Shown piece by piece: positions 1 to 64,000 of a stretch of 64,000 nucleotides of DNA (positions within the stretch are counted from its first letter, which is position 1; every line of letters starts with the position of its first letter). A program made the translations under genes and the position numbers. The notes beneath the pieces were generated by a model. The model saw only the letters and a program-made list of their open reading frames with translations, was not told the DNA's origin and made no database searches. The stretch is from contig CASEZY010000001.1 of NCBI GenBank assembly GCA_949292635.1, forward strand, positions 222,434 through 286,433, written 5' to 3'. The DNA is from an uncultured Methanomassiliicoccales archaeon (GTDB lineage Archaea; Thermoplasmatota; Thermoplasmata; Methanomassiliicoccales; Methanomethylophilaceae).

Positions 1-1025
1 GCCTCCTTCAACAGCCTCTCCGCCAGCTCGTTGGAAGGGATGTCCAATTTGCAACGGGGGAACAGGTAGAACGCTCCCTCGGGGACGTTGCACTCCAGCT
101 GGGGGATCTCGGAGATCAGGTCAAGTGCCAGATCCCTGCGCTTCTTGAAGGTGGCGACCATCTTCTCCTTGTCCTCCTGGGGGCCGGTGATCGCTTCCAC
201 AGCGGCGGGCTGGGTGAAGGATACGCAGCAGGTGACGGAATGCGACTGAAGCTTGTTGATGGCGGCGATGTCCGCGGCGGGGGCGATGGCCCAACCCAGC
301 CTCCAGCCGGTCATGGCGTAGGTCTTCGAGAGACCGGAGACGGTGATGGTGCGGTCGAACATGCCGGGCATGGACGCCATGGAGACGTGCTTGCCGTCGT
401 AGATGACGTTCTCGTAGATCTCGTCGGAGAGGGCGTAGATGTCCTTGTCGACACAGATGTCCGCGATGCCCCTGATGGTGGACTCGGGCTGCACGCAACC
501 GGTGGGGTTGGAGGGGGAGTTGATCACGACCATCTTGGTCTTGGGGGTGACCGCGTCCGCCACTTTCTCGGGGTCGATGACGAAGCCGTCGTCGAAGGTG
601 GTGGTGATGTACTTGGGCACGGCACCGGTCATGCGGATGTGCGCCTCGTAAGAGACCCAGCTGGGGTCGGGGAGCAGCACCTCGTCCCCGGGATTCAGGT
701 AGGCAAGGGCGATCATGAACAGGGCCTGCTTGGTGGGCGTGATGATGACGTTGGACGCGTCGCAGGGGATGCCGTTCTTGGTGCGGGAATAATCGGCGAC
801 GGCCTTCCTCAGCTCGGGGATGCCGGTGGACGGCGTGTAGTGCGTGAACCCGGACTCCAGGGACTCAACGCAAGCTTCCGTGATGTTCGACGGGGTGGGG
901 AAGTCGGGCTCTCCCATGGAGAAGGAGACGATGTCCGCTCCCTCGGCCTTCATCTTAGCAACCAAGTTGGAGATCGCTACCGTTCCGGACGGGGGGATCT
1001 CCTGCAGCCTCTTAGACGTGATCAT
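1..1025 (-). CDS. Class I PLP-dependent aminotransferase (aspartate aminotransferase-like), C-terminus runs off window start
   Basis: Minus-strand ATG at 1023-1025; translation MITSKRLQEIPPSGTVAISNLVAKMKAEGADIVSFSMGEPDFPTP... continues in frame to position 1. Not in the ORF track because it is partial. The plus-strand ORF 240..1061 is low-complexity antisense. Confidence 0.8.
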   Translation of the reverse strand, partial: MITSKRLQEIPPSGTVAISNLVAKMKAEGADIVSFSMGEPDFPTPSNITEACVESLESGFTHYTPSTGIPELRKAVADYSRTKNGIPCDASNVIITPTKQALFMIALAYLNPGDEVLLPDPSWVSYEAHIRMTGAVPKYITTTFDDGFVIDPEKVADAVTPKTKMVVINSPSNPTGCVQPESTIRGIADICVDKDIYALSDEIYENVIYDGKHVSMASMPGMFDRTITVSGLSKTYAMTGWRLGWAIAPAADIAAINKLQSHSVTCCVSFTQPAAVEAITGPQEDKEKMVATFKKRRDLALDLISEIPQLECNVPEGAFYLFPRCKLDIPSNELAERLLKE

Positions 1026-1079
1026 GTAACCACCGGAACGGTCGTATGCGCGTGTGACTAAAAGCGTTTTGTACGACTC

Positions 1080-2153
1080 TCACGTCATCAGAGCGCTGAG
1101 GTTGCCGTCCTTGACCGCTTCCTGGATCTCCAACGCTATCCTTCCGCCGGTGCTGAGGCCGGGATAGATCAGGTCGGCGTAGGGCGAACCGGAGATGAAC
1201 GGGTTGGTACCGGCCACGATACGGGTGGAGATCTCGAAGACCTTGAACTCCAGCTTGTCGGTGACAACGGTCTCCAGGCAGAACGGTCCCCACATGCCGC
1301 CGAACAGCTCGTAGGAGCGGTTGACCACCCTCTCCGCCATGGCGAACGCCTTCGGTAGCAGGGATTCGCGGATGACCACGGGGGTGTTTCCGGTGACCAC
1401 GAAGGACGGGTTCACACCCAGTCTCCTGGCCTCCTCCATGGAGCCGAGCTTGTACATCTCATCGATGTTGGTCTCGTCCCTCCTGTCTATGGAGAGAAGT
1501 TCCAGCGTGCCTCCGCGAGAGACGGAGTAGCCGTCCTTCTTGAACGGCGAATAGAAGAAGTGCAGATAGTACCTGGTACCGAGGATGTACTCCTGGATGG
1601 TGTAAGGCTGGGTATTGTCCACGGACGCCTTGAAGTCGGGGTAGTCCTTGGCGATGAAGAAGCCCCTGCCGCCCTTGGCGCCGTGGTACTTCACCATCAC
1701 GGGCTCGTTGATCTCCCTGGCGTCGGTGAAGATGCGGGGCATGGACACCCCGGCGGAGGTGAGCCACTGCCTCTCCATGTCCCTGTCGGACTCCCACTGG
1801 AGGACGGAGCGGTTGCAGTATGTTGGGACCTCATAGTCCTCGAACCTGCTGGGCCCCATGTACTCCACGAAGGATCCGTGGGGGATGATGATGACGTTGC
1901 GGTCGTGAAGCTCTCCCACCCTGGACTCCATGTCGTCGAAGTCCTTGTAACGGATGATCTCGTCCGGCTTGGCCAGCGGGAACGCGTCGTAGTACTTGGT
2001 GTCGTGGGAGATCGTGATCCCAAGGGTCTTGAAACCGAGCTTCCTGGCACCGTGGAATATCTGGAGCGAGGAGTGCGAGCAGAGCGTCGCGATGGTTATG
2101 TCATTGAGGTCGTAACCTTCGAGAATGGAATCGATCCTCTTCTTGGGAACCAT
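1080..2153 (-). CDS. purP: 5-formaminoimidazole-4-carboxamide ribonucleotide (FAICAR) synthetase PurP, ATP-grasp
   Basis: ORF 1080..2219; likely start at MVPKKRIDSILEGYDL. Archaeal PurP-like sequence with ATP-grasp features (HGAKGGRGFF). TATA-like tttatatc about 25 nt upstream. Confidence 0.85.
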   Translation of the reverse strand: MVPKKRIDSILEGYDLNDITIATLCSHSSLQIFHGARKLGFKTLGITISHDTKYYDAFPLAKPDEIIRYKDFDDMESRVGELHDRNVIIIPHGSFVEYMGPSRFEDYEVPTYCNRSVLQWESDRDMERQWLTSAGVSMPRIFTDAREINEPVMVKYHGAKGGRGFFIAKDYPDFKASVDNTQPYTIQEYILGTRYYLHFFYSPFKKDGYSVSRGGTLELLSIDRRDETNIDEMYKLGSMEEARRLGVNPSFVVTGNTPVVIRESLLPKAFAMAERVVNRSYELFGGMWGPFCLETVVTDKLEFKVFEISTRIVAGTNPFISGSPYADLIYPGLSTGGRIALEIQEAVKDGNLSALMT

Positions 2154-2291
2154 ACACTCTGATTGGTTTTTGTGATATAAAGGTTGGGAACACGCGAATC
2201 TCCGCGTGTGCGCACGCACTCACGCGTCTTATATAGGTAGGCGGAGATGACCCTCTGTTCCGCGTCGTAGGATGCGGAAGGAGCTGATAGA

Positions 2292-3626
2292 ATGAACAGA
2301 GAAGAACTGACACCCCATGTGGAAGAACTGAAAAGGGTGCTTGGAGACAAGATCAGCGAAGAGGAGCTCCTCAAGGAACTGGACGCCTACCTTAACGTCT
2401 ACCATGTGGACATCATGTCCGCCAAGAGGGGCATCCTGAGGAAGCACGGCGACGTGGACCTGGACACAGGCTCCTTCGTCACCGGTGGCGCCGTCGTGAA
2501 GAAGATCGGCGAGCTCACCGGCAGCGAGATGAACGTGGACATCCTGGCGAAGGTGGTGTTCGCGGAGAAGAAGAACGTACAGATCAAAAACAGTGCCAGA
2601 ACCATAATATCCGGCATCCTTGGCGACGAAACCGGCACCGCATCCTTCACCGTGTGGAATGGCGAGGATATCGAGCTGGAGAAGGGCGCCGTCTACATGT
2701 TCAAGAACTGTTACACCAAGCTCTGGAACGACAAGGTCCAGATCAGCACAGGGAACAGGAGCACCATCAGCAGGGAGAACGTGGAGATCTCCACCCCCGA
2801 GAGGCAGATATCGTATTCGTCCTCGGTGGCCAAGGTCGCCGATCTGAAGGAAGGCATCGGCAACGTCACCATCACCGTGAAGATCGTCTCGGTGGAGTGC
2901 AGGAACATCATGGTGAAGGGAGAGCCCAGGGTGGTGTTCTCCGGCATCGCGGCGGACACCACCGGCAAGGTACAGTTCTCCGCATGGAAGGACTTCGAGC
3001 TCCAGGAAGGGGAGACCGTCTGCATAAAGAACGCGTACATCCGCGCCTGGAAGGGGATACCGCAGCTGAACTTCGGCGACAGGTCCGAAGTCAGCAGGGT
3101 GGACGACACCATCGGCGACATAGCCAGCGCCGTGGATTCCCGCAGGACCGTGGGTGAGATCGTACGTAACGGCGGAGGCATCGACATCACCGTCTCCGGC
3201 ACCGTGGTGGACGTCAGGGTCGGCAGCGGGCTGATCAAGAGGTGCCCTGTGTGCAACCGCTCCATCCTGGGGACGGAATGCATGAGCCACGGCACCGTGG
3301 AACCAGTCCAGGACATCAGACTCAAGGTGGTTATCGACGACGGCACCGGGGCACTGAGCGCCATCATCGGCAGGGAGCTCACCGAGAAGCTCACCGGAAT
3401 GACCCTGAAGATGGCGGTGGACCTGTCCAAGGCCAGAGGGGAGACCGAGGCGGTCACCAGGGCCATGGCCGACAGGGTGCTCATGCGCCGTGTCACCGTC
3501 ACCGGCAACGTCATGTCCGACGACTACGGACCGATGATGATCGTCAGCTCCGCGGATGACGACAAGATCGATGTGCCCGCCAGGGCGGCCGAACTCCTCA
3601 AGAAGGTAGAGGAGGCGATAATGTGA
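2292..3626 (+). CDS. rpa: Replication protein A (ssDNA-binding, multiple OB folds plus C4-type zinc finger)
   Basis: 444 aa with repeated OB-fold-like segments and CPVCNRS...C..H zinc-ribbon, typical of euryarchaeal RPA. Confidence 0.8.
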   Translation: MNREELTPHVEELKRVLGDKISEEELLKELDAYLNVYHVDIMSAKRGILRKHGDVDLDTGSFVTGGAVVKKIGELTGSEMNVDILAKVVFAEKKNVQIKNSARTIISGILGDETGTASFTVWNGEDIELEKGAVYMFKNCYTKLWNDKVQISTGNRSTISRENVEISTPERQISYSSSVAKVADLKEGIGNVTITVKIVSVECRNIMVKGEPRVVFSGIAADTTGKVQFSAWKDFELQEGETVCIKNAYIRAWKGIPQLNFGDRSEVSRVDDTIGDIASAVDSRRTVGEIVRNGGGIDITVSGTVVDVRVGSGLIKRCPVCNRSILGTECMSHGTVEPVQDIRLKVVIDDGTGALSAIIGRELTEKLTGMTLKMAVDLSKARGETEAVTRAMADRVLMRRVTVTGNVMSDDYGPMMIVSSADDDKIDVPARAAELLKKVEEAIM

Positions 3627-4531
3627 ACGCCAGGGAGACCGCATGGAGGATCTTCGCCGGGGAGCTGAACGCATCCTCGCTGGAGAAGAAGGGAGAGGAT
3701 GAGAAGTCCGTATCCTACGTGATCACCCCGCTGGGCACCATGGTCAACAGGGTGCTGGTCTGCGGCGTGCTGACCGAGAAAGAGAACATCGGCACGGACG
3801 ACGAGCCCATGTGGAAGGCCAGGGTGCAGGACGTCACCGGCTCCTACTTCCTCAACGTCGGAAGGTACCAGCCGGAGGCGGCGGCCGCCATGGCCAACCT
3901 GGACACCCCGTCCTTCGTGGCCGTGGTGGGTAAGGTGAGGACCTATTCCCCCGAAGAGGGAAGGGTCTACGTGTCCCTGCGTCCGGAGAAGATGATGTCC
4001 ATCGACGGCGACACCAGGAACATGTGGGTGCTGGATGCGGCCGAGAGCATGTGGGACCGTCTGCTGAAGCTGCGCAAGACCGTGAGCAACCCCGATGCGA
4101 ACGCCAACGCCCTGATAGGTATGGGTCTGACGGCACAGGAGGCCGAGGGCACCATACTGGCACATGAGCACTACGGCGATCCCGACTCCTCCCGCTACCT
4201 CTCGGTGCTGCAGTCGGCGCTGAGGATGCTGCTGCCCGACCGCACCATCGACCTGGGTCTTCCCGAGGAGGTCCCCGACGCCCCCGAAGAGATAGAGGTC
4301 GAGGGCGGCGACAACGACAGCGGGATGTCCGCGTTGGACAAGGAGGATGTGATCCTCAGACTGATCGAGGAGCTGGACGACATCCACAGCAAGGGCGCCC
4401 CCAGGGCGGAGATCGACCGCAGGGCGGCCATGGAGGGCATCTCCGAGGCGGAGGTGGAGGAGATATCCGATTCCCTCATGGACAAGGGTCTGATCTACGA
4501 ACCCAACCTGGGCTACCTCAGGAAGATTTGA
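3623..4531 (+). CDS. RPA-associated protein / RPA32-like subunit (OB fold plus acidic C-terminal winged-helix-like region)
   Basis: Overlaps the RPA stop (GTG start inside ATGTGA). OB-fold-like N-terminus and acidic C-terminal tail; sits where RPA-associated proteins sit in euryarchaea. Confidence 0.6.
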   Translation: MNARETAWRIFAGELNASSLEKKGEDEKSVSYVITPLGTMVNRVLVCGVLTEKENIGTDDEPMWKARVQDVTGSYFLNVGRYQPEAAAAMANLDTPSFVAVVGKVRTYSPEEGRVYVSLRPEKMMSIDGDTRNMWVLDAAESMWDRLLKLRKTVSNPDANANALIGMGLTAQEAEGTILAHEHYGDPDSSRYLSVLQSALRMLLPDRTIDLGLPEEVPDAPEEIEVEGGDNDSGMSALDKEDVILRLIEELDDIHSKGAPRAEIDRRAAMEGISEAEVEEISDSLMDKGLIYEPNLGYLRKI

Positions 4532-4575
4532 AAAAAACGATGACGGGGCCGGTCCGCCGGCCCCATCATTTTATT
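4531..4575. terminator. Bidirectional terminator hairpin between convergent genes
   Basis: Perfect stem ggggccgg-tccg-ccggcccc (4545-4564), flanked by A7 upstream and ttttatt downstream, giving oligo-T on both strands. Confidence 0.55.
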
Positions 4576-4580
4576 CTGTT

Positions 4581-5162
4581 TCAGCTGGCGAAGTAATCCC
4601 TGGACGTGTACACGCCGATGGTCACCAGCACGCCGATGATGACGCCGATGATCCCCTCGGTGAAGAACGCCAGGATGGAAGCGGCGGCAAGCAGTATCAC
4701 CGCGTAGGTGAAGTACGTGCGCTTGTAGCACAGATACACTGAAACGACGGCGGGGATGGCCACGGCGGCGGTGAGCCAGCCGGCTGTGGCGAGCTGGGAC
4801 ACGATCTGGTCGTGGGTTCCGCTGATGTTGTAGCCGAAGGTGGCCAACAGTTCCTGCAGGGTCATGCCCTGGTCGGCGGCGAACTGCTCCAGGATGTTCA
4901 CCATACTATCCGCGCTGAGCGCTATGCCGATACCTCCCAGGATGGCCACTACGCAGTACAGCACGGTCAGTATGAATGCGATGAGGAATACGCCGCCCAT
5001 GGACTGCTGCGACTTGTTGACATGGCCCCCGTATCCTCCGGCGGGAGAGGACCCCGGCATGGGTTCCGAATGGAGAGGCCTGCCGCAGCTGGGGCAGTAG
5101 GCGGAATCCTCCGTCAGCATCGCGCCGCAGGCGGGACAGAAGCCGTAGTTCTCGTCTGTCAT
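4581..5162 (-). CDS. Zinc-ribbon domain membrane protein (hypothetical)
   Basis: N-terminal CPACG...CPSCG zinc ribbon followed by about 4 hydrophobic helices. Confidence 0.6.
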   Translation of the reverse strand: MTDENYGFCPACGAMLTEDSAYCPSCGRPLHSEPMPGSSPAGGYGGHVNKSQQSMGGVFLIAFILTVLYCVVAILGGIGIALSADSMVNILEQFAADQGMTLQELLATFGYNISGTHDQIVSQLATAGWLTAAVAIPAVVSVYLCYKRTYFTYAVILLAAASILAFFTEGIIGVIIGVLVTIGVYTSRDYFAS

Positions 5163-5222
5163 GCCCGCTCAATCACGGTACAGATATATCATCTCGCGGT
5201 AAAGATGAATAAAGGGGAAGGC

Positions 5223-6008
5223 ATGGGAGATGAAGGGTTTCCCATGAGATTCATCTACTTCGTCGGGACCGCCGGGAGCGGGAAGAGCACGCTGGTGCAG
5301 GCTTACAAGGAATGGCTGGACTACAACGGTGTGGATTCCGTGATAGTCAATCTGGACCCCGGCGCGGATGCCCTGCCGTATGCGGCGGACATCGACATCC
5401 GGGAGTGGATCATCCTGGACGAGGTGATGCAGGAGTACAGCCTGGGACCCAACGGCGCACAGGTGGTCGCGTCCGACCTGATGGCCATGAACGTGAACAA
5501 GCTCACCGACGCCCTGCAGGACCTCAAGACCAAGTTCGTGCTGATCGACACGCCGGGACAGCTGGAACTCTTCGCCTTCAGGGAGTCATCCCTGAGGATC
5601 GTGGAGGCCTTGGGGAAGGACAAGTCCATGGTTGTGTACACCTCCGACCCCATGCTCTACCGCACATCCAACGGGTTCGTGTCCGGCAAGATGCTATCCA
5701 CCCTGGTACAGTTCCGTCTGGGTCTTCCCACGATAGACGTCCTGACCAAGACCGACCTGCTGGAGGATGAGGAGCGGGACAAACTGCTGGAATGGTTCGA
5801 GGATGCGGACAGCCTCTACGGCGACCTGCTCGATCGTGACACCGACCCTCAGACCGTGATAGGCATGGAGCTGTTCAAGACCCTGGAGGACATCGGCACC
5901 TTCGGCAGCATGAGGGCGGTGTCCGCAAAGGAGGGCTTCGGCATGGAGGAGATCTATGCCGCGGCCCAGATGACATTCTTCGGCGGCGAGGACCCGGATA
6001 TCAGCTGA
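5223..6008 (+). CDS. GPN-loop GTPase
   Basis: Walker A GTAGSGKST and the diagnostic SLGPNGA motif; start chosen at MGDEGFPMRFIYF within ORF 4812..6008. Confidence 0.85.
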   Translation: MGDEGFPMRFIYFVGTAGSGKSTLVQAYKEWLDYNGVDSVIVNLDPGADALPYAADIDIREWIILDEVMQEYSLGPNGAQVVASDLMAMNVNKLTDALQDLKTKFVLIDTPGQLELFAFRESSLRIVEALGKDKSMVVYTSDPMLYRTSNGFVSGKMLSTLVQFRLGLPTIDVLTKTDLLEDEERDKLLEWFEDADSLYGDLLDRDTDPQTVIGMELFKTLEDIGTFGSMRAVSAKEGFGMEEIYAAAQMTFFGGEDPDIS

Positions 6009-7220
6009 TCATCCGAACATCGCTGCCGGGACCTGCTTCACCTTGTTCCTGCCAGCCTCCAGGACCTTGGTCTTGGCGTGCAGGAAGTCGTCGTAGTTGA
6101 CGGTGTCGCGGTTGTCGCGGATCGCCAGCATTCCGGCCTCTGTGCAGATGGACTTGATCTCGGCGCCTGAGGCGCCGTCGGTGATGTCCGCCAGCCTCTT
6201 AGGGGAGATGTCGCCCTCCACGCTCATGTGGGATATGTGGATCCTGAAGATCTCCGCACGGGCATCCGTGTCGGGAAGACCCACATCGATGATCCTGTCA
6301 AACCTGCCCGGCCTGAGCAGGGCGTCGTCCAATATGTCGGGACGGTTGGTGGCGCCGATGATCTTCACGTCGCTCATGGGCGTGAATCCGTCAAGCTCGG
6401 CCAGGAGCTGCATGAGCGTCCTCTGGACCTCGCGGTCTCCGGAGGTTGTCACGTCCAGCCTCTTGGCGCCCACGGAATCCAGTTCGTCGATGAATATGAT
6501 GCTGGGGGCCTTCTCCTTCGCCAGGTCGAACAGCTCGCGAACGAGTCTGGCACCCTCTCCGATGTACTTCTGCACCAGCTCCGAGCCCACCATCCTGATG
6601 AAGGTAGCGTTGGTAGCATTGGCCACGGCCTTGGCCATGAGGGTCTTCCCGGTACCGGGGGGACCCACCAGGAGCACTCCCTTGGGGGGCTCGATGCCCA
6701 CCTTGGCGTAGAGTTCGGGTCTGAGCAGGGGATCCTCCACCGCCTCCCTGAGCTCGAGCATCTGGGTCTTCAGACCGCCGATGTCGTCGTAGGTGACGGT
6801 GGGCTTCTCCATGATCTCCGCGTCGGAGACCGCCGGATCGAAAGGCGTGGGGAGCACGCTCATCACCGCCAGGGTCTGCTTGTTCAACGCGACCCTGGAT
6901 CCTGCGATGAGGTCCTCGCGGGGACAGTACTCGGATACGGCGACAACGAAATCAGGACCGGTGGAGCTCTTCACCACCACCCTGTTGTCGGGGAGCACGT
7001 CGCGCAGGGTGGCCACTATGAGCGGAGGGGACTTGATGCGCTCCATCTCGTTCCTGAGCCTGGTGAGATCCTTCTGCAGCCTGTACAGCTCGCCGTCGGA
7101 ATAGCGCTTGTCGCTCTCCGCGGTCTGGAGGTCCTCCATGAGCCTGACGTTGCGCTCCTCCAGGTTCTGGATCCTCTCCCTGAGCTCTGCGATGGTCTCC
7201 TTATCTGCACTCCCGTCCAA
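6009..7220 (-). CDS. pan: Proteasome-activating nucleotidase (AAA+ ATPase)
   Basis: N-terminal coiled coil, AAA module GPPGTGKT...IIFIDELD, C-terminal hydrophobic-Y-x-like tail; archaeal PAN. Confidence 0.9.
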   Translation of the reverse strand: MDGSADKETIAELRERIQNLEERNVRLMEDLQTAESDKRYSDGELYRLQKDLTRLRNEMERIKSPPLIVATLRDVLPDNRVVVKSSTGPDFVVAVSEYCPREDLIAGSRVALNKQTLAVMSVLPTPFDPAVSDAEIMEKPTVTYDDIGGLKTQMLELREAVEDPLLRPELYAKVGIEPPKGVLLVGPPGTGKTLMAKAVANATNATFIRMVGSELVQKYIGEGARLVRELFDLAKEKAPSIIFIDELDSVGAKRLDVTTSGDREVQRTLMQLLAELDGFTPMSDVKIIGATNRPDILDDALLRPGRFDRIIDVGLPDTDARAEIFRIHISHMSVEGDISPKRLADITDGASGAEIKSICTEAGMLAIRDNRDTVNYDDFLHAKTKVLEAGRNKVKQVPAAMFG

Positions 7221-7422
7221 GGTATCGCCTCATACCTGCCATGCTCACCCTGTTCTTATTATTTTGTACGCCACCGCGCGTCGGGTGCATGTGACTGGCA
7301 CCTCGATGCGCCAGTACATGTGCCAGCACGGTATATCCATGTTTTTTTGTGTCTCCGGACGCGTCATCGTCCCACAGGGTTGGGTCATCAAGTATTAATC
7401 CGACAATGGATATCGCCGGGGC

Positions 7423-7914
7423 ATGATGTGCGAGATGTGCGGCAAGGAAGTGCCTGTGACCCGTCCTGTCTTCATCGAGAGGACCAAGCTCAACGTATGT
7501 CCTAACTGCGCAAAGTTCGGGGACGAGAACAGGGGAGCCTCCGGGCCCTCCCAGGGACCCAGCGCACAGATCATCGAGCAGAGGCTGGAGAGACGCAACC
7601 GCCGCATGCAGACCAAGGACGTCTATGCGGGCAGGGACAACGTCCAGCTCATCGAAGGCTACGGCGAGGCCATCAGGAAGGCCAGGTCCGCTAGGGGCAT
7701 GGATGCCGAGCAGTTCGCGGCCTCCATCAGCGAGAAGAAGGGTATCATCATGAAGGTGGAGTCCGAGGCCCTCACCCCCGACGACAGACTTGTCAAGAAG
7801 ATAGAGAAGGCCCTGGACATCACCCTGACCGAGACCGTGCAGGGCGGAGGGGCCATCGGAAGGGGCAACCCCAACGCCAAGATGACCCTGGCCGATTTCA
7901 TCAAGAAGGAATGA
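7423..7914 (+). CDS. mbf1: Archaeal multiprotein-bridging factor 1 (zinc ribbon plus XRE-type HTH)
   Basis: CEMCGK...CPNC zinc ribbon followed by HTH segment (RKARSARGMDAEQFAASI). Confidence 0.75.
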   Translation: MMCEMCGKEVPVTRPVFIERTKLNVCPNCAKFGDENRGASGPSQGPSAQIIEQRLERRNRRMQTKDVYAGRDNVQLIEGYGEAIRKARSARGMDAEQFAASISEKKGIIMKVESEALTPDDRLVKKIEKALDITLTETVQGGGAIGRGNPNAKMTLADFIKKE

Positions 7915-7915
7915 G

Positions 7916-8425
7916 TCAGCGGGAGACTATTGACTCCCTGACCTTCCCCGCCAGTTCGGTTATGTCGACGCCGGCATCCCTCAGGACGATGAGCGCTGCC
8001 GCCTCTATGTGTATACCCATGTCCCTGCAGATCTGATTGCTCTTGGATATCAGGTCCCTGCGCTTCATGCCGGCGGACTCCGCCGCCTCCATCAGCATCG
8101 GCATCACATCCACGTGCTCTCTCTGCTCCGCCGGGACCTCGGCGGGAGTCTCCGAGGGCTTGAGGGCCCTCTCGATGAGGTCCCTGGGGGGACGGTAGGC
8201 CACCGGGATGTCCAGCACCGGGAAGTCGGGGGCGGGACGATACACGCCGGAGGATTTCACCAGTACGCCGTCGCGGATCATGGCGGACAGCACCGCCTTG
8301 GCCTCGCTGTGGGACATCCACCTGAGGTCCATGGACATACCCATGAGTATGTCGTTCTCCGCGAACACGTCCTTCCCCTTGTTCCTCATGAAGGCCGCGG
8401 CGCACATGGCGAGTCCGTCATCCAT
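7916..8425 (-). CDS. Conserved archaeal hypothetical protein (possibly DUF2240-like)
   Basis: 169 aa ORF of native composition, with no recognisable catalytic motif. Confidence 0.45.
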   Translation of the reverse strand: MDDGLAMCAAAFMRNKGKDVFAENDILMGMSMDLRWMSHSEAKAVLSAMIRDGVLVKSSGVYRPAPDFPVLDIPVAYRPPRDLIERALKPSETPAEVPAEQREHVDVMPMLMEAAESAGMKRRDLISKSNQICRDMGIHIEAAALIVLRDAGVDITELAGKVRESIVSR

Positions 8426-8512
8426 GGGACCTCCAACGGCGCGGTATTAGATATCCGTTGCCCCATGTCCCCCTTATAGGCTATATTAAGAGGAAGTGGG
8501 TGAAAATCTCCA

Positions 8513-8526
8513 AAAGCTTTATATGA
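8513..8526 (+). promoter_or_regulatory. BRE/TATA-like element upstream of rpoK (aaagctttatatga)
   Basis: A-rich BRE-like aaaagc plus tttatata centred about 45 nt before the rpoK ATG at 8566; a similar aagctttattaa motif sits upstream of tRNA-Lys. Confidence 0.4.
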
Positions 8527-8565
8527 CCCACCCTAATACCCGTGTTACTCCACAGGGTGACAACC

Positions 8566-8736
8566 ATGAGTGACACTAGATTCGAGAAGGCCAGGATCGT
8601 CGGCGCCAGGGCGCTACAGATATCCCTCGGCGCACCCGTCCTCATCGACTATCCGGAGGACATGCTGGATCCTGTCGACGTCGCGATGATGGAGTATGAC
8701 GCGGGCTTGGTCCCCATCACTGTCAAAAGAGATTGA
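8566..8736 (+). CDS. rpoK: DNA-directed RNA polymerase subunit K (Rpb6/omega homolog)
   Basis: [26 protein letters not shown]... about 56 aa, classic RpoK. The ORF track starts at 8542, but the downstream ATG fits the promoter spacing. Confidence 0.8.
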
Positions 8737-8739
8737 GGT

Positions 8740-9357
8740 TTGGAAATGAGTGAAACTGAGAACACTGGACTTTTGATCGAGGAGGACGTCTACCTGACCT
8801 CCGGAGTTCACATCGGTACCCAGCAGAAGAGCGCCGACATGAAGGATTTCATCTACAAGGTCAGGCAGGACGGTCTGTACGTCCTCGATGTGAAGAAGAC
8901 CGACGAGAGGATCAGGGCCGCCGCGGCGTTCCTCGCCCGCTTCGACCCCAGGAGGATCCTCGTCGTCTCCGCCAGGCCCTACGGCCAGAGGCCCGCCAGG
9001 GAGTTCTCCAGGGCTATCGGCGCCCCCACCTCCGCGGGACGCTTCGTGCCCGGCACGCTCACCAACCCCAAGAACGCCGGCTTCATGGAGCCCGAGGTCC
9101 TGGTCTGCACTGACCCCGCAGCCGACAAGCAGGCCCTGAAGGAGGCCCTGGACATCCAGATCCCCATCGTCGCCATGTGCGACGCCAACAACGAGACCAG
9201 GAACGTGGACCTGGTCATCCCCACCAACAACAAGGGACGCCGCTCTCTCGCCTGCGTCTACTGGCTCCTCACCAGGGAGGTCCTGCTCGCCAGGGGCGAC
9301 CTGAAGGACCCCGCCGACTTCAAGGCAGAGATCGAGGACTTCGAGTCCAAGCTCTGA
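8740..9357 (+). CDS. rps2: 30S ribosomal protein S2
   Basis: Archaeal S2 sequence ([18 protein letters not shown]...[11 protein letters not shown]). Canonical rpoK-rps2 adjacency. Confidence 0.9.
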
Positions 9358-9394
9358 AACCCTTTTACCCCCTCAATCTCTTCTTTTCTTCATT

Positions 9395-10207
9395 ATGCGT
9401 CAACCGGCGGTCGCAGGCAGATTCTATCCCGCCGATGCGGGGGAGCTTCGCAGGACTATCGAGGCGTGCTTCGCCCACCCCCTCGGTCCGGGACATGTTC
9501 CCGAGAGGGGTTCGTCCAGGAGATTGAGGGCGGTGCTGGCGCCCCATGCGGGATACATGGCCTCGGGACCGATTGCCGCACACGCGTTCTCCGAGATACT
9601 GAAGGACGGTCTGCCGGAGGCGTACGTGATCATCGGTCCGGACCATTACGGGATACCTTACGACATGGCCATGTGCTCCGAACCGTACGTGACGCCGTTG
9701 GGGATATGCGACACCCATCGGGAGATATCCGAGAGATTGGCCAAGCTGATCCCCGACTCCCCGGCATCCCATCGTCTCGATCACTCCGTAGAGGTGGAGA
9801 TCCCGTTCCTGCAATACATAGACCCGGATCCGCATGTGGTGACGGTGATACTCTCCAGGCAGGACATCTCATCCGCCAGGTTCCTGGCCGACGCGGTAAG
9901 GGAGGCGACGGAGGGCATCGACACTTTGGTCATAGCGTCCAGCGACCTCTGCCATTACATCCCCGACGGCGAAGAGAAGAGGCTGGACTCAAAGTTCCTG
10001 GAATGCGTAAGGGACTGTGACGTGAACGGCATCTACCGCCGCATCCACGAGGACGGATTGAGCGTCTGCGGGTTCGGTCCCATCGCAGCTGCAATCATGG
10101 CCACCGGCAGTGAGCACGGAAGTATCCTGGCCCACAACAACTCGTGGGACACCCTGCATTACGACGAGAACGCGGTGGTCGGCTACGCCGCCGCATCCTT
10201 CGTCTGA
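9395..10207 (+). CDS. MEMO1-family protein (AmmeMemoRadiSam system protein B)
   Basis: AGRFYPAD start and HAGY/HS.E motifs; conserved in the archaeal cluster after rps2. Confidence 0.85.
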   Translation: MRQPAVAGRFYPADAGELRRTIEACFAHPLGPGHVPERGSSRRLRAVLAPHAGYMASGPIAAHAFSEILKDGLPEAYVIIGPDHYGIPYDMAMCSEPYVTPLGICDTHREISERLAKLIPDSPASHRLDHSVEVEIPFLQYIDPDPHVVTVILSRQDISSARFLADAVREATEGIDTLVIASSDLCHYIPDGEEKRLDSKFLECVRDCDVNGIYRRIHEDGLSVCGFGPIAAAIMATGSEHGSILAHNNSWDTLHYDENAVVGYAAASFV

Positions 10208-10237
10208 GGATTCACCCTTGCCATTCATATATGTATA

Positions 10238-10897
10238 ATGAATGGGCCCCACATGGACCGCCAGTCAACCGCCGCATCCCGTGCACTGATGTGGAGGCGC
10301 GTGATGCTGATCGTCTGCATGCTGATCACCATCGCATCCCTCATCATCGGACTGTTCGTTCACGAATCCGATCTCATCGGCGCCGGGATCATCACCACCC
10401 TTGTCCTCTTCACCCTGTTCGTCATGGGCGAGAAGAGGGGATACGTCAAGAAGCTGTACTTCCTCCCGATAGGCATACTCATGATCCCCTGCGTCCTGGT
10501 GGACGTGTTGGAGTTCTGGCAGCTCATCGATACAGGAGACTTCTGGTGGAAGATGGACATCATCTGCACCATTCCCGTGTACATCGCCACCGCGTTCGCC
10601 ATCATCGGCATCCTGATCGGATACTGCGGCGTGCGCCTTGACCCGGTGATGATGGGTGTGTACATCTTCTTCACGTCCCTGGCCATGGGCGGATTCATCG
10701 GCGCAGGATACTACCTCTACAACTACAACCGCGGCATTCCCTACGAGGAGCAGATGGCCATGAACTACTACATGGGCTGGGAGTACCTGGCGGTGATTGT
10801 CGCCGCTGCGATCATCGCACTGGCCGTCAACCGGGGCATGAAGCTCAGGAACGTCAAGCTGCTCAGATCCGAGCACATCCTGGAGGATTGGGCATGA
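10238..10897 (+). CDS. Hypothetical polytopic membrane protein
   Basis: About 6 hydrophobic helices; no recognisable family. Confidence 0.5.
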   Translation: MNGPHMDRQSTAASRALMWRRVMLIVCMLITIASLIIGLFVHESDLIGAGIITTLVLFTLFVMGEKRGYVKKLYFLPIGILMIPCVLVDVLEFWQLIDTGDFWWKMDIICTIPVYIATAFAIIGILIGYCGVRLDPVMMGVYIFFTSLAMGGFIGAGYYLYNYNRGIPYEEQMAMNYYMGWEYLAVIVAAAIIALAVNRGMKLRNVKLLRSEHILEDWA

Positions 10898-11676
10898 TCG
10901 AGTACACCAGGCGCCAATATTACTTCGACATCGCACTGGCGATCATCCTTCCCGGGATATTGTGCATCATGATGATCCTGGCATTCCTGGGACACGGCAG
11001 CACCGAGCACGATCCGGTGTACATAGCGTTGACCATGGGCGCCTCCATGTTCATATCGGCGATCCTGCCGATCATGAGGATCACTGGGAAGTTCAGGGCA
11101 CCCTACTGGTTCCTGTTCCTGGTGACCGGATGCCTGTACATGCACGCCGTGTCCCTGTACCTGGGATTCTACATCGACCTCTGGTACTGGAGCGTCATCG
11201 CCCACAGCGTGGCAGGCGTGGTGGTCTCCATGATCGTATTCACCGGACTGTCCGTGATACAGACATACACCCGCGGGGTGAATCTCGGTGTGTATCCGCT
11301 GATGTTCATGAGCGTGATCATCACCATCGGGTTCGGATGCGCATGGGAGCTGATGGAGTGGACGGTGGACAGGTTAGCCGGACAGTATTGGATGTCATAC
11401 TCCATCTTCGACACCACCGACGATCTCCTCGCCGACATCGTGGGGAGCATCGTCACCAATCTAGGTCTTCTCGTATTGGTCAAGACCCGCAAGATGGAAG
11501 AGGTGGTGGAATCCATCAATCTGGGGGAGCAGATGCGTGTCATCGGCGCCAAGTGGGACCGCAAGTGCGGCCTGGACGTGGAGATCCCCGAGAGGGGTGC
11601 GAACACATCCATCGAATTCGGCAAATGGGAGAACATGCCCAAGGAGGAGCGCTTCTCCCGCAAGAAGACTGAATGA
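10888..11676 (+). CDS. Hypothetical polytopic membrane protein
   Basis: Overlaps the previous gene by 10 nt; about 6 TM helices plus a charged C-terminal tail. Confidence 0.5.
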   Translation: MGMIEYTRRQYYFDIALAIILPGILCIMMILAFLGHGSTEHDPVYIALTMGASMFISAILPIMRITGKFRAPYWFLFLVTGCLYMHAVSLYLGFYIDLWYWSVIAHSVAGVVVSMIVFTGLSVIQTYTRGVNLGVYPLMFMSVIITIGFGCAWELMEWTVDRLAGQYWMSYSIFDTTDDLLADIVGSIVTNLGLLVLVKTRKMEEVVESINLGEQMRVIGAKWDRKCGLDVEIPERGANTSIEFGKWENMPKEERFSRKKTE

Positions 11677-11777
11677 AATACCGATGCCGGCACTGTCCCA
11701 GACAGTGACCGGCATCGGTCATGTTTTATAATCTTCCCCACCTTACGCTTCCACTGAACTACAGTATAGGTGGAAGC

Positions 11778-13874
11778 ATGAACGCTATCGTACTGGCTAC
11801 CTTCATCGCGTATTTCGTGATAGTCATACTGGTGGGCGCCTACTTCTACGACAAGAAGACCGGCATGAACGAGTACTTCTTGGCGGACAGGCAGCTCAAC
11901 CCGTATGTGGTGGCCCTTTCGGCACAGGCATCCGATATGAGCGGATGGCTGCTGATGGGACTGCCCGGCGCCATTCTCATGGCGGGAGTAGGCGAGGTCT
12001 GGATCGGGATCGGACTCGCCGTCGGAACGTACTTCGCCTGGCTCATCATCGCCAAGCGTCTGAGGATCTATTCGGAGAAGGCGGACAACGCCATCACCGT
12101 CTCCGAGTTCTTCACCAACCGTTTCGAGGACAACAAGACCCTGCTGCGTGTGGTCAGCGGGATCGTCATCCTCGTGTTCTTCACATTCTATGTCGCATCC
12201 GGATTCGTGGCCGGCGGAGGTGTGCTGAAGGCCATCTTCCCCGACGTGGACCTGAGCCTGCTGATCATCGTGGGTGCGGCCGTGGTCATCATATACACCT
12301 TCCTGGGCGGATTCAACGCGGTCTGCTGGACCGACTTCCTCCAGGGGATGCTGATGCTGGTGGCCGTGGTCATCCTGCCTCTGGCACTCATCGGCGAGCT
12401 GGGCGGCATGGATGCCGCTTGGGAGGCCATCGAGAGCGTTGCCGGCTTGGACCCCAACTTCAGTCTTGACATGATGTCCGTGGGCGCCATCACCATCGTC
12501 TCCGGTCTCGCCTGGGGTCTTGGATACTTCGGCATGCCCCACATCATGGTCAGGTACATGGCCATCAAGAACCCCGAGGACATCAAGAGGTCCAGGCGCA
12601 TCGCCACCATCTGGGTCATCATCGCCCTGACCTGCGCCTGCCTGATCGGTCTGGTGGGCCGCGCATGGGCGGAGAGCGCCGGCATCATGACCGGGGACTT
12701 CAACCCCGAGCACATCATGATCTACGCCGTGGACGCCCTGTGGACGGTTGCCATTCCCGTGCTGGCCGGTGTGATCTTCGCCGCCCTGATGGCAGCCATC
12801 ATGAGCACCGCCGACTCCCAGCTGCTGGTGGCCGCCGGTGCCGTGAGCAACGACATCTACAAGCACCGCAAGGGCAACGACATCTCCGACGAGAAGCTGG
12901 TCTGGATCTCCAGGGCCGTGGTCATCGTCATCTCCGTGATCGCACTGGTCATCGCGCTGGGCGACAACAAGACCATCATGAACCTGGTGTCCTTCGCCTG
13001 GGCCGGATTCGGTGCCGCCTTCGGTCCCCTCGTGCTTCTGGCCCTGTTCTGGAAGAGGACCAACTCCAAGGGAGCCATCGCCGGTATCATCGTGGGATTC
13101 GCCGTCACCATCCTGTGGAACACCTTCCTGGGAAGCGGCCTGATCGTGGACGGCATGCAGCTCACCGACAACCCACTCAACGGACTGTACGAGCTGCTGC
13201 CCGGATTCATCCTGTCCGCCCTGGCCATCATAATCGTGTCCCTGGCCACCGCCAAGCCCTCCAAGGACATCGTGGACACCTTCGAGGCCGTGGACGCGGA
13301 GTGCAACGCCGTCAAGCCCCTGGGCATCCGCGGCACCGGTGCCGCCGCCGTCATGTCCGGTGCGCTGTTCATCATCGGCGTCGGCTTTGCCGTGCTGCTG
13401 ACCGGCTGGGACCCCATGCAGACCATCGGTGTGCTCAACATCGCCGGCGGAATGGAGGGTGCCTTCGCCTTCGTCGGTACGTTCGTGGCGGGAGCCGCCC
13501 TGGCCGTGGCCGGATACGGGCTGTGCGCCAACAGGAAGGACGCCAAGATGGCCTACGCCGGCGCCCTGACCGTTCTGGCGGGCCTGTGCTTCATGGGAGC
13601 CGGTTTGTTCGACCTCGGTGTCAGCGACTTCCACTTCTACCTGAGGGACGCGGCCCTGGTCTTCGGAGGACTGGCGCTGCTGGCCCTGGTCTGGAGGAAT
13701 GTGGAGAGGGGTCAGTACATGACCGCGGGAGCGTGCATCATGCTGGGCGTCGTGACCGTCCTGGTCGTGTTCAGCGGATCCGCCATCCTGACCACCGCCT
13801 CCGCCATCGGCATGGTGCTCTGCGCACTCATGCAGGGCCTGAAGCTGATGGCATCGGACGAGGAATCGTATTGA
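11778..13874 (+). CDS. putP: Sodium/solute symporter (SSS family, PutP-like proline permease) with extra C-terminal transmembrane domain
   Basis: Start MNAIVLATFIAYF. SSS signature regions (GLPGAILMAG, MSTADSQLL, FWKRTN). About 200 extra C-terminal residues with several hydrophobic helices. Confidence 0.8.
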   Translation: MNAIVLATFIAYFVIVILVGAYFYDKKTGMNEYFLADRQLNPYVVALSAQASDMSGWLLMGLPGAILMAGVGEVWIGIGLAVGTYFAWLIIAKRLRIYSEKADNAITVSEFFTNRFEDNKTLLRVVSGIVILVFFTFYVASGFVAGGGVLKAIFPDVDLSLLIIVGAAVVIIYTFLGGFNAVCWTDFLQGMLMLVAVVILPLALIGELGGMDAAWEAIESVAGLDPNFSLDMMSVGAITIVSGLAWGLGYFGMPHIMVRYMAIKNPEDIKRSRRIATIWVIIALTCACLIGLVGRAWAESAGIMTGDFNPEHIMIYAVDALWTVAIPVLAGVIFAALMAAIMSTADSQLLVAAGAVSNDIYKHRKGNDISDEKLVWISRAVVIVISVIALVIALGDNKTIMNLVSFAWAGFGAAFGPLVLLALFWKRTNSKGAIAGIIVGFAVTILWNTFLGSGLIVDGMQLTDNPLNGLYELLPGFILSALAIIIVSLATAKPSKDIVDTFEAVDAECNAVKPLGIRGTGAAAVMSGALFIIGVGFAVLLTGWDPMQTIGVLNIAGGMEGAFAFVGTFVAGAALAVAGYGLCANRKDAKMAYAGALTVLAGLCFMGAGLFDLGVSDFHFYLRDAALVFGGLALLALVWRNVERGQYMTAGACIMLGVVTVLVVFSGSAILTTASAIGMVLCALMQGLKLMASDEESY

Positions 13875-13947
13875 AACCCATGGGCGCAGGCGCCTGCCTG
13901 CGTCCATCCTTTTAATACGAAGAAAAAGATACGACAGCAATCCAAAG

Positions 13948-14328
13948 GTGCTAATCATGAAGACATCTACCAATTCGCTCAAACTCGGAGCCGTAGTGGC
14001 TGCGCTGGGCGGTGTGGTCGCGCTCATGATGCTGGCCGCCAACTTCGACCTCAATCAGGAAGGATTCTTCAGGACCATGATCCTCTACCTCCTGATCGCA
14101 GTCATCTTCTTCGCTTTCGCCGGGGCTTTCAAGAGCAACGGCCAGTGGGGAAAGGGCGTCCTGACCATCATGGCATTCGTGCTCTACGCGATCATCATCG
14201 CAGGAGTCATCATCGAGATGCTCAGCCTGGTCTACGGACTGATCCTGCTGGTTTTCGGAATCCTGCCCCTGGTCTGCGCACTGCTCTCCGCCAAGAGCGA
14301 CGTGTGGTTCTCCGAGGCCAAGTTCTGA
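13948..14328 (+). CDS. Hypothetical small membrane protein
   Basis: 126 aa with 3-4 TM helices. A GC hairpin cccc cggc-acc-gccgggg follows at 14338-14354. Confidence 0.5.
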   Translation: MLIMKTSTNSLKLGAVVAALGGVVALMMLAANFDLNQEGFFRTMILYLLIAVIFFAFAGAFKSNGQWGKGVLTIMAFVLYAIIIAGVIIEMLSLVYGLILLVFGILPLVCALLSAKSDVWFSEAKF

Positions 14329-14387
14329 GTCCAAATCCCCCGGCACCGCCGGGGTCTCAAAACCCTTCACTGTTCTTATAAACGGGG

Positions 14388-15062
14388 ATGCGATATCGGC
14401 ATCCGATGGATGAGAAGTTCACCTTCGCCCTCAGGAGGATAGCGCTGCTGGGAGGCGTCGACGACTACATAGCAGTGTCCTCCAGGGAGCTGGGGGACGC
14501 CCTTGGCATGAGCCAGCAGTCCGCCTCCAAGAGGATCCTCGAACTGCTGGAGATGGACCTGATCGAACGTGACCTGGGTGCCAGGAAGCAGAAGATCAGG
14601 CTCACCGAGAAAGGCACGGCGGAGCTCAGGAAGGAATACCTGGAGTACCGCAGGATCTTCGAGTACACCGACCAGATGGTCATCCACGGAGAGGTTGCCG
14701 ACGGCATGGGCGAGGGCGGATACTACATCTGCCAGCCCGAGTACGTGGCACAGTTCGAGGACATCCTCGGGTTCACCCCCTTCCAGGGCACGCTGAATCT
14801 GAAGATCGCTACCGACGACATCGGCAAGCTGGAGGTCATCCGCAACTCCAAGGGACATGTGGTCAAGGGATTCACCCGGGACGAGCGCACCTTCGGTAAC
14901 GTGATCGTCTACAAGGCGAAGATCAAGAACATGGACTGCGCCATCATCGTTCCCGAGCGTTCCCACTACCGTGAGATCATCGAGATCATCTGCCACTACC
15001 ACCTAAGACGCACGCTGGGTCTTGACAACGGCAGCAAGGTGGAAGTTAAGGTGGACCTCTGA
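14388..15062 (+). CDS. ribK: CTP-dependent archaeal riboflavin kinase fused to N-terminal wHTH (RbkR-type regulator/kinase)
   Basis: N-terminal HTH (ISSRELGDALGMSQQSASKRI) plus a C-terminal MJ0056-like riboflavin kinase domain (GTLNLK...). Confidence 0.8.
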   Translation: MRYRHPMDEKFTFALRRIALLGGVDDYIAVSSRELGDALGMSQQSASKRILELLEMDLIERDLGARKQKIRLTEKGTAELRKEYLEYRRIFEYTDQMVIHGEVADGMGEGGYYICQPEYVAQFEDILGFTPFQGTLNLKIATDDIGKLEVIRNSKGHVVKGFTRDERTFGNVIVYKAKIKNMDCAIIVPERSHYREIIEIICHYHLRRTLGLDNGSKVEVKVDL

Positions 15063-16046
15063 TCAGAGGGTGAACACCTTCGCCCAGTTGGTGAACGGTA
15101 TCCCTATCTTCACGATCAGCATCTCCCCCGCGGTCGCCGCGTGTTCGATGGTGAACTGCTTGGTGCCGTAGCCCTTGTCGCCGGAACCGCTGAGCACCTC
15201 CGTGGTGCCGGTGTCGATGCCGTAGGCGATGACATCCGCAGAGGCCATCAGGTAGTATGCCTCATAGGTATTGTTGTTGAACTGTCCCAGGGAATATATG
15301 CGGCCCGAACCGTAATCAGTGACCGCGTAGGATGAGAACCCTTCTTCGTTCAACAGACCCAGTGACACGGTGTTGTATCCCGCATCGTTCAACATCTGTA
15401 CGTTCACCCCGTAGGAGCAGTTAGTCAGTGTCACACCCATCCTCTCGGACCAGTATGTCGCTGTGACACCTGCGGAAAGCGTCGACTCGGCTATCGTCCC
15501 CTCCGGGAAGAAATAGGTGGCATCGAACTCCTCGATGCCGCTCTCGGAGGTCACGCTCTTGCCGAGTTCTCCCATGCTCCAATGAATCGTACCCCCTGCC
15601 AGGATCCAGTTCTTCAACAGATCGCCTTCGACAACGGCCTTCGGAAGAACTCCTGCGCAGAAGTAGACCGCCTTGCCGGATGCATTGCCGGTGTCCTGCA
15701 GCAGCTCCGTCAATGCGGCGGTGTCGATGCGCTGGCCTTTGGTGTAGCCTCTCAACTCCAGCATGGAATCCAGAGCGTCGTAGAATTGGACCTGTTGACT
15801 ATGATATATCATTCCAGGCATGGAGGTGTCATACCAATAGTACAGACTGTTCGACACGTCCATACCTGCGTATATGCTGTACGAATAGCCGCTGGGAAGG
15901 AATCCGTTCAACGTGACGTTGATACTGTCATCGTCGTTCCAGATGTCCGCAGAAGTGTCTGCGAACATGTCCGCCTGGATCACCGCCCACCCGACCACCA
16001 GCACCGCTGCTATGACGGTCAGGATTGCCACCTCAGGATTCCTCAT
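15063..16046 (-). CDS. Predicted secreted or surface-anchored protein (hypothetical)
   Basis: N-terminal signal/anchor helix, Ser/Thr/Asn-rich body; overlaps the upstream membrane gene by 14 nt. Confidence 0.5.
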   Translation of the reverse strand: MRNPEVAILTVIAAVLVVGWAVIQADMFADTSADIWNDDDSINVTLNGFLPSGYSYSIYAGMDVSNSLYYWYDTSMPGMIYHSQQVQFYDALDSMLELRGYTKGQRIDTAALTELLQDTGNASGKAVYFCAGVLPKAVVEGDLLKNWILAGGTIHWSMGELGKSVTSESGIEEFDATYFFPEGTIAESTLSAGVTATYWSERMGVTLTNCSYGVNVQMLNDAGYNTVSLGLLNEEGFSSYAVTDYGSGRIYSLGQFNNNTYEAYYLMASADVIAYGIDTGTTEVLSGSGDKGYGTKQFTIEHAATAGEMLIVKIGIPFTNWAKVFTL

Positions 16047-17583
16047 CCTTCACCTCCGCACATCTGTACCATCTGTAAGGGACGTATAGCATCGAGATAT
16101 AGGCCGCCCCTCCGAAGACGACCATGAAGATCCCGATCATGGGGATCGGTCCGACATACGAGGTCAAGAACTCCAACACCGGGATCAGCGAACCCATGGA
16201 GGGGAATCCGGCGTACACGGAGAGTGTGTACAACACCGAGACGTTGCCGAGGATGAGCTGATAGAGGGTGAACGACACCCCCAGCACGATGGTAGGACGG
16301 ATGAGGGCGGGCATGTAGACTGTAGCAAACACCGCAACGAACGGGATCAACAGGACCACGTACTGCGGCGCCGGCGGCCAGAGGAATATGGCGAATGCGG
16401 ACAGCATGATCAATGTCGCCGCCTGCCGGTCGTCCTTATCGTCTATGAACAACAGGCGATAGGCCAGGTAGATGTTCAAGAGTATCGAACAGATCAGGAG
16501 GATGGTGACCACGCGCATGCCCAAGGCCTCGAAGACCTCGGAGAAGGAACCTTCAAAGCTTCCGAAGAGGGTCGTGACGACCACCGCCACCGCGGCGAGG
16601 AGGGCGACCAGCACCAACGCCTTGCGCAATCTCATGTGGAAGGATTCCGTAGGCGCCATCGTCAGGATGCGGGATACGATGTCGGTCCGCTTCACCACAT
16701 ACCACGCGACCGCGATCAGCAGGACGACCGCGGCGAGGAGGGCGATGGTGACGGTGGGTGTGAAGATGGATTCCATCATCTCCGGGGATGCTCCGACACG
16801 GGAGACGATGAAACGCATCGCCTCCCAGAAGTCACCCGTGAGGATGGATGGGAGGAATGTGAGGATGAAGGCCGCCAATGCGCCTGCCACCGCATCAATC
16901 AACGCCTTTGCCCCCCGGGCCGTGAATCCCTCCTTGCGGAACAGGATGGCCACGAGGATGAATATCAGGAACACCGGAAAGAACTTGATCAGGACCGCCA
17001 GCGAGAATGCTGCACCCGCCAGGAAGTACCTGCACCTCGACAGTAGGATAAAGGCCATCAGCGTGCCCAGTACGGCAAGATTGTCGAACATCACATGGAC
17101 GCTGGACTCCAATATCGTCAACGGGCAGAGGAACCAGAGCGCGGATGCGAGCGTCGCCTTCCCCTCTCCGTAGCGTTCGGATACGACCTTGTATATCAGA
17201 TAAGCGACGGCCAGATCCGCCAATATCAGTGGGATCTTGATCACGACGCTGTATGCCATGCTCGGGACCAGAGCGTTCACGGTCATCTCGCTGCCGATGA
17301 ACGGTACCAGGTCCTGAACGAAGGTGCCGTAATCCGTCACCCCCAGCAACGGACATAACAGGGATACGAACGCCAGCACATACCCCCACGGGGGGGTGTA
17401 GAAGTACGACAGGGTGTCGTAGAGGCCCATGCCGTCCTGCTCCGTGGTGATGACCAGGGACCACCAGTTGATGTCGCTGTTGAATGTGAACAACGGGGCG
17501 AGGATCAGACGTATCGCCAAGCCTGCGATGATCATCACTCCGAACAGACTGCGCATCCATTGCTTGACAGATCCCATATCCAC
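16033..17583 (-). CDS. Large integral membrane protein, GT-C-fold glycosyltransferase-like (DUF2029/PMT_2-like)
   Basis: 516 aa with more than 12 TM helices and loops resembling GT-C mannosyl/oligosaccharyl transferases; co-oriented with the secreted protein gene. Confidence 0.4.
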   Translation of the reverse strand: MDMGSVKQWMRSLFGVMIIAGLAIRLILAPLFTFNSDINWWSLVITTEQDGMGLYDTLSYFYTPPWGYVLAFVSLLCPLLGVTDYGTFVQDLVPFIGSEMTVNALVPSMAYSVVIKIPLILADLAVAYLIYKVVSERYGEGKATLASALWFLCPLTILESSVHVMFDNLAVLGTLMAFILLSRCRYFLAGAAFSLAVLIKFFPVFLIFILVAILFRKEGFTARGAKALIDAVAGALAAFILTFLPSILTGDFWEAMRFIVSRVGASPEMMESIFTPTVTIALLAAVVLLIAVAWYVVKRTDIVSRILTMAPTESFHMRLRKALVLVALLAAVAVVVTTLFGSFEGSFSEVFEALGMRVVTILLICSILLNIYLAYRLLFIDDKDDRQAATLIMLSAFAIFLWPPAPQYVVLLIPFVAVFATVYMPALIRPTIVLGVSFTLYQLILGNVSVLYTLSVYAGFPSMGSLIPVLEFLTSYVGPIPMIGIFMVVFGGAAYISMLYVPYRWYRCAEVKDEES

Positions 17584-17839
17584 CCTATCACTTCCAGACG
17601 ATCATACGGCCCTTTGCGGGATCGCAGGACCGTGTCATCAGGCCCTGCCGCAGGACTACCGTCGCATCGAACGTTATGTGTAACAGATTGGCCATATTAA
17701 TCCCGACGTGTGAGGGACGAGTGTTCGAAATGCCGTATCATCAATGTACTATCATGAACATTGATGAACGATGCGGTGAGGAGATCATCCGGCCTGACGG
17801 CCGGATGTTTAGGATCGTGTGCTGCGACACCTTTCGCCC

Positions 17840-18652
17840 TCATCCGATCAGGTGCTTCATCACCGACATGAACACCAGCAAACCGTCCCCCTCCTCGGAG
17901 TCGTAGCCTCTGGTCCAGTCCGGATGGGTGAAGCGGGTGAGCACCCTCTCCGGGTGGGGCATCATGCCCATCACGTTACCTGCGGGGTTGCAGATGCCGG
18001 CGATGTCCGACGGGGAGCCGTTGGGGTTCCACGGATATGCGGCATCTCCCTCGGGGGCCACGTATCTGAAGACGATCTGGTCGTTGTCCTCCAGCTCGGC
18101 GACGAAGTCCGGGTCGCTGCTCAACAGCTTCCCCTCAGCGTGTGCTGACGGGATCGTGAGCACCTTGCCCTTGGGGATCTCCGATGTGAACACGCACTTG
18201 CCGCGGTTGTCGTTCCTCAGCAGGGAGGGACGGCACTCGAAGCGTCCGGAGTCATTGTTGTACAGGGCCGCAGTGGGCACCTGGGTCATGGACTCCTTAA
18301 TCGCGGGAAGGAGACCCAGTTCCACCAGGATCTGGAAGCCGTTGCATATTCCCAGGACGGGCTTCTCCGCGTCCACGAACGCTTTCAGTTGATCTCCCAC
18401 GGATGACTTCAGCCTGGCGGCGAAGATCGCTCCCGCGCGGATGTAGTCCCCTGCGGAGAATCCTCCGGGGAACGCAAGCACGTCGTAATCCTCCAGACTG
18501 CGCCTCATGTCCGCCGGGACCACCCCGGTGAGCTGCTTGATATGGACCTTCTCCGCCTTGGCGCCCACCGTCTCGAAGGCGAGAGCCATCTCGTCCTCGC
18601 AGTTGGTGCCCTCCATGCGGAGCACACAGACCCTAACGTCCTCTGCCTTCAT
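17840..18652 (-). CDS. purQ: Phosphoribosylformylglycinamidine synthase subunit PurQ (glutamine amidotransferase)
   Basis: Start MKAEDVRVCVLRMEGTNCEDE inside ORF 17840..18775; catalytic GICNGFQ and HPE; overlaps the purL stop by 4 nt. Confidence 0.9.
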   Translation of the reverse strand: MKAEDVRVCVLRMEGTNCEDEMALAFETVGAKAEKVHIKQLTGVVPADMRRSLEDYDVLAFPGGFSAGDYIRAGAIFAARLKSSVGDQLKAFVDAEKPVLGICNGFQILVELGLLPAIKESMTQVPTAALYNNDSGRFECRPSLLRNDNRGKCVFTSEIPKGKVLTIPSAHAEGKLLSSDPDFVAELEDNDQIVFRYVAPEGDAAYPWNPNGSPSDIAGICNPAGNVMGMMPHPERVLTRFTHPDWTRGYDSEEGDGLLVFMSVMKHLIG

Positions 18653-20985
18653 TGGTACTCGCCTCCCATGATGTTCCAGATGGGATCGTTCCATGCCTTG
18701 CGCATCTCCTTCACGGAGAGTTCCACGCCGGATGCGGGGATGGTCAACTTGTCGCCGCCCACCCTGCCGATGCACTTGGCGCGGTCGCCCATGACCGTCT
18801 CGAAATCGTATGCCCGGTCCTCAGGCACCTCTGCGATCCAGCGGGAGCAGCTCTCGGAGTACAGTTTCCTCATGTCATCCAAGTCGTCCATGGCCGAGAG
18901 GTCGATGTCGGCACCGATGTCGCCGGAGATGCACATCTCCGCCAGAGCGATGGCGAGTCCTCCGTCGGAGCAGTCGTGGCATGCGCGGACGCAGCCGGCG
19001 TCCATGGCGTTGAGCAACCTGTCCATGGTGTCGATCAGGTTTTCGGTATCGGTGTCGGGGACCTCTCCGCCCTTGCCGCCGAACCTCCTGAACAGCAGCG
19101 AGGCGCCCATCTCGCCCTTGGTCCTGCCGATGGCGTAGATTCTGTCCCCGGACTCCTTGAAGTCCGCGGAGACAGCTTTTCTGACATCGTCGATGAGACC
19201 GGTTCCCAGGATCATGGGGGTGGGAAGGATGAACTTCCCGCCGGGGGCCTCGTTGTAAAGGCTCACGTTACCGGATGGTATCGGAAGACCCAGCGCCCTG
19301 CAGATGTCGCCTAATCCCCTTACAGCCTCGCGGAACTCGCCCAGCCTGTCGGGCTTCTCCGGATTGCCGAAGTTGAGACAGTCGGTGAATGCGTGCGGCC
19401 TTGCGCCCACGGCCACCAGATTCCTGCAGGCCTCGTCTATCGCCGCCTTTCCTCCGCGGTAGGGGTCCTCGGTGCAGAACCAGGGGTTGCACCCAACGGC
19501 GGCTCCCAGGCCCTTCCACCTTCCGGGCACCGGCATCAGCACGGTGGCGTCACCGGGTCCGGTCATGTTCATCTTGCCCACCATGGGCTTGAGCACGGTG
19601 GAGGCGCGGACCTCGTGGTCGTACTGCCTGACCGCCCATTCCTTGGATGCCACGTTCAGGTCGGAGAGCAGCGAGAGGATCACGTCGTTGTTGGACGGGA
19701 GCTTGGGGATCTCCTCCGCCCTGCCCTCGGATGACTCCGGGATTGTGTAGGGGCGGTCGTACACAGGACCGCCGGTGAGGAACTCCAGGTCCATGTCGAA
19801 GATCATCTCCCCGTTCCAGAACAGACGGGTGTGGGGGATGTCGGTGGTCTTCGCGATGGGTGTGGCGAGGACGTCCCACATGTCGAATATCTGCAGGATG
19901 GCGTCGACGTTCTCGGGCTTGCAGGTGACCATCATGCGCTCCTGGGACTCGGAGACCCAGATCTCCCAGGGCGCAAGACCTTCCTCCTTCAGCGGGACCT
20001 TGTCGAGATCGACATCGGCACCGCAGCCGGCGTCCAGGGCCATCTCGCCCACCACGCAGCTGAGGCCTCCGCCGCCCAGGTCCTTCATGCCTGTGATCAA
20101 TCCCTTGGCGTTCACCTCCAAGCACGCGTGCAGTGTGGGTTCCTTGGTTATGGGGTCACCCAATTGGACGGCTCCGCGGGAGTCCTCGTCGGATGTGGAT
20201 GTGAGGTCCGCGGATGCGAAGGTGACACCGTGGATACCGTCGCGACCGGTGCGTCCGCCTATGAGTATCATCACCTCGCCGGGTCCGCCGGCGTAGTTCA
20301 ACGCCAGGTCTGATTTCTTCACGATGCCCAGGCAGCCCACGTTGACCAGACAGTTCCCGGTGTAGCGGTCGTCGAAGAAGAATCCGCCGGATATGGTGGG
20401 GATGCCCATCCTGTTGCCGTAGTCGCGGATACCGTTGACCACGCCGTTGGCCAGGTAGCGGGGGTGCTTGATGCCGGGAGGCAGCTCCTCCTTGGTGTCC
20501 AGCGGTCCGAAGCACAGCGGGTCCACCAGTCCGATGGGCTGGGCGCCCATGCAGATCACGTCCCTGAGGATGCCTCCGATGCCGGTGGCGGCGCCTCCGT
20601 AGGGTTCGATGGCGGAAGGATGGTTGTGACTCTCGATCCTGAGGGCATATCCGTAATCGTCGTCGAAGGCCATCACGCCCGCGTCCCCCCTGGACAGGAT
20701 GTCCGGGTGGTCCAGGGCGAAGACGAACTGCTTCAGGATGTTCTTGGAGCTCTTGTAGCAGCAGTGCTCGCTCCAGGCCTGCCCCAGGGATTGCAATTCA
20801 ACGTCGGTGGGATTCCTGCCCTCTTTCCTGAAGTAGTCGACGATGACCTTCATCTCGTCCAGGGAGAGGCTGAGGCCCATCTCCGCGGACAGCTCCTTCA
20901 GCTCGCCGTCATCGGCGGAGAGGATGTCGATCTCGTAGAGGGAGTAGGGGACGTCCCTCTTGCGCATGAGCCTGTCAGCGGACAT
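18649..20985 (-). CDS. purL: Phosphoribosylformylglycinamidine synthase subunit PurL
   Basis: 778 aa PurL/AIR-synthase-related tandem domains (ESHNHPSAIEPYGGAATG). Confidence 0.9.
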   Translation of the reverse strand: MSADRLMRKRDVPYSLYEIDILSADDGELKELSAEMGLSLSLDEMKVIVDYFRKEGRNPTDVELQSLGQAWSEHCCYKSSKNILKQFVFALDHPDILSRGDAGVMAFDDDYGYALRIESHNHPSAIEPYGGAATGIGGILRDVICMGAQPIGLVDPLCFGPLDTKEELPPGIKHPRYLANGVVNGIRDYGNRMGIPTISGGFFFDDRYTGNCLVNVGCLGIVKKSDLALNYAGGPGEVMILIGGRTGRDGIHGVTFASADLTSTSDEDSRGAVQLGDPITKEPTLHACLEVNAKGLITGMKDLGGGGLSCVVGEMALDAGCGADVDLDKVPLKEEGLAPWEIWVSESQERMMVTCKPENVDAILQIFDMWDVLATPIAKTTDIPHTRLFWNGEMIFDMDLEFLTGGPVYDRPYTIPESSEGRAEEIPKLPSNNDVILSLLSDLNVASKEWAVRQYDHEVRASTVLKPMVGKMNMTGPGDATVLMPVPGRWKGLGAAVGCNPWFCTEDPYRGGKAAIDEACRNLVAVGARPHAFTDCLNFGNPEKPDRLGEFREAVRGLGDICRALGLPIPSGNVSLYNEAPGGKFILPTPMILGTGLIDDVRKAVSADFKESGDRIYAIGRTKGEMGASLLFRRFGGKGGEVPDTDTENLIDTMDRLLNAMDAGCVRACHDCSDGGLAIALAEMCISGDIGADIDLSAMDDLDDMRKLYSESCSRWIAEVPEDRAYDFETVMGDRAKCIGRVGGDKLTIPASGVELSVKEMRKAWNDPIWNIMGGEYQ

Positions 20986-20988
20986 GGC

Positions 20989-21228
20989 TCATCTCACCGT
21001 GACCTTGTAGTTCTGGATGACGGGGTTGGCCAGCAGCTTCCTGCACATCTCCTCGCCCATCTCCTTCGCACGGTCGGCGGGGGCGTCGATGTCCATCTCG
21101 AAGACCTTCACCGTCTTCACGGAGTTCACGCCCTTGAATCCCAGGGACTCGACCGTCTTCCTGGTGTTGCTGCCCTCGGGGTCAGCGACCCCTTTCTTGA
21201 GCTCGATCCTGATCTCGACGACTGTCAT
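20989..21228 (-). CDS. purS: Phosphoribosylformylglycinamidine synthase subunit PurS
   Basis: MTVVEIRIELKKGVADPEG... about 80 aa PurS, immediately upstream of purL; start taken inside ORF 20989..21399. Confidence 0.8.
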   Translation of the reverse strand: MTVVEIRIELKKGVADPEGSNTRKTVESLGFKGVNSVKTVKVFEMDIDAPADRAKEMGEEMCRKLLANPVIQNYKVTVR

Positions 21229-21272
21229 GATGCGCGATGATGCGCGTGCGCGATAATAAGTATTCTGGACGG

Positions 21273-22037
21273 TCAGACGGCACGTTTGCGGCCGAAGATC
21301 AGGTACGCGGTATGACCCAGCATCTCGAAGGCCGGACGGACCCCTCCGGGGTGCACCTCCATCTCCCTCTGGATGTTCTCCAGGGCGTGGACGTCGCACA
21401 TGTCCCGCTGGCGCATGGCGTTGACCACGTCCGCCATCTGGTTCATGTTGGGCACGTAGGCGCAGACCCTCCCGCCGGGGCGGAGATGGGGGAGTAGATT
21501 ATCCAATGCGTTCTGGGGGTCTGGCATGTCCATGATCAGACAGTCGGCATCGAAGTCCACCTCAACGGTGCGTGCGTCACCGATCTGGCACAACCAATTC
21601 TCCTCCAGTCCGGCGCGGCGGATGTTGCGTCCGGCACGCTGGGCGTTCTCCTCCACGTATTCGAGGGTGTGCACCTTCCCCTCAGGGCCCACGGCCATCA
21701 ATAACGCGGTGGTGAGACCTCCGGATCCCGCTCCGACCTCCAGCACCCTGGATCCGGGGCGGACATCGGTGTTCATGATGATGGAAGCCGCATCCTTCGG
21801 CGTGATGATCTGCGCACCCCTCTCGAGGGAGCCCATCAGGTCCATGGTGCCGGGACGGAAGGCGGTGAGCCTCTTCCCCGCCACGGTCATAACCGAGCCG
21901 TCGTCCGTCTCCCTGAGACGGTTGCCGTCGATGGTACCCAGGGACTGGATCTTCATCATGCCGAACATCACCCTGGCGAAGTGCCTCTTGCCGCTGTCCT
22001 CCTCCAGGAAGATGAGCTCGCCCTCTTGGAACGCCAT
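21273..22037 (-). CDS. trmI: tRNA (adenine-N1)-methyltransferase TrmI
   Basis: SAM-MTase motif VLEVGAGSGGLT and Gcd14/TrmI-like C-terminus; start MAFQEGELIFLEE within ORF 21273..22139. Confidence 0.8.
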   Translation of the reverse strand: MAFQEGELIFLEEDSGKRHFARVMFGMMKIQSLGTIDGNRLRETDDGSVMTVAGKRLTAFRPGTMDLMGSLERGAQIITPKDAASIIMNTDVRPGSRVLEVGAGSGGLTTALLMAVGPEGKVHTLEYVEENAQRAGRNIRRAGLEENWLCQIGDARTVEVDFDADCLIMDMPDPQNALDNLLPHLRPGGRVCAYVPNMNQMADVVNAMRQRDMCDVHALENIQREMEVHPGGVRPAFEMLGHTAYLIFGRKRAV

Positions 22038-22096
22038 GGGTACGGCCACGCTTCCCGGGTATAAGAGAATGTGCGCGTTTTTATCCCCGGAAGGCG

Positions 22097-22909
22097 GTGA
22101 CAGGGACCATGACCAAGGGGAAGCTCTGCATGATGGCATGCCCCATACTGGAGGACGAGATGGTCCACAATCTCTCCACCGACCCGGAGGAGAAGGACAT
22201 CGTCCTGCTCACCAACAGCAACACCGAGACGCTCCTGCCGAAGCTGGCACATGCCGGGATCGAATACCGCGAATGCTCGGAGGAGGACTTCTTCGAGGAC
22301 CGCATCGAATTCGGCGACGGATATTCCGTAATCATCTGGATGATGGACACCGGCCTCCACGAGGAGCCGGAGGACCTGAAGAAGGAAATCCGCAGGCTGC
22401 TGCTGAAGGCGGATCCCCACGTGGATGCGGTGATGCTGTACTACGGGCTCTGCGGGAACGGTCTGCTGGGCATCGATGACTGGGCCAAGGAGAGCATGGT
22501 GCATCCGATCACGATCATACGCGACGCCAGCGGCAGGATCTGCGACGACTGCGTCTGCGTCCCGCTGGACGGCACCGACAACTATCTGAGACTTCTGAGG
22601 AAGTACGCCGGGATCATGTATCTCACTCCGGCGTTCGCCAACGGGTGGGACGAGTTCCGCAAGCACATGACCATGTTCAAGGGCGTTGATCCTGAGGACG
22701 ATTCCATGTTCAGGATGATCATGGACATGGCCGGATACACCAAGGCGATGAAGGTGCAGACCGGTCTGGGCGATCAGGAACACTTCCAGGAAAACTGCGA
22801 GAAGTACGCCGAGAGATACGGTCTGCAACTGGTGGAACTGGAAGATGGTTGGACCTCGACGGCCGCTGCGGACAGGTCCTACGCGGCCGCCAAAGAAAGT
22901 CTAAGGTGA
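22097..22909 (+). CDS. DUF1638 domain protein
   Basis: 270 aa. Assignment from memory of the DUF1638 family seen near corrinoid methyltransferase systems of methylotrophic methanogens; not verifiable here. Confidence 0.5.
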   Translation: MTGTMTKGKLCMMACPILEDEMVHNLSTDPEEKDIVLLTNSNTETLLPKLAHAGIEYRECSEEDFFEDRIEFGDGYSVIIWMMDTGLHEEPEDLKKEIRRLLLKADPHVDAVMLYYGLCGNGLLGIDDWAKESMVHPITIIRDASGRICDDCVCVPLDGTDNYLRLLRKYAGIMYLTPAFANGWDEFRKHMTMFKGVDPEDDSMFRMIMDMAGYTKAMKVQTGLGDQEHFQENCEKYAERYGLQLVELEDGWTSTAAADRSYAAAKESLR

Positions 22910-24286
22910 TCACATCGTCCTGGCGGCGTAGGCCTTGGACTTCGTGGGCTTGCCGCAGATTATGCACTTGCCGTCGAAGTCCTCGGGGATGTACGGAGTG
23001 CCGAGGATCTTGATGTCGTGGGCATCCTCGAACTTGTGACCGCACTCCTCGTCGCCGCACCAACCGAAGCTGTAGACCATCTGTTCGGCGGTGTCCTCTC
23101 CGGAGATCTCGTCCTCGGACTCGATGTGCTTCACCGAGGCGTTCTGGAACTCCCAGGCCTTGGCCTCCATGTCGTGCATGATGGTGTCCAGGATGAGCCT
23201 CACGCCGGGGACCAGCGAATCCAGGGCGATGGTGCCCTTCTCGGAGTTGTCCCTCCTTGCGAAGGTGACCACACCGTTCTCGATGTCCCTGCCGCCCAGC
23301 TCCAGTCTCAGCGGCACGCCCTTGATCTCCCAGTCGTAGAATTTGGAGCCGGGGCGGTCGTCCCTGTCGTCCAGCTTCACACGGATGCCGGCCTCGGAGA
23401 GCGCGTCGCGGACCTTCTCGGCCTCGGCGTTGACCTCCTCGGCGTTCTTCTTCGACAGGATCGGAACGATGACCACCTGGAACGGGGCAACTGCGGGCGG
23501 GAGGACAAGACCGTTGTCGTCTCCGTGCACGCTTATCAGAGCGCCTAGCAGACGCTCGCTCATGCCATAGGTGGTCTGGTGGACGTACTTGTGCTCGCCG
23601 TTCTCGTCCTCGTAGGTGATGTTGTACGGGATCGAGAAGTTGGTGCGGTAGTGGTGAACCGAACCCAACTGCAGTGTGCGGTGGTTGGGCATGACGGTGT
23701 CAATGCCCACGGTGTAGTGAGCGCCGGGGAACTTGTCCCACTCCGTCCTCCTGAGCAGGAAGTACGGTAGGCAAAGCTCCTTCATCAGACGCCCGAGGAT
23801 GTCCAGGTCCTCCTCTATCTGGCACTGTGCATCCTCCTCGGTGTCGTGGCAGGTGTGCGACTCGAAGAAGTGGATCTCCCTGACCCTGATGAACGGGCGG
23901 GTCTGTTTGGTCTCGTAGCGGAAGGTGTTGACGATCTGGTACGTCTTCAGCGGAAGATCCTGATGCGACCTCACCCAAAGGGCGAACATGGGATACATGG
24001 CGGTCTCGGATGTGGGACGTACAACCAACCTCACGTCCAGTTCGTTAAGACCGGCGTGGGTGACCCAGTAGACCTCCGAATCGAATCCCTTGATGTGGTC
24101 CTTCTCCTTCTTGAACTCGGTCTCCGGGATCAGCAGGGGGAAGCAGACCTCGTCGTGGTTGGTGGCGTCAAGCTCCCTGCGGATGTAGGTGTCCACGAAC
24201 CTCATGATCTTCCAGCCATAGGGGGTCCAGACGTTCATCCCCTTGATGGGGTAGCGCTTGTCGGAGAGGGCGGCCTTCTCCACCAT
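22910..24286 (-). CDS. proS: Proline--tRNA ligase (archaeal/eukaryotic type)
   Basis: Class II aaRS motifs (FRYE, GTTYGMSERLLGALI), anticodon-binding domain and C-terminal zinc-binding extension. Confidence 0.9.
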   Translation of the reverse strand: MVEKAALSDKRYPIKGMNVWTPYGWKIMRFVDTYIRRELDATNHDEVCFPLLIPETEFKKEKDHIKGFDSEVYWVTHAGLNELDVRLVVRPTSETAMYPMFALWVRSHQDLPLKTYQIVNTFRYETKQTRPFIRVREIHFFESHTCHDTEEDAQCQIEEDLDILGRLMKELCLPYFLLRRTEWDKFPGAHYTVGIDTVMPNHRTLQLGSVHHYRTNFSIPYNITYEDENGEHKYVHQTTYGMSERLLGALISVHGDDNGLVLPPAVAPFQVVIVPILSKKNAEEVNAEAEKVRDALSEAGIRVKLDDRDDRPGSKFYDWEIKGVPLRLELGGRDIENGVVTFARRDNSEKGTIALDSLVPGVRLILDTIMHDMEAKAWEFQNASVKHIESEDEISGEDTAEQMVYSFGWCGDEECGHKFEDAHDIKILGTPYIPEDFDGKCIICGKPTKSKAYAARTM

Positions 24287-24329
24287 CTCCAGGTACCACT
24301 CATTGTAGTTGTCCGCCTTGGTCAGGGGA

Positions 24330-25181
24330 TCACCTCAGAGCATCCGCGATTACGCCCGCCACGGAGATGTGGGAGACGCTGTTCTCCAGGGTGTTGCAGC
24401 ACAGCACCCCATCCAAGGAGCTGCCGGTGAGCCTCTCGATGGCGTTGTTGACGAACACACCGTGGGTGCAGGCGACGGTGACGCTCAGCGCTCCCGCCTC
24501 CTTCAGTTGCTGGGTGGCGGCCACGATGGTGCCTCCGGTGGCGATGATGTCATCCACAATGAGGACGTTCTTGCCCTTCACGTTGGAGGATGCCGGTTGG
24601 ATGTGGACCTCGGTGCCAGAGATCCTAGTCTTCTGCAGGTGGTCGTAGGGCACGCCCATGCGGGTCCCCACGTCCTTGGCCCTGTTGGCGGCGCCGATGT
24701 CCGGTGCCAGGACCATGTCGATCTTCTTGCCGTTGAAGTACTCGGCGATGGCGGCGGCGGCCTTGAGGTCCTTCGCCTCGCAGGTGAAGTACCTGAGCAT
24801 GTCCTCCTTGTGCACGTCGATGGTCAGAACACGATCGCAGTTGGTGTCCAGCAGCTTGCACATGACCTTGGCGCTCTCCGGCTCCCCGGGCTTGAACACG
24901 CGGTCCTGCCTGGCGTATCCGAAGTAGGGGATCACCAGGGTGATGGTCTTGGCGCCCAGGTTGCGAACCACATCCTGAAGAAGGAACATCTCCACCAGGT
25001 TGGGGTCGGGGTAGGTGTTCTGGACGATCACCACATCGTCCTCCAGCCTCTCCTCGTCGATACGGGTGTAACATTCGCCGTCGGGGAACCTGGTTGACAG
25101 GGCCTGGACGTACTGGCAATCCAGCAGCCTGGCCAGTTCCTTGGCCAGGTCCTTGGAGGATGAACCGCCGACTATGATCAT
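24330..25181 (-). CDS. prs: Ribose-phosphate pyrophosphokinase (PRPP synthetase)
   Basis: Start MIIVGGSSSKDLAKEL; PRPP-binding loop VLIVDDIIATGGT. Confidence 0.9.
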   Translation of the reverse strand: MIIVGGSSSKDLAKELARLLDCQYVQALSTRFPDGECYTRIDEERLEDDVVIVQNTYPDPNLVEMFLLQDVVRNLGAKTITLVIPYFGYARQDRVFKPGEPESAKVMCKLLDTNCDRVLTIDVHKEDMLRYFTCEAKDLKAAAAIAEYFNGKKIDMVLAPDIGAANRAKDVGTRMGVPYDHLQKTRISGTEVHIQPASSNVKGKNVLIVDDIIATGGTIVAATQQLKEAGALSVTVACTHGVFVNNAIERLTGSSLDGVLCCNTLENSVSHISVAGVIADALR

Positions 25182-25267
25182 GCATGGGCGTACGGAGACC
25201 CCGTAGTTATATCTGACGCAGACACGCCCGCACATATAATATCGGGCGAGCGCATCTACCGAATGGG

Positions 25268-26764
25268 ATGCACATGACGGATGGGGATGCTATCGTCACC
25301 GAGGAGAATGTCGCTCCGACGGCGAATGTGAGAGAGCCCGTGGGCACGATCTATGGAGAGGTGGGTACCAATGGATTCCGCTTCGGGGTCACCAAGAAGG
25401 TGGAGCGCTCCGACTACGTGGTGGTTGACCACCCGGACGTGGGGCCGGTGCTGTGCCAGGTGGGCAGCATCGTCAGGAAGACGAACCTCACGTTGGACAA
25501 GAGTCTGGACCGTGATTCGGAGAGGATCATAGAGGAGAAGCTGGCCGCCCAGGCGGACGTGATCGGATACAGGGACGAGAAGGGTCTGCTCCAGGTGCCC
25601 AGGACCACCTTCAAGGCCGGTTCAGACGTGTACCTGGCGGAGGCCAAGTTCATCAAGAAGATCCTGGGCCTCAAGGACAATCCCCGCACGTGTGCGTATG
25701 TGGGTCTCCTCAGGGGATACGACATGCCCCTGATGCTGGACATCAACGAACTGGTGCAGAGGCACGTGTGCATATTGGCGAAGACCGGGGGCGGCAAGAG
25801 CTACATCTCCGGGGATATCATCGAGGAATTGATGAAACACGACGTGACCTGCATGATCATCGACCCCCACGGGGAGTACGGGGCCATGCGGGACCCGGGA
25901 TCCTCCACCGACCTCAGGTTCGGCGTGAAGCCCAGAGGATTCGCCGACCGCATCCTGGAGTTCGGAATGATCGACGACCCGAACGTGAAGCCGCTGAAGT
26001 TCACCTTCAAGACCCTGGACGCCAGGGACATCCTGGACCTTCTCAACTCCACGGATACGAAGACCCATCTACCCACCCTGAAGAAGGCCATCGATGCGCT
26101 GAGGGAGAAGAAGGGTCTGTATTCCGTCAGGGACCTGATCGACGAGATCAACGAGGAGACCGGCGGCAGGAATCCCGTGCTGATCAGCGAGCTGGAGTAT
26201 CTGGACTCCATAGGATTGTTCGCAGAGCGCGGCAATCATATCGACGAGCTGGTTCAGAAGGGAAAGACCACCATCATCAACCTCAAGGGCGTGAGCCCGG
26301 ACATACAGCAGATGATCGTCCGCAGATGGAGCACCGTGCTGTTCGAGATGCGCAAGTTGAACCGCGTACCTCCGATGATGATGGTCATCGAGGAGGCGCA
26401 CAACTACTGCCCACAGGCGGAGGCCACCTCGTGCAGGAAGGCTTTGGGAACGATAGCGTCGGAGGGCAGGAAGTTCGGTCTGGGTCTCATGGTCATCAGC
26501 CAGCGTCCCGCCAAGATCGACAAGAACGTTCTCAGTCAATGCGGCACGCAGATTATCTTGAAGGTAACCAACCCCAACGACCTGAAGGCCATCGCCCAGT
26601 CCATGGAGGGTCTCACCGACGGCATGGAGCAGGACATCCAGGGGCTGCCCATCGGCACCGCGCTGATCGTGGGCGCTGGGATACAGACCCCGATGCTGGC
26701 GGAAGTGAGGCCGAGGGAGAGCAGGCACGGAGGTGCCAGCGTTAGCATTCTGGAGGAGGATTGA
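25268..26764 (+). CDS. herA: HerA-like DNA-translocating ATPase (DUF87/FtsK-HerA superfamily)
   Basis: Walker A AKTGGGKS, Walker B MMVIEEAH, arginine finger region LMVISQRP; about 495 aa. Confidence 0.75.
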   Translation: MHMTDGDAIVTEENVAPTANVREPVGTIYGEVGTNGFRFGVTKKVERSDYVVVDHPDVGPVLCQVGSIVRKTNLTLDKSLDRDSERIIEEKLAAQADVIGYRDEKGLLQVPRTTFKAGSDVYLAEAKFIKKILGLKDNPRTCAYVGLLRGYDMPLMLDINELVQRHVCILAKTGGGKSYISGDIIEELMKHDVTCMIIDPHGEYGAMRDPGSSTDLRFGVKPRGFADRILEFGMIDDPNVKPLKFTFKTLDARDILDLLNSTDTKTHLPTLKKAIDALREKKGLYSVRDLIDEINEETGGRNPVLISELEYLDSIGLFAERGNHIDELVQKGKTTIINLKGVSPDIQQMIVRRWSTVLFEMRKLNRVPPMMMVIEEAHNYCPQAEATSCRKALGTIASEGRKFGLGLMVISQRPAKIDKNVLSQCGTQIILKVTNPNDLKAIAQSMEGLTDGMEQDIQGLPIGTALIVGAGIQTPMLAEVRPRESRHGGASVSILEED

Positions 26765-27057
26765 TGCAGGACACCATCACCGAGGATAAGATCGACAGAT
26801 ACCTGTCCATCACCGCCAGGGCGCTGGAGAAGCTGAAGGTGGTCACACCGGAGAGGAGCTTCTCCAAGCGTCTGGCCGACGACTTCCTGAACATGGCCAA
26901 CTCGTACTACAACGACGCCAAGCACTTCAGGGCCAACGGGGACTTCGTCACCGCCTTCGCCGCGGTGAACTACGCCCACGGATGGATAGACTGCGGCGCA
27001 CGTCTGGGTCTTTGGGACGTGGACGGCGACGACCAGCTGTTCACCCTGTACGAGTGA
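26761..27057 (+). CDS. Small conserved archaeal protein (DUF357-like), translationally coupled to the HerA-like gene
   Basis: 98 aa, start overlaps the herA stop (ATGA); family assignment from memory only. Confidence 0.4.
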   Translation: MMQDTITEDKIDRYLSITARALEKLKVVTPERSFSKRLADDFLNMANSYYNDAKHFRANGDFVTAFAAVNYAHGWIDCGARLGLWDVDGDDQLFTLYE

Positions 27058-27874
27058 CCGGTTTATAGGTGGATTCGCACACTATCGCCGGCACCCCGGC
27101 GGCATCCTCCAACTCGGATGCCGGAAGATCGGAGAATATGCTATGACCCAGCATGCACATCCCCGCGTGTCCCGGCAGCTTATCCAATACCGAGGACATC
27201 CTCTCGGTCTCCAGCCCCATGCCCTTGGAGAACTCCCGCGACAACGAGAACAGGGTCTCTGCGGAATGATCCTTGAGATACGAATCCACAGCCTTGGAAC
27301 CAAGCTCCGAGAGCCTGGCGGAACGTACCGGGTCGTTAATCACCGACCCGGTCCCCAGGGTACCTCCGAGCACAGCGAGCGAAAGCTTAGGCATGCTACC
27401 GAACGAGACCACCTCGCCGTCTATACCGGGAGTGACCCTGACAGGGCAATGACCTTCGCATCTTATCGCGGCCACGTCACCGAGACCTCCGCCCTCCAGG
27501 ACCTCCGCCCTGTGAGCGGCGCGGAACGCCCAATCATCGTCATGCCCCAGAAGGTCGGCGACACAGAAGGCCAGCGCCACCGCCCCGGCGGCGGACATAC
27601 CGAATCCCTGACCCACCGGCAATCCGTTCTCCACCGTGATGTCGAATCCCCTGTCGGGACGCGCATCATTGATAAGACGACGGGAGACGGGGGCGTCGGA
27701 GACCGTGTCATCCATTGTGATGACGACCTTGCGGTCGCTGCGCTCCTCCAATGTGACCTCGGACCCCAGCGACAGGCGTATGCCCGCCCCACGGGAGCCG
27801 GTGGTGAGCACATCGTCCGTCCTCACCGGCTGGAAGAAGCAGGTGATGTGGCCCGGACACCAATACCTTATCAT
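27041..27874 (-). CDS. Pantoate kinase (GHMP kinase family, archaeal CoA pathway)
   Basis: GHMP motif PVGQGFGMSAAGAVA; start MIRYWCPGHITCFF within ORF 27041..28111; 4-nt overlap with coaBC upstream, matching the archaeal PoK-CoaBC arrangement. Confidence 0.65.
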   Translation of the reverse strand: MIRYWCPGHITCFFQPVRTDDVLTTGSRGAGIRLSLGSEVTLEERSDRKVVITMDDTVSDAPVSRRLINDARPDRGFDITVENGLPVGQGFGMSAAGAVALAFCVADLLGHDDDWAFRAAHRAEVLEGGGLGDVAAIRCEGHCPVRVTPGIDGEVVSFGSMPKLSLAVLGGTLGTGSVINDPVRSARLSELGSKAVDSYLKDHSAETLFSLSREFSKGMGLETERMSSVLDKLPGHAGMCMLGHSIFSDLPASELEDAAGVPAIVCESTYKPVTRTG

Positions 27875-29058
27875 CTCTGGGCCACGCAGAAATCCAGGAT
27901 GGAGTCGGCCACCTTGGTCTTGGGACCGGAGATGTCGACCTCCTTGTCCTTGGTGATGAATATCACGGTGGTGGCGGAACGGCCGGCGGTGTCGATGTCG
28001 TTGGCCACGATGGCGTTCAGGTCGTACTGCTCCATGCGGTTCTTGGCCTTCTTGACCAGCTCTGCCCTGCTGAGCTCCGACTCCGCCTTGAATCCGATGA
28101 CGAAGGGGCACTTCTGCTTCAGGATCGGCAGCACCTTGGGTATGGGTTTGAGAACGATGTCGAACTCCGCGTCGCTGGGGATCTTACCCTTCTCCACCTT
28201 CTCCGGACCGAAGTCCGCCAGGGCGGCGGGGACGATGACCACGTCGTGGTCGATGCCCTCGGTCAACTTCACCAGATCGGCGACGGAGGAGTACCTCTTC
28301 ACCGGCATGTACTCCGGCAGCTGGACGCTGGCGCCTCCCATCCAGAGCTCCACGTCAGCGCCTCTCTCGAAGGCTTTCTCGGCCAGCTTCACGGCCATCA
28401 GGCCGGAGGAGCGGTTGGTGATGATCCTCATGGAGTCGATGGGCTCCTCGGAGCGTCCGCCGATGATCAGGATGCGCTTGCCGGTGAGATCGTCCTTGGA
28501 GGTGAGCCTGAACGCCCAGGCCACGATCTCGTCCTTGGAGGCCACCTTGGCCCTGTCGCCCTTCACGTGGGGACCGATGAACGACACGCCCATGGCCTTC
28601 AGCTTCTCGATGTTGGCTGCCACGGCCGGGTTGCGCATCATGGAGTCGTGCATGGCGGGGGCGATGGCGGTGGGGATCCCTGCACCGATGGCCACGGTGG
28701 CCATGGTGGTCACGGGGGTGTCGTCGATGCCGGAGGCGATCTTGGATATGGTGTTGGCGGTGGCGGGATAGATGAGGAACGCATCGGCGGTCTGGTTGTC
28801 GAAGAGGTTCACGTGCTCCGCCTGGCCGGTGATCTCGACAATGGGCCTCTGGCCGGAGGCGAACTCCATGGCGGTGGGGGTCACCAGCCTCTGGGCCTCG
28901 GCGGTCATCACCGGGATCACCTTGGCGCCGTGGCGCACGAGTTCCCTGATAGCGGAGAAGCACTCCGTGGCGGCGATGCTGCCGGTGATGCCGATGACTA
29001 TGGTCTTGCCCCTGAGCTTGTTGCTCTTCTCGCAGAAAATCTCCTCAGACGGATGCAT
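27871..29058 (-). CDS. coaBC: Bifunctional phosphopantothenoylcysteine decarboxylase / phosphopantothenate-cysteine ligase
   Basis: N-terminal flavoprotein (IVIGITGSIAA) plus C-terminal DFP domain; 395 aa. Confidence 0.9.
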   Translation of the reverse strand: MHPSEEIFCEKSNKLRGKTIVIGITGSIAATECFSAIRELVRHGAKVIPVMTAEAQRLVTPTAMEFASGQRPIVEITGQAEHVNLFDNQTADAFLIYPATANTISKIASGIDDTPVTTMATVAIGAGIPTAIAPAMHDSMMRNPAVAANIEKLKAMGVSFIGPHVKGDRAKVASKDEIVAWAFRLTSKDDLTGKRILIIGGRSEEPIDSMRIITNRSSGLMAVKLAEKAFERGADVELWMGGASVQLPEYMPVKRYSSVADLVKLTEGIDHDVVIVPAALADFGPEKVEKGKIPSDAEFDIVLKPIPKVLPILKQKCPFVIGFKAESELSRAELVKKAKNRMEQYDLNAIVANDIDTAGRSATTVIFITKDKEVDISGPKTKVADSILDFCVAQR

Positions 29059-29647
29059 TTGAATCCCTCAAACCGATGATGATGCGCCAAGCGTCCTCCA
29101 GCACCTCGTCCGGCCCTCTGCCGGCATCGATCACGCTGAACCCGTCCTCGGCCGCTATTGTCAGATAGTTCTCCCTCACACGCTTCTGGTATTCCAGCTT
29201 CTCGAAGCGGCTGCGCTCCCCACGGGAGTCGATCCTTCCCGAACAGAGCTCCGGGTCCGCGTCAAGAAGGATGGTGACGTCCGGGCGGCTGATGACGGCG
29301 TCGTTCATCGCCCGCAGCCACTTCATGTCCGCCGCTCCCGCGGCGGCCTGGTAGGCGAGGGTGGATGCGTAGTAGCGGTCGCAGATCACCGTCACGCCCG
29401 ACGAGACGAGCTTCGAGATCTCTGCGGTGTGGCAGGCCCTGTCGGCCGCGAAGAGCAACGCTTCCGCCCGGGGGTCGTCGGTGACCCCTTCCCTCAGAAG
29501 GGAGCCGATGCGCCCGTCGGTGGGCTCTGCGGTGAGACGGACTTCGTTGCCCTCGGCGGCGAGGCGTTGGGCCAGGTTGGCCGCCAGGGTGGTCTTGCCG
29601 GTACCGTCGATACCCTCCAGAACCACGAACAGTCCTTTGCTAGACAT
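29045..29647 (-). CDS. tmk: Thymidylate kinase
   Basis: P-loop LEGIDGTGKTT and DRY motif; start MSSKGLFVVLEG. Confidence 0.85.
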   Translation of the reverse strand: MSSKGLFVVLEGIDGTGKTTLAANLAQRLAAEGNEVRLTAEPTDGRIGSLLREGVTDDPRAEALLFAADRACHTAEISKLVSSGVTVICDRYYASTLAYQAAAGAADMKWLRAMNDAVISRPDVTILLDADPELCSGRIDSRGERSRFEKLEYQKRVRENYLTIAAEDGFSVIDAGRGPDEVLEDAWRIIIGLRDSNASV

Positions 29648-29759
29648 CCGTACCGTGTGAACGGCATCCATCTTAATAAGGTGGCGGATTGGGGCCGAAC
29701 GGCATGATCAGAAGGAAATGAAGTTTCCGGAACGGGATAATGACATGATCTGGCACATC

Positions 29760-30173
29760 TCAGAACGACACGGATTCGGAGAGTCTATCGTACAATGACG
29801 CCAGGGATTCCACGTCCTTGATGTCCTTCCGGCACACCGAGGACAGCCTCCTGCGGATGCTGGTGTCGTATTCGGTGCCGTTGAATCTCAGATACGATTC
29901 CAGGTCTGCGGCAAGCCTTCCGCCACGGGTGTCCCAATCCGTTAGGATAACCGCCTTATCACCATGTGCCAGCAGACGTTCCGTTGCGGCCAGGGGCCCG
30001 CCCTCCCTCTGGACTTCGATCGATCTGAAATCCGGACCGATAAGGTGTTCCAGGGAACGGCGGTCCTTGTTCCCCTCGATCAATATCACGTGATCCGCGG
30101 CGAGCTCCCGCAGCTCGGACAGGACCTCCTCGAGGTAGCGGAGACGCTCCTCATCGTCGTCGATGTCAGCCAT
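29760..30173 (-). CDS. Toprim-domain protein (COG1658-like small primase-like protein)
   Basis: Toprim signature E...VILTDWDTRGG; start MADIDDDEE. Confidence 0.65.
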   Translation of the reverse strand: MADIDDDEERLRYLEEVLSELRELAADHVILIEGNKDRRSLEHLIGPDFRSIEVQREGGPLAATERLLAHGDKAVILTDWDTRGGRLAADLESYLRFNGTEYDTSIRRRLSSVCRKDIKDVESLASLYDRLSESVSF

Positions 30174-30456
30174 CAAGCCTCTGCGCGACATCATTCGCAC
30201 CTCCGACGAAGAAGACGGTCTTCTGCCTGGACGTGTGTCCCTTGATCACCTTGCAGACGCATCCCGCGGCGTCCGAGAGGACCTCCTCCACCTCCTTGTT
30301 GGCCCTGCCGTCCAGTGGCGGCGCCCTGACCCTCACCACGATCATCCTGCGCCATTGGTCCACCCCTTCGGGTCCCGAACGGCTGGCTCTCGGAGATACC
30401 AGGATGTCCAACTCGCACCCTCCATCGGCGGTCCTGATGATGTCGGAGACCTTCAT
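30166..30456 (-). CDS. DUF167/YggU-family protein
   Basis: ILVSPRASRS...VRAPPLDGRANKE pattern typical of UPF0235/YggU; overlaps the Toprim start by 8 nt. Confidence 0.7.
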   Translation of the reverse strand: MKVSDIIRTADGGCELDILVSPRASRSGPEGVDQWRRMIVVRVRAPPLDGRANKEVEEVLSDAAGCVCKVIKGHTSRQKTVFFVGGANDVAQRLDG

Positions 30457-30538
30457 CGGGTGATTAGCGGAGGCTGTCGATTTATGGGTTTCGAGCATTC
30501 AGCAAACCCTAATATACGGACGCCCGATAGCGAATCAT

Positions 30539-31402
30539 ATGGCAGGAGCGGGGAAAGGAGACACTGGCGAGATGCGCGTGGAGGACGTATCGTCCACCCT
30601 TCGCAGCGAGACCGGTACCAAGGCTCTGACCCCGGTCCGCAAGGACATCTATCCTGCCATCGCCGCGCTGGTGGCCAACATCGAGAAGGAGTATCAGAAC
30701 TCCATAACCTCCGATGAGTTCTCGTTGGTCACCGAGGGCTGGAAGACCCGCCGTTCAAAGGTCATGTCGGAGTCCAAGCGCATCGCCGAGGCCCGCATGA
30801 GCAAGATCTGCAGCCTGGCCATCCGCAACACCTTGGGCGCCAGATCCCCCATAGACACCCTGACCCCCGAGGAGACGGAGTTCTACGACACCGTCTACGA
30901 CGCCATCATGAAGGTCTGGGGAGCGCTGGAGCATAAGAAGACCGTCACCATACCGGACATCGCGCCGGAGGTGGAGGAATCCCCCGGAAAACCCCAGACT
31001 GCCGAAGAGCCGGCGATACCGGAGGCTCAAACGGAGACCCCCGTCCCGGAGGAAGCGGAAGTACCGAAGACCGCCGTTCCCGCGGAGGCGACGGGGGACG
31101 ACCGCCCGCTGAGCGAGATGCCCTTCATCGACGACGGCCCCGAACCTCAGGAGAACGAGCCGGAGATCGACGACGAGGACAGGTTCGTGCCTCCTCAGGA
31201 GAGGGTAGAAGCGACGGAGGTCCAGGAGGATCCCTTCGCCACGGGAGAGATGTCGGTGATCATGATAACGGAGCAAATTCCCCCATTCGCCGGCCCCGAG
31301 AGGGATTATGTCCTTCGCAAGGGCGACGTGGTGAAGATGCCGAAGGCCATGGCGGACATCCTGATCGGCGGCAACATGGCCATGCAGATCAGATGCGGAT
31401 GA
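30539..31402 (+). CDS. Hypothetical protein with N-terminal helical domain, about 100-aa acidic/Pro-rich linker and small C-terminal domain (possibly GINS Gins51-like)
   Basis: Three-part domain layout is visible directly; the GINS assignment is a weak inference from domain layout and replication-gene neighbours. Confidence 0.3.
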   Translation: MAGAGKGDTGEMRVEDVSSTLRSETGTKALTPVRKDIYPAIAALVANIEKEYQNSITSDEFSLVTEGWKTRRSKVMSESKRIAEARMSKICSLAIRNTLGARSPIDTLTPEETEFYDTVYDAIMKVWGALEHKKTVTIPDIAPEVEESPGKPQTAEEPAIPEAQTETPVPEEAEVPKTAVPAEATGDDRPLSEMPFIDDGPEPQENEPEIDDEDRFVPPQERVEATEVQEDPFATGEMSVIMITEQIPPFAGPERDYVLRKGDVVKMPKAMADILIGGNMAMQIRCG

Positions 31403-32150
31403 TGCGGGTATCGTCCTTCACCGTCGGATCGAGACAGTCCAATCTGCTGCGGCGGATGCCGGTCACGGCCTCCACCGTCTCCTTCGCCACATCCGGGGTG
31501 TTGTTGGTCTTGCTCAGATGTGCCAGGAAGATCTTGCGCCCCTCCCGCATAGTGGCCTTGATGGCGTCGGCGCACATGTAGTTGGACATGTGCCCGTGGT
31601 CGCTGTCTATGAGCACCTTCAGAGGATACGGATACGGACCCTCGGACAGCATCCTGCGGTCGTAGTTCGATTCTATGACCGCGACATCCGAATCCGCCAG
31701 TGCCTGCTTCACCGGAGGCGTGAGGGTGCCGGTGTCCGTGGCTATGAGCACGGAACCCTCGGACGAGGAGATGCGATAGCAGACAGGTTCCGCCGCGTTG
31801 TGGGAAGTGGGCAGCGGCATGATATCCATGCCTCCGAGGGAGAATGGACGGCGGGCGGAGACCTGGTTGTAATCGACCTTACCAAGTTTCGAGGAATTGA
31901 CGAAGGTGCCGTGGGTGCAGAAGACCGGACGATCCAACTTGCGGGCGACGGGACCGACGCCGGAGACGTGGTCGGTATGCTCGTGGGTCACCAAGATACC
32001 GGATATCTCCGAGGCGTCGATGCCGTTGATGTCCATCAGATGCATGATGCGCTTGCAGCTGATGCCGGCGTCCACCATGACGGCGGATTCGGGTCCGCGG
32101 ATGACGGCACAGTTGCCGTCGCTTCCGCTGGCCAGTATGTGGACCTCCAT
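31389..32150 (-). CDS. MBL-fold metallo-hydrolase
   Basis: HEHTDH metal-binding motif, about 250 aa. Confidence 0.75.
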   Translation of the reverse strand: MEVHILASGSDGNCAVIRGPESAVMVDAGISCKRIMHLMDINGIDASEISGILVTHEHTDHVSGVGPVARKLDRPVFCTHGTFVNSSKLGKVDYNQVSARRPFSLGGMDIMPLPTSHNAAEPVCYRISSSEGSVLIATDTGTLTPPVKQALADSDVAVIESNYDRRMLSEGPYPYPLKVLIDSDHGHMSNYMCADAIKATMREGRKIFLAHLSKTNNTPDVAKETVEAVTGIRRSRLDCLDPTVKDDTRIIRI

Positions 32151-32152
32151 CC

Positions 32153-32647
32153 TCAGATCTTCCTCTTGTAGATCGAGAAGATGATGTCGCTGCGGGACAC
32201 GATGCCCACCAGCACGCCCTTCTCCAGGACGGGTACGCGGTTGACATCCTTGCTGAGCATGGTCCTGAGAACGTCGATGACCATGGAATCCGGCGTGGCC
32301 GTGAGGACGTCACGGGACATGATGTCCTCCACCTTGGTCTCGGAGATCTTCTTGGCCGCCTCCATGAGAACGGGGTCCTCTGCGGACGAGTCCATGGGGA
32401 ACGCCAGAAGATGGAGCACGGGGTCCTCGATGTTGAGCTCCTCCTCGTACTTCATGATCAGTTCGAGGATGTCGGTCTCGCTGACTATGCCCACCAGGCG
32501 GTAATCGTCGTCTATGACCGGTGCGCCGGAGAGGTTGTCCACCGCCAATGTGATGGTCGCGTCCTTGACGGTATCCGTACCGGCAAGGGAGATGACCTGC
32601 GTAGTCATGATGTCTCTGACTCTCAACTGACCCATATTCCCACGCAA
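32153..32647 (-). CDS. CBS-domain pair protein
   Basis: Two CBS motifs (DIMTTQVISL... and DIMSRDVLTA...). Confidence 0.8.
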   Translation of the reverse strand: MRGNMGQLRVRDIMTTQVISLAGTDTVKDATITLAVDNLSGAPVIDDDYRLVGIVSETDILELIMKYEEELNIEDPVLHLLAFPMDSSAEDPVLMEAAKKISETKVEDIMSRDVLTATPDSMVIDVLRTMLSKDVNRVPVLEKGVLVGIVSRSDIIFSIYKRKI

Positions 32648-32721
32648 CGCGGATAGCGATTATATACTTATAGGAAGGGGTTAGGGTTGCGAAATGGCGG
32701 ATTTCAGAAGATTGCTGGCGA

Positions 32722-32736
32722 TAAGCTTTATTAACG
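32722..32736 (+). promoter_or_regulatory. BRE/TATA-like element upstream of tRNA-Lys (taagctttattaacg)
   Basis: Located about 25-35 nt upstream of the tRNA 5' end; shares the aagctttaTWWA core with the rpoK promoter. Confidence 0.35.
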
Positions 32737-32760
32737 ATGACGGTATCCCACGTTCCACAC

Positions 32761-32837
32761 GGGCTTGTAGCTCAGCTAGGTAGAGCGATGGACTCTTAAT
32801 CCATCGGCCAAGGGTTCGAATCCCCTCAAGCCCGCCA
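32761..32837 (+). tRNA. tRNA-Lys (anticodon CUU), CCA encoded
   Basis: Cloverleaf: acceptor gggcttg/caagccc, D arm gctc...gagc, anticodon stem atgga/tccat with loop ctCTTaa, T arm aagggTTCGAATCccct, discriminator g plus cca. Confidence 0.85.
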
Positions 32838-33047
32838 TCCTTCTAACATCACTGCCTTGCGATTGTTGTTATGTCGCGATGTCCGTCCCGAGAAGGTACC
32901 GTTAACAGCCTATGGATACACGCACCGATGTGCCATCCGGATGCTGCACGTCCGGACCGTATCGACATTCTGCCCGACACGATAATATCCATCCGTGTAC
33001 TGGGCGTGGTCATGAAAGGCATCGCCATCCTGTCGGAGGTATCGGAA

Positions 33048-33325
33048 TGATCGAGGGAATCTTCGAGGCCATCATGCTTCTCTGCTTTGCAGCGGCCTGG
33101 CCCGCCAACATAACCCGCGCCTACCGTGCCCGCACCGCCGTGGGCACCAGCCTGGCGTTCATGGTGATCATCGAGATCGGCTACGTCTCGGGCATGGTCA
33201 ACAAGTTCATCAACAACGACATCAACTATGTGCTGGCATTCTACATCTTCGACTTCGCCCTGGTGCTGATCGGCATCCTCCTCTACTTCAGGAACAAGAG
33301 GCTGGACGCTCTGCACTCTAGCTGA
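33048..33325 (+). CDS. Small hypothetical membrane protein
   Basis: About 92 aa from MIEGIFEAIM with 2-3 TM helices; the upstream part of ORF 32912..33325 looks non-coding. Confidence 0.4.
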
Positions 33326-34496
33326 GGATGTCGCCCATCCGGGCGGCCACCCTCCCCTTCACCTCTGCGAAGGGGTCGTTGAACGCATAGCTCATGCCCT
33401 TGCCGTGCCCGTCCTTGCGTAGGATGCCGACACCCTCCAGTCCGTTCAGACGATTCCGCAGAGTCTGGTCGGAGACGGATGGGATCCATACTCTGGCATC
33501 CGCCAGGGTGAATGTCCCGTAGTCCTTGGCATTGTATGCAAGAGTGCGGGACACCTCGTCCATATCCTTAACCAGATCCTTCTGCGAGAACAGCTCGTTG
33601 GCCTCGGTGTACGATTGGAGGAGTGCCTCGGCGGTGTAGCAGACGAAGGGCGTGTAATCTCCCGTCTCGTCGGTATATGCCAGCAGGTCATAGTAGACGT
33701 TGTTGCGCTTCAGCATCTTCTCCTCGAACCTGCAAAGTGCGCAGTTCCCGAAACCTCCGGCCTGGAGCACCATCCTCATCAGCGTCCTGCCGGTCCTGCC
33801 ATTGCCGTCCAGGAAGGGATGGATGCTCTCGAACTCGTGGAAGAAGAGCGCGGCGGTACATACGGGATCGAAGGGCGACGACATGAGCCAGTCGAACAGA
33901 CTCTCGGACTCCTCCCGGACGTGGGCGGGAGGGCAGCAGATGAAGAGATCCTCACCTCCGGACGTCTGCACGGACACCTCCACGTCCCTCAGTTCGCCCG
34001 GTATCCCGCGGAAGCCCGTGCCTTCCATCAGCAATGTGTGGACCTTTTCCGCGGTCTTGAGGGTCGGCATGCGGCCGACGGGATTGGTCACGAACATGGG
34101 ATACAGGTGGTTGATGATCTCCTGGATGTTCCCCGGATTGGTCTCGTCATACCTTCCGGACGAGAAGCGCCCGGTGATCTTGGCCACATCCTCCTGCGAC
34201 AAGGGATTGCCCTCTATGCGGGTGGTCCAATGGACATTGGAAGCGTACGCATCCTCCGCCAGTTTGATGTAATCCCGGGAGGAGATGATGTATTGGTCCA
34301 GGTCGTAATCCCGGCGCCTGATCTCCGATACAAGGCCGCGATACCATGTGGGCAGGGCCGGATACGGCCGGAAGGGGACCTTGCGCTTGTGCCGGAGCGG
34401 CTGTTTCGTAGGCACGAAGGACTCGTAATCCATCATGTGCGGACCCACCGACTCCGGGATCGTAGATTGATATGCCATTTGATGACCCGTTATCAA
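33318..34496 (-). CDS. Fic/DOC-family protein (putative AMPylator/toxin) with C-terminal winged-helix domain
   Basis: Canonical Fic motif HPFLDGNGRTGR. Confidence 0.85.
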   Translation of the reverse strand: MITGHQMAYQSTIPESVGPHMMDYESFVPTKQPLRHKRKVPFRPYPALPTWYRGLVSEIRRRDYDLDQYIISSRDYIKLAEDAYASNVHWTTRIEGNPLSQEDVAKITGRFSSGRYDETNPGNIQEIINHLYPMFVTNPVGRMPTLKTAEKVHTLLMEGTGFRGIPGELRDVEVSVQTSGGEDLFICCPPAHVREESESLFDWLMSSPFDPVCTAALFFHEFESIHPFLDGNGRTGRTLMRMVLQAGGFGNCALCRFEEKMLKRNNVYYDLLAYTDETGDYTPFVCYTAEALLQSYTEANELFSQKDLVKDMDEVSRTLAYNAKDYGTFTLADARVWIPSVSDQTLRNRLNGLEGVGILRKDGHGKGMSYAFNDPFAEVKGRVAARMGDILS

Positions 34497-34647
34497 GAAA
34501 AATGATCCTGTACTTAAACACTCACTTTTCTTGATAATTTTTTATCATGAAAATTCATCAAGAGTATTAACAGTTGGATCGTAAACTCTCATTTTCGGTC
34601 GATTCTAACGAAATCTGATCGATGGAATAACTCGAATCTTTCGCCCA

Positions 34648-35946
34648 TCATTTCAGACTACTTTCGAACCCCCTCAATATGTTGGGGAAGTCCAGCATCG
34701 CCGGACACGGGATCCCTCCGAACAGCCCGTTCAAGTAACGGACGGCATTGTTGTTGGTACGCTGGGTCCTGGCTATGGACGCGAGTGACGAGACGGTCCT
34801 GTCGCCATCCAGATCACTGGACATGACGAACACCGATTTGGGGTCCGCATCGGACATGAGCGAGATATTGTGCGTGGTGATGATTAATTGTTCATCACGT
34901 TCCAAGCGAAGCTCCGAGATCATGTCGCAGATCAGCTTGACATGCACGCCCGAATCCATCTCATCTATCACCACCACTCTCCCGGACACATATGCCAGCA
35001 GAGCAGGGAGCATGGAGATCAGCCTTCTGATTCCGGAGGATTCCCTAGATGCAGGGACCTGCCTGACCGTGCCTGATATCCTCTTGTCGAACATCAGTTC
35101 GTAACGTATCCGCCCTCCCAGGTCCCTGCGGTCGTACCACGCACGTTCGAAATCGGGGGTTATGCGTCTGAAGAAACGGGACATCGCCCCTTCGTATGCA
35201 TCGAGGATATTCTCCGCATCCCTTGATATGGTGCCGGACATCAGACCCTGCAGTCCGCTGTGTCCGGCGCTGCCGGAGGGACATTCGATCCATATGCCCT
35301 CGATGTACGCGATCACCTTGCGCAGACCCTCCCTGACCGAGGCTTCCATGAATCCTTCGTTCTTGCGGACCAGTTCCCCGCGAACGATGGATAGGAGGGT
35401 GTGCCTGCCCCAATAGCGGTCGATCAGACCGCATATCTCCCCCTTGTACTCGGAAGAGAATATCGTGGGACCGAGCTCCGCATTTATGCTGGCGTTCTCC
35501 GAGGATATGGAGAAGTACCGTCAGCTGCGATCGTTGATCATGTAGTTGAGGGCCTCGTACACCACGAACCCCCGGGCATCCATGCTCAGTTCATACCTGG
35601 CGTCATGACCGTCCACGGACATCGTGACGGTGATTCTCGGACCGTCGTCGCTGCCAATCATCCTGACCTCCGAGCACAGTTCGGGCATGGAGGTCTCCTT
35701 CCGTTCACAGGGATCGAGGTAACATATGCCCTTGGCCTCATCAGCAAGTGGATTGATGGTATCGCTGGGAGAGAGCGTGAGCACGGAATCCCGAAGGAAG
35801 GCGAAGGACTCCGTCAGATTGGTCTTCCCTGCACCGTTCTCCCCGTAAACCAGGACGATGTTCTGCGGGGATCCCTTGGAGCCAGTTATGCGGAACTCCA
35901 AATCGTTGAACGATTTGAAACGTTGTAATCTAATGCTTTTAATCAT
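34648..35946 (-). pseudogene. AAA_21/AAA_15-type ATPase (abortive-infection-like) interrupted by one in-frame TGA
   Basis: N-terminal part (35521..35946) has Walker A GENGAGKTN and ends ...NYMINDRS-TGA. The same frame continues RYFSISSENAS... through Walker B VVVIDEMDSGVH and ITTHN to 34648. Both halves are needed for one ATPase fold. Confidence 0.7.
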
Positions 35947-36055
35947 ATTGATTAAAAATATTATACGTTTAATTAAACATTTTGATATGTTTTATATCAT
36001 TCTCATGATTAGTATGGCGGCATAATACCCCGCTTGATCATAACCATCCTGAGAA

Positions 36056-36814
36056 TCACTTCCCCAAGACCTTCTCTGCAGTATGTGCCAGGAACATGCC
36101 CCATCCGTCGCACTGCTTCAGCAGCGAGATGATTATGCCGGAGCTGAGCTTGGACTCCCCACCCTGGCGCTCCCCGAACTCGAACACCGTCTCCTCGATA
36201 TGGGTGTCCTTGGGGACGTACTTCATCAGGTCGAACAGTGCCTTGAAGCCCCGCATCTGGAAGTCCTGCCTGTGCTCTTGGATGACCTCTTTGCACATAT
36301 CCGTCCTGCCGCCGAACAGCCCGCTCATGATGTCCGAGGAGATCTGACGGTCGTGCATCCTGAGTGTGAATGCCGCAAGATAATGAGCGCCCCAGGAGCC
36401 CACCCATCTGGTGAACGAGGACAGGTTGCTGCGGTCCTTACGGACGCCGATGGACAGGTCCGCGCCTGCCTTCAGCTGAGCGAAGATATCCTTCAGCGCC
36501 GACGGCGGATGCTGGAAGTCGGAGTCCATGTTGATGAAATACTCGGTCTCCGTCAGCTCGATGCCCTCGAAGATGCTGGCCGAGAGGCCCCGATCCTCCG
36601 GGGCGCGGACCACCAGCCTCACCATCGGGTCGCCCTCGGCGATCGCGGAAACGATGCTCTGGGTCCCGTCCTTCGAGTTGTCGTCCATCACCAGCACCCT
36701 AAATCCCGGGTACATCGAACGGAGGGTCTCCACCATCCTTCCGATGTTGGCCTCCTCGTTGTAAGTTGGAAGTATGACGGTGCAGCCGTCCTCTCCGCTC
36801 ATCGGCCCCCCCAA
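36056..36814 (-). CDS. GT2 family glycosyltransferase (dolichyl-phosphate mannose/glucose synthase-like)
   Basis: ILPTYNEEANI and DDNSKDGT/DSD motifs; about 250 aa. Confidence 0.8.
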   Translation of the reverse strand: MGGPMSGEDGCTVILPTYNEEANIGRMVETLRSMYPGFRVLVMDDNSKDGTQSIVSAIAEGDPMVRLVVRAPEDRGLSASIFEGIELTETEYFINMDSDFQHPPSALKDIFAQLKAGADLSIGVRKDRSNLSSFTRWVGSWGAHYLAAFTLRMHDRQISSDIMSGLFGGRTDMCKEVIQEHRQDFQMRGFKALFDLMKYVPKDTHIEETVFEFGERQGGESKLSSGIIISLLKQCDGWGMFLAHTAEKVLGK

Positions 36815-36834
36815 TCGTCTAAAAATAATATAGT

Positions 36835-37227
36835 ATGTGCGCGATGCACAACGAGGTGTCTGAGATGCATGTGATATCTCTCGTGGTGAAGAACGAGTTC
36901 GGCGTCATGCAGAGGGTCATGGGCGAATTCACCAGGAACAAGATCAACGTGGAGACGATCGTGGTCGGGAAGTGCGAACTGCCCGGGAAGGCCAGGATCG
37001 TCATGTCCGTGATCGACGGTGAACAGGCACAGGTGGCCGTCGGGAAGCTGCGCAAGCTCCAGGACGTCTACGATGCCCGCGAGGTCGAGGAGAGCGGTCA
37101 GTCCGCCTACGCCCTAATCTCCACCAGCGGCGGCAACGTCGGTGTGGTCGGCGAATCCGACCAGGTGGAGGAAATCATCGAGCGCTCCCGGCCCGAGCGG
37201 TATGTCAAAGCGCTCAACGCACTGTGA
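36835..37227 (+). CDS. ACT-domain protein (acetolactate synthase small-subunit-like)
   Basis: HVISLVVKNEFGVMQRVMGEFTRNKINVETIVVG resembles the IlvH/IlvN ACT fold; directly upstream of ilvE. Confidence 0.5.
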   Translation: MCAMHNEVSEMHVISLVVKNEFGVMQRVMGEFTRNKINVETIVVGKCELPGKARIVMSVIDGEQAQVAVGKLRKLQDVYDAREVEESGQSAYALISTSGGNVGVVGESDQVEEIIERSRPERYVKALNAL

Positions 37228-37237
37228 GGTAACCGAA

Positions 37238-38161
37238 ATGGAGAAATCAGAATTCATCTGGCTGGACGGCAAGCTCGTCAAATGGGAGGACGCCAAGGTC
37301 CATGTCCTCGCCCACGGCCTGAACTACGGGACCGGCGTCTTCGAGGGCATCCGCGTGTACGACACCCCCAAGGGAAAGGCCATCTTCAGGCTGAAGGACC
37401 ACGTCAAGAGACTGCTGGACGGCGTCAAGGTCATGGGATTCGACATGACAATCGGCGGGAAGGAGTACGGATACGACGAGGTCTTCGAGGCCATCAAGGA
37501 GACCGTCAGGGCCAACAAGAACGTGGACTACATCAAGCCCTGCGTCTTCCTCTGCGGAGAGGAGACCGGACTGAACCCCATCGGCGTTCCCACCAGCTTC
37601 GCCATCACCTCAGTGTACATGGGCAACTACCTGGGCAAGGACGCGGACAAGGGCGCCAAGCTCATCACCTCCACCTGGCACAGGCCGGACAACCTCTGCT
37701 CCCCCGCGGGTGCGAAGGTCAACGGTGCCTATGTGACTTCCTGCCTCGCCAAGAGGGAGGCCAAGCTCAGGGGAGCCGACGAGGCAGTCATGCTCAACGC
37801 CAACGGATACGTGGCCGAGTGCACCGGTGAGAACATCTTCATGTTCAAGCGCGGCAAGATCTACACCCCCCTGCCCAGCAACAGCATCCTGGAAGGTATC
37901 ACCAGGAACTCCATCATCCAGGTGGCCAGGGACATGGGCTACGAGGTCATCGAGACCGACATCAGCAGGACCGAGCTGCTCACCGCGGACGAGGTCTGGA
38001 TGACCGGCACCGCCGCGGAGATCGCACCGGTGACCATGATCGACGAGAGGGCAATCGGCTCAGGAAAGATCGGTCCCGTCGCCGCCGCGCTGAAGGAGAG
38101 ATTCCACGCCATCGCCGCGGGGAACGTCCCCGAGTACGCCGAGTGGAACGACTACATCTGA
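37238..38161 (+). CDS. ilvE: Branched-chain amino acid aminotransferase
   Basis: Fold-type IV PLP enzyme; start MEKSEFIWLDGKLV inside ORF 37142..38161; conserved catalytic-region motifs (LNYGTGVFEGIR...EVWMTGTAAEIAPV). Confidence 0.9.
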   Translation: MEKSEFIWLDGKLVKWEDAKVHVLAHGLNYGTGVFEGIRVYDTPKGKAIFRLKDHVKRLLDGVKVMGFDMTIGGKEYGYDEVFEAIKETVRANKNVDYIKPCVFLCGEETGLNPIGVPTSFAITSVYMGNYLGKDADKGAKLITSTWHRPDNLCSPAGAKVNGAYVTSCLAKREAKLRGADEAVMLNANGYVAECTGENIFMFKRGKIYTPLPSNSILEGITRNSIIQVARDMGYEVIETDISRTELLTADEVWMTGTAAEIAPVTMIDERAIGSGKIGPVAAALKERFHAIAAGNVPEYAEWNDYI

Positions 38162-38337
38162 AACCGTCCGGGCAACCCCCGGACATCCATCTTCTTTTCT
38201 TATTCGGTCCGAGGACCAGTGATTCGCGTACCAATGTGAAAAGAGCCAGACATCAGCGTCTCGGCATTCTTTGTTGAATCTGTGTGAGAATGTTAATGGG
38301 GTTTTTGCCGGGGTCGGGGGACCCCGTGTGTTTGTGA

Positions 38338-38640
38338 TCAGCTCTTCATCACTGCGAACAGGAAGATGCCGACCGCGACCAGAGCACCGATCAGGATACC
38401 GATCAGGTTGATGATGGCATCGTAGACGGCGTCCCAGGTGTGGACGTCGCAGAACGGCGTGATGTCACTGAATCCGGTCAGATACACCCAAACGATGCCC
38501 ACGACGAGACCGATGAGTGCAAGCACAAAGCCGACGGTCCTGCTCTTGCCGGTCCCAAAGTACGCGGTGAAAACACCGGCGAGGACCATGATCAGAGCGA
38601 AGGCCAGGACGGCGATGGTAATGAATGTCATCCAATCCAT
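38338..38640 (-). CDS. Small hypothetical membrane protein
   Basis: 100 aa, 3 TM helices. Confidence 0.5.
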   Translation of the reverse strand: MDWMTFITIAVLAFALIMVLAGVFTAYFGTGKSRTVGFVLALIGLVVGIVWVYLTGFSDITPFCDVHTWDAVYDAIINLIGILIGALVAVGIFLFAVMKS

Positions 38641-38763
38641 ACTATTACTCCTTCATGACTTTTTCCCGGCGAAGCCGGAACCTGTGGACACACGATAGGT
38701 TAAAGGACTTATATATTTCGCGTTCAAGGTTTATTATAGAACGCTCGCAATCCGTGTCATATC

Positions 38764-39786
38764 ATGTACAGAGGCGTCAGACAGGCCGTCATTATGGTCG
38801 GGGGCAAGGGCACGAGACTGCGTCCGCTGACGCTCACCCGCCCGAAACCGGTGCTGCCGGTGGCGGACAGCCCCTGCCTCGGCCATCTCATCGACGTTTT
38901 CGCCAGAGCGGGCATCGAACAGGTGTTCCTGGCCTGCGGATACAGGTCCCAGCAGCTGATGGATACCATCGGCGACGGTTCGGACAGGGGCATCGAGATC
39001 GTGTATTCCTTCGAGGACCAGCCCCTGGGGACCGGGGGAGCGATCAAGCTCCTGGAGGACCGTTTAGACGATGTCTTCATGGCGGCCAACGGGGACGTGT
39101 TCGTGGATATGGACGTGAGAGAGGAGATCGATGTGCACCTGGACAACCACGCGGACATCACGCTGGCACTTACGCCGGTGGACACCCCCTGGAACTTCGG
39201 CACCGCCGTTCCCGACGGGACCGGACGCATCGTCGAATTCATAGAGAAGCCTCCGAAGGACAAGGTGAAGTCCAACCTCATCAACGCCGGAATCTACACC
39301 GTGAACAAGGAGATGATCGGCTACATCCCCGAGGGGGAGTTCTACGACTTCTCGAAAGACCTTGTGCCGATGAAGACCGCCGAGGGCTGCCGCATCTGGA
39401 GCTACCCGCTGAAGGGGATATGGATGGACGTGGGCAGGCGCAGCGACCTGATCAAGGCGAACCTGGAGATGGCGGAGAGGACCCGCAGCACCGGGTCCAT
39501 GTCCGACACGGAAGCCTCGGGACCGATATATCTGGGTCATGATGCGGTGGTGCAATCTTCGAAGCTGGAGGGGGCATCGATCATGAAGGGTGCTTTCGTG
39601 ACGGATTCCACCATAATCAACAGCGCCGTCATGCCGGGGGCGAGGATCTGCGGGGCCACCGTGGTGGACTCCGTCATCGGGGAGAACGCCGTCGTGAACA
39701 TCGGTTCCTCCATTGAGAGGTGCCTGATCGGCGACGAGGCCGTGATCGAGAAGGGCTCGAAGCACATGGACGAGGGCGGGGCGTAG
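38764..39786 (+). CDS. Sugar-1-phosphate nucleotidyltransferase with C-terminal left-handed beta-helix
   Basis: N-terminal GGKGTRLRPLT motif plus C-terminal hexapeptide repeats. Confidence 0.8.
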   Translation: MYRGVRQAVIMVGGKGTRLRPLTLTRPKPVLPVADSPCLGHLIDVFARAGIEQVFLACGYRSQQLMDTIGDGSDRGIEIVYSFEDQPLGTGGAIKLLEDRLDDVFMAANGDVFVDMDVREEIDVHLDNHADITLALTPVDTPWNFGTAVPDGTGRIVEFIEKPPKDKVKSNLINAGIYTVNKEMIGYIPEGEFYDFSKDLVPMKTAEGCRIWSYPLKGIWMDVGRRSDLIKANLEMAERTRSTGSMSDTEASGPIYLGHDAVVQSSKLEGASIMKGAFVTDSTIINSAVMPGARICGATVVDSVIGENAVVNIGSSIERCLIGDEAVIEKGSKHMDEGGA

Positions 39787-40887
39787 ATGGAATCCTTGAA
39801 GATCGTCGTTTCCAACCCGTTCTTCTACCCCTATCGGGGCGGCATAGAGCACAGGATGCACAAGCTCTGCAGGGTGCTGGCGGATAAGGGGCACGATGTG
39901 AGCGTACTCACCGCCAGGCTTCCTGACACCGAGGCCGTCGAAGAGACCGAGAGCGGCTACACCATCGTCAGGGTGCCCTGCCGTACGATCGACATCTACA
40001 ACCCCCCGTACATCATCTGCCGGGAGGTCGGCGAGACCCTGAAGAGATTGGATCCCGACATCGTGGACCACCAGTATCGCTGGGCGCCGTCCTTCGATAA
40101 GGACATCGCCAACCACGACGGAAAGAAGGTGTTCACCTACCACAACATGTGGGGGGAGGGCATCGGCATACAGCATTACATCTCCGAGGTCAACGACGGG
40201 CTGTACCGCAAGAAGCTGCTCCGCTACGACCACATCATCGCGATAACCGATGCGGTGAGGGACGACCTCATACGCAGGGGCATCAACGGGAGCACCATGA
40301 CCGTGATCGACAACTGCCTGGAGAAACTGCCGCCGGTGTCCGAGACCGAGGGGGACTTCATCCTCAACCTTGGCCGCATGGTGGCCACCAAGGGTCTGAG
40401 GTACCTGGTGGAGGCGATGCTGGATGTGGATTACAAACTGGTCATGTGCGGCAAGGGACCGGAGAGCCAGCACATCGAGAAGATGATCTCCAGATATGGT
40501 CTGCAGGACAGGATCGAACTCCGGGGCTGGGTCTCCGACGAGGAGAGATACAGACTGATGTCGGAATGCAAATTCTTCGTGATGCCCTCGATCCAGGAGG
40601 CTTACGGATTGGCTGCCACGGAAGTGCTGGCACATGGTAAGGCCCTGATATGCACGGACGTTGACGGACTGCCCGGGAACGTTAAGGACGCCGGACTGTA
40701 CGTCAAACCGAAGGACTCCAAGGGACTGGCGGAGGCCATCAACACCCTGCTCACCGACGACGCTCTGAGAAAGGAGTTGGCGGCCAACGCGGTGAAGGTC
40801 ACCAGGGCGTTCACCTGGGAGGGACAGGTGGATAAGACCGTGAAGGTCTACCGCTCGGTGCTGGACTCCTGCTCAACCGATATATAG
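39787..40887 (+). CDS. GT4 family glycosyltransferase (glycosyl transferase group 1)
   Basis: GT-B fold with conserved EAYGLAATE acceptor/donor motif; start overlaps the previous stop. Confidence 0.8.
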   Translation: MESLKIVVSNPFFYPYRGGIEHRMHKLCRVLADKGHDVSVLTARLPDTEAVEETESGYTIVRVPCRTIDIYNPPYIICREVGETLKRLDPDIVDHQYRWAPSFDKDIANHDGKKVFTYHNMWGEGIGIQHYISEVNDGLYRKKLLRYDHIIAITDAVRDDLIRRGINGSTMTVIDNCLEKLPPVSETEGDFILNLGRMVATKGLRYLVEAMLDVDYKLVMCGKGPESQHIEKMISRYGLQDRIELRGWVSDEERYRLMSECKFFVMPSIQEAYGLAATEVLAHGKALICTDVDGLPGNVKDAGLYVKPKDSKGLAEAINTLLTDDALRKELAANAVKVTRAFTWEGQVDKTVKVYRSVLDSCSTDI

Positions 40888-40907
40888 GCAATCGGAGATG
40901 AACGGCC

Positions 40908-41399
40908 ATGGTCCCCATAGGTGCCGAATACGTGTTCCAGGCGCTGATGATCATCTCGCTTCTGCTGGTGATCATGTCCCTGCCGACGATATTCATCACC
41001 ATCAGGAACTCTTCCAACGTCCTCAAGAGGTACATGGCACTCAGGTCCCTGAAGGACATCGACGACGATGACATCCCCAGTCATATCCTCGATGAGTGGA
41101 ACGCAGTGCGCAACAACGTGAACTACGCCACCCTTATGACCGAGGAGCTGGAGCGTCTCAATGGGTTGAGACCTGCGCTGTTCCAGACGGAGGTTTCCAT
41201 CGTACTGATGATCATCATGATCTTCGTACCCGGCTACGAGGGCACCGTTCTGATCTTCATGCTGGCACTTATCGTGCTATCGATCGTCGCATTGCTTTAC
41301 AGCTTCTTCTGCATCAAGCGCTACGGCATGGAGTACATGCAGCTGCTCAGGGAGATGAGCAGCGGTCCCTCCAACGGCAGGGACACCATGTACGGGTGA
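40908..41399 (+). CDS. Hypothetical membrane protein
   Basis: 163 aa, 3-4 TM helices. Confidence 0.45.
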   Translation: MVPIGAEYVFQALMIISLLLVIMSLPTIFITIRNSSNVLKRYMALRSLKDIDDDDIPSHILDEWNAVRNNVNYATLMTEELERLNGLRPALFQTEVSIVLMIIMIFVPGYEGTVLIFMLALIVLSIVALLYSFFCIKRYGMEYMQLLREMSSGPSNGRDTMYG

Positions 41400-41438
41400 T
41401 GGAAAAACGTTATTAGACGCAGGCGGAATGACCGCACC

Positions 41439-41915
41439 ATGACAACCGTCACACTGCAGACCACCATGGGCGACATCGTCATCAGGATGTACGACGACAT
41501 GCCCATCACCGCCGGGAACTTCGTCAAGCTCGCCAGCGAGGGATTCTACGACGGACTCATCTTCCACAGGGTGATCCAGGACTTCATGATCCAGGGCGGC
41601 TGCCCCAAGGGCAACGGCACCGGCGGTCCCGGATACACGATCAAGGACGAGTTCGTCTCCGGCCACTCCAACGTCAGGGGAACCATCTCCATGGCCAACG
41701 CTGGACCCAACACCGGCGGCAGCCAGTTCTTCATCAACATGGTGGACAACGCCTACCTGGACTGGGACAACAGGACCACCCCCTACGCCCACCCCGTCTT
41801 CGGCGAGGTCATCCAGGGCATGGATGTGGTGGACAAGATCGGTTCCACCAAGACCGACATGAGGGACAAGCCAGTGAAGGACATCGTCATCACCAAGGCC
41901 GTCGTGTCCGGTTAA
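41439..41915 (+). CDS. ppiB: Peptidyl-prolyl cis-trans isomerase, cyclophilin type
   Basis: Cyclophilin signature FHRVIQDFMIQGG...GSQFFI. Confidence 0.9.
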   Translation: MTTVTLQTTMGDIVIRMYDDMPITAGNFVKLASEGFYDGLIFHRVIQDFMIQGGCPKGNGTGGPGYTIKDEFVSGHSNVRGTISMANAGPNTGGSQFFINMVDNAYLDWDNRTTPYAHPVFGEVIQGMDVVDKIGSTKTDMRDKPVKDIVITKAVVSG

Positions 41916-42277
41916 ACCAAAGATCTTCCTTCCACAACAAGGTGGGTCCCGGACCTGAGGTATATCAGCGGGACCCCCGCCTTCCTCAATTTTCTCCGAA
42001 GTTCCTTGTCGTTGGTGAGGACGTAGGCGTCCTTCTGTATCGCAAGCTCGATCACCGACGCGTCGCCGGTGTTCTCGGTCTTGACGATCTCGAACCTCCT
42101 CGCAAGGTCCAGGGCTGCCGACGCGTACTTGTGATCGAGATGCTTCAGCTCGCCGATGAGGGGGCCGGGAACCATGAAATGGACATCTCCCAGGACCTCT
42201 CTGACAGCGTAATCTATGTTGATGCGCAACTCAAAAGGCATGAGTAAGGCGTTTGTGTCCAAGACGACGTTCTGCAT
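41912..42277 (-). CDS. PIN-domain protein conserved downstream of aIF2-gamma
   Basis: VVLDTNALL acidic PIN start; the conserved archaeal eIF2g-PIN arrangement supports it. Confidence 0.65.
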   Translation of the reverse strand: MQNVVLDTNALLMPFELRINIDYAVREVLGDVHFMVPGPLIGELKHLDHKYASAALDLARRFEIVKTENTGDASVIELAIQKDAYVLTNDKELRRKLRKAGVPLIYLRSGTHLVVEGRSLV

Positions 42278-42279
42278 GT

Positions 42280-43506
42280 CTACTCGACGATGCCGTATCC
42301 GATCAGTCTCCACTTGCTGGAGATCCTCCTGGATATGGCGACCCTCTGACCCTTGGCCACGCAGACCGGGATCTTCAGCATGACCTGCACGGAACCGGCC
42401 TTACCGCTCTTCACCACACCGATGGTGGTGGCGGTGCCGATGCTCAGCATCAGGGGCTCGTTGGACTTGATCTCGTCCACGCGGAGATCCGACGAGGAAC
42501 CGACCACACGGTCCAGTAGCACGGTCTTCATGGCGAAGTCGTTGACCACCTCCGGCAGGTTGCCGGGGATGCCCACCATCCTGCCGGTGAGACCGTCGGA
42601 CTTGGTGATGGACGGATCCAAAGAGGTACCGATGGAGATGAGGCCTCCGGGGCCCACCTCCTTCACGCTCTTGCCACCGGCCACCAGGGAGGTGACCTTG
42701 GTGAGGACCCTGTGCATCTTGCCGCTCTCGTCCCTGATGCCGGGGACCACTTCCACCTCGTCCCCGACCTTCAGCTTCCCCTGGATGAGGGAACCGCCGA
42801 GCACACCGCCCTTCAGGTCCTTGGGCTTGGTGCCGGGGGAGTTGATGTCGAAGGAACGGGCCACGTGCATGAGCGCGGGCGACTCGGTGTCGCGGACGGT
42901 GGTGGCGACGATGTGCTCCTCGATGGTCTCGATGAGCTTGTCGATGTTCACGCCGCTGTTGGCGGATATGGGGACAATGGGAGCGTCCTCCGCGATGGTG
43001 CCCTTGACGAACTCCTTGATCTGGCGGTAGTTCTCCACGGCCTGCTCGCGGGTGACGATGTCGATCTTGTTCTGGACGATGATGATCTTGTCGATGCCGA
43101 CGATGGACAGTGCCATCAGATGCTCCTTGGTCTGGGGCTGGGGGCACTTCTCATTGGCCGCCACCAGCAGGATGGCGCCGTCCATCAGGGCGGCACCGGA
43201 GAGCATGGTGGCCATCAGGGTCTCGTGTCCGGGGGCGTCCACGAAGGACACCGCCCTGAGGAACTCCGTGTCGGAGCCGCAGACGGAGCACTTGGGTGAG
43301 GTGCCGTAGGCGGCGGCACCCTCGCAGTTGGGGCATTTGTAGAATGCGACGTCGGCATAGCCGAGTCTGATGGAGATGCCCCTCTTGACCTCCTCGGAGT
43401 GCCTGTCGGCCCATTCTCCGCTGAGGGCCCTGGTGAGGGTGGTCTTGCCGTGGTCCACGTGGCCTATCATCCCGATGTTGATCTCGGGCTGTCTCGGCAC
43501 CTTCAT
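42280..43506 (-). CDS. eif2g: Translation initiation factor 2 subunit gamma
   Basis: GTPase G1 GHVDHGKTT, zinc knuckle CPNCEG...CSVCG, EF-Tu-like domains II/III. Confidence 0.9.
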
Positions 43507-43510
43507 CGTC

Positions 43511-43906
43511 TTACTCCGAAGGAGCCTCGGGGGCCAGCGACTCTTCTATGGACTTGGGGCCGTACTCTGCCACGGCCATATTGATCTGGACGATCTTGTC
43601 GGAGATGACTGCGCCGTGGACGGCGGTCCTCTTCCTCTGTCCGGGGTACTTCTCGTGGAATCCCAGGCTCTCGGACAGCAGCAGCTTGCGCCTCCTGTTG
43701 CCGGGGAGGTCCTTCCTCATGGGGGTTCCGTTTCCGTCGGAACCGCCGGTGATCTTCAACTTGTAGCCGGGAAGGCCGACGAAAATCCCGTCCACGACCT
43801 CTCCGACGCTCTTACCGTTCAGAGAGTTCGCGTGGTGGCCAGAGACGACGACATTGTAGGACTTGCCGGTCTTCACGTCATTGATGACTGCCTTGTATTC
43901 AACCAT
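43511..43906 (-). CDS. rps6e: 30S ribosomal protein S6e
   Basis: [17 protein letters not shown]... S6e family; start chosen within ORF 43511..43957. Confidence 0.85.
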
Positions 43907-43941
43907 TTGAACACCTGTAGCCCCGCCTAACAGGACGTTGC

Positions 43942-44418
43942 TTATATAGGTTCGCACAGACCCAGGGGCTTCTCCATACGGAGGCTGCAGGAGCCCACGG
44001 TGCCGGTGACCTTGAAACCCAACTTCTCGTAGAGGTGCTTCGCACCCAGGTTGTCCCCCTGGACGTCCAGGGAGATCGACGAGAGGCCTTCTTTGAGGGC
44101 GATGTCCTCCACGTATGCGATAACGTCCGAACCAACGCCGTGTCCGCGGTGATCGGCCAGGAGATAGAGTTTGCTGAGGAACATGGAACCATCCCTGGGG
44201 CAGAAGCAGACGTATCCCGCTCTGTCACCACGGATGAGGATGTAGGCGTACCTCATACCCGCGCCCATCTGTTCGCGGATGTGCTCCGGGGTCTGGTTCT
44301 TGGCCAGGAAATCCTCCAGCACATCGTGGGATACGAATGTATAAACCTCTCTGTACAAAGGGAAGGCCATGGCTGAGATGTTCTCGGATTCCTCGACACC
44401 GACGAATTCCAGCTCCAT
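43942..44418 (-). CDS. GNAT-family N-acetyltransferase
   Basis: Acetyl-CoA-binding motif HRGHGVGSDVI...LGFK. Confidence 0.7.
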   Translation of the reverse strand: MELEFVGVEESENISAMAFPLYREVYTFVSHDVLEDFLAKNQTPEHIREQMGAGMRYAYILIRGDRAGYVCFCPRDGSMFLSKLYLLADHRGHGVGSDVIAYVEDIALKEGLSSISLDVQGDNLGAKHLYEKLGFKVTGTVGSCSLRMEKPLGLCEPI

Positions 44419-44420
44419 GG

Positions 44421-45476
44421 TCAGTTCTTTCCCAGCAGTGCGGACAGGCGCTCCTTGAGGGAGGATATGCTGCTGACGTCACGCGGATCCTTCGAATCCC
44501 TGAACGCCAATTCGAGAGATATGAAATCACCGAGAAGCGTGGCCCTGAACACCTTCTCGAAGATGTTCCTGCCTGTGATGTTGATCACGTAGGGGTTCAG
44601 ACCATTCTTCTTCAGGGCATTGAAGGTCTGCTTCTGCAGCTTCTCCATCATGCGGCTCATGTCGTCCTCGATCAGGAGGATAGGTTTCATCTTCACCTTG
44701 TTGAAGGAGGACATGCCGTCCACCCCCATGTGATTGGTGTCGGGGATGTGGCCGTCGAAGGCCACCAGCTTGGAGTTCTCGTTGAACTGCGCCCTCCATC
44801 TGCCTGCCACGGAGTAGAGGTATGACGAGGAATAGATCACGGGGACCTTCCTGCCGATGCGGCGGGCTGCCTTCACGGCATCGCTGTCCCTGCCTCCCTT
44901 GAGGGAGGCGACGTACTTCCTCAGGTCGGGGAGCACCTTGCGAATATCATCGGTGATGTCCGGACCGCCGATAGTGCGGAGGATGTTGAACGTATACCCG
45001 ACTGTGTACCCTACGGCGTTGCGGGGCTGTATGCCCTTCTTCACCGCAACCACGTGAATGTCCATCTCGACACAGCGGTCCATCAGGATCCCACCGGAGG
45101 TTATGGCGATGATCTGGCATCCGCGTATCACTGCCTGCTCGAAGACGGACAACGTCTCGCGGGTGTTGCCGGAGTAGCTACTCACCAGCACCAGCGAACG
45201 CTCGCTTGCCCATGCGGGAAGCTCGGGGAACCTGACCACCTTCAGCGGTCTGGATGACACGGGGTACAGGCAATCGGCCACGATGTCTCCGCCCACGGCG
45301 GAGCCTCCCATGCCGCAAACGAGGATCTCATCGAACTCCATCTTCGGGAGGTCCAGTTCCTGATTGATCGCACGGTCCAGGTCGTCCACGATCTGGGCGG
45401 TCTCCCCCCTCATGTTGAAGGGATCCTTGACATTCTCTGGTGTCCGGTCCGCTCCGTTCCCATCCTGCGCGGCCAT
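44421..45476 (-). CDS. Bifunctional phosphoglucose/phosphomannose isomerase (SIS-domain, archaeal PGI/PMI)
   Basis: Two SIS motifs (VCGMGGSAVGGD and SYSGNTRET); about 350 aa. Confidence 0.75.
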   Translation of the reverse strand: MAAQDGNGADRTPENVKDPFNMRGETAQIVDDLDRAINQELDLPKMEFDEILVCGMGGSAVGGDIVADCLYPVSSRPLKVVRFPELPAWASERSLVLVSSYSGNTRETLSVFEQAVIRGCQIIAITSGGILMDRCVEMDIHVVAVKKGIQPRNAVGYTVGYTFNILRTIGGPDITDDIRKVLPDLRKYVASLKGGRDSDAVKAARRIGRKVPVIYSSSYLYSVAGRWRAQFNENSKLVAFDGHIPDTNHMGVDGMSSFNKVKMKPILLIEDDMSRMMEKLQKQTFNALKKNGLNPYVINITGRNIFEKVFRATLLGDFISLELAFRDSKDPRDVSSISSLKERLSALLGKN

Positions 45477-47228
45477 TCACATCCCCCAGAAAGGTTCCTC
45501 GCGACGTTTGATGCGCAGCACCTCGTCCAGGACCTGCTGCTCGTCGGCGGTGATGCCAAACTTGGGCATCTCCTTCACCGTCGAAGCCAGAAGGTCAACG
45601 TACAGCACATCCTCCTCGTTGGCCTGCCTGCCGATGGTTATGTCGTCTATCGCACAGGCGACCTCGTCGCCCTGCTTGGCCTCCTTGACGGGGTCCTCCC
45701 CATCCCTGAGGCTGCGTATCTTGCCCAGGGGGCGCCCGTCCTCGCCTATCAGCTTCAAACCGGGGCGCACGCGTCCCGCCAGGACACGGATGCCCACGAT
45801 GGCGGGCTTGCTGGCCCTGAATACGTGATTGGGAAGTATCTTGATCTTGGCGGGGAAGGGGAACTCCGCCCGCTTGTCCGCCTCGCTCTGGCGCTTGGAC
45901 TCCTCCACCCATTCCGTGTAATCCTCTATCAGACGGTACACCACGGCGTTGGAGAACACCCTGACGGGTTCCGATTCCAACAAGGACTGGGCGTCCTTGG
46001 ATATGCCCACGTTGAACGCCAGGATGACGCGATTGAACTGCTCGCCCTTGGCGGCGCCGGTCTCCCTGATGTCCCTGCCGGAGATGTCCCCGAGACCGTA
46101 CTTGCGGATGGGTATCCCGGCGGCCTTGGCCTCGTATGCGAGTGCTTCCAGGGACCCGATGGCGTCCGCCTTGATGGTGACTCCCTGTTCCACCACGTCG
46201 ATCTTCACGGAGGTCTCCTCGGTGAGCTCCTTAACCGCCGGGTCCTTGTCGCTCTTGACCACCCTGAGCGGTGCGCCGGCGACCACGCCCTCCATGTTCT
46301 GGCAGGCCACCTTCACTCCCGCGGCCGCGTGCAGTTCCTTGACCTTATCGAAGCGGTCCCTGGGATCCATGATCTCATCCAGGGGCTTGGGCTTGAGGAT
46401 CGCCTTGACCTTGGTGACTATAGGAGCGCCCCTGGTGCCCAGGGCAACGGTGTCCCCCTGCCTGAGCACTCCGGAGTAAAGGATCATGTCCAGGGTCTTC
46501 CCCAGTCCCTTCTCCTCCTTGATCTCCAGGATGGTCCCCCTGCCGGGGCCGTCCTCGCTGGCCAGCTGCGCCTCCAGGAAGCGCTGTGCCAGTCCGATGA
46601 GCATCAGCAGGAGGTCCGGGATGCCCTCTCCCTCCTTGGCGGAGATGGGCACCAATGCGACGGTCTGGGTGAAATCCTCTATCTGATCGTAACGGTTGGC
46701 GTTGATCCCCTCCATGGAGAGGTCGCCGATGATCGAATACAGACGATCGTTGAACGCGTTGAGGCTGTGGTCCTGCTGCTGCCTCTCGGACAGCACGAAG
46801 GGACGTCCCTCCTCGCACTGCCAGCCCTGAATCGTATCCACCTTGTTCAGGGCTATGACGAAGGGGGTCTTGTACTGCCTGAGGATCTTGATGGACTCGA
46901 TGGTCTGAGGCATTATGCCCTCGCGGATGTCGATCACCAGAACGGCGATATCCGCCAGGGAGCCTCCCCTCGCTCTTAGGGTTATGAAAGAATGGTGTCC
47001 GGGGGTGTCGATGAACAGGAGTCCGGGAACATCGAACTTCTTCTTGCCCATCAGCGGCCCGCAGACCTTGTAGATGTGTTCTATCGGCACCTCGGTGGCA
47101 CCGATGTGCTGGGTGATCGCCCCGGCCTCCCGGGCCTGGACGGAGGTGCCCCTGATGCGGTCCAACAGCTTCGTCTTTCCGTGGTCAACGTGTCCCAGCA
47201 CGCTGACCACCGGCTGCCTGATGGTCAT
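45477..47228 (-). CDS. infB: Translation initiation factor IF-2 (aIF5B)
   Basis: G-domain [19 protein letters not shown]; 583 aa. Confidence 0.9.
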   Translation of the reverse strand: MTIRQPVVSVLGHVDHGKTKLLDRIRGTSVQAREAGAITQHIGATEVPIEHIYKVCGPLMGKKKFDVPGLLFIDTPGHHSFITLRARGGSLADIAVLVIDIREGIMPQTIESIKILRQYKTPFVIALNKVDTIQGWQCEEGRPFVLSERQQQDHSLNAFNDRLYSIIGDLSMEGINANRYDQIEDFTQTVALVPISAKEGEGIPDLLLMLIGLAQRFLEAQLASEDGPGRGTILEIKEEKGLGKTLDMILYSGVLRQGDTVALGTRGAPIVTKVKAILKPKPLDEIMDPRDRFDKVKELHAAAGVKVACQNMEGVVAGAPLRVVKSDKDPAVKELTEETSVKIDVVEQGVTIKADAIGSLEALAYEAKAAGIPIRKYGLGDISGRDIRETGAAKGEQFNRVILAFNVGISKDAQSLLESEPVRVFSNAVVYRLIEDYTEWVEESKRQSEADKRAEFPFPAKIKILPNHVFRASKPAIVGIRVLAGRVRPGLKLIGEDGRPLGKIRSLRDGEDPVKEAKQGDEVACAIDDITIGRQANEEDVLYVDLLASTVKEMPKFGITADEQQVLDEVLRIKRREEPFWGM

Positions 47229-47254
47229 CGGGGCACCCCTTCAGGTTTGGTGGA

Positions 47255-47710
47255 TCACTCGTAGATCCAGGCGTCCACGGTCCTGTCGTAGGAGGCCTGC
47301 TCTTCGGGCTTGAAGAAGATGGAGATCTCCCTCTCGGCGGACTCGACGGAGTCGGAGCCGTGGATGATGTTCATACCGACCTGCATGCCGTAGTCGCCGC
47401 GGATGGTGCCGGGGGCGGACTCCTGGGGGTTGGTCTTACCCATCATCTGCCTGCACACTGCCACGGCGTTCTCGCCCTCCCAGACCATCGCCAGCACGGG
47501 GCCGGAGGTGATGTAGGAGATCAGGGAGTCGAAGAACTTCTTGCCCTTGTGCTCCCCGTAGTGGGTCTCGGCGGTCTCCTTGGGGATGACCATGAGCTTC
47601 ATGGCCACCAGCTTCAGGCCCTTCTTCTCGAACCTGGAGACGATCTCGCCGCAGAGCCCGCGCTGCACGCCGTCGGGCTTGACCATGAGGTATGTTCTCT
47701 CCATGGTCAT
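47255..47710 (-). CDS. ndk: Nucleoside diphosphate kinase
   Basis: [16 protein letters not shown] and NIIHGSD active-site His motif. Confidence 0.9.
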
Positions 47711-47934
47711 TCCTTCTTCTCGGCGGCCCTGAGGCGTGCGGCCTTCTCATCAGCGAACTTGGCGGTCCAAGCGGTGGTCCTGGGGACTCTCTTGAGCTCG
47801 ATCATGTTCTTATAGCACTTGTTGGTGCAGAAGTTCAGCACGGTGCCGTCCTTCTTCACGAACATCTTGCCGGTGCCGGCCTCGATCTCGGCACCGCAGA
47901 ACGAACAGATTCTCTTCTCTGCCATGGGACTCAC
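47707..47934 (-). CDS. rpl24e: 50S ribosomal protein L24e
   Basis: CSFCG...C zinc-ribbon L24e; 4-nt overlap with ndk. Confidence 0.85.
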
Positions 47935-48143
47935 CTCATGCCGAGCTTCCTGGCCTCTCTGGACGTCTCCCTCAGCATGAGGATGTCGCCCATCCTGACC
48001 GGGCCCATGATGTTCCTGGTGATGATCCTGCCCTTGTCGCGGCCCTCAAGTACGCGGACCTTGACCTGGGTGGCCTCACCGGTCATGCCCGTGCGTCCGA
48101 TGATCTCCACGACCTCGGACGGGATGCTGTCTGCGTCTACCAT
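47931..48143 (-). CDS. rps28e: 30S ribosomal protein S28e
   Basis: [26 protein letters not shown]...[10 protein letters not shown]28e signature. Confidence 0.85.
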
Positions 48144-48153
48144 GGGTATCGCC

Positions 48154-48519
48154 TCAGTTCTTCAGAGCCTTGACAGCTGCGGCGATCTCTTCGCAGACGG
48201 GCTTGCCCTTGCCGGCGTCGGTGATGGCGATGGAAGCGGTGGGCTTCTCGAGGCCGATGGCGTTGCCGAGCTCCGCCTTGCTGGGGACGTAGACGAACGG
48301 GACGTTCTTCTCGTCGCAGAGGGCGGGGATGTGGGCCAGGATCTCGGGGGGCTCCACGTCGGTGGCCATGACGACCATGACGGCGTCGCCGCGCTCGATG
48401 GCCTTGGTGACCTCGTTGGTACCCTTCTTGATCTTGCCGCCGTCCCTGGCGATCTCAGCCAGAGAGTAGGCCTTGTCCGAAAGCTCCTTGGGCGTGTCGA
48501 ATTTGACGAATACAGACAT
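48154..48519 (-). CDS. rpl7ae: 50S ribosomal protein L7Ae
   Basis: K-turn-binding L7Ae family ([14 protein letters not shown]...[13 protein letters not shown]); start [10 protein letters not shown] within ORF 48154..48564. Confidence 0.85.
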
Positions 48520-48732
48520 TTCAATTACCTCTTTCAGGTCCGCAAAGGGACCCTCATTATTCATCGGCTCCTGAAGAGCGAGTCGCCCTATCCTATCGGC
48601 GTATTTATAGGGATTGGTCTAGAAACAAGCGCATGAAAGAGCCGTTGATTTTGTGTTCAAAAGAACCTAATTACGGTTTTGTTTGATGTATTTGCAGAAA
48701 TTTTGCGAAAATATCAAATAAAAATCAAACAA

Positions 48733-48792
48733 TCTCTCTCACTCTCTCTTAATTCTCTCTTGCTCTAAAGAGCCGGAGAGGGGAGGGAAGAT
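48733..48792 (+). repeat. Polypyrimidine (CT) tract followed by complementary GA-rich RBS-like tract upstream of the AAA_21 ATPase gene
   Basis: tctctctcactctctcttaattctctcttgctct then agagccggagaggggagggaagatcc immediately before ATG 48796; the two halves are partly complementary. Confidence 0.5.
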
Positions 48793-48795
48793 CCG

Positions 48796-50049
48796 ATGAT
48801 AGTTGACTTCACCATCGAGAACTTCGGTCCATTCAGAGACGAGACCGTACTGAGCATGCAGGCCACCGGTATGAAGGGGCTTCCTGGAAACATATCGGAA
48901 TCAAAATTCGCGAAAAACGGACTGCTCACATCAGCAATAGTGTTCGGAGCGAACGCTTCCGGAAAATCATACCTCACAAAGGCATTCTCAGCACTGAGGT
49001 ACATGGTGGCTGACACCCGTCACGACGAAACCCAATTCCCCTGGTATCAGCCATTCAGAATGTCCGAGAGGTGCCTGACGTTCCCAGTGCGCATTCGCAT
49101 AAAATTCGTTGAGAAGAGTGTACTGTATGACTATGCGATATCATATTCGGCAGACCGCATAGTCTACGAGCATCTCTACCACTACCCAAAAAACCGCCGT
49201 GCATGCGTATTCCTACGCACAGGCCCATTGACATTCGAACAGGCGAAAAAAAGCATTGCAGGCCTCACAAACGGATCGTCCGCATATCTTGCTGTGGCAT
49301 CCAAACTGAATGATGCCGTATGCAGCATCGTATCCAAATACATCCTTGAGAGAGTAATCTGTCTGGGTTCCAATCTCCTCCCATTGGTAGCTAGATCCTG
49401 CGTGTATCTATCGGAGAGCCAGGACAGGAAAAATATGGCAATGTCCGGACTGAAATACGCCGATTTCGGAATCACAGACTTCCAGTGGACAGAGGAGAGT
49501 GTCGATTCGTCCGAACTGGAGAGACTCATGCCTCCTGAGATGTACCGCGGCATATCAGATGCCGAGAGGCAGACCGTGAAGAGGATGGATATCCGTCTCA
49601 AGCATTCATTCAGAAGTTCGGATGACAGCGGACTTGAGGAGGTCCTCCCTCTGGAAATCGAGTCGTCAGGGACACAGAATATGTTCGGACTTCTAGGCCC
49701 TCTTACTGATGTGCTGAGCAACGGTGGCGTGCTGATCATCGATGAATTCGGCTCCACATTCCATCCCATGCTGTCAAGGTGGATTGTGTCGCAGTTCTCT
49801 GATCAAACAGGCGACATCAGAGCGCAACTCATAGCCAACTCCCATGACATGGAACTGATGGATACAAAGGAGGTACTCCGCAGGGATCAGATATGGTTCA
49901 CCGATAAGGACAGAGCCACTGGAGCCGCGGAGCTCTATGCCCTATCGGATTTCGACGGCATCAGGAAAAACGCAGATATCGCCAAAGCCTATCTGAATGG
50001 AAGGTATGATGCGATTCCGCACATCCTCTCGGGAAAAATGAAGCCATGA
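48796..50049 (+). CDS. AAA_21-family ATPase, AbiLi/RloA-like (defence ATPase)
   Basis: Walker A GANASGKSYLT, Walker B/D-loop VLIIDEFGSTFHP, C-terminal NSHD; 417 aa; visibly AT-richer than the flanks. Confidence 0.8.
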   Translation: MIVDFTIENFGPFRDETVLSMQATGMKGLPGNISESKFAKNGLLTSAIVFGANASGKSYLTKAFSALRYMVADTRHDETQFPWYQPFRMSERCLTFPVRIRIKFVEKSVLYDYAISYSADRIVYEHLYHYPKNRRACVFLRTGPLTFEQAKKSIAGLTNGSSAYLAVASKLNDAVCSIVSKYILERVICLGSNLLPLVARSCVYLSESQDRKNMAMSGLKYADFGITDFQWTEESVDSSELERLMPPEMYRGISDAERQTVKRMDIRLKHSFRSSDDSGLEEVLPLEIESSGTQNMFGLLGPLTDVLSNGGVLIIDEFGSTFHPMLSRWIVSQFSDQTGDIRAQLIANSHDMELMDTKEVLRRDQIWFTDKDRATGAAELYALSDFDGIRKNADIAKAYLNGRYDAIPHILSGKMKP

Positions 50050-50654
50050 TCGTCGAACCGAGAGACAGAAGACGGAAGAGAAGGAAACCCAAGAACACCG
50101 CGCTTATCGTCGGTGACGGGCGAACCGAACAGCTGTACTTCGAATCCCTCAACAAGAGGTATGGCAAAATCAGCATCATATCCCTCGGAACCAGGAAAAC
50201 CGGTATCGACCAAAGCATCAGGTTTGCAAGAAATGTTGCAAAACACAGACAGTTGAACACCAGTGATGGAGACCTAGTGGCAATCGTGATGGACATCGAC
50301 GGCAGATATTATGAGGAAGACATTGCCAGAATGTACAGGAAGTGCAAGGAGAAAGGATATTCTCTGTTCCTGTCTAACCCTTGCATCGAAATCTGGTTCC
50401 TGCTCCATTACGAAGGAGTTCGTTGCGAATGCACACAGCACGAAGCACTTCATATGCTTGAGGCCGCCAGCAAAATGAAGTATTCGAAATCGAAGTCTTT
50501 CGAATTCGATGATGTGATGCTGAGAGAGGCTATGAAACGTGCAGAAAAAATCCTTCCAACGGAAGAATGCTGCCCGTCTGAATGTCTGAAAAGGAACCCC
50601 AGCACGATGCTTCACGTGCTAGTAGGCAACCTGCTAAACCGCCCCGAGCAATGA
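50046..50654 (+). CDS. RloB-like protein (AbiLii-like, Toprim-related) partner of the AAA_21 ATPase
   Basis: RloB signature ALIVGDGRTEQLYFESL near the N-terminus; start overlaps the ATPase stop (ATGA); 202 aa. Confidence 0.75.
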   Translation: MIVEPRDRRRKRRKPKNTALIVGDGRTEQLYFESLNKRYGKISIISLGTRKTGIDQSIRFARNVAKHRQLNTSDGDLVAIVMDIDGRYYEEDIARMYRKCKEKGYSLFLSNPCIEIWFLLHYEGVRCECTQHEALHMLEAASKMKYSKSKSFEFDDVMLREAMKRAEKILPTEECCPSECLKRNPSTMLHVLVGNLLNRPEQ

Positions 50655-50681
50655 TACAAAACATATTGCAGGGAGAAAATC

Positions 50682-50701
50682 GGCGGGGCTTGCGCCCCGC
50701 C
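50682..50701. terminator. Hairpin between convergent RloB-like gene and membrane-protein gene
   Basis: ggcggggc-ttgc-gccccgcc perfect 8-bp stem. Confidence 0.45.
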
Positions 50702-50709
50702 TAAGGGAA

Positions 50710-51402
50710 TCACATCTGGTCCTTCTTGAACTGGGTGTTCCTGCGGAGCACCGCGTCCTTGAGCTGCCTGCAGATGTAGTCCACGGCGCCGTCGTCGTCG
50801 GTCCCGATGACGCTGAGGAGCTCGTCCATCTTGGCGATGACCTCCTTGTCCATGCCGAGGGTGTCCTCCTTGGAGCGCATGGGCATGCTGAGCACAGCGT
50901 CAACCGCGGACTCCACGGTCTTCTCGTAGGACTTGCCGGAGGCCTTGGCGATGATGGCGTCGGCCCTCCTCTTGAACTCCAGTAGCACCTCGTTGCGGTA
51001 CTGCACGGTGGCGCGGTCCCTGGCGGCTGTGCGCCTGTTCAGGTAGACCTGCCAGATCATCAACGCCATGAGCAGCAGCAACAGCACGGCCTGGAACACC
51101 AGTACGCCCGTAAGGTCGTTCATGGCGACGAAGAACACCACGATTCCCAGTGCTATCTCCACCACCAGGAAGACGCTCAGCGTCATCAGGGACGTGATGG
51201 CGAAGATGTGGGAGTTGGGCGACTTCGGTACGAAGACCGTGAATCCCATCACCAGCAGTATGGACACGTCGATGATCGCCAGGCTCAGGATCTGCTGTGT
51301 GGTCAGATCCCACCCGGCGGAATATGCCAGCAGCAGGTCGATGATCGCCGCGATTATCACCATGATAGCGGCGAATGGCCAGTTCTTGAATGTCGATTGC
51401 AT
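50710..51402 (-). CDS. Hypothetical polytopic membrane protein co-transcribed with the SPFH protein
   Basis: Start MQSTFKNWPFAAIMVII (the ORF-track 5' extension is Arg-rich junk); 4 TM helices then a soluble C-terminal domain; 3-nt gap to the upstream gene. Confidence 0.5.
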   Translation of the reverse strand: MQSTFKNWPFAAIMVIIAAIIDLLLAYSAGWDLTTQQILSLAIIDVSILLVMGFTVFVPKSPNSHIFAITSLMTLSVFLVVEIALGIVVFFVAMNDLTGVLVFQAVLLLLLMALMIWQVYLNRRTAARDRATVQYRNEVLLEFKRRADAIIAKASGKSYEKTVESAVDAVLSMPMRSKEDTLGMDKEVIAKMDELLSVIGTDDDGAVDYICRQLKDAVLRRNTQFKKDQM

Positions 51403-51404
51403 GT

Positions 51405-52556
51405 TCACACCTTCTTTCCGCAGTTGGGGCAGAACTTGGCGCTCGCCTCCAGCTTCTGTCCGCAGTCCGTGCAGAACTTCGCCGCGGCCACGGGGGACCC
51501 GCAGCCGGGGCAGAACTTCGCACCTTCGGGGATCTGGGTCTTGCATGACGGGCATGCGTTGGCGGGAGCGGCGGCACCGTTGTTATTCGCCGAGGATTCC
51601 TGAGCCTGGGCCATGGTGTTGGCGGCCATTCCTCCGAAGGCACCGCCGGCGGCGATACCCATGCCGAGGCCTGCACCGGCGGTGGCAAGGATGTTGCCCT
51701 CGTTCTGTGCCAGGTTGTTCATGACCTCCATGTTCTTGTCCTGCTGCCAGGTTATTCCCAGGGTGTCCAGACGGGCCCTCTCTCCCTGAGCTTCCAATAT
51801 TGTGCTGGCCTTGGCCACACGAGCCTCCTCCAGAGCCTTCCTGGACGCGTCGTCGGCCACCTCGATCGCTTCTATGTAGAAGTTGACCAGGCGCATGCCG
51901 TACTCGTCCATGACCACCTTCAGCTCGGGCTTGACCATCTCGGCCACCTCGTCCTGTCTGGCACAGATACCGATGATCTCGTCGTCTATGGACTGTATCA
52001 CGCGTCCTAGGACGGATTTGACGGTCTGGTTGAACGGGGCGCGGAAGTCCTTCTTCACATCGTCCGGTGAGATGTTATCAACGTTGGATCCCGCGTACTT
52101 CAGGTAGAACTTCTTGGCGTCGTTGACCTGGATGGTGTACGCGCCCCTGGACTTCACCTTGGTGGCGATGTCGTACTTGCGGTCCACCACCTGTATGGGG
52201 GCGTCGGTGCCCCAGTTCATGTCCAGGCTGTGGGCCTTGTTGACGTAGAACACCTTACAGTTGTAGGCGCTGACGCCTCCGGTGAACACGCTCCTCAGCG
52301 GGGTGAGGAAGGGGAAGTTGTCGGTGTCCAGCGTGTACTGTCCTGCTGAGAGTGACTCCAGGATCACGCCGTTCTTGTAGAACAGCAACTCCTGGTTCTC
52401 GTCCACGATGACCTTGGAGCCCTCGTTGAAGTCCTCGTAGGGGACCTTCCAGAACAGGAAGTCGGGCTCGGCCTCGCACTTGATTATGCTGAAGAAGGGC
52501 TTCTTCCCGTTGGGATAGTCGGGATTCTTCCCTCTCAGGTTGTCCAATAGACCCAT
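51405..52556 (-). CDS. SPFH/band-7-like domain protein (COG4260-like putative virion core protein family) with three C-terminal zinc-ribbon repeats
   Basis: Start MGLLDNLRGKN. C-terminus CPSCKTQIPEGAKFCPGCG / KFCTDCGQKLEASAKFCPNCG tandem zinc ribbons. Confidence 0.65.
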   Translation of the reverse strand: MGLLDNLRGKNPDYPNGKKPFFSIIKCEAEPDFLFWKVPYEDFNEGSKVIVDENQELLFYKNGVILESLSAGQYTLDTDNFPFLTPLRSVFTGGVSAYNCKVFYVNKAHSLDMNWGTDAPIQVVDRKYDIATKVKSRGAYTIQVNDAKKFYLKYAGSNVDNISPDDVKKDFRAPFNQTVKSVLGRVIQSIDDEIIGICARQDEVAEMVKPELKVVMDEYGMRLVNFYIEAIEVADDASRKALEEARVAKASTILEAQGERARLDTLGITWQQDKNMEVMNNLAQNEGNILATAGAGLGMGIAAGGAFGGMAANTMAQAQESSANNNGAAAPANACPSCKTQIPEGAKFCPGCGSPVAAAKFCTDCGQKLEASAKFCPNCGKKV

Positions 52557-52910
52557 TCGATCACCTCGATGACGCAACATCGTGCGTTGATGGAAGGAGT
52601 AGCGTGGAGTGGGATAATTAAACTATGTAGAGGAACAGGGGAAGTTGACATGATTCCGAAGACGGTAGGATGGGTGCGGGGTTCGCCGTTGTGCGTAGCG
52701 GATCGGGATCGAATGGGTCCTGAGAACGGTGCACGAACAGGGATGTGCCTTAGATGCCGTCCGTGCACAAGTGTAGGTCTGGCTCATCAGCAATGGTGTC
52801 CCGACGACCGGAAACGGTGCGAAAAGTGTGTAATATAATGTAAGAAAATCATACATTAGATTACACATTTTTTACAAACATTATTATCCTCGGTTCACAT
52901 ACGCAGGATC

Positions 52911-54080
52911 ATGGCGGAGATCCTGCGGGATGAATACCTTCGGAGGCTGGAGTCCTTCCGCGGCCGGCCGGACCTGGTCAAGATACTCACAGGGGTCAGG
53001 AGGTCCGGCAAATCCACCATCCTCTCGCAGTTCCGCAGGAGGTTGGAGGCATCCGGAGAGGAGGTGGTCTCCGTGGACATGGAGGCGATGTCATTCGTGC
53101 TGACCACCGGCCGCGACCTCTACGATTACCTCAAGGAGAGGATGCCCTCCCCGGACTGCGCCGTACTGCTGGATGAGGTGCAGTACGTCGACGGATGGGA
53201 GAAGGTTGTCAACGCGCTGCGTGCGGGAGGAGCGGACGTATACGTCACCGGCTCCAATGCCAAGGTATTGTCATCGGAGTTCTCCACCATGCTTGCGGGA
53301 AGGTATGCGGAGATACACGTTCTGCCGTTCTCGTTCAGGGAGTTCCTGGAAAGGTACCCTCCTCACGGCGATGTTCGCACCTACGCCCGCTTCGAACAGT
53401 ACCTGAGATACGGCGGGCTGCCCATAATCGATCTTGACGATGACCCGGGGAAGAACAGGGTGATCATGAGCGGCGTCTACGATTCCGTCGTCGGAAGGGA
53501 CATAGCCTCCAGGGCGGGGGTCGAACTGCGCACCGTGGAACGTATGACCAGGTTCATGTACTCCAACGTGGGGAACATCACCACACTGTCTTCCATCACC
53601 TCCGGGTCCGGCATATCGGACAGGCGCACCGCGGACAGGTACCTGTCGGCGATCACGGACTCCTACGCATTCTATCGTGCCGATTCCTACGACCTGGTTG
53701 GGAAGCGCCCCATGAGGGTGAAGGCGAAGTACTATGCGGCTGACACCGGGCTGCGGAATGCGGCGCTGGCACACTCGGATGACGATGCATCCGGACTGCT
53801 GGAGAATGTGGTGTTCCTGGAGCTGAAGAGAAGGGGGTGCTCGGTGGCCGTGGGCTCGTACCGTGATTACGAGGTGGATTTCACCGTCAGGAAGGATGCG
53901 GGCGTGGGGCTGATCCAGGTGTGCAAAACGTTGGTCGAAGACAGCACGCTGGACAGGGCGCTCAGGCCGCTGAGGCTGGCGGAAGGGACGAATAAGATCG
54001 TTCTGACCATGGACAGGGATCTGCCTGATGATACGGATGAGGTGTCCTTCGTCAACCTTACGGATTGGCTGATGTCGTAG
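52911..54080 (+). CDS. AAA+ ATPase of the COG1373 type (ATPase plus DUF4143 C-terminal domain)
   Basis: Walker A TGVRRSGKST, Walker B VLLDEVQ, C-terminal DUF4143-like region; AT-rich promoter region upstream. Confidence 0.75.
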   Translation: MAEILRDEYLRRLESFRGRPDLVKILTGVRRSGKSTILSQFRRRLEASGEEVVSVDMEAMSFVLTTGRDLYDYLKERMPSPDCAVLLDEVQYVDGWEKVVNALRAGGADVYVTGSNAKVLSSEFSTMLAGRYAEIHVLPFSFREFLERYPPHGDVRTYARFEQYLRYGGLPIIDLDDDPGKNRVIMSGVYDSVVGRDIASRAGVELRTVERMTRFMYSNVGNITTLSSITSGSGISDRRTADRYLSAITDSYAFYRADSYDLVGKRPMRVKAKYYAADTGLRNAALAHSDDDASGLLENVVFLELKRRGCSVAVGSYRDYEVDFTVRKDAGVGLIQVCKTLVEDSTLDRALRPLRLAEGTNKIVLTMDRDLPDDTDEVSFVNLTDWLMS

Positions 54081-54122
54081 CACCGAATGTTTCAATAGGA
54101 GCCTCCCCCCCTCCTATTACGC

Positions 54123-54473
54123 ATGATGGAGGAGGTGTACCGCGATAACCGCTTGTCATTTGCGATGCTGGCCGTCATGTGGGCGATATTTATCGTCTCG
54201 GTCATCGTGCTCCCGGACAGGATCCCCGTCCATTGGGGCCTCGACCTCTCGGCACCCGATCGCTGGGGCTCGAAGCTTGAGCTGATCATTATGCCATTCA
54301 TGACCACGATCCTGTCCCTCGCATGCATGGGATTCGCGAGAGTCGTCAAAGGGGAGACCTATGGCGACGGGAGGTCCAGCGAAGCGCTGATGAACAAGGT
54401 CACCGCGGGGATCACCGCCGCTATGCTGCTACTGCAGATCGGGATTATGGCCCTCACCGCCATGAGCCTGTGA
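54123..54473 (+). CDS. DUF1648/SdpI-like small membrane protein
   Basis: IPVHWGLDLSAPDRWGSK motif between TM helices. Confidence 0.55.
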   Translation: MMEEVYRDNRLSFAMLAVMWAIFIVSVIVLPDRIPVHWGLDLSAPDRWGSKLELIIMPFMTTILSLACMGFARVVKGETYGDGRSSEALMNKVTAGITAAMLLLQIGIMALTAMSL

Positions 54474-54483
54474 CTCACGAACG

Positions 54484-55494
54484 TCAGTTCGACAGCCTTC
54501 TCTTGAACTCGGTGATCGCAGGCACAGGGATGGGGTCGATGCCCTTCATCTCCGCCAGGCAGAGGGATACGTAATCGCCGAGGATGATGCCGTTCATTAT
54601 GCGCTCCACCATATTGTCGCCGGGGAGGTCCACGATGAGGAATCCGGAGCCGTTCTCCTCCAGGAGCACGGAGCACACGTCCATGTACTCCGATACCGGC
54701 TGTGCGTCCCCCGCGCGGAGGAGTATCGGTATCACACCGGGAGGGGATGAATTGCACCAGGCCTCCAGGCTGTTGTGGCAGAACTCCGGAAATACCCCGG
54801 CTGCGGCCACGGTCTTGGCGTTCTCGTTGATCTGCGCCTTCCAGCGGTCGGCCACCGAACGGATGGCCTCGGAGGAGTAGATGAACGGAATCTTGTCTCC
54901 GATGCGGGCGGCGATGTCCTTCGCGATGGGGTCCGAACCGTCGGAGATCCTGCTGGCATATTCTATGCCCTTCTCCACGGCGGTGTGGAATATCCCGTGG
55001 AAAGACAGGTCTGAATCGTTGGCCTTGAGGACGGCGACGATATTCATCACCACGAATCCTATGTCGCTGCGGGGCATGAAACCGCTGCTGTTGATGAATC
55101 TGGGAACGTCGTCCCTCTCGGCGATGTCCTTCAGCTTCCCGCCGGAGGTGATCACATATACCCCGCATCCTCTCGCGCGGGCGTCGCTGTAGAGGGAGAG
55201 CATCTCCCGGGTGTTGCCGGAGTAGCTTACCACCATCACCAGTGTGTCCTCGTCAGCCCATTGGGGGAGGACGCTGACCCTGAGCATGGTAATAGGTATC
55301 TTGGACATGCTGTCGCAGATGTCCGCGACCAGGGCGCCGGAGATGCCGGAGCCGCCCATCCCCGCGATGATGACGTGATTGTAATGCCTTGTCAGCGAGG
55401 CGGTGACGAATCCGTTGGCGTCGTTGAATCCCCTGATACGGGTGAGGTGCTCGAGAGGGCGCTCTAGACCAGGTCTGTCGCTGGGAGGGGACAT
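54484..55494 (-). CDS. Second bifunctional PGI/PMI-type sugar-phosphate isomerase (SIS), paralog of 44421..45476
   Basis: Same SIS motifs (IAGMGGSGISG, SYSGNTREM) and domain order as the first copy, with diverged sequence. Confidence 0.75.
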   Translation of the reverse strand: MSPPSDRPGLERPLEHLTRIRGFNDANGFVTASLTRHYNHVIIAGMGGSGISGALVADICDSMSKIPITMLRVSVLPQWADEDTLVMVVSYSGNTREMLSLYSDARARGCGVYVITSGGKLKDIAERDDVPRFINSSGFMPRSDIGFVVMNIVAVLKANDSDLSFHGIFHTAVEKGIEYASRISDGSDPIAKDIAARIGDKIPFIYSSEAIRSVADRWKAQINENAKTVAAAGVFPEFCHNSLEAWCNSSPPGVIPILLRAGDAQPVSEYMDVCSVLLEENGSGFLIVDLPGDNMVERIMNGIILGDYVSLCLAEMKGIDPIPVPAITEFKRRLSN

Positions 55495-55781
55495 TATGGT
55501 ATGCCAGAGGTCTGGGAATTTATAATGACTACGACATCCGGCATGTAGGTTGACAAAGTCTCCTCTCCAATCACATGAAGAATTTGATGTATTTTATGAT
55601 ACATTGATACATAATTGTTCTAGAACAGTCTTAGTTCACTGCGAATACCAAAGGCGTTTGCCCGAATCGCCATATGTTGAATATCGAATCACACAGGCAC
55701 ACCGAGTGACTAAAAACAAATAAGATATATATCGGTGGCATACAAACCGTGGCATTACCGTGACCGCGGTCATGGAATCAA

Positions 55782-56630
55782 GTGATTAACGTGACGTCGC
55801 CATCCGAGGATGTAAACTCCGAACCGTCTGCAAAGAGGCACACTGTTCCTACTTTACAGACAATTCGGGAAATATACCAGTACCGCAACATCCTGTGGGC
55901 ACTGGTACGCAGGAACATCGTCGGAAAATACAAGAGCTCGTTCCTGGGATTCGCCTGGCACTTCATCACCCCGCTGTGTCTGATCGTCCTGTATTATGTA
56001 GTGTTCACAGGAATCAGAGCAAACCCGATAGAATCCTACTGGATATACCTTGGCTGTGGAATCTTTCCTTTCAGTTTCATGAATTCTAATCTGATATCTG
56101 GATCTGGGTGCATCTTGAATAATGGAGGGTACATCAGTAAGATGTACTTCCCACGTGAGATTGTCCCGCTGGCACAGGTGACGAGTTCGTTCATCATCAT
56201 GCTGTTCGGATATGTAGTGATCATGATTCTGACAATAGCATCAGGATTCACTCTCAACCCGATTGCCTTGCTTACGATTCCAGTGATGTTTGTCCTGAAC
56301 TACATCTTCGTACTTGGTATGGTGTTGCTTATGTCCTCGATAACCGTCTACGTCAAGGATATCCAGCATCTTCTGACATCAATGTCCATGGTGTTCTTCT
56401 TCACCACACCCATGTTCTATCTCGCCAGCGAGACCACCGGAATTCTTAGCAAATTAATATGGGTGAATCCGTTCACCTACTTCGTAGAAGCATACCACAG
56501 CATCGTTTACTTCGGCACGATGCCAAGTATTGAGATCACAGTAGCCTGCACAATACTAGCGGCTGTGTTCCTGGTGGTCGGTGCCATCGTGTTCAAACGT
56601 CTGAAGAGAGGTTTCGTGGAGAGGTTGTGA
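55782..56630 (+). CDS. ABC-2 type polysaccharide export permease (Wzm/KpsM/TagG-like)
   Basis: Six TM helices and a YRNILWALVRRNIVGKYKSSFLGFAWHFITPL N-terminal signature; apparent GTG start; AT-rich. Confidence 0.8.
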   Translation: MINVTSPSEDVNSEPSAKRHTVPTLQTIREIYQYRNILWALVRRNIVGKYKSSFLGFAWHFITPLCLIVLYYVVFTGIRANPIESYWIYLGCGIFPFSFMNSNLISGSGCILNNGGYISKMYFPREIVPLAQVTSSFIIMLFGYVVIMILTIASGFTLNPIALLTIPVMFVLNYIFVLGMVLLMSSITVYVKDIQHLLTSMSMVFFFTTPMFYLASETTGILSKLIWVNPFTYFVEAYHSIVYFGTMPSIEITVACTILAAVFLVVGAIVFKRLKRGFVERL

Positions 56631-58645
56631 TGAAGCCGGACAGCGCGATCGAACTGCATGACGTCAGCAAATCCTTCAGGATACAGATCAGGAACTCAGA
56701 TTCGGAGAAGCTGTTCTTGCCGAAGGCACATTCCGTCAACAAGGTGCTGGATGACGTGAGTCTGACTGTGAAGAAGGGTACCGTGATGGGGATCCTTGGA
56801 CGCAACGGCAGCGGGAAGAGCACCATCCTGAAGATCATCTCCAGGATCATGGAGCCGGACTCCGGTACTGTGGAGATTGGCGGGAAGCTCGCCAGCATAT
56901 TGGAACTGGGGATGGGGTTCCACCCGGATATGTCCGGCAGGGAGAACATCTACATCAAAGGCGAAATGTACGGGTTCTCCCGGAAGCAGATCGAGGAGAG
57001 GATTGACCAGATCATCGAATACTCTGGGATAGACAGGTACATCGACAATCCTGTGAAGACGTACTCCTCAGGAATGGTGGGCAGACTTGCGTTCGCCATT
57101 ATGGTGAATGTGGATGCCGATGTGTTGCTGGTTGACGAGATCCTCAGCGTGGGAGATGCCGCGTTCTCCGCCAAGGCCGCCGAACATTTCAAGAAGATGG
57201 CCAAGAGCGGGAAGACCGTGCTGTTCGTATCTCACAACATAAACTTCCTAGAACAGATCTGCTCGCGTGCCATTTGGATTGAGAACGGGAAGATCGTCGA
57301 GGACGGCCCCGCCAAGAAGGTGTGCTCGATCTACCGCAACCGTGTTTCCGAATCCTTCGACATAATATCTGATCTGGCACATTCCGGAGTGGCCGATGCC
57401 CAATATAAACTTGCCATGATGTACCACAACGGCACGGATGTGCTTCCGGACGAGGGTCTTAGCGCTTTGTGGATGAAAAGGGCTGCAGAGCAGGGGAACA
57501 CACTGGCACAAGTGCGGTATGCAGACATGCTGATGCAAACTGGCTCATTTTCTGATGCTGAAGATGCCATCAACTTCTACAAATCTGCGGCTAATGCCGG
57601 GAATGAAGAGGCCCGGATGAAAATTTCATCATTGTCAAGGCACGAAGGTCTGAATCAAGACCTAGAGGCCGTGAAAGACATCTTCAGACAGTTGGCAGAG
57701 AGGGAAGATCCACTGGACATGTACCGCTATGCAGACCTTCTGCTGAAGACCGCTTGGAGTGATGAAGATCGTGTCAAGGCGTTTGAATGGTTCGTGAAGG
57801 CATCGGACGCTGGAAATGCGGATGCTATGCATTCAGCTGCTATAATGCTGCGTGACGGGAAGGGCGTGGCCAAGGATATCGAAAAATGTGTCTACTATCT
57901 TGAAATGGCTGCGAAACTGGGTCTTCAGAGATCGCAAGTATTGCTTGGTGATCTTTACTACGAAGGTAAAATCCTAGAAAAAGATGATACCAAGGCCATT
58001 CATTGGTATGAAACGGCTGCGCTTACAGGCAACCCTCGCGCACAATACATGACCGCCATCATGTATAGGGACGGACTTGGTACGGACCAGAATGTAACCA
58101 AAGCTGAAGAATGGTTCACGACTTATGTCCATTCATCAGCTACACAGCATATGATCTGGGCCGGAGACGCACTCAGATACGTAGATTTGGAGACTAAGTA
58201 TAGCCCTACTGACCTTTATAAAATGGCCTCAAAATACCATAACCTCTATGGAGACCTCATCCTGGGCAATACCTACCACGACGGAATATACGAAGTTCGT
58301 AACGATGCGACGTCACAAATGTATTATGAAAAATCTGGGAGTCTATGGGGTACGTGGAGGACATCACTGGCAAGGGTACTGATGATCACAGAGGGCCTTA
58401 ATAATATTGCTAGGATTATTGAACTTTACGAGCAGTCGGGTGCTTGTGGAGACGGAGAGGCACTATATCGCCTATCTTTAATCTACAACAATGGTTTGGG
58501 TGTTCCCAGGGACGAATTAAAGGCCAAGTCATTGGCATTAAAAGCTGCAAGATATGGAAACATTTCAGCGTGCAGAGCTATTGTTAAAAATCTTAAGAAC
58601 ATCGACATGCCTGACATTCTAAAATCGTCTAACAAAGATGAATGA
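56627..58645 (+). CDS. ABC exporter ATP-binding protein (Wzt/KpsT/TagH-like) fused to a C-terminal domain of about 11 Sel1 repeats
   Basis: GRNGSGKST, LSGGM-like signature, LLVDEIL Walker B in the first about 240 aa; then repeated Sel1 units (AQYKLAMMYHNG, GNTLAQVRYADML, GNADAMHSAAIMLRDGKGVAKD, GNPRAQYMTAIMYRDGLGTDQN ...). Confidence 0.85.
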   Translation: MMKPDSAIELHDVSKSFRIQIRNSDSEKLFLPKAHSVNKVLDDVSLTVKKGTVMGILGRNGSGKSTILKIISRIMEPDSGTVEIGGKLASILELGMGFHPDMSGRENIYIKGEMYGFSRKQIEERIDQIIEYSGIDRYIDNPVKTYSSGMVGRLAFAIMVNVDADVLLVDEILSVGDAAFSAKAAEHFKKMAKSGKTVLFVSHNINFLEQICSRAIWIENGKIVEDGPAKKVCSIYRNRVSESFDIISDLAHSGVADAQYKLAMMYHNGTDVLPDEGLSALWMKRAAEQGNTLAQVRYADMLMQTGSFSDAEDAINFYKSAANAGNEEARMKISSLSRHEGLNQDLEAVKDIFRQLAEREDPLDMYRYADLLLKTAWSDEDRVKAFEWFVKASDAGNADAMHSAAIMLRDGKGVAKDIEKCVYYLEMAAKLGLQRSQVLLGDLYYEGKILEKDDTKAIHWYETAALTGNPRAQYMTAIMYRDGLGTDQNVTKAEEWFTTYVHSSATQHMIWAGDALRYVDLETKYSPTDLYKMASKYHNLYGDLILGNTYHDGIYEVRNDATSQMYYEKSGSLWGTWRTSLARVLMITEGLNNIARIIELYEQSGACGDGEALYRLSLIYNNGLGVPRDELKAKSLALKAARYGNISACRAIVKNLKNIDMPDILKSSNKDE

Positions 58646-58648
58646 AAA

Positions 58649-59458
58649 ATGCCGGACCAGGGGGAAAAGAGTATGGATAAGATGATATTGATTGCCGGAC
58701 CGTGTGTCATTGAATCCCAGCAATGTCTAGAAACGGTCGCCCCTCACATCGCAGACATCTGCGATGATCTAAACATCGACTATTTCTTTAAATCATCATT
58801 CGACAAAGCAAATCGCACATCAGTAAGTTCTTTTCGCGGACCCGGTATGGAAAAGGGCATCGAAATGCTTCAAAAAATCAAAGATGAATTCGGTGTGAAA
58901 ATAACCACAGATATACACGAGCCGAACCAGGCGGCCCCTGTAGCAAAGGTTGCAGATATGATTCAAATCCCAGCATTCCTCTGCAGGCAAACCGACCTTC
59001 TAATTGCTGCTGGCCAAACTAATCGCATCATCAATGTGAAAAAAGGCCAATTCATGGCACCGTGGGATATGAAAAACGTGATTGGTAAACTCGAATCCAC
59101 TGGAAACAAAAAAATTATGCTCTGTGAGCGTGGCACATCATTCGGGTATAATCGCCTTGTAGTAGATATGGCTGGGATATATGAGATGAAAAAACTAGGA
59201 TATCCCATAGTTTTCGATGCCACCCACTCTGTTCAGCAGCCTGGCGGAGGAAACGGGTTCACCACAGGTAACAGAGAATACATACCCACCCTCACCAGAG
59301 CTGCCATCGCAGCGGGAGCAGAACACTTATTCATGGAAGTTCACCCTGATCCTTCCAAAGCATTGTCTGATGGACCCAATTCTCTTGAACTCTCCGAGGT
59401 CCGCAACCTGTTAGAAAAAGTCGTAGAAATCAGAAATGTTATTGGTGACTCAGCATGA
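58649..59458 (+). CDS. kdsA: 3-deoxy-8-phosphooctulonate (Kdo-8-P) synthase
   Basis: LIAGPCVIES N-terminus, KSSFDKANRTS, and the C-terminal-region motif EVHPDP; about 265 aa DAHP/KDO8P synthase family. Confidence 0.85.
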   Translation: MPDQGEKSMDKMILIAGPCVIESQQCLETVAPHIADICDDLNIDYFFKSSFDKANRTSVSSFRGPGMEKGIEMLQKIKDEFGVKITTDIHEPNQAAPVAKVADMIQIPAFLCRQTDLLIAAGQTNRIINVKKGQFMAPWDMKNVIGKLESTGNKKIMLCERGTSFGYNRLVVDMAGIYEMKKLGYPIVFDATHSVQQPGGGNGFTTGNREYIPTLTRAAIAAGAEHLFMEVHPDPSKALSDGPNSLELSEVRNLLEKVVEIRNVIGDSA

Positions 59459-60426
59459 ACGACAACTATCTGGACTCCGCTCAATATGTTTTTGATAAGG
59501 AGATAGAGGGCTTACTTTCGCTCAAAAACAACCTCGGGGAGTCATTCAACAGGTTCGTAGACGAAATTGATTCTTGCAAAGGCCACATCATATTCATGGG
59601 TGTAGGAAAAAGCGGCCATATCTGCCAGAAAATAGTTGCTACAATGCAAAGCCTAGGCATAAAAACATTCTTCCTGCATCCGACGGAAAGTTTACACGGG
59701 GACCTCGGATCAATTTCCAAAGAGGACATTGTTATCGGCGTGAGTAATAGCGGCGAAACCTCTGAGCTCCTTGGAACAATACCTTCCATCAGGATAATAG
59801 GTGCCAGACTTTTTTGCATAGTTGGGAGGGAAAACTGCACACTCAGTAGAAGTTCTGAGATAACTCTGCTGATGCCCAACATGAAGGAAGTGTTTCTAGA
59901 CAACATGGTCCCAACTACATCCACTACTGCAACACTGGTATTGGGTGATGCTTTAGCAGTATGCATAGCTGAAAAACGCGGGTTTACTAAAAGTGAATTT
60001 GGAATCTATCATCCCAACGGGGCATTGGGGAAAAGACTTACGATTAAAGTCTCAGACATCATGTCTAAGGACATCCAAAACACAACGGTTCCATGCGGTT
60101 CAACCATAAGAGAAGCTGTTGTGACCATGTGTGGATCGTCCATGGGCGGAATATGCGTCGTCAAAGACGGTCAACTTCAAGGTGTATTCACAGACGGGGA
60201 TCTGCGCAGACATCTCAATAAGTACGGAGATGAGGCCCTCGAATATGTTATTGACGATGTGATGACCAAAAAATGTACGACCTTGGATTATGACACGCTG
60301 GCATACGATGCGATAGAACAGGTTGTTACCAAAAGTGCCGTATCGTTCTATCCCGTTCTAAAAGATGGGGAATATGCCGGCGCCATTAGAACGCTGGACT
60401 TTGTCCATTCAGGACTGATGAAATGA
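59455..60426 (+). CDS. kdsD: Arabinose-5-phosphate isomerase (SIS plus tandem CBS)
   Basis: SIS motif FMGVGKSGHI...GVSNSGET plus C-terminal CBS pair; 4-nt overlap with kdsA. Confidence 0.85.
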   Translation: MNDNYLDSAQYVFDKEIEGLLSLKNNLGESFNRFVDEIDSCKGHIIFMGVGKSGHICQKIVATMQSLGIKTFFLHPTESLHGDLGSISKEDIVIGVSNSGETSELLGTIPSIRIIGARLFCIVGRENCTLSRSSEITLLMPNMKEVFLDNMVPTTSTTATLVLGDALAVCIAEKRGFTKSEFGIYHPNGALGKRLTIKVSDIMSKDIQNTTVPCGSTIREAVVTMCGSSMGGICVVKDGQLQGVFTDGDLRRHLNKYGDEALEYVIDDVMTKKCTTLDYDTLAYDAIEQVVTKSAVSFYPVLKDGEYAGAIRTLDFVHSGLMK

Positions 60427-60896
60427 TCAAAAAACTGATTATGGATGTAGACGGCACAATGACTGATGGCAGAATCAACATAGCCCCATCAGGAGAGTTG
60501 TTCAAATCGTTCGATGTCAAGGACGGTTATGGAATAAAGATGCTCATTAACGCTGGAGTAGAACCAATAATAATCACGGGTAGACGCTCAGATATCGTAT
60601 CTCTGCGTGCGAAAGAACTGGAGATCTCAAGTGTATATCAAGGGATATCGGATAAAGCCGAATGCCTACAAAACATAATGGAAAAAGAAGCCTTATCTCC
60701 GGATACTGTGGCATACATAGGGGATGATATAAACGATTTGGAAGCTATGAAACTGGTAAGACACACATTTGCACCGGCGGACGCTTCAGAGGATGTGCTG
60801 AACTATGTCAATCAACGCCTAAACAGCACCGGTGGACACGGGGCGATAAGAGAGTGTGCAGAAGTGATTCTAAAAAAGAATCAGGAGACGGTATGA
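60423..60896 (+). CDS. kdsC: Kdo-8-phosphate phosphatase (HAD family)
   Basis: HAD motif I MDVDGTMTDG and GDDINDL; about 157 aa, typical KdsC size. Confidence 0.8.
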   Translation: MIKKLIMDVDGTMTDGRINIAPSGELFKSFDVKDGYGIKMLINAGVEPIIITGRRSDIVSLRAKELEISSVYQGISDKAECLQNIMEKEALSPDTVAYIGDDINDLEAMKLVRHTFAPADASEDVLNYVNQRLNSTGGHGAIRECAEVILKKNQETV

Positions 60897-61672
60897 TGAA
60901 GATAATTGGTGTGATTCCTTCAAGATACGCATCGTCCAGATTTCCTGGCAAACCGCTGTCAGACATTTGTGGAAAACCTATGGTTTGGTGGGTCTACAAC
61001 CAGGCAAAATGTGTGAAAGAGCTGGACGAAGTGATTGTTGCTACAGAGGACGAGCGTATCACGGACGTTTGTGAAAAGTATGGGATTCCATCAATTATGA
61101 CGTCTGATAAACACAAAAATGGCACAGAGCGCCTTGCCGAAGTAGCGGCCAAAATAGAGGCGGATCTGTACGTCACGATACAAGGCGATGAACCTCTCAC
61201 ACAACCTAGCGACATCTCCAAATTGATTCGTTTCGCTTTATCAACAGATGCGCCCTGTGCAACTATGAAAACCGCATACAGGAATCCTGTGGATGTCATC
61301 AACTCAACAACGCCAAAAGTTGTCTCTGATTTGGATGACAATATTTTATTATTTACGAGATCGCCAGTGCCATATCCTAAAGCAGATCTGGATTACATCA
61401 TCTGGAAACCTATTGGAATATACATTTTCAAAAGAGATATTTTGCTGAAGTACCCTCAATTAAGGATGGGGCCGCTGGAAAGAGCTGAAGAAATTGAACT
61501 TCTTCGCTTCATTGAAAATGGATACAAGATAAAGGTGATTGAAACCGAGTCAAGTACAATTGCAGTAGATACTGAGAAAGATCTCAAAAAAGTAATTAAT
61601 ATGGCCAAAAACCTCTGTGATGATGACCCAGAATCCTATTTCATACATAACTTTAACAGAGGTGTCTGCTAA
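60893..61672 (+). CDS. kdsB: 3-deoxy-manno-octulosonate cytidylyltransferase (CMP-Kdo synthetase)
   Basis: Start MMKIIGVIPSRYASSRFPGKPL, QGDEPL motif; overlaps the kdsC stop. Confidence 0.85.
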   Translation: MMKIIGVIPSRYASSRFPGKPLSDICGKPMVWWVYNQAKCVKELDEVIVATEDERITDVCEKYGIPSIMTSDKHKNGTERLAEVAAKIEADLYVTIQGDEPLTQPSDISKLIRFALSTDAPCATMKTAYRNPVDVINSTTPKVVSDLDDNILLFTRSPVPYPKADLDYIIWKPIGIYIFKRDILLKYPQLRMGPLERAEEIELLRFIENGYKIKVIETESSTIAVDTEKDLKKVINMAKNLCDDDPESYFIHNFNRGVC

Positions 61673-61977
61673 GATAATTGAGGACACTATTTGATAATTG
61701 CCGGACCCCGCTACACGGGACTCCACAATTATCCCCACTTTTTTCTCGAGAACACTGATCCACACAGTCGGAACCTCCGAGAACTAGCCGTAGTAGCCCA
61801 AATTGCCTCATTTGTAGGGTTGAAATTGGACATGGCGACCTTCACACTCATCCTTTTTACCTGAAACTTCGGATTGTGTAGGTTGCAAAGCCTGATTTCC
61901 GTTTTTGATTTATATATTGTATTTAAAGAGTTTAAAAAGCACAATCCTTTAATATGTAACCGTGCATATAGGTTACA

Positions 61978-63657
61978 ATGGGAAGCATATACTATGTCGA
62001 GCGGAACGGGCAGAAGTATGCCTACGAGAGCGTATCCAGACGTGTGCCGGGGAAGAAGAATCCGGTCACCGAAAAGACGTATCTCGGCAAGGTGGATCCA
62101 GAGACCGGCAAGATAATTCCCAAGGAATCCAAGAAGGTCCCGACAGAGGAACATGTCCGCAAGTATGGATGTGTGACGGTCCTCGACAGGATCCAGAACG
62201 ATCTGGGCATATTGGACGACCTCCGCGAATGCTTCCCGGATGTCGCGGAGAACATCATGGCCACGGCAATGGCCGTGGCCATCGACCCCACACCGTTCGA
62301 CGATGTCCATTTCACCGTGGATGAGAACGGATTGAAGGACAGGCTGCGGCTCCGCGGCAGCCTGTCCCCTCCCGTGCTGTCCGACCTGACCAAGGACCTC
62401 GGCCAGAGGTTCTCGGCAATGGACACCTTCTTCACACGTCGTGCCGAGAGGACGATGAAGGGTGGCACCTACGCGATCGACATAACATCCAATTCCACCT
62501 ATTCGGATATGGGCGGATATGCGGAATGGGGCTACAACCGCGACGGCGAGAACCTTCCCCAGACCGGGATCGTCCTCGTAACCGACGGTTCGGGCATACC
62601 GATCGCGTTCCAGATGCTGCCTGGATCGATCGCGGACTCGGCATCGTTGCAGAGTACTGTGGAATGGATGGGATCCATAGGCGTCGCAGGCAGACTGGTG
62701 GCGGACCGCGGGTTCGAGAACGCGGGGAACATGGCCGCGCTGCTGGACCGCGGGATACCATTCACCATCCCGTCCAACGCACGTGAGATGCCGATAAAGA
62801 AGCTCATGACGAAGGCGAAGAGGATCATGAAGGACTCGGACTCCATCCGCAGGCACGAAGGGAGGACGTACAGGGTGGCCGAGTTCGAGGTCGGCATCGC
62901 CGACCTCGAGAGCGGCCACCGCTACGTCACGAGATTGGACGCCAACGAGAAGGGTGCAGGATCCGAGAACGAGCTGTTCGAAACATCCCGCAAGATCAAG
63001 GCGTTCGTCGTCCATGATTCCCGCAAGGCGGCCGATGACATGGATTCCCTGATGTCGGCCATCGAAAGGGCCGAACTCGAACTGGAGGGCACGGTCAGGA
63101 AGGATCCGGCCAAGGAATTCAACAAACTGCCGGCGTTCGTCCGTTCCCATCTGGATTGGACGGTGGATGAGGATGGTGCGATGCACATCGAGAGGCTCCA
63201 GAACTCGTTCTCGTTCGATTCGAACAGGGCAGGGATGTTCATCATGTTCGCCTCGATGGACACGGACTGGGAGACGATGATGTCGTCATACGACACAAGG
63301 GACTGGGTCGAGAAGGCCTTCGACGTCTACAAGACGGACACGGACGGGCCCCGGTCTAGGACCGGGGACCCCGACCGTGCCCGTGCGAGGTTCTTCATCA
63401 GGATGCTGGCACTGATCATGCGCATCACGATTCAGAACAGACTGAGGGATCACGAGAGGGAGATACTGGCGTCGAAGAGGGAGAGGGACGACGTCTGCGG
63501 ACTGTCTGTCAACTCCGTGATGAGGACCCTCGGGACGCTGATGGTGATCGTGAGTCCGGGCTATGTGAGGCTCACGCCACCCTCCAAGACGGTGATGGAG
63601 ATCTTCTCCCTGTTCGGGCTCGAAGAGCCCGTGGCGGGGAGGATCGCCTTACCATGA
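61978..63657 (+). mobile_element. IS1634-family transposase gene (DDE)
   Basis: N-terminal YYVERNGQKYAYESVSRR motif and VADRGFENAGN DDE region typical of IS1634/ISH-like transposases; 559 aa; native-like GC. Terminal inverted repeats not confidently identified. Confidence 0.75.
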
Positions 63658-63798
63658 TGTAGCCATACAAATCTGAAGATTCAGGTTCCAAATATTGATA
63701 TTGGCTTATGCGTCAAACTCAAATTACAACATATTGATGAATCGGGGAATCATTGAACAAATGCTTGTAGTTAGGCGGTTTGTAGGCACCCCCCGCCA

Positions 63799-64000
63799 TT
63801 AGTCCAGTATTACCAACGCCTCATTCAAACTTTCCGGCGTATCGATTTCCCAAAGAATAAGAATCAATTCAGTCCTTGCCCACGAAAGGTTTTGATTGAC
63901 CGCCTTGCGCATCCATTCGGCAGCCTTATTCAGATCCCTCTCAACACCTTTGCCGTCACGGTATGCACGACCCAGTCTGGCCTGCATCTCCCGATCATTT
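63799..64000 (-). CDS. Sel1-repeat protein, C-terminal part (gene continues beyond window end)
   Basis: Sel1 consensus LGRAYRDGKGVERDLNKAAEWMRKA; the reading frame is open to the window edge. Confidence 0.55.
   Translation of the reverse strand, partial: NDREMQARLGRAYRDGKGVERDLNKAAEWMRKAVNQNLSWARTELILILWEIDTPESLNEALVILD

Follow-up and report, generated by a model that had tools for sequence, protein, structure and literature searches.

A Wzt-type export ATPase with a long intracellular Sel1-repeat tail in place of the sugar-reading domain: a lineage-wide design in the Methanomethylophilaceae

The wzm-wzt-kds locus

The window analyzed is a 64,000 nt stretch from an uncultured Methanomassiliicoccales archaeon of the family Methanomethylophilaceae (assembly GCA_949292635.1, contig CASEZY010000001.1, positions 222,434–286,433). 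The features treated here are given in Table 1, and related loci in other genomes are designated by L numbers. The wzt-Sel1 open reading frame has a predicted chain length of 672 aa when translated from a GTG at position 56627 and ends with the stop codon TGA, read directly at 58643–58645. The ATG at 56630, which gives a chain of 671 aa, is the more likely start, as in the 97% identical homologue P0001; it produces a 1-nt overlap with wzm (TGATG). The stop codon of wzm thus overlaps the start of wzt, and wzt is translationally coupled to wzm. The best NCBIfam match of the wzm product is the galactan export permease Wzm/RfbD, with a score under the equivalog cut-off. In each of the 15 gene-called loci a wzm gene immediately precedes the fusion gene; in L117 this wzm is represented only by an unannotated 166 aa fragment at the contig end.

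Table 1. Features at the wzm-wzt-kds locus, with positions in the window.
Feature	Position	Strand	Basis or remark
wzm, ABC-2 type permease	55782..56630	+	Pfam ABC2_membrane, E 7.5e-16; partner of the ATPase
wzt-Sel1 fusion gene	56627/56630..58645	+	single intact open reading frame, continuous frame
wzt part 1, nucleotide-binding domain (NBD), aa 1–240	56627..57346	+	ABC_tran; TagH/Wzt/RfbE-type NCBIfam
wzt part 2, proximal Sel1 repeats R1–R7, aa 256–505	57392..58141	+	conserved portion of tail
wzt part 3, distal R8–R11 and capping helix, aa 506–656	58142..58594	+	hypervariable portion of tail
wzt part 4, disordered C-terminal end, aa 657–672, and stop	58595..58645	+	low pLDDT
kdsA, Kdo-8-phosphate synthase	58649..59458	+	NCBIfam equivalog NF003543, 409 vs 242-bit cut-off
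kdsD/kpsF, arabinose-5-phosphate isomerase	59455..60426	+	TIGR00393 KpsF/GutQ, 246 vs 203.7 bits; Pfam SIS + CBS
kdsC, Kdo-8-phosphate phosphatase	60423..60896	+	TIGR01670, 156 vs 107-bit cut-off
kdsB, CMP-Kdo synthetase	60854..61672	+	NF009905, 266.5 vs 255-bit cut-off
IS1634-family transposase gene	61978..63657	+	NF033559, 190 vs 100-bit cut-off; inside glycan locus
second Sel1-repeat gene, 3′ end	63799..64000	-	translation; cut by window edge; stop at 63799–63801

Pfam analysis of the fusion protein shows an ABC_tran domain at aa positions 41–172 (E = 1e-21) and Sel1 repeats with a whole-protein score of 153 bits against a gathering cut-off of 30.7 bits, so that the doubt entered in the initial annotation, that the repeat region might fail to score as Sel1, is removed. 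The Wzt_C carbohydrate-binding domain (PF14524) gave no match in the fusion protein (Pfam, E ≤ 0.01). The sequence is a genuine fusion, in a single gene, of a Wzt/TagH-class ATPase with a Sel1 tail. That it might be an artefact of assembly, frame shift or read-through joining two genes, which the initial annotation had also considered, has a negligible probability: the reading frame is continuous, both Pfam domains are present in 120 of the 120 top homologues listed (NCBI, ENA, JGI and Logan assemblies), the same architecture recurs in about 56 clusters at 50% identity, the structural model is confident across the NBD-tail junction (pLDDT 82–89 for aa 230–260), and no evidence favoring artefactual joining was found.

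The kdsA gene begins 3 nt past the wzt stop codon. Its sequence is 100% identical in the L001 genome, and the next relatives are at 63%–76%, with Paenibacillus vini the only named organism. kdsB probably starts at the ATG at position 60893, which overlaps the kdsC stop codon; its similarity to L001 is down to 89% and ceases at the gene end. As kdsADCB directly follows wzt, the exported polymer in this genome probably contains or ends in Kdo.

The IS1634-family element has a GC content of 0.57–0.61 within surroundings of about 0.43, and the insertion is absent at the corresponding position in L001–L003. A separate Sel1-repeat gene past the insertion had been noted in the initial annotation and is indeed present, on the minus strand. 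Its last 66 codons read ...RLGRAYRDGKGVERDLNKAAEWMRKA... and the best local matches are the Sel1-LicD fusion L006_512 (62%–66%) and part of the Wzt tail of L089 (61%), with L092_827 at 52%. The gene belongs to the class of cassette-borne Sel1 proteins described below.

The nucleotide-binding domain

The N-terminal 240 aa or so had been described as a polysaccharide-export NBD, and Pfam, NCBIfam and PDB comparisons agree with this. The three best NCBIfam matches, at aa positions 10–239, are TagH (195.5 vs 538 bits), galactan Wzt/RfbE (190.3 vs 400 bits) and again TagH (177.7 vs 320 bits). None of these scores comes near its equivalog cut-off, and thus the domain is a member of the class but not an equivalog of a named transporter such as TagH or RfbE. 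A PDB sequence search gives the Aquifex Wzt structures 6AMX and 8DKU (E about 1e-58) as well as TarH, TagH and M. abscessus RfbE, which are close in both sequence and fold. Foldseek gives 8DNE, 7K2T and 6M96 with 40%–41% identity, the level found for Aquifex Wzt, and an rmsd of 3–4 Å; KpsT is further away (27% identity, rank 32). In the 54-sequence alignment the Walker A (G58–T66), signature (Y146–M150, YSSGM-type) and Walker B (D170–E171) motifs are invariant and the H-loop residue H203 is nearly so. With its intact NBD motifs, adjacent ABC-2 permease and glycan gene cluster, the locus displays the features of the Wzm/Wzt class, and the fusion product is predicted to be the ATPase subunit of a Wzm/Wzt-type ABC exporter.

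The group 2 capsule exporter KpsMT was considered and rejected. The permease scores 23.8 bits against a KpsM cut-off of 300 bits, KpsT is only a distant fold match, and the Capsule_synth domain (KpsC/KpsS) is absent from every locus examined. KpsF- and KpsU-like genes (kdsD and kdsB) are present but are common to general Kdo synthesis.

The systems closest by NCBIfam for both NBD and permease are the teichoic acid exporters TagGH/TarGH and the mycobacterial galactan Wzm-Wzt (RfbD/RfbE). Like the clusters of these exporters, the related loci repeatedly carry Glf, GlfT2-like or LicD/IspD genes (ribitol-/glycerol-phosphate type). However, the chains of RfbE and staphylococcal TagH in the solved structures have about the length of an NBD (260–264 aa) and thus no large C-terminal domain. 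Bacillus subtilis TagH, a Foldseek match, is longer (527 aa), but its extension is membrane-spanning and extracellular and is not a cytoplasmic Sel1 solenoid.

The Sel1 tail

The AlphaFold2 model of the fusion, made with the 54-sequence alignment, has a mean pLDDT of 87.1 and a pTM of 0.75. It shows the NBD followed by the helical solenoid anticipated from the sequence, i.e. about 23 helices at aa positions 244–656 that form 11 helix pairs and a capping helix. The initial count of about 11 Sel1 repeats therefore stands structurally, while by sequence seven are recognizable: with units scanned singly, 7 of 11 score as Sel1 at E < 1e-3 (R1, R2, R4–R7 and R11). R3 and R8–R10 are degenerate, and R11 is the only unit of the distal region, R8–R11, that scores. 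The pLDDT is mostly above 90 in R1–R7 and above 90 in the distal helices; it is below 50 at aa positions 658–672. Invariant tail residues in the 54-sequence alignment are G269, Y298, L302, A314, A329, G411, G413, G432, G468, A477, G483 and W496. The C-terminal region is thus wholly helical at high confidence and its structural neighbors are SLR proteins. Foldseek matches the tail to 6OK3, 4BWR, 8SXQ and 6DEH, each with probability 1.00, and AlgK (7ULA_B) is detectably similar (E = 1.8e-7).

No transmembrane helix or signal peptide was found in the fusion protein with 19-aa hydropathy windows. The maximum is 1.66 and lies within the NBD; the Wzm control reaches 2.78 and has four windows above the transmembrane cut-off. 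Since the solenoid of about 430 residues follows the NBD without a membrane segment or signal peptide, the Sel1 tail is cytoplasmic and is found where bacterial Wzt proteins carry a carbohydrate-binding domain (CBD).

The comparison with CBD-type Wzm/Wzt systems, e.g. those of E. coli O9a, Klebsiella pneumoniae O12 and Aquifex aeolicus (6AMX, 7K2T, 8DKU), shows the same NBD class, an ABC-2 permease immediately upstream, placement within an ABC-transporter-dependent glycan biosynthesis cluster, and a C-terminal extension that is less conserved than the NBD and tends to differ from one cluster to the next. The adjacent Kdo genes recall the Kdo-capped chains of K. pneumoniae O12/O4 (PMC11231755). 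The extension itself differs: the Wzt CBD, of about 150 aa, is a jelly-roll beta-sandwich and dimerizes by strand exchange (PMC9445017), whereas here about 430 aa fold into an all-alpha Sel1 solenoid. The contrast with characterized Wzt proteins drawn in the initial annotation thus holds. The host also differs, as it is an archaeon without outer membrane, LPS or cell wall.

The repeat family and superhelical fold are common to several bacterial proteins, i.e. Oxalobacter 6OK3, E. coli EsiB (4BWR), Legionella LpnE (6DEH) and LceB (8SXQ), and Helicobacter pylori HcpB/HcpC. These bacterial Sel1 proteins are stand-alone, mostly secreted or periplasmic, and act in host interaction, whereas the Sel1 repeats here form a cytoplasmic domain of a transporter.

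Distribution and variation of the fusion

An exhaustive search finds the wzt-Sel1 architecture, with alignments that run from the NBD into the Sel1 repeats, in at least 56 clusters (50% identity). The chain lengths of the homologues listed range from 620 to about 1020 aa. All named members are from the Methanomethylophilaceae, a family of wall-less gut methanogens. The architecture had been termed unusual; this is so in relation to characterized bacterial Wzt proteins, but within the Methanomethylophilaceae, where it is conserved in many independent genomes, the fusion is the rule and not a singleton.

The chromosomal position of the fusion gene is constant: it borders a hypervariable glycan locus of low GC content. 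Two lineages each have several different cassettes behind near-identical NBDs, and together they show at least nine. The related loci carry GT2, Glf, GlfT2-like, Ugd, rml, LicD/IspD and CMP-ulosonate genes. Across changes of cassette the NBD remains 95%–100% identical and the distal repeats fall to about 25%–50%. For 61 pairs with an NBD identity of at least 90%, the median identities are 95% for the NBD, 87% for the middle and 47% for the C-terminus. Family-wide, the mean pairwise identity is 23%–35% for the distal repeats and 42%–84% for the NBD.

The window sequence displays the same pattern. In relatives with 95%–99% identical NBDs, R1–R7 are 83%–89% identical and the distal repeats 40%–66%. 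The nucleotide identity to L004, L006 and L007 is about 90% at 57.6 kb and has decayed to about 50% by 58.3 kb, and the GC content falls from about 0.52 to 0.44 along the distal tail region. P0001 has distal repeats 98% identical to those of the window and also shares the kds genes. The wzt 3′ end and kdsA–C of the window are 97%–100% identical to L001, but the wzm genes only 71%–85%; wzm alleles are shuffled independently of the cassette.

The point where divergence begins varies between about aa 180 and 500. In addition, the L092 cassette is that of L004 (proteins 82%–96% identical), but the two Wzm/Wzt pairs are only about 35% identical, and the L092 distal repeats are 26% identical to those of L004 compared with 23%–25% to others. 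Strict matching of tail to cassette is therefore disfavored, as L092 combines the L004 cassette with an unrelated Wzt-Sel1. Furthermore, wzm-wzt is the sole sequence common to all cassettes, and thus the 3′ end must be co-transferred with the cassette for geometric reasons. The mosaic pattern fits a functional matching of tail and cassette but is not proof of it; with the scattered crossovers and the L092 mismatch, the tail is not termed a proven specificity determinant.

Sel1 proteins encoded by the cassettes

Cytoplasmic cassette proteins also display Sel1 blocks: L001 (1174 aa), L004 (583 aa), the Sel1-LicD fusion of L006, proteins of L092, L116 and L117, and the partial gene of the window. 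Those examined have neither a signal peptide nor a transmembrane segment by hydropathy, and they are either fused to glycan-synthesis enzymes or encoded beside them. Sel1 segments are common to the L089 Wzt tail and cassette enzymes (49%–61%). The enzyme-borne Sel1 blocks are 24%–45% alike among themselves compared with 22%–30% to Wzt tails, a marginal difference. A second Sel1 open reading frame is within the flanks in only 5 of 16 scanned fusion loci (own HMM), and Pfam marks two more, in L116 and L117. Since few scanned loci carry one, a dedicated Sel1 partner is not universal.

Proposed function

On the most likely reading, to which we give about even odds, the protein is the Wzt of a lipid-linked surface-polysaccharide exporter whose Sel1 tail is a docking platform that couples glycan assembly to export. 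The exporter would carry the surface polysaccharide, linked to a lipid, through the archaeon's single membrane, and the solenoid would hold the glycan-assembly machinery, or the finished chain presented by that machinery, at the mouth of the transporter. Synthesis would in this way be coupled to export. The conserved proximal repeats R1–R7 may provide constant contacts, and the distal repeats R8–R11, swapped together with the downstream biosynthetic cassette, variable ones. Cytoplasmic enzymes with their own Sel1 blocks, found in many cassettes, are candidate partners of the tail.

Helical repeats attached to or associated with components of polysaccharide synthesis and export are also found in TviD and VexE (Vi antigen) and AlgK (alginate). 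Through its TPR domain TviD binds the glycosyltransferase TviE, which is thereby tethered to the membrane; TPRs are also present in VexE (PMC8760489). In those systems the repeats are on modifying enzymes or periplasmic scaffolds, with AlgK and related proteins active outside the cytoplasm; here the ABC ATPase carries the repeats. A precedent for scaffolding in polysaccharide secretion is offered by SLR/TPR proteins such as AlgK.

A different reading, which we judge unlikely, is that the tail is an analogue of the CBD and reads a glycan cap, i.e. the distal repeats bind the terminal residue or modification at the non-reducing end of the finished chain, which may be Kdo here, and thereby restrict export to terminated chains. 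The tail is attached to the NBD where a CBD would be, and within it the distal repeats vary most and change along with the cassette. The bacterial systems export only terminated chains, with a CBD that is serotype-specific, and terminal beta-Kdo is a known cap in K. pneumoniae O12 and O4 (PMC11231755, PMC9445017). The full CMP-Kdo pathway is directly after wzt, and the window and P0001 share both kds genes and near-identical distal repeats. However, the kds genes are missing from most cassettes, and thus Kdo cannot be the general ligand of the tail; one cassette also occurs with unrelated tails (L004 and L092). The solved structures nearest to the tail are those of helical Sel1 proteins without a stated sugar-binding role, and one of these, 6DEH, is named as a protein-protein interaction protein. 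SLR/TPR solenoids chiefly bind proteins. No kinase/methyltransferase or GT99-type Kdo transferase that could act as chain terminator was identified, and the candidate domains have no Pfam or PDB match.

Also improbable in our estimate is a regulatory or architectural role of the tail, in which it takes no part in the choice of substrate and its distal variability is due to relaxed constraint and hitch-hiking with the cassette. Such a tail could serve in dimerization or stabilization of the NBDs, in modulation of the ATPase, or as a spacer or ruler. Across the family, conservation is simply lowest in the distal repeats, crossover points are scattered, L092 is a counter-example to matching, and the tail length varies widely. 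Against this, a confidently folded solenoid of 430 residues is retained in at least 56 clusters with invariant residues through R1–R7, which implies strong selection for a specific function. In addition, Sel1 blocks recur on cassette enzymes and segments have been exchanged with Wzt tails, which points to a shared interaction system.

In published genome comparisons the Sel1 proteins of the host-associated clade (mean 9.3 per genome; 28 in ‘Ca. M. alvus’) are classed among the factors for adhesion or host interaction (PMC7883539, PMC4153887). That the fusion is such a ‘eukaryote-like’ protein adapting Methanomassiliicoccales to the gut is very improbable, as its repeats are fused to a cytoplasmic ABC ATPase without signal peptide or transmembrane segment, the cassette-borne Sel1 proteins examined likewise lack export signals and are beside or fused to glycan-synthesis enzymes, and there is no evident route of the repeats to the cell surface.

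An evolutionary extension of the docking-platform reading is possible, and we offer it tentatively: host-associated Methanomethylophilaceae may have swapped the Wzt CBD for a Sel1 coupling or recognition module that gathers Sel1-tagged glycan-building enzymes or the capped chain at the transporter, with exchangeable distal repeats defining ‘serotypes’ at the hypervariable glycan locus.

Significance

Wzm/Wzt exporters are a model for how cells check the completion of a polysaccharide before export. To our knowledge, every characterized checkpoint for finished chains uses a beta-sandwich sugar-binding domain. A conserved family with a solenoid in place of the CBD suggests a second mode of coupling synthesis to export, in a defined and testable system.

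M. alvi has a single membrane and no S-layer or cell wall (PMC10673518). With neither structure present in the Methanomethylophilaceae, the exported lipid-linked glycan would form the cell surface and is probably the actual outer surface of the cell. The many alternative cassettes at one chromosomal position thus suggest that gut archaea vary their surfaces in a serotype-like manner, a matter of relevance to interactions with phages, the immune system and the host. The published adhesin reading of the Sel1 expansion is also brought into question, as the examples examined are cytoplasmic and within glycan-synthesis loci. If the tail is a coupling module, much of the Sel1 expansion in gut methanogens would represent intracellular scaffolding of glycan assembly and not eukaryote-like adhesins.

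The Wzt-Sel1 fusion gene

The fusion open reading frame is uninterrupted in the window and has a translated sequence of 672 aa when counted from the GTG codon at its 5′ end. The start context is ...gtgATGaag..., where the ATG at position 56630 overlaps by one base the TGA stop codon of the upstream gene (positions 56628–56630). The homologue P0001 is 97% identical and has a chain length of 671 aa, which makes the ATG at 56630 the likelier start.

Analysis by Pfam shows an ABC_tran domain at aa positions 41–172 (E-value = 1e-21) and a Sel1 score of 153 bits against a cut-off of 30.7 bits. The Pfam scan does not detect the Wzt_C domain, and the fusion protein is thus excluded from the Wzt proteins that are defined by a carbohydrate-binding domain (CBD). 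In NCBIfam the nearest models over aa positions 10–239 are TagH and the galactan exporter subunit Wzt/RfbE, with scores far under the equivalog cut-offs; the protein is therefore not an equivalog of either. Across the family, the Walker A, Walker B and signature motifs do not vary and the H-loop histidine hardly does. The initial annotation described a Wzt-like ABC ATPase joined to Sel1 repeats, and this is borne out by Pfam, the AlphaFold2 model and the Foldseek/PDB searches.

Both domains are present in each of the best 120 homologues listed from a collection of 5.8 billion proteins. An exhaustive HMMER search of 1.84 billion representatives lists about 56 clusters (at 50% identity), some with an identity as low as about 34%, for which the best alignment spans the nucleotide-binding domain (NBD) and continues into the repeats of the tail. 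This conservation, together with the uninterrupted reading frame, refutes an assembly or frameshift artefact, and the fusion gene is real, intact and conserved.

Members with a source name are all from Methanomethylophilus alvi, “Ca. Methanarcanum hacksteinii”, Methanomethylophilaceae or a “Thermoplasmata archaeon”, and no bacterial example was seen among these named homologues; the taxonomic range rests on such names and on locus contexts. The GTDB species-representative scan used peptide patterns that are generic Sel1 motifs. By alignment of the junction and proximal repeats, L009, from a Thermoplasmata archaeon, is the only true fusion among the matches listed. L010–L088 were rejected as fusions and are ordinary bacterial Sel1 proteins, except L085, an archaeal (Methanomassiliicoccaceae) match that is Sel1-only. 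A metagenome scan gives about 10 fusion loci, all 46%–63% identical, which are too few and too distant for statistics of tail against cassette. Database labels of members read only “ATP-binding cassette domain-containing protein” or “SEL1-like repeat protein”. No description of a Wzt with an NBD and a Sel1/TPR tail was found in the searchable full-text literature, and an earlier mention elsewhere is possible.

Predicted structure and topology

The AlphaFold2 model, based on 54 homologues, has a mean pLDDT of 87.1 and a pTM of 0.75. It displays a canonical NBD and then, at aa positions 244–656, about 23 helices, with most repeats above pLDDT 90. Within the NBD the only poorly modelled internal stretch is at aa positions 22–33 (pLDDT below 50 at 26–32), an insertion that separates the first beta-strand from the second, close to the N-terminus. 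By Foldseek and PDB sequence searches the NBD matches Aquifex aeolicus Wzt (40%–41% identity, rmsd 3–4 Å) as well as TarH, TagH and Mycobacterium abscessus RfbE. The tail matches the Sel1-repeat proteins 6OK3, EsiB (4BWR), LceB (8SXQ) and LpnE (6DEH), and AlgK weakly. About 11 Sel1-type repeats had been proposed. There are indeed 11 helix pairs (R1–R11), however only 7 of them reach Sel1 when scanned singly, and R3 and R8–R10 are degenerate.

No 19-residue hydropathy window of Wzt exceeds 1.66 and the maximum is within the NBD, unlike the Wzm control, which has a maximum of 2.78 and four windows over the transmembrane cut-off. Since Wzt has no hydrophobic segment of this kind, the Sel1 solenoid is predicted to be cytoplasmic, like the NBD. 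Hydropathy likewise shows no transmembrane or signal segments in the complete cassette-borne Sel1 proteins checked (1174, 583, 523, 827, 593 and 509 aa); the partial 512-aa protein of L006 has one hydrophobic window, at aa position 298. Published work (PMC7883539; PMC4153887) interprets the Sel1 proteins of Methanomassiliicoccales as factors of adhesion or of “eukaryote-like” interaction with the host. The lack of such segments conflicts with this interpretation, at least for the Sel1 members examined.

Gene order and cassettes

The position of wzm-wzt is fixed in related loci, after PGI, a Band_7 protein and ribosomal genes, and the genes beyond wzt (the cassette) vary. The syntenic loci have archaeal L7Ae, S28e and L24e ribosomal protein genes and a 583-aa IF-2-family (aIF5B-type) translation factor gene beside the region. 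With the matching open reading frame of the window at 45477–47228, this assigns the window to a Methanomethylophilaceae archaeon with a GC content of about 60%. GC content is 0.40–0.56, mostly below 0.50, across 55.5–61.8 kb and about 0.60 elsewhere in the window.

Features of the wzm-wzt region in the window and in compared loci
Locus	Feature	Position (strand)	Context and remarks
Window	583-aa open reading frame	45477–47228	Equal in length, strand and relative position to the translation factor gene of syntenic loci
Window	AbiL-type anti-phage pair	48796–50654	AbiLi (AAA_21; PADLOC E-value 3e-80) and AbiLii (RloB; E-value 5e-22)
Window	AAA_14/DUF4143 ATPase	52911–54080	Matches PADLOC candidate defence family PDC-S01 (E-value 1e-111)
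Window	wzm, ABC-2 permease	55782–56630	Precedes and overlaps wzt
Window	wzt, Sel1 fusion gene	56627–58645 (+)	
Window	kdsA, kdsD/kpsF, kdsC, kdsB	58649–61672	After wzt, gaps of at most 3 nt or overlaps; each over at least one curated NCBIfam cut-off
Window	IS1634-family transposase gene	61978–63657	After kdsB, with flanks 61673–63798; then partial Sel1 gene
L001–L003	Cassette		kdsADCB, 1174-aa Sel1 multidomain protein, GT2 genes, Glf
L001	1174-aa Sel1 protein	15119–18643 (−)	
L004/L005	Cassette		GT2, Ugd, 583-aa Sel1 protein, double GT2
L006	Cassette		Dehydrogenase, IspD-like cytidylyltransferases, epimerase, Sel1-LicD fusion
L006	Sel1-LicD fusion	15936–17474 (−)	
L007	Cassette		CMP-ulosonate-type genes, double GT2, Glf
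L007	470-aa protein	12744–14156 (−)	In ulosonate-type cassette
L089	M. alvi wzt	10001–12547	848 aa
L092	Cassette	9163–17994	GT2, Ugd, Sel1, double GT2

The M. alvi group is a second lineage with its own conserved flank and wzm and with four more cassettes (L089, L091, L116 and L117). L090 and L093 supply further cassettes, of pyruvyl-transferase/GlfT2-like and dTDP-aminosugar type. Polysaccharide loci of the ABC-transporter-dependent kind have this layout, and the diversity is serotype-like. Only one membrane bounds the M. alvi cell, which lacks both S-layer and wall (PMC10673518), so the exported product would be the cell surface itself.

The kds genes form a complete CMP-Kdo pathway in an archaeal genome, tightly packed in the low-GC DNA behind wzt. 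A 100% identical copy of KdsA is found in the L001 genome; its other relatives are 63%–76% identical and the sole organism name among them is Paenibacillus vini, which suggests that the kds genes may have been acquired from bacteria. No title on kds genes of archaea or of methanogens was listed in a search of the literature.

The transposase gene has a genome-like GC content of 0.57–0.61 inside the low-GC glycan locus. The Sel1 gene reported beyond this insertion sequence is confirmed by translation; it is on the minus strand, ends at position 63799, and its last 66 codons are Sel1-like. It differs from the Sel1 gene of L001, a locus that is otherwise nearly identical to the window; identity between window and L001 falls to 89% in kdsB and similarity stops at the kdsB end. 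Insertion sequences also adjoin wzt in L008, L089, L090, L091 and L116.

The AbiL-type pair is kept at the same position in L001, L002, L004, L005 and L006, and the AAA_14/DUF4143 ATPase is also in L006. In L003, L004, L005 and L007 a pair of genes of 163–167 aa and 670 aa (AAA_21) is found instead between Band_7 and PGI; L001 has neither. The stretch beside the glycan locus looks like a small variable defence spot.

The 1174-aa protein of L001 has three parts. Its N-terminal domain carries a GASGGIDST (PP-loop-like) motif, its Sel1 block is central, and its C-terminal domain, about 470 aa long, is distantly related to the 470-aa protein of L007 (22% identity over 267 aa). A search of the cassettes for a Kdo/ulosonate transferase or terminator gave no Pfam or PDB match for the N- and C-terminal domains of the former or for the latter protein. 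These catalytic-looking domains are candidate Kdo or ulosonic-acid transferases of an undescribed type. In L006, Sel1 repeats (aa positions 1–200) are fused to a LicD-family phosphotransferase. The location of this fusion beside IspD-like cytidylyltransferases and a dehydrogenase suggests a putative ribitol- or glycerol-phosphate-decorated glycan in an archaeon.

Modular divergence of Wzt

Compared with the window protein, the homologues P0002, P0003, P0004 and P0006 display 96%–97% identity in the NBD, 83%–88% at aa positions 241–499 and 42%–46% at positions 500–672. P0001, which has kds genes in common with the window, has a tail that is 98% identical. In the 61 homologue pairs whose NBDs share 90% identity or more, median identity is 95% in the NBD, 87% in the middle region and 47% at the C-terminus, and pairs with 100% identical NBDs have tails that are about 50% identical. 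Nucleotide identity of the window to L004, L006 and L007 is about 91%–100% up to 57.5 kb and drops to about 80% at 57.6–57.9 kb. It is down to about 65% at 58.1 kb, then levels off near 50%, and the sequences are unalignable past the wzt stop codon. L001 shows the converse pattern, with wzm at 71%–85% yet the 3′ end of wzt through kdsA at 97%–100%.

The window wzm (positions 55834–56500) is only 71%–85% identical to those of L001, L004 and L006, between flanks of 95%–99%; that of L007 is 99% identical to the window over 55984–56133. From the low identity between conserved flanks, wzm itself is mosaic, with alleles that recombine independently of the downstream cassette. Apart from wzm-wzt no sequence is shared by all cassettes, which makes the pair the natural homology arm for cassette exchange; the 3′ part of wzt then has to move along with the cassette, whatever its function.

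In E. coli O8/O9a the Wzt C-terminal domain has been shown to be a cluster-specific determinant (work cited in PMC11231755 and PMC9445017). Mosaic divergence was considered as strong evidence for a comparable specificity of the distal repeats and was downgraded, because crossover positions vary and L092 is a counter-example. Relative to the homologue P0018, divergence begins at about aa position 180 in P0098, 330 in P0030, 390 in P0048 and 480 in P0011. The L092 cassette is that of L004 (proteins 82%–96% identical, PGI flank 96%), yet its Wzm/Wzt-Sel1 pair is about 35% identical to that of L004 and lies on the opposite side of the cassette. A wzm-wzt of the L004 type is absent between PGI and the cassette in L092, and the distal repeats are no closer to those of L004 (26%) than to others (23%–25%). 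There may be two types of exporter, or L092 may combine two glycan clusters that adjoin. Distal repeats better conserved than the NBD, as for a module moved between backgrounds, were found in one trivial group only among 120 homologues. The mosaic pattern is thus compatible with functional matching of tail and cassette, short of proof.

Possible function of the tail

The tail forms a cytoplasmic SLR solenoid that is large, folded with confidence in the model and kept family-wide, with invariant residues in R1–R7 (aa positions 256–505), and it is attached to the NBD where bacterial Wzt bears the CBD. Solenoids of the SLR/TPR type mainly serve to bind proteins. A direct precedent comes from a capsule system that is ABC-dependent: through its TPR domain TviD binds TviE, a glycosyltransferase, and keeps it tethered at the membrane, and TPRs are found on VexE too (PMC8760489). 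Cytoplasmic Sel1 blocks are frequent on cassette enzymes, including the Sel1-LicD fusion. A segment of the L089 Wzt tail is 49% identical to the Sel1 block of that fusion and 61% identical to the partial Sel1 gene of the window, compared with 32%–41% to other Wzt tails, which indicates that Sel1 modules are probably exchanged between exporter tails and enzymes. On these grounds there is about an even chance that the tail is a docking platform, which would hold the glycan-assembly machinery on the exporter and link the two.

A second Sel1 open reading frame is found in only 5 of the 16 fusion loci scanned with our own HMM, and in L116 and L117, outside of that scan, two more are marked by Pfam. 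This counts against a pairing simply of Sel1 with Sel1. So does the similarity of enzyme-borne Sel1 blocks to each other, which barely exceeds their similarity to Wzt tails; a distinct “tag” subfamily of such blocks was considered and, for this reason, is not upheld as a firm claim.

The main alternative is that the tail reads the glycan cap, analogous to the CBD. This is attractive because a CMP-Kdo pathway adjoins wzt and, in Klebsiella O12/O4, a beta-Kdo at the chain terminus is known to signal export (PMC11231755). However most cassettes are without kds genes, and the L004-type cassette of L092 with its unrelated Wzm/Wzt pair further weakens such a role, which is unlikely. A regulatory or architectural tail with neutral distal variation (R8–R11, aa positions 506–656) is nearly as likely as cap reading.

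Relation to known exporters

NBD, permease partner and context place the fusion protein among the glycan ABC exporters of the Wzm/Wzt-TagGH class, and it would work as they do; the system is not KpsMT. The tail is a bona fide SLR domain, yet the protein is not a secreted SLR protein. What is new is a Sel1-tailed version of an already known Wzm/Wzt-type exporter system. A Sel1-tailed Wzt would offer another solution than the checkpoint by carbohydrate binding that Wzt exporters use. The finding challenges the adhesin interpretation of Sel1 expansion in gut methanogens, and the fusion gene exposes a hypervariable surface-glycan locus in these wall-less organisms.
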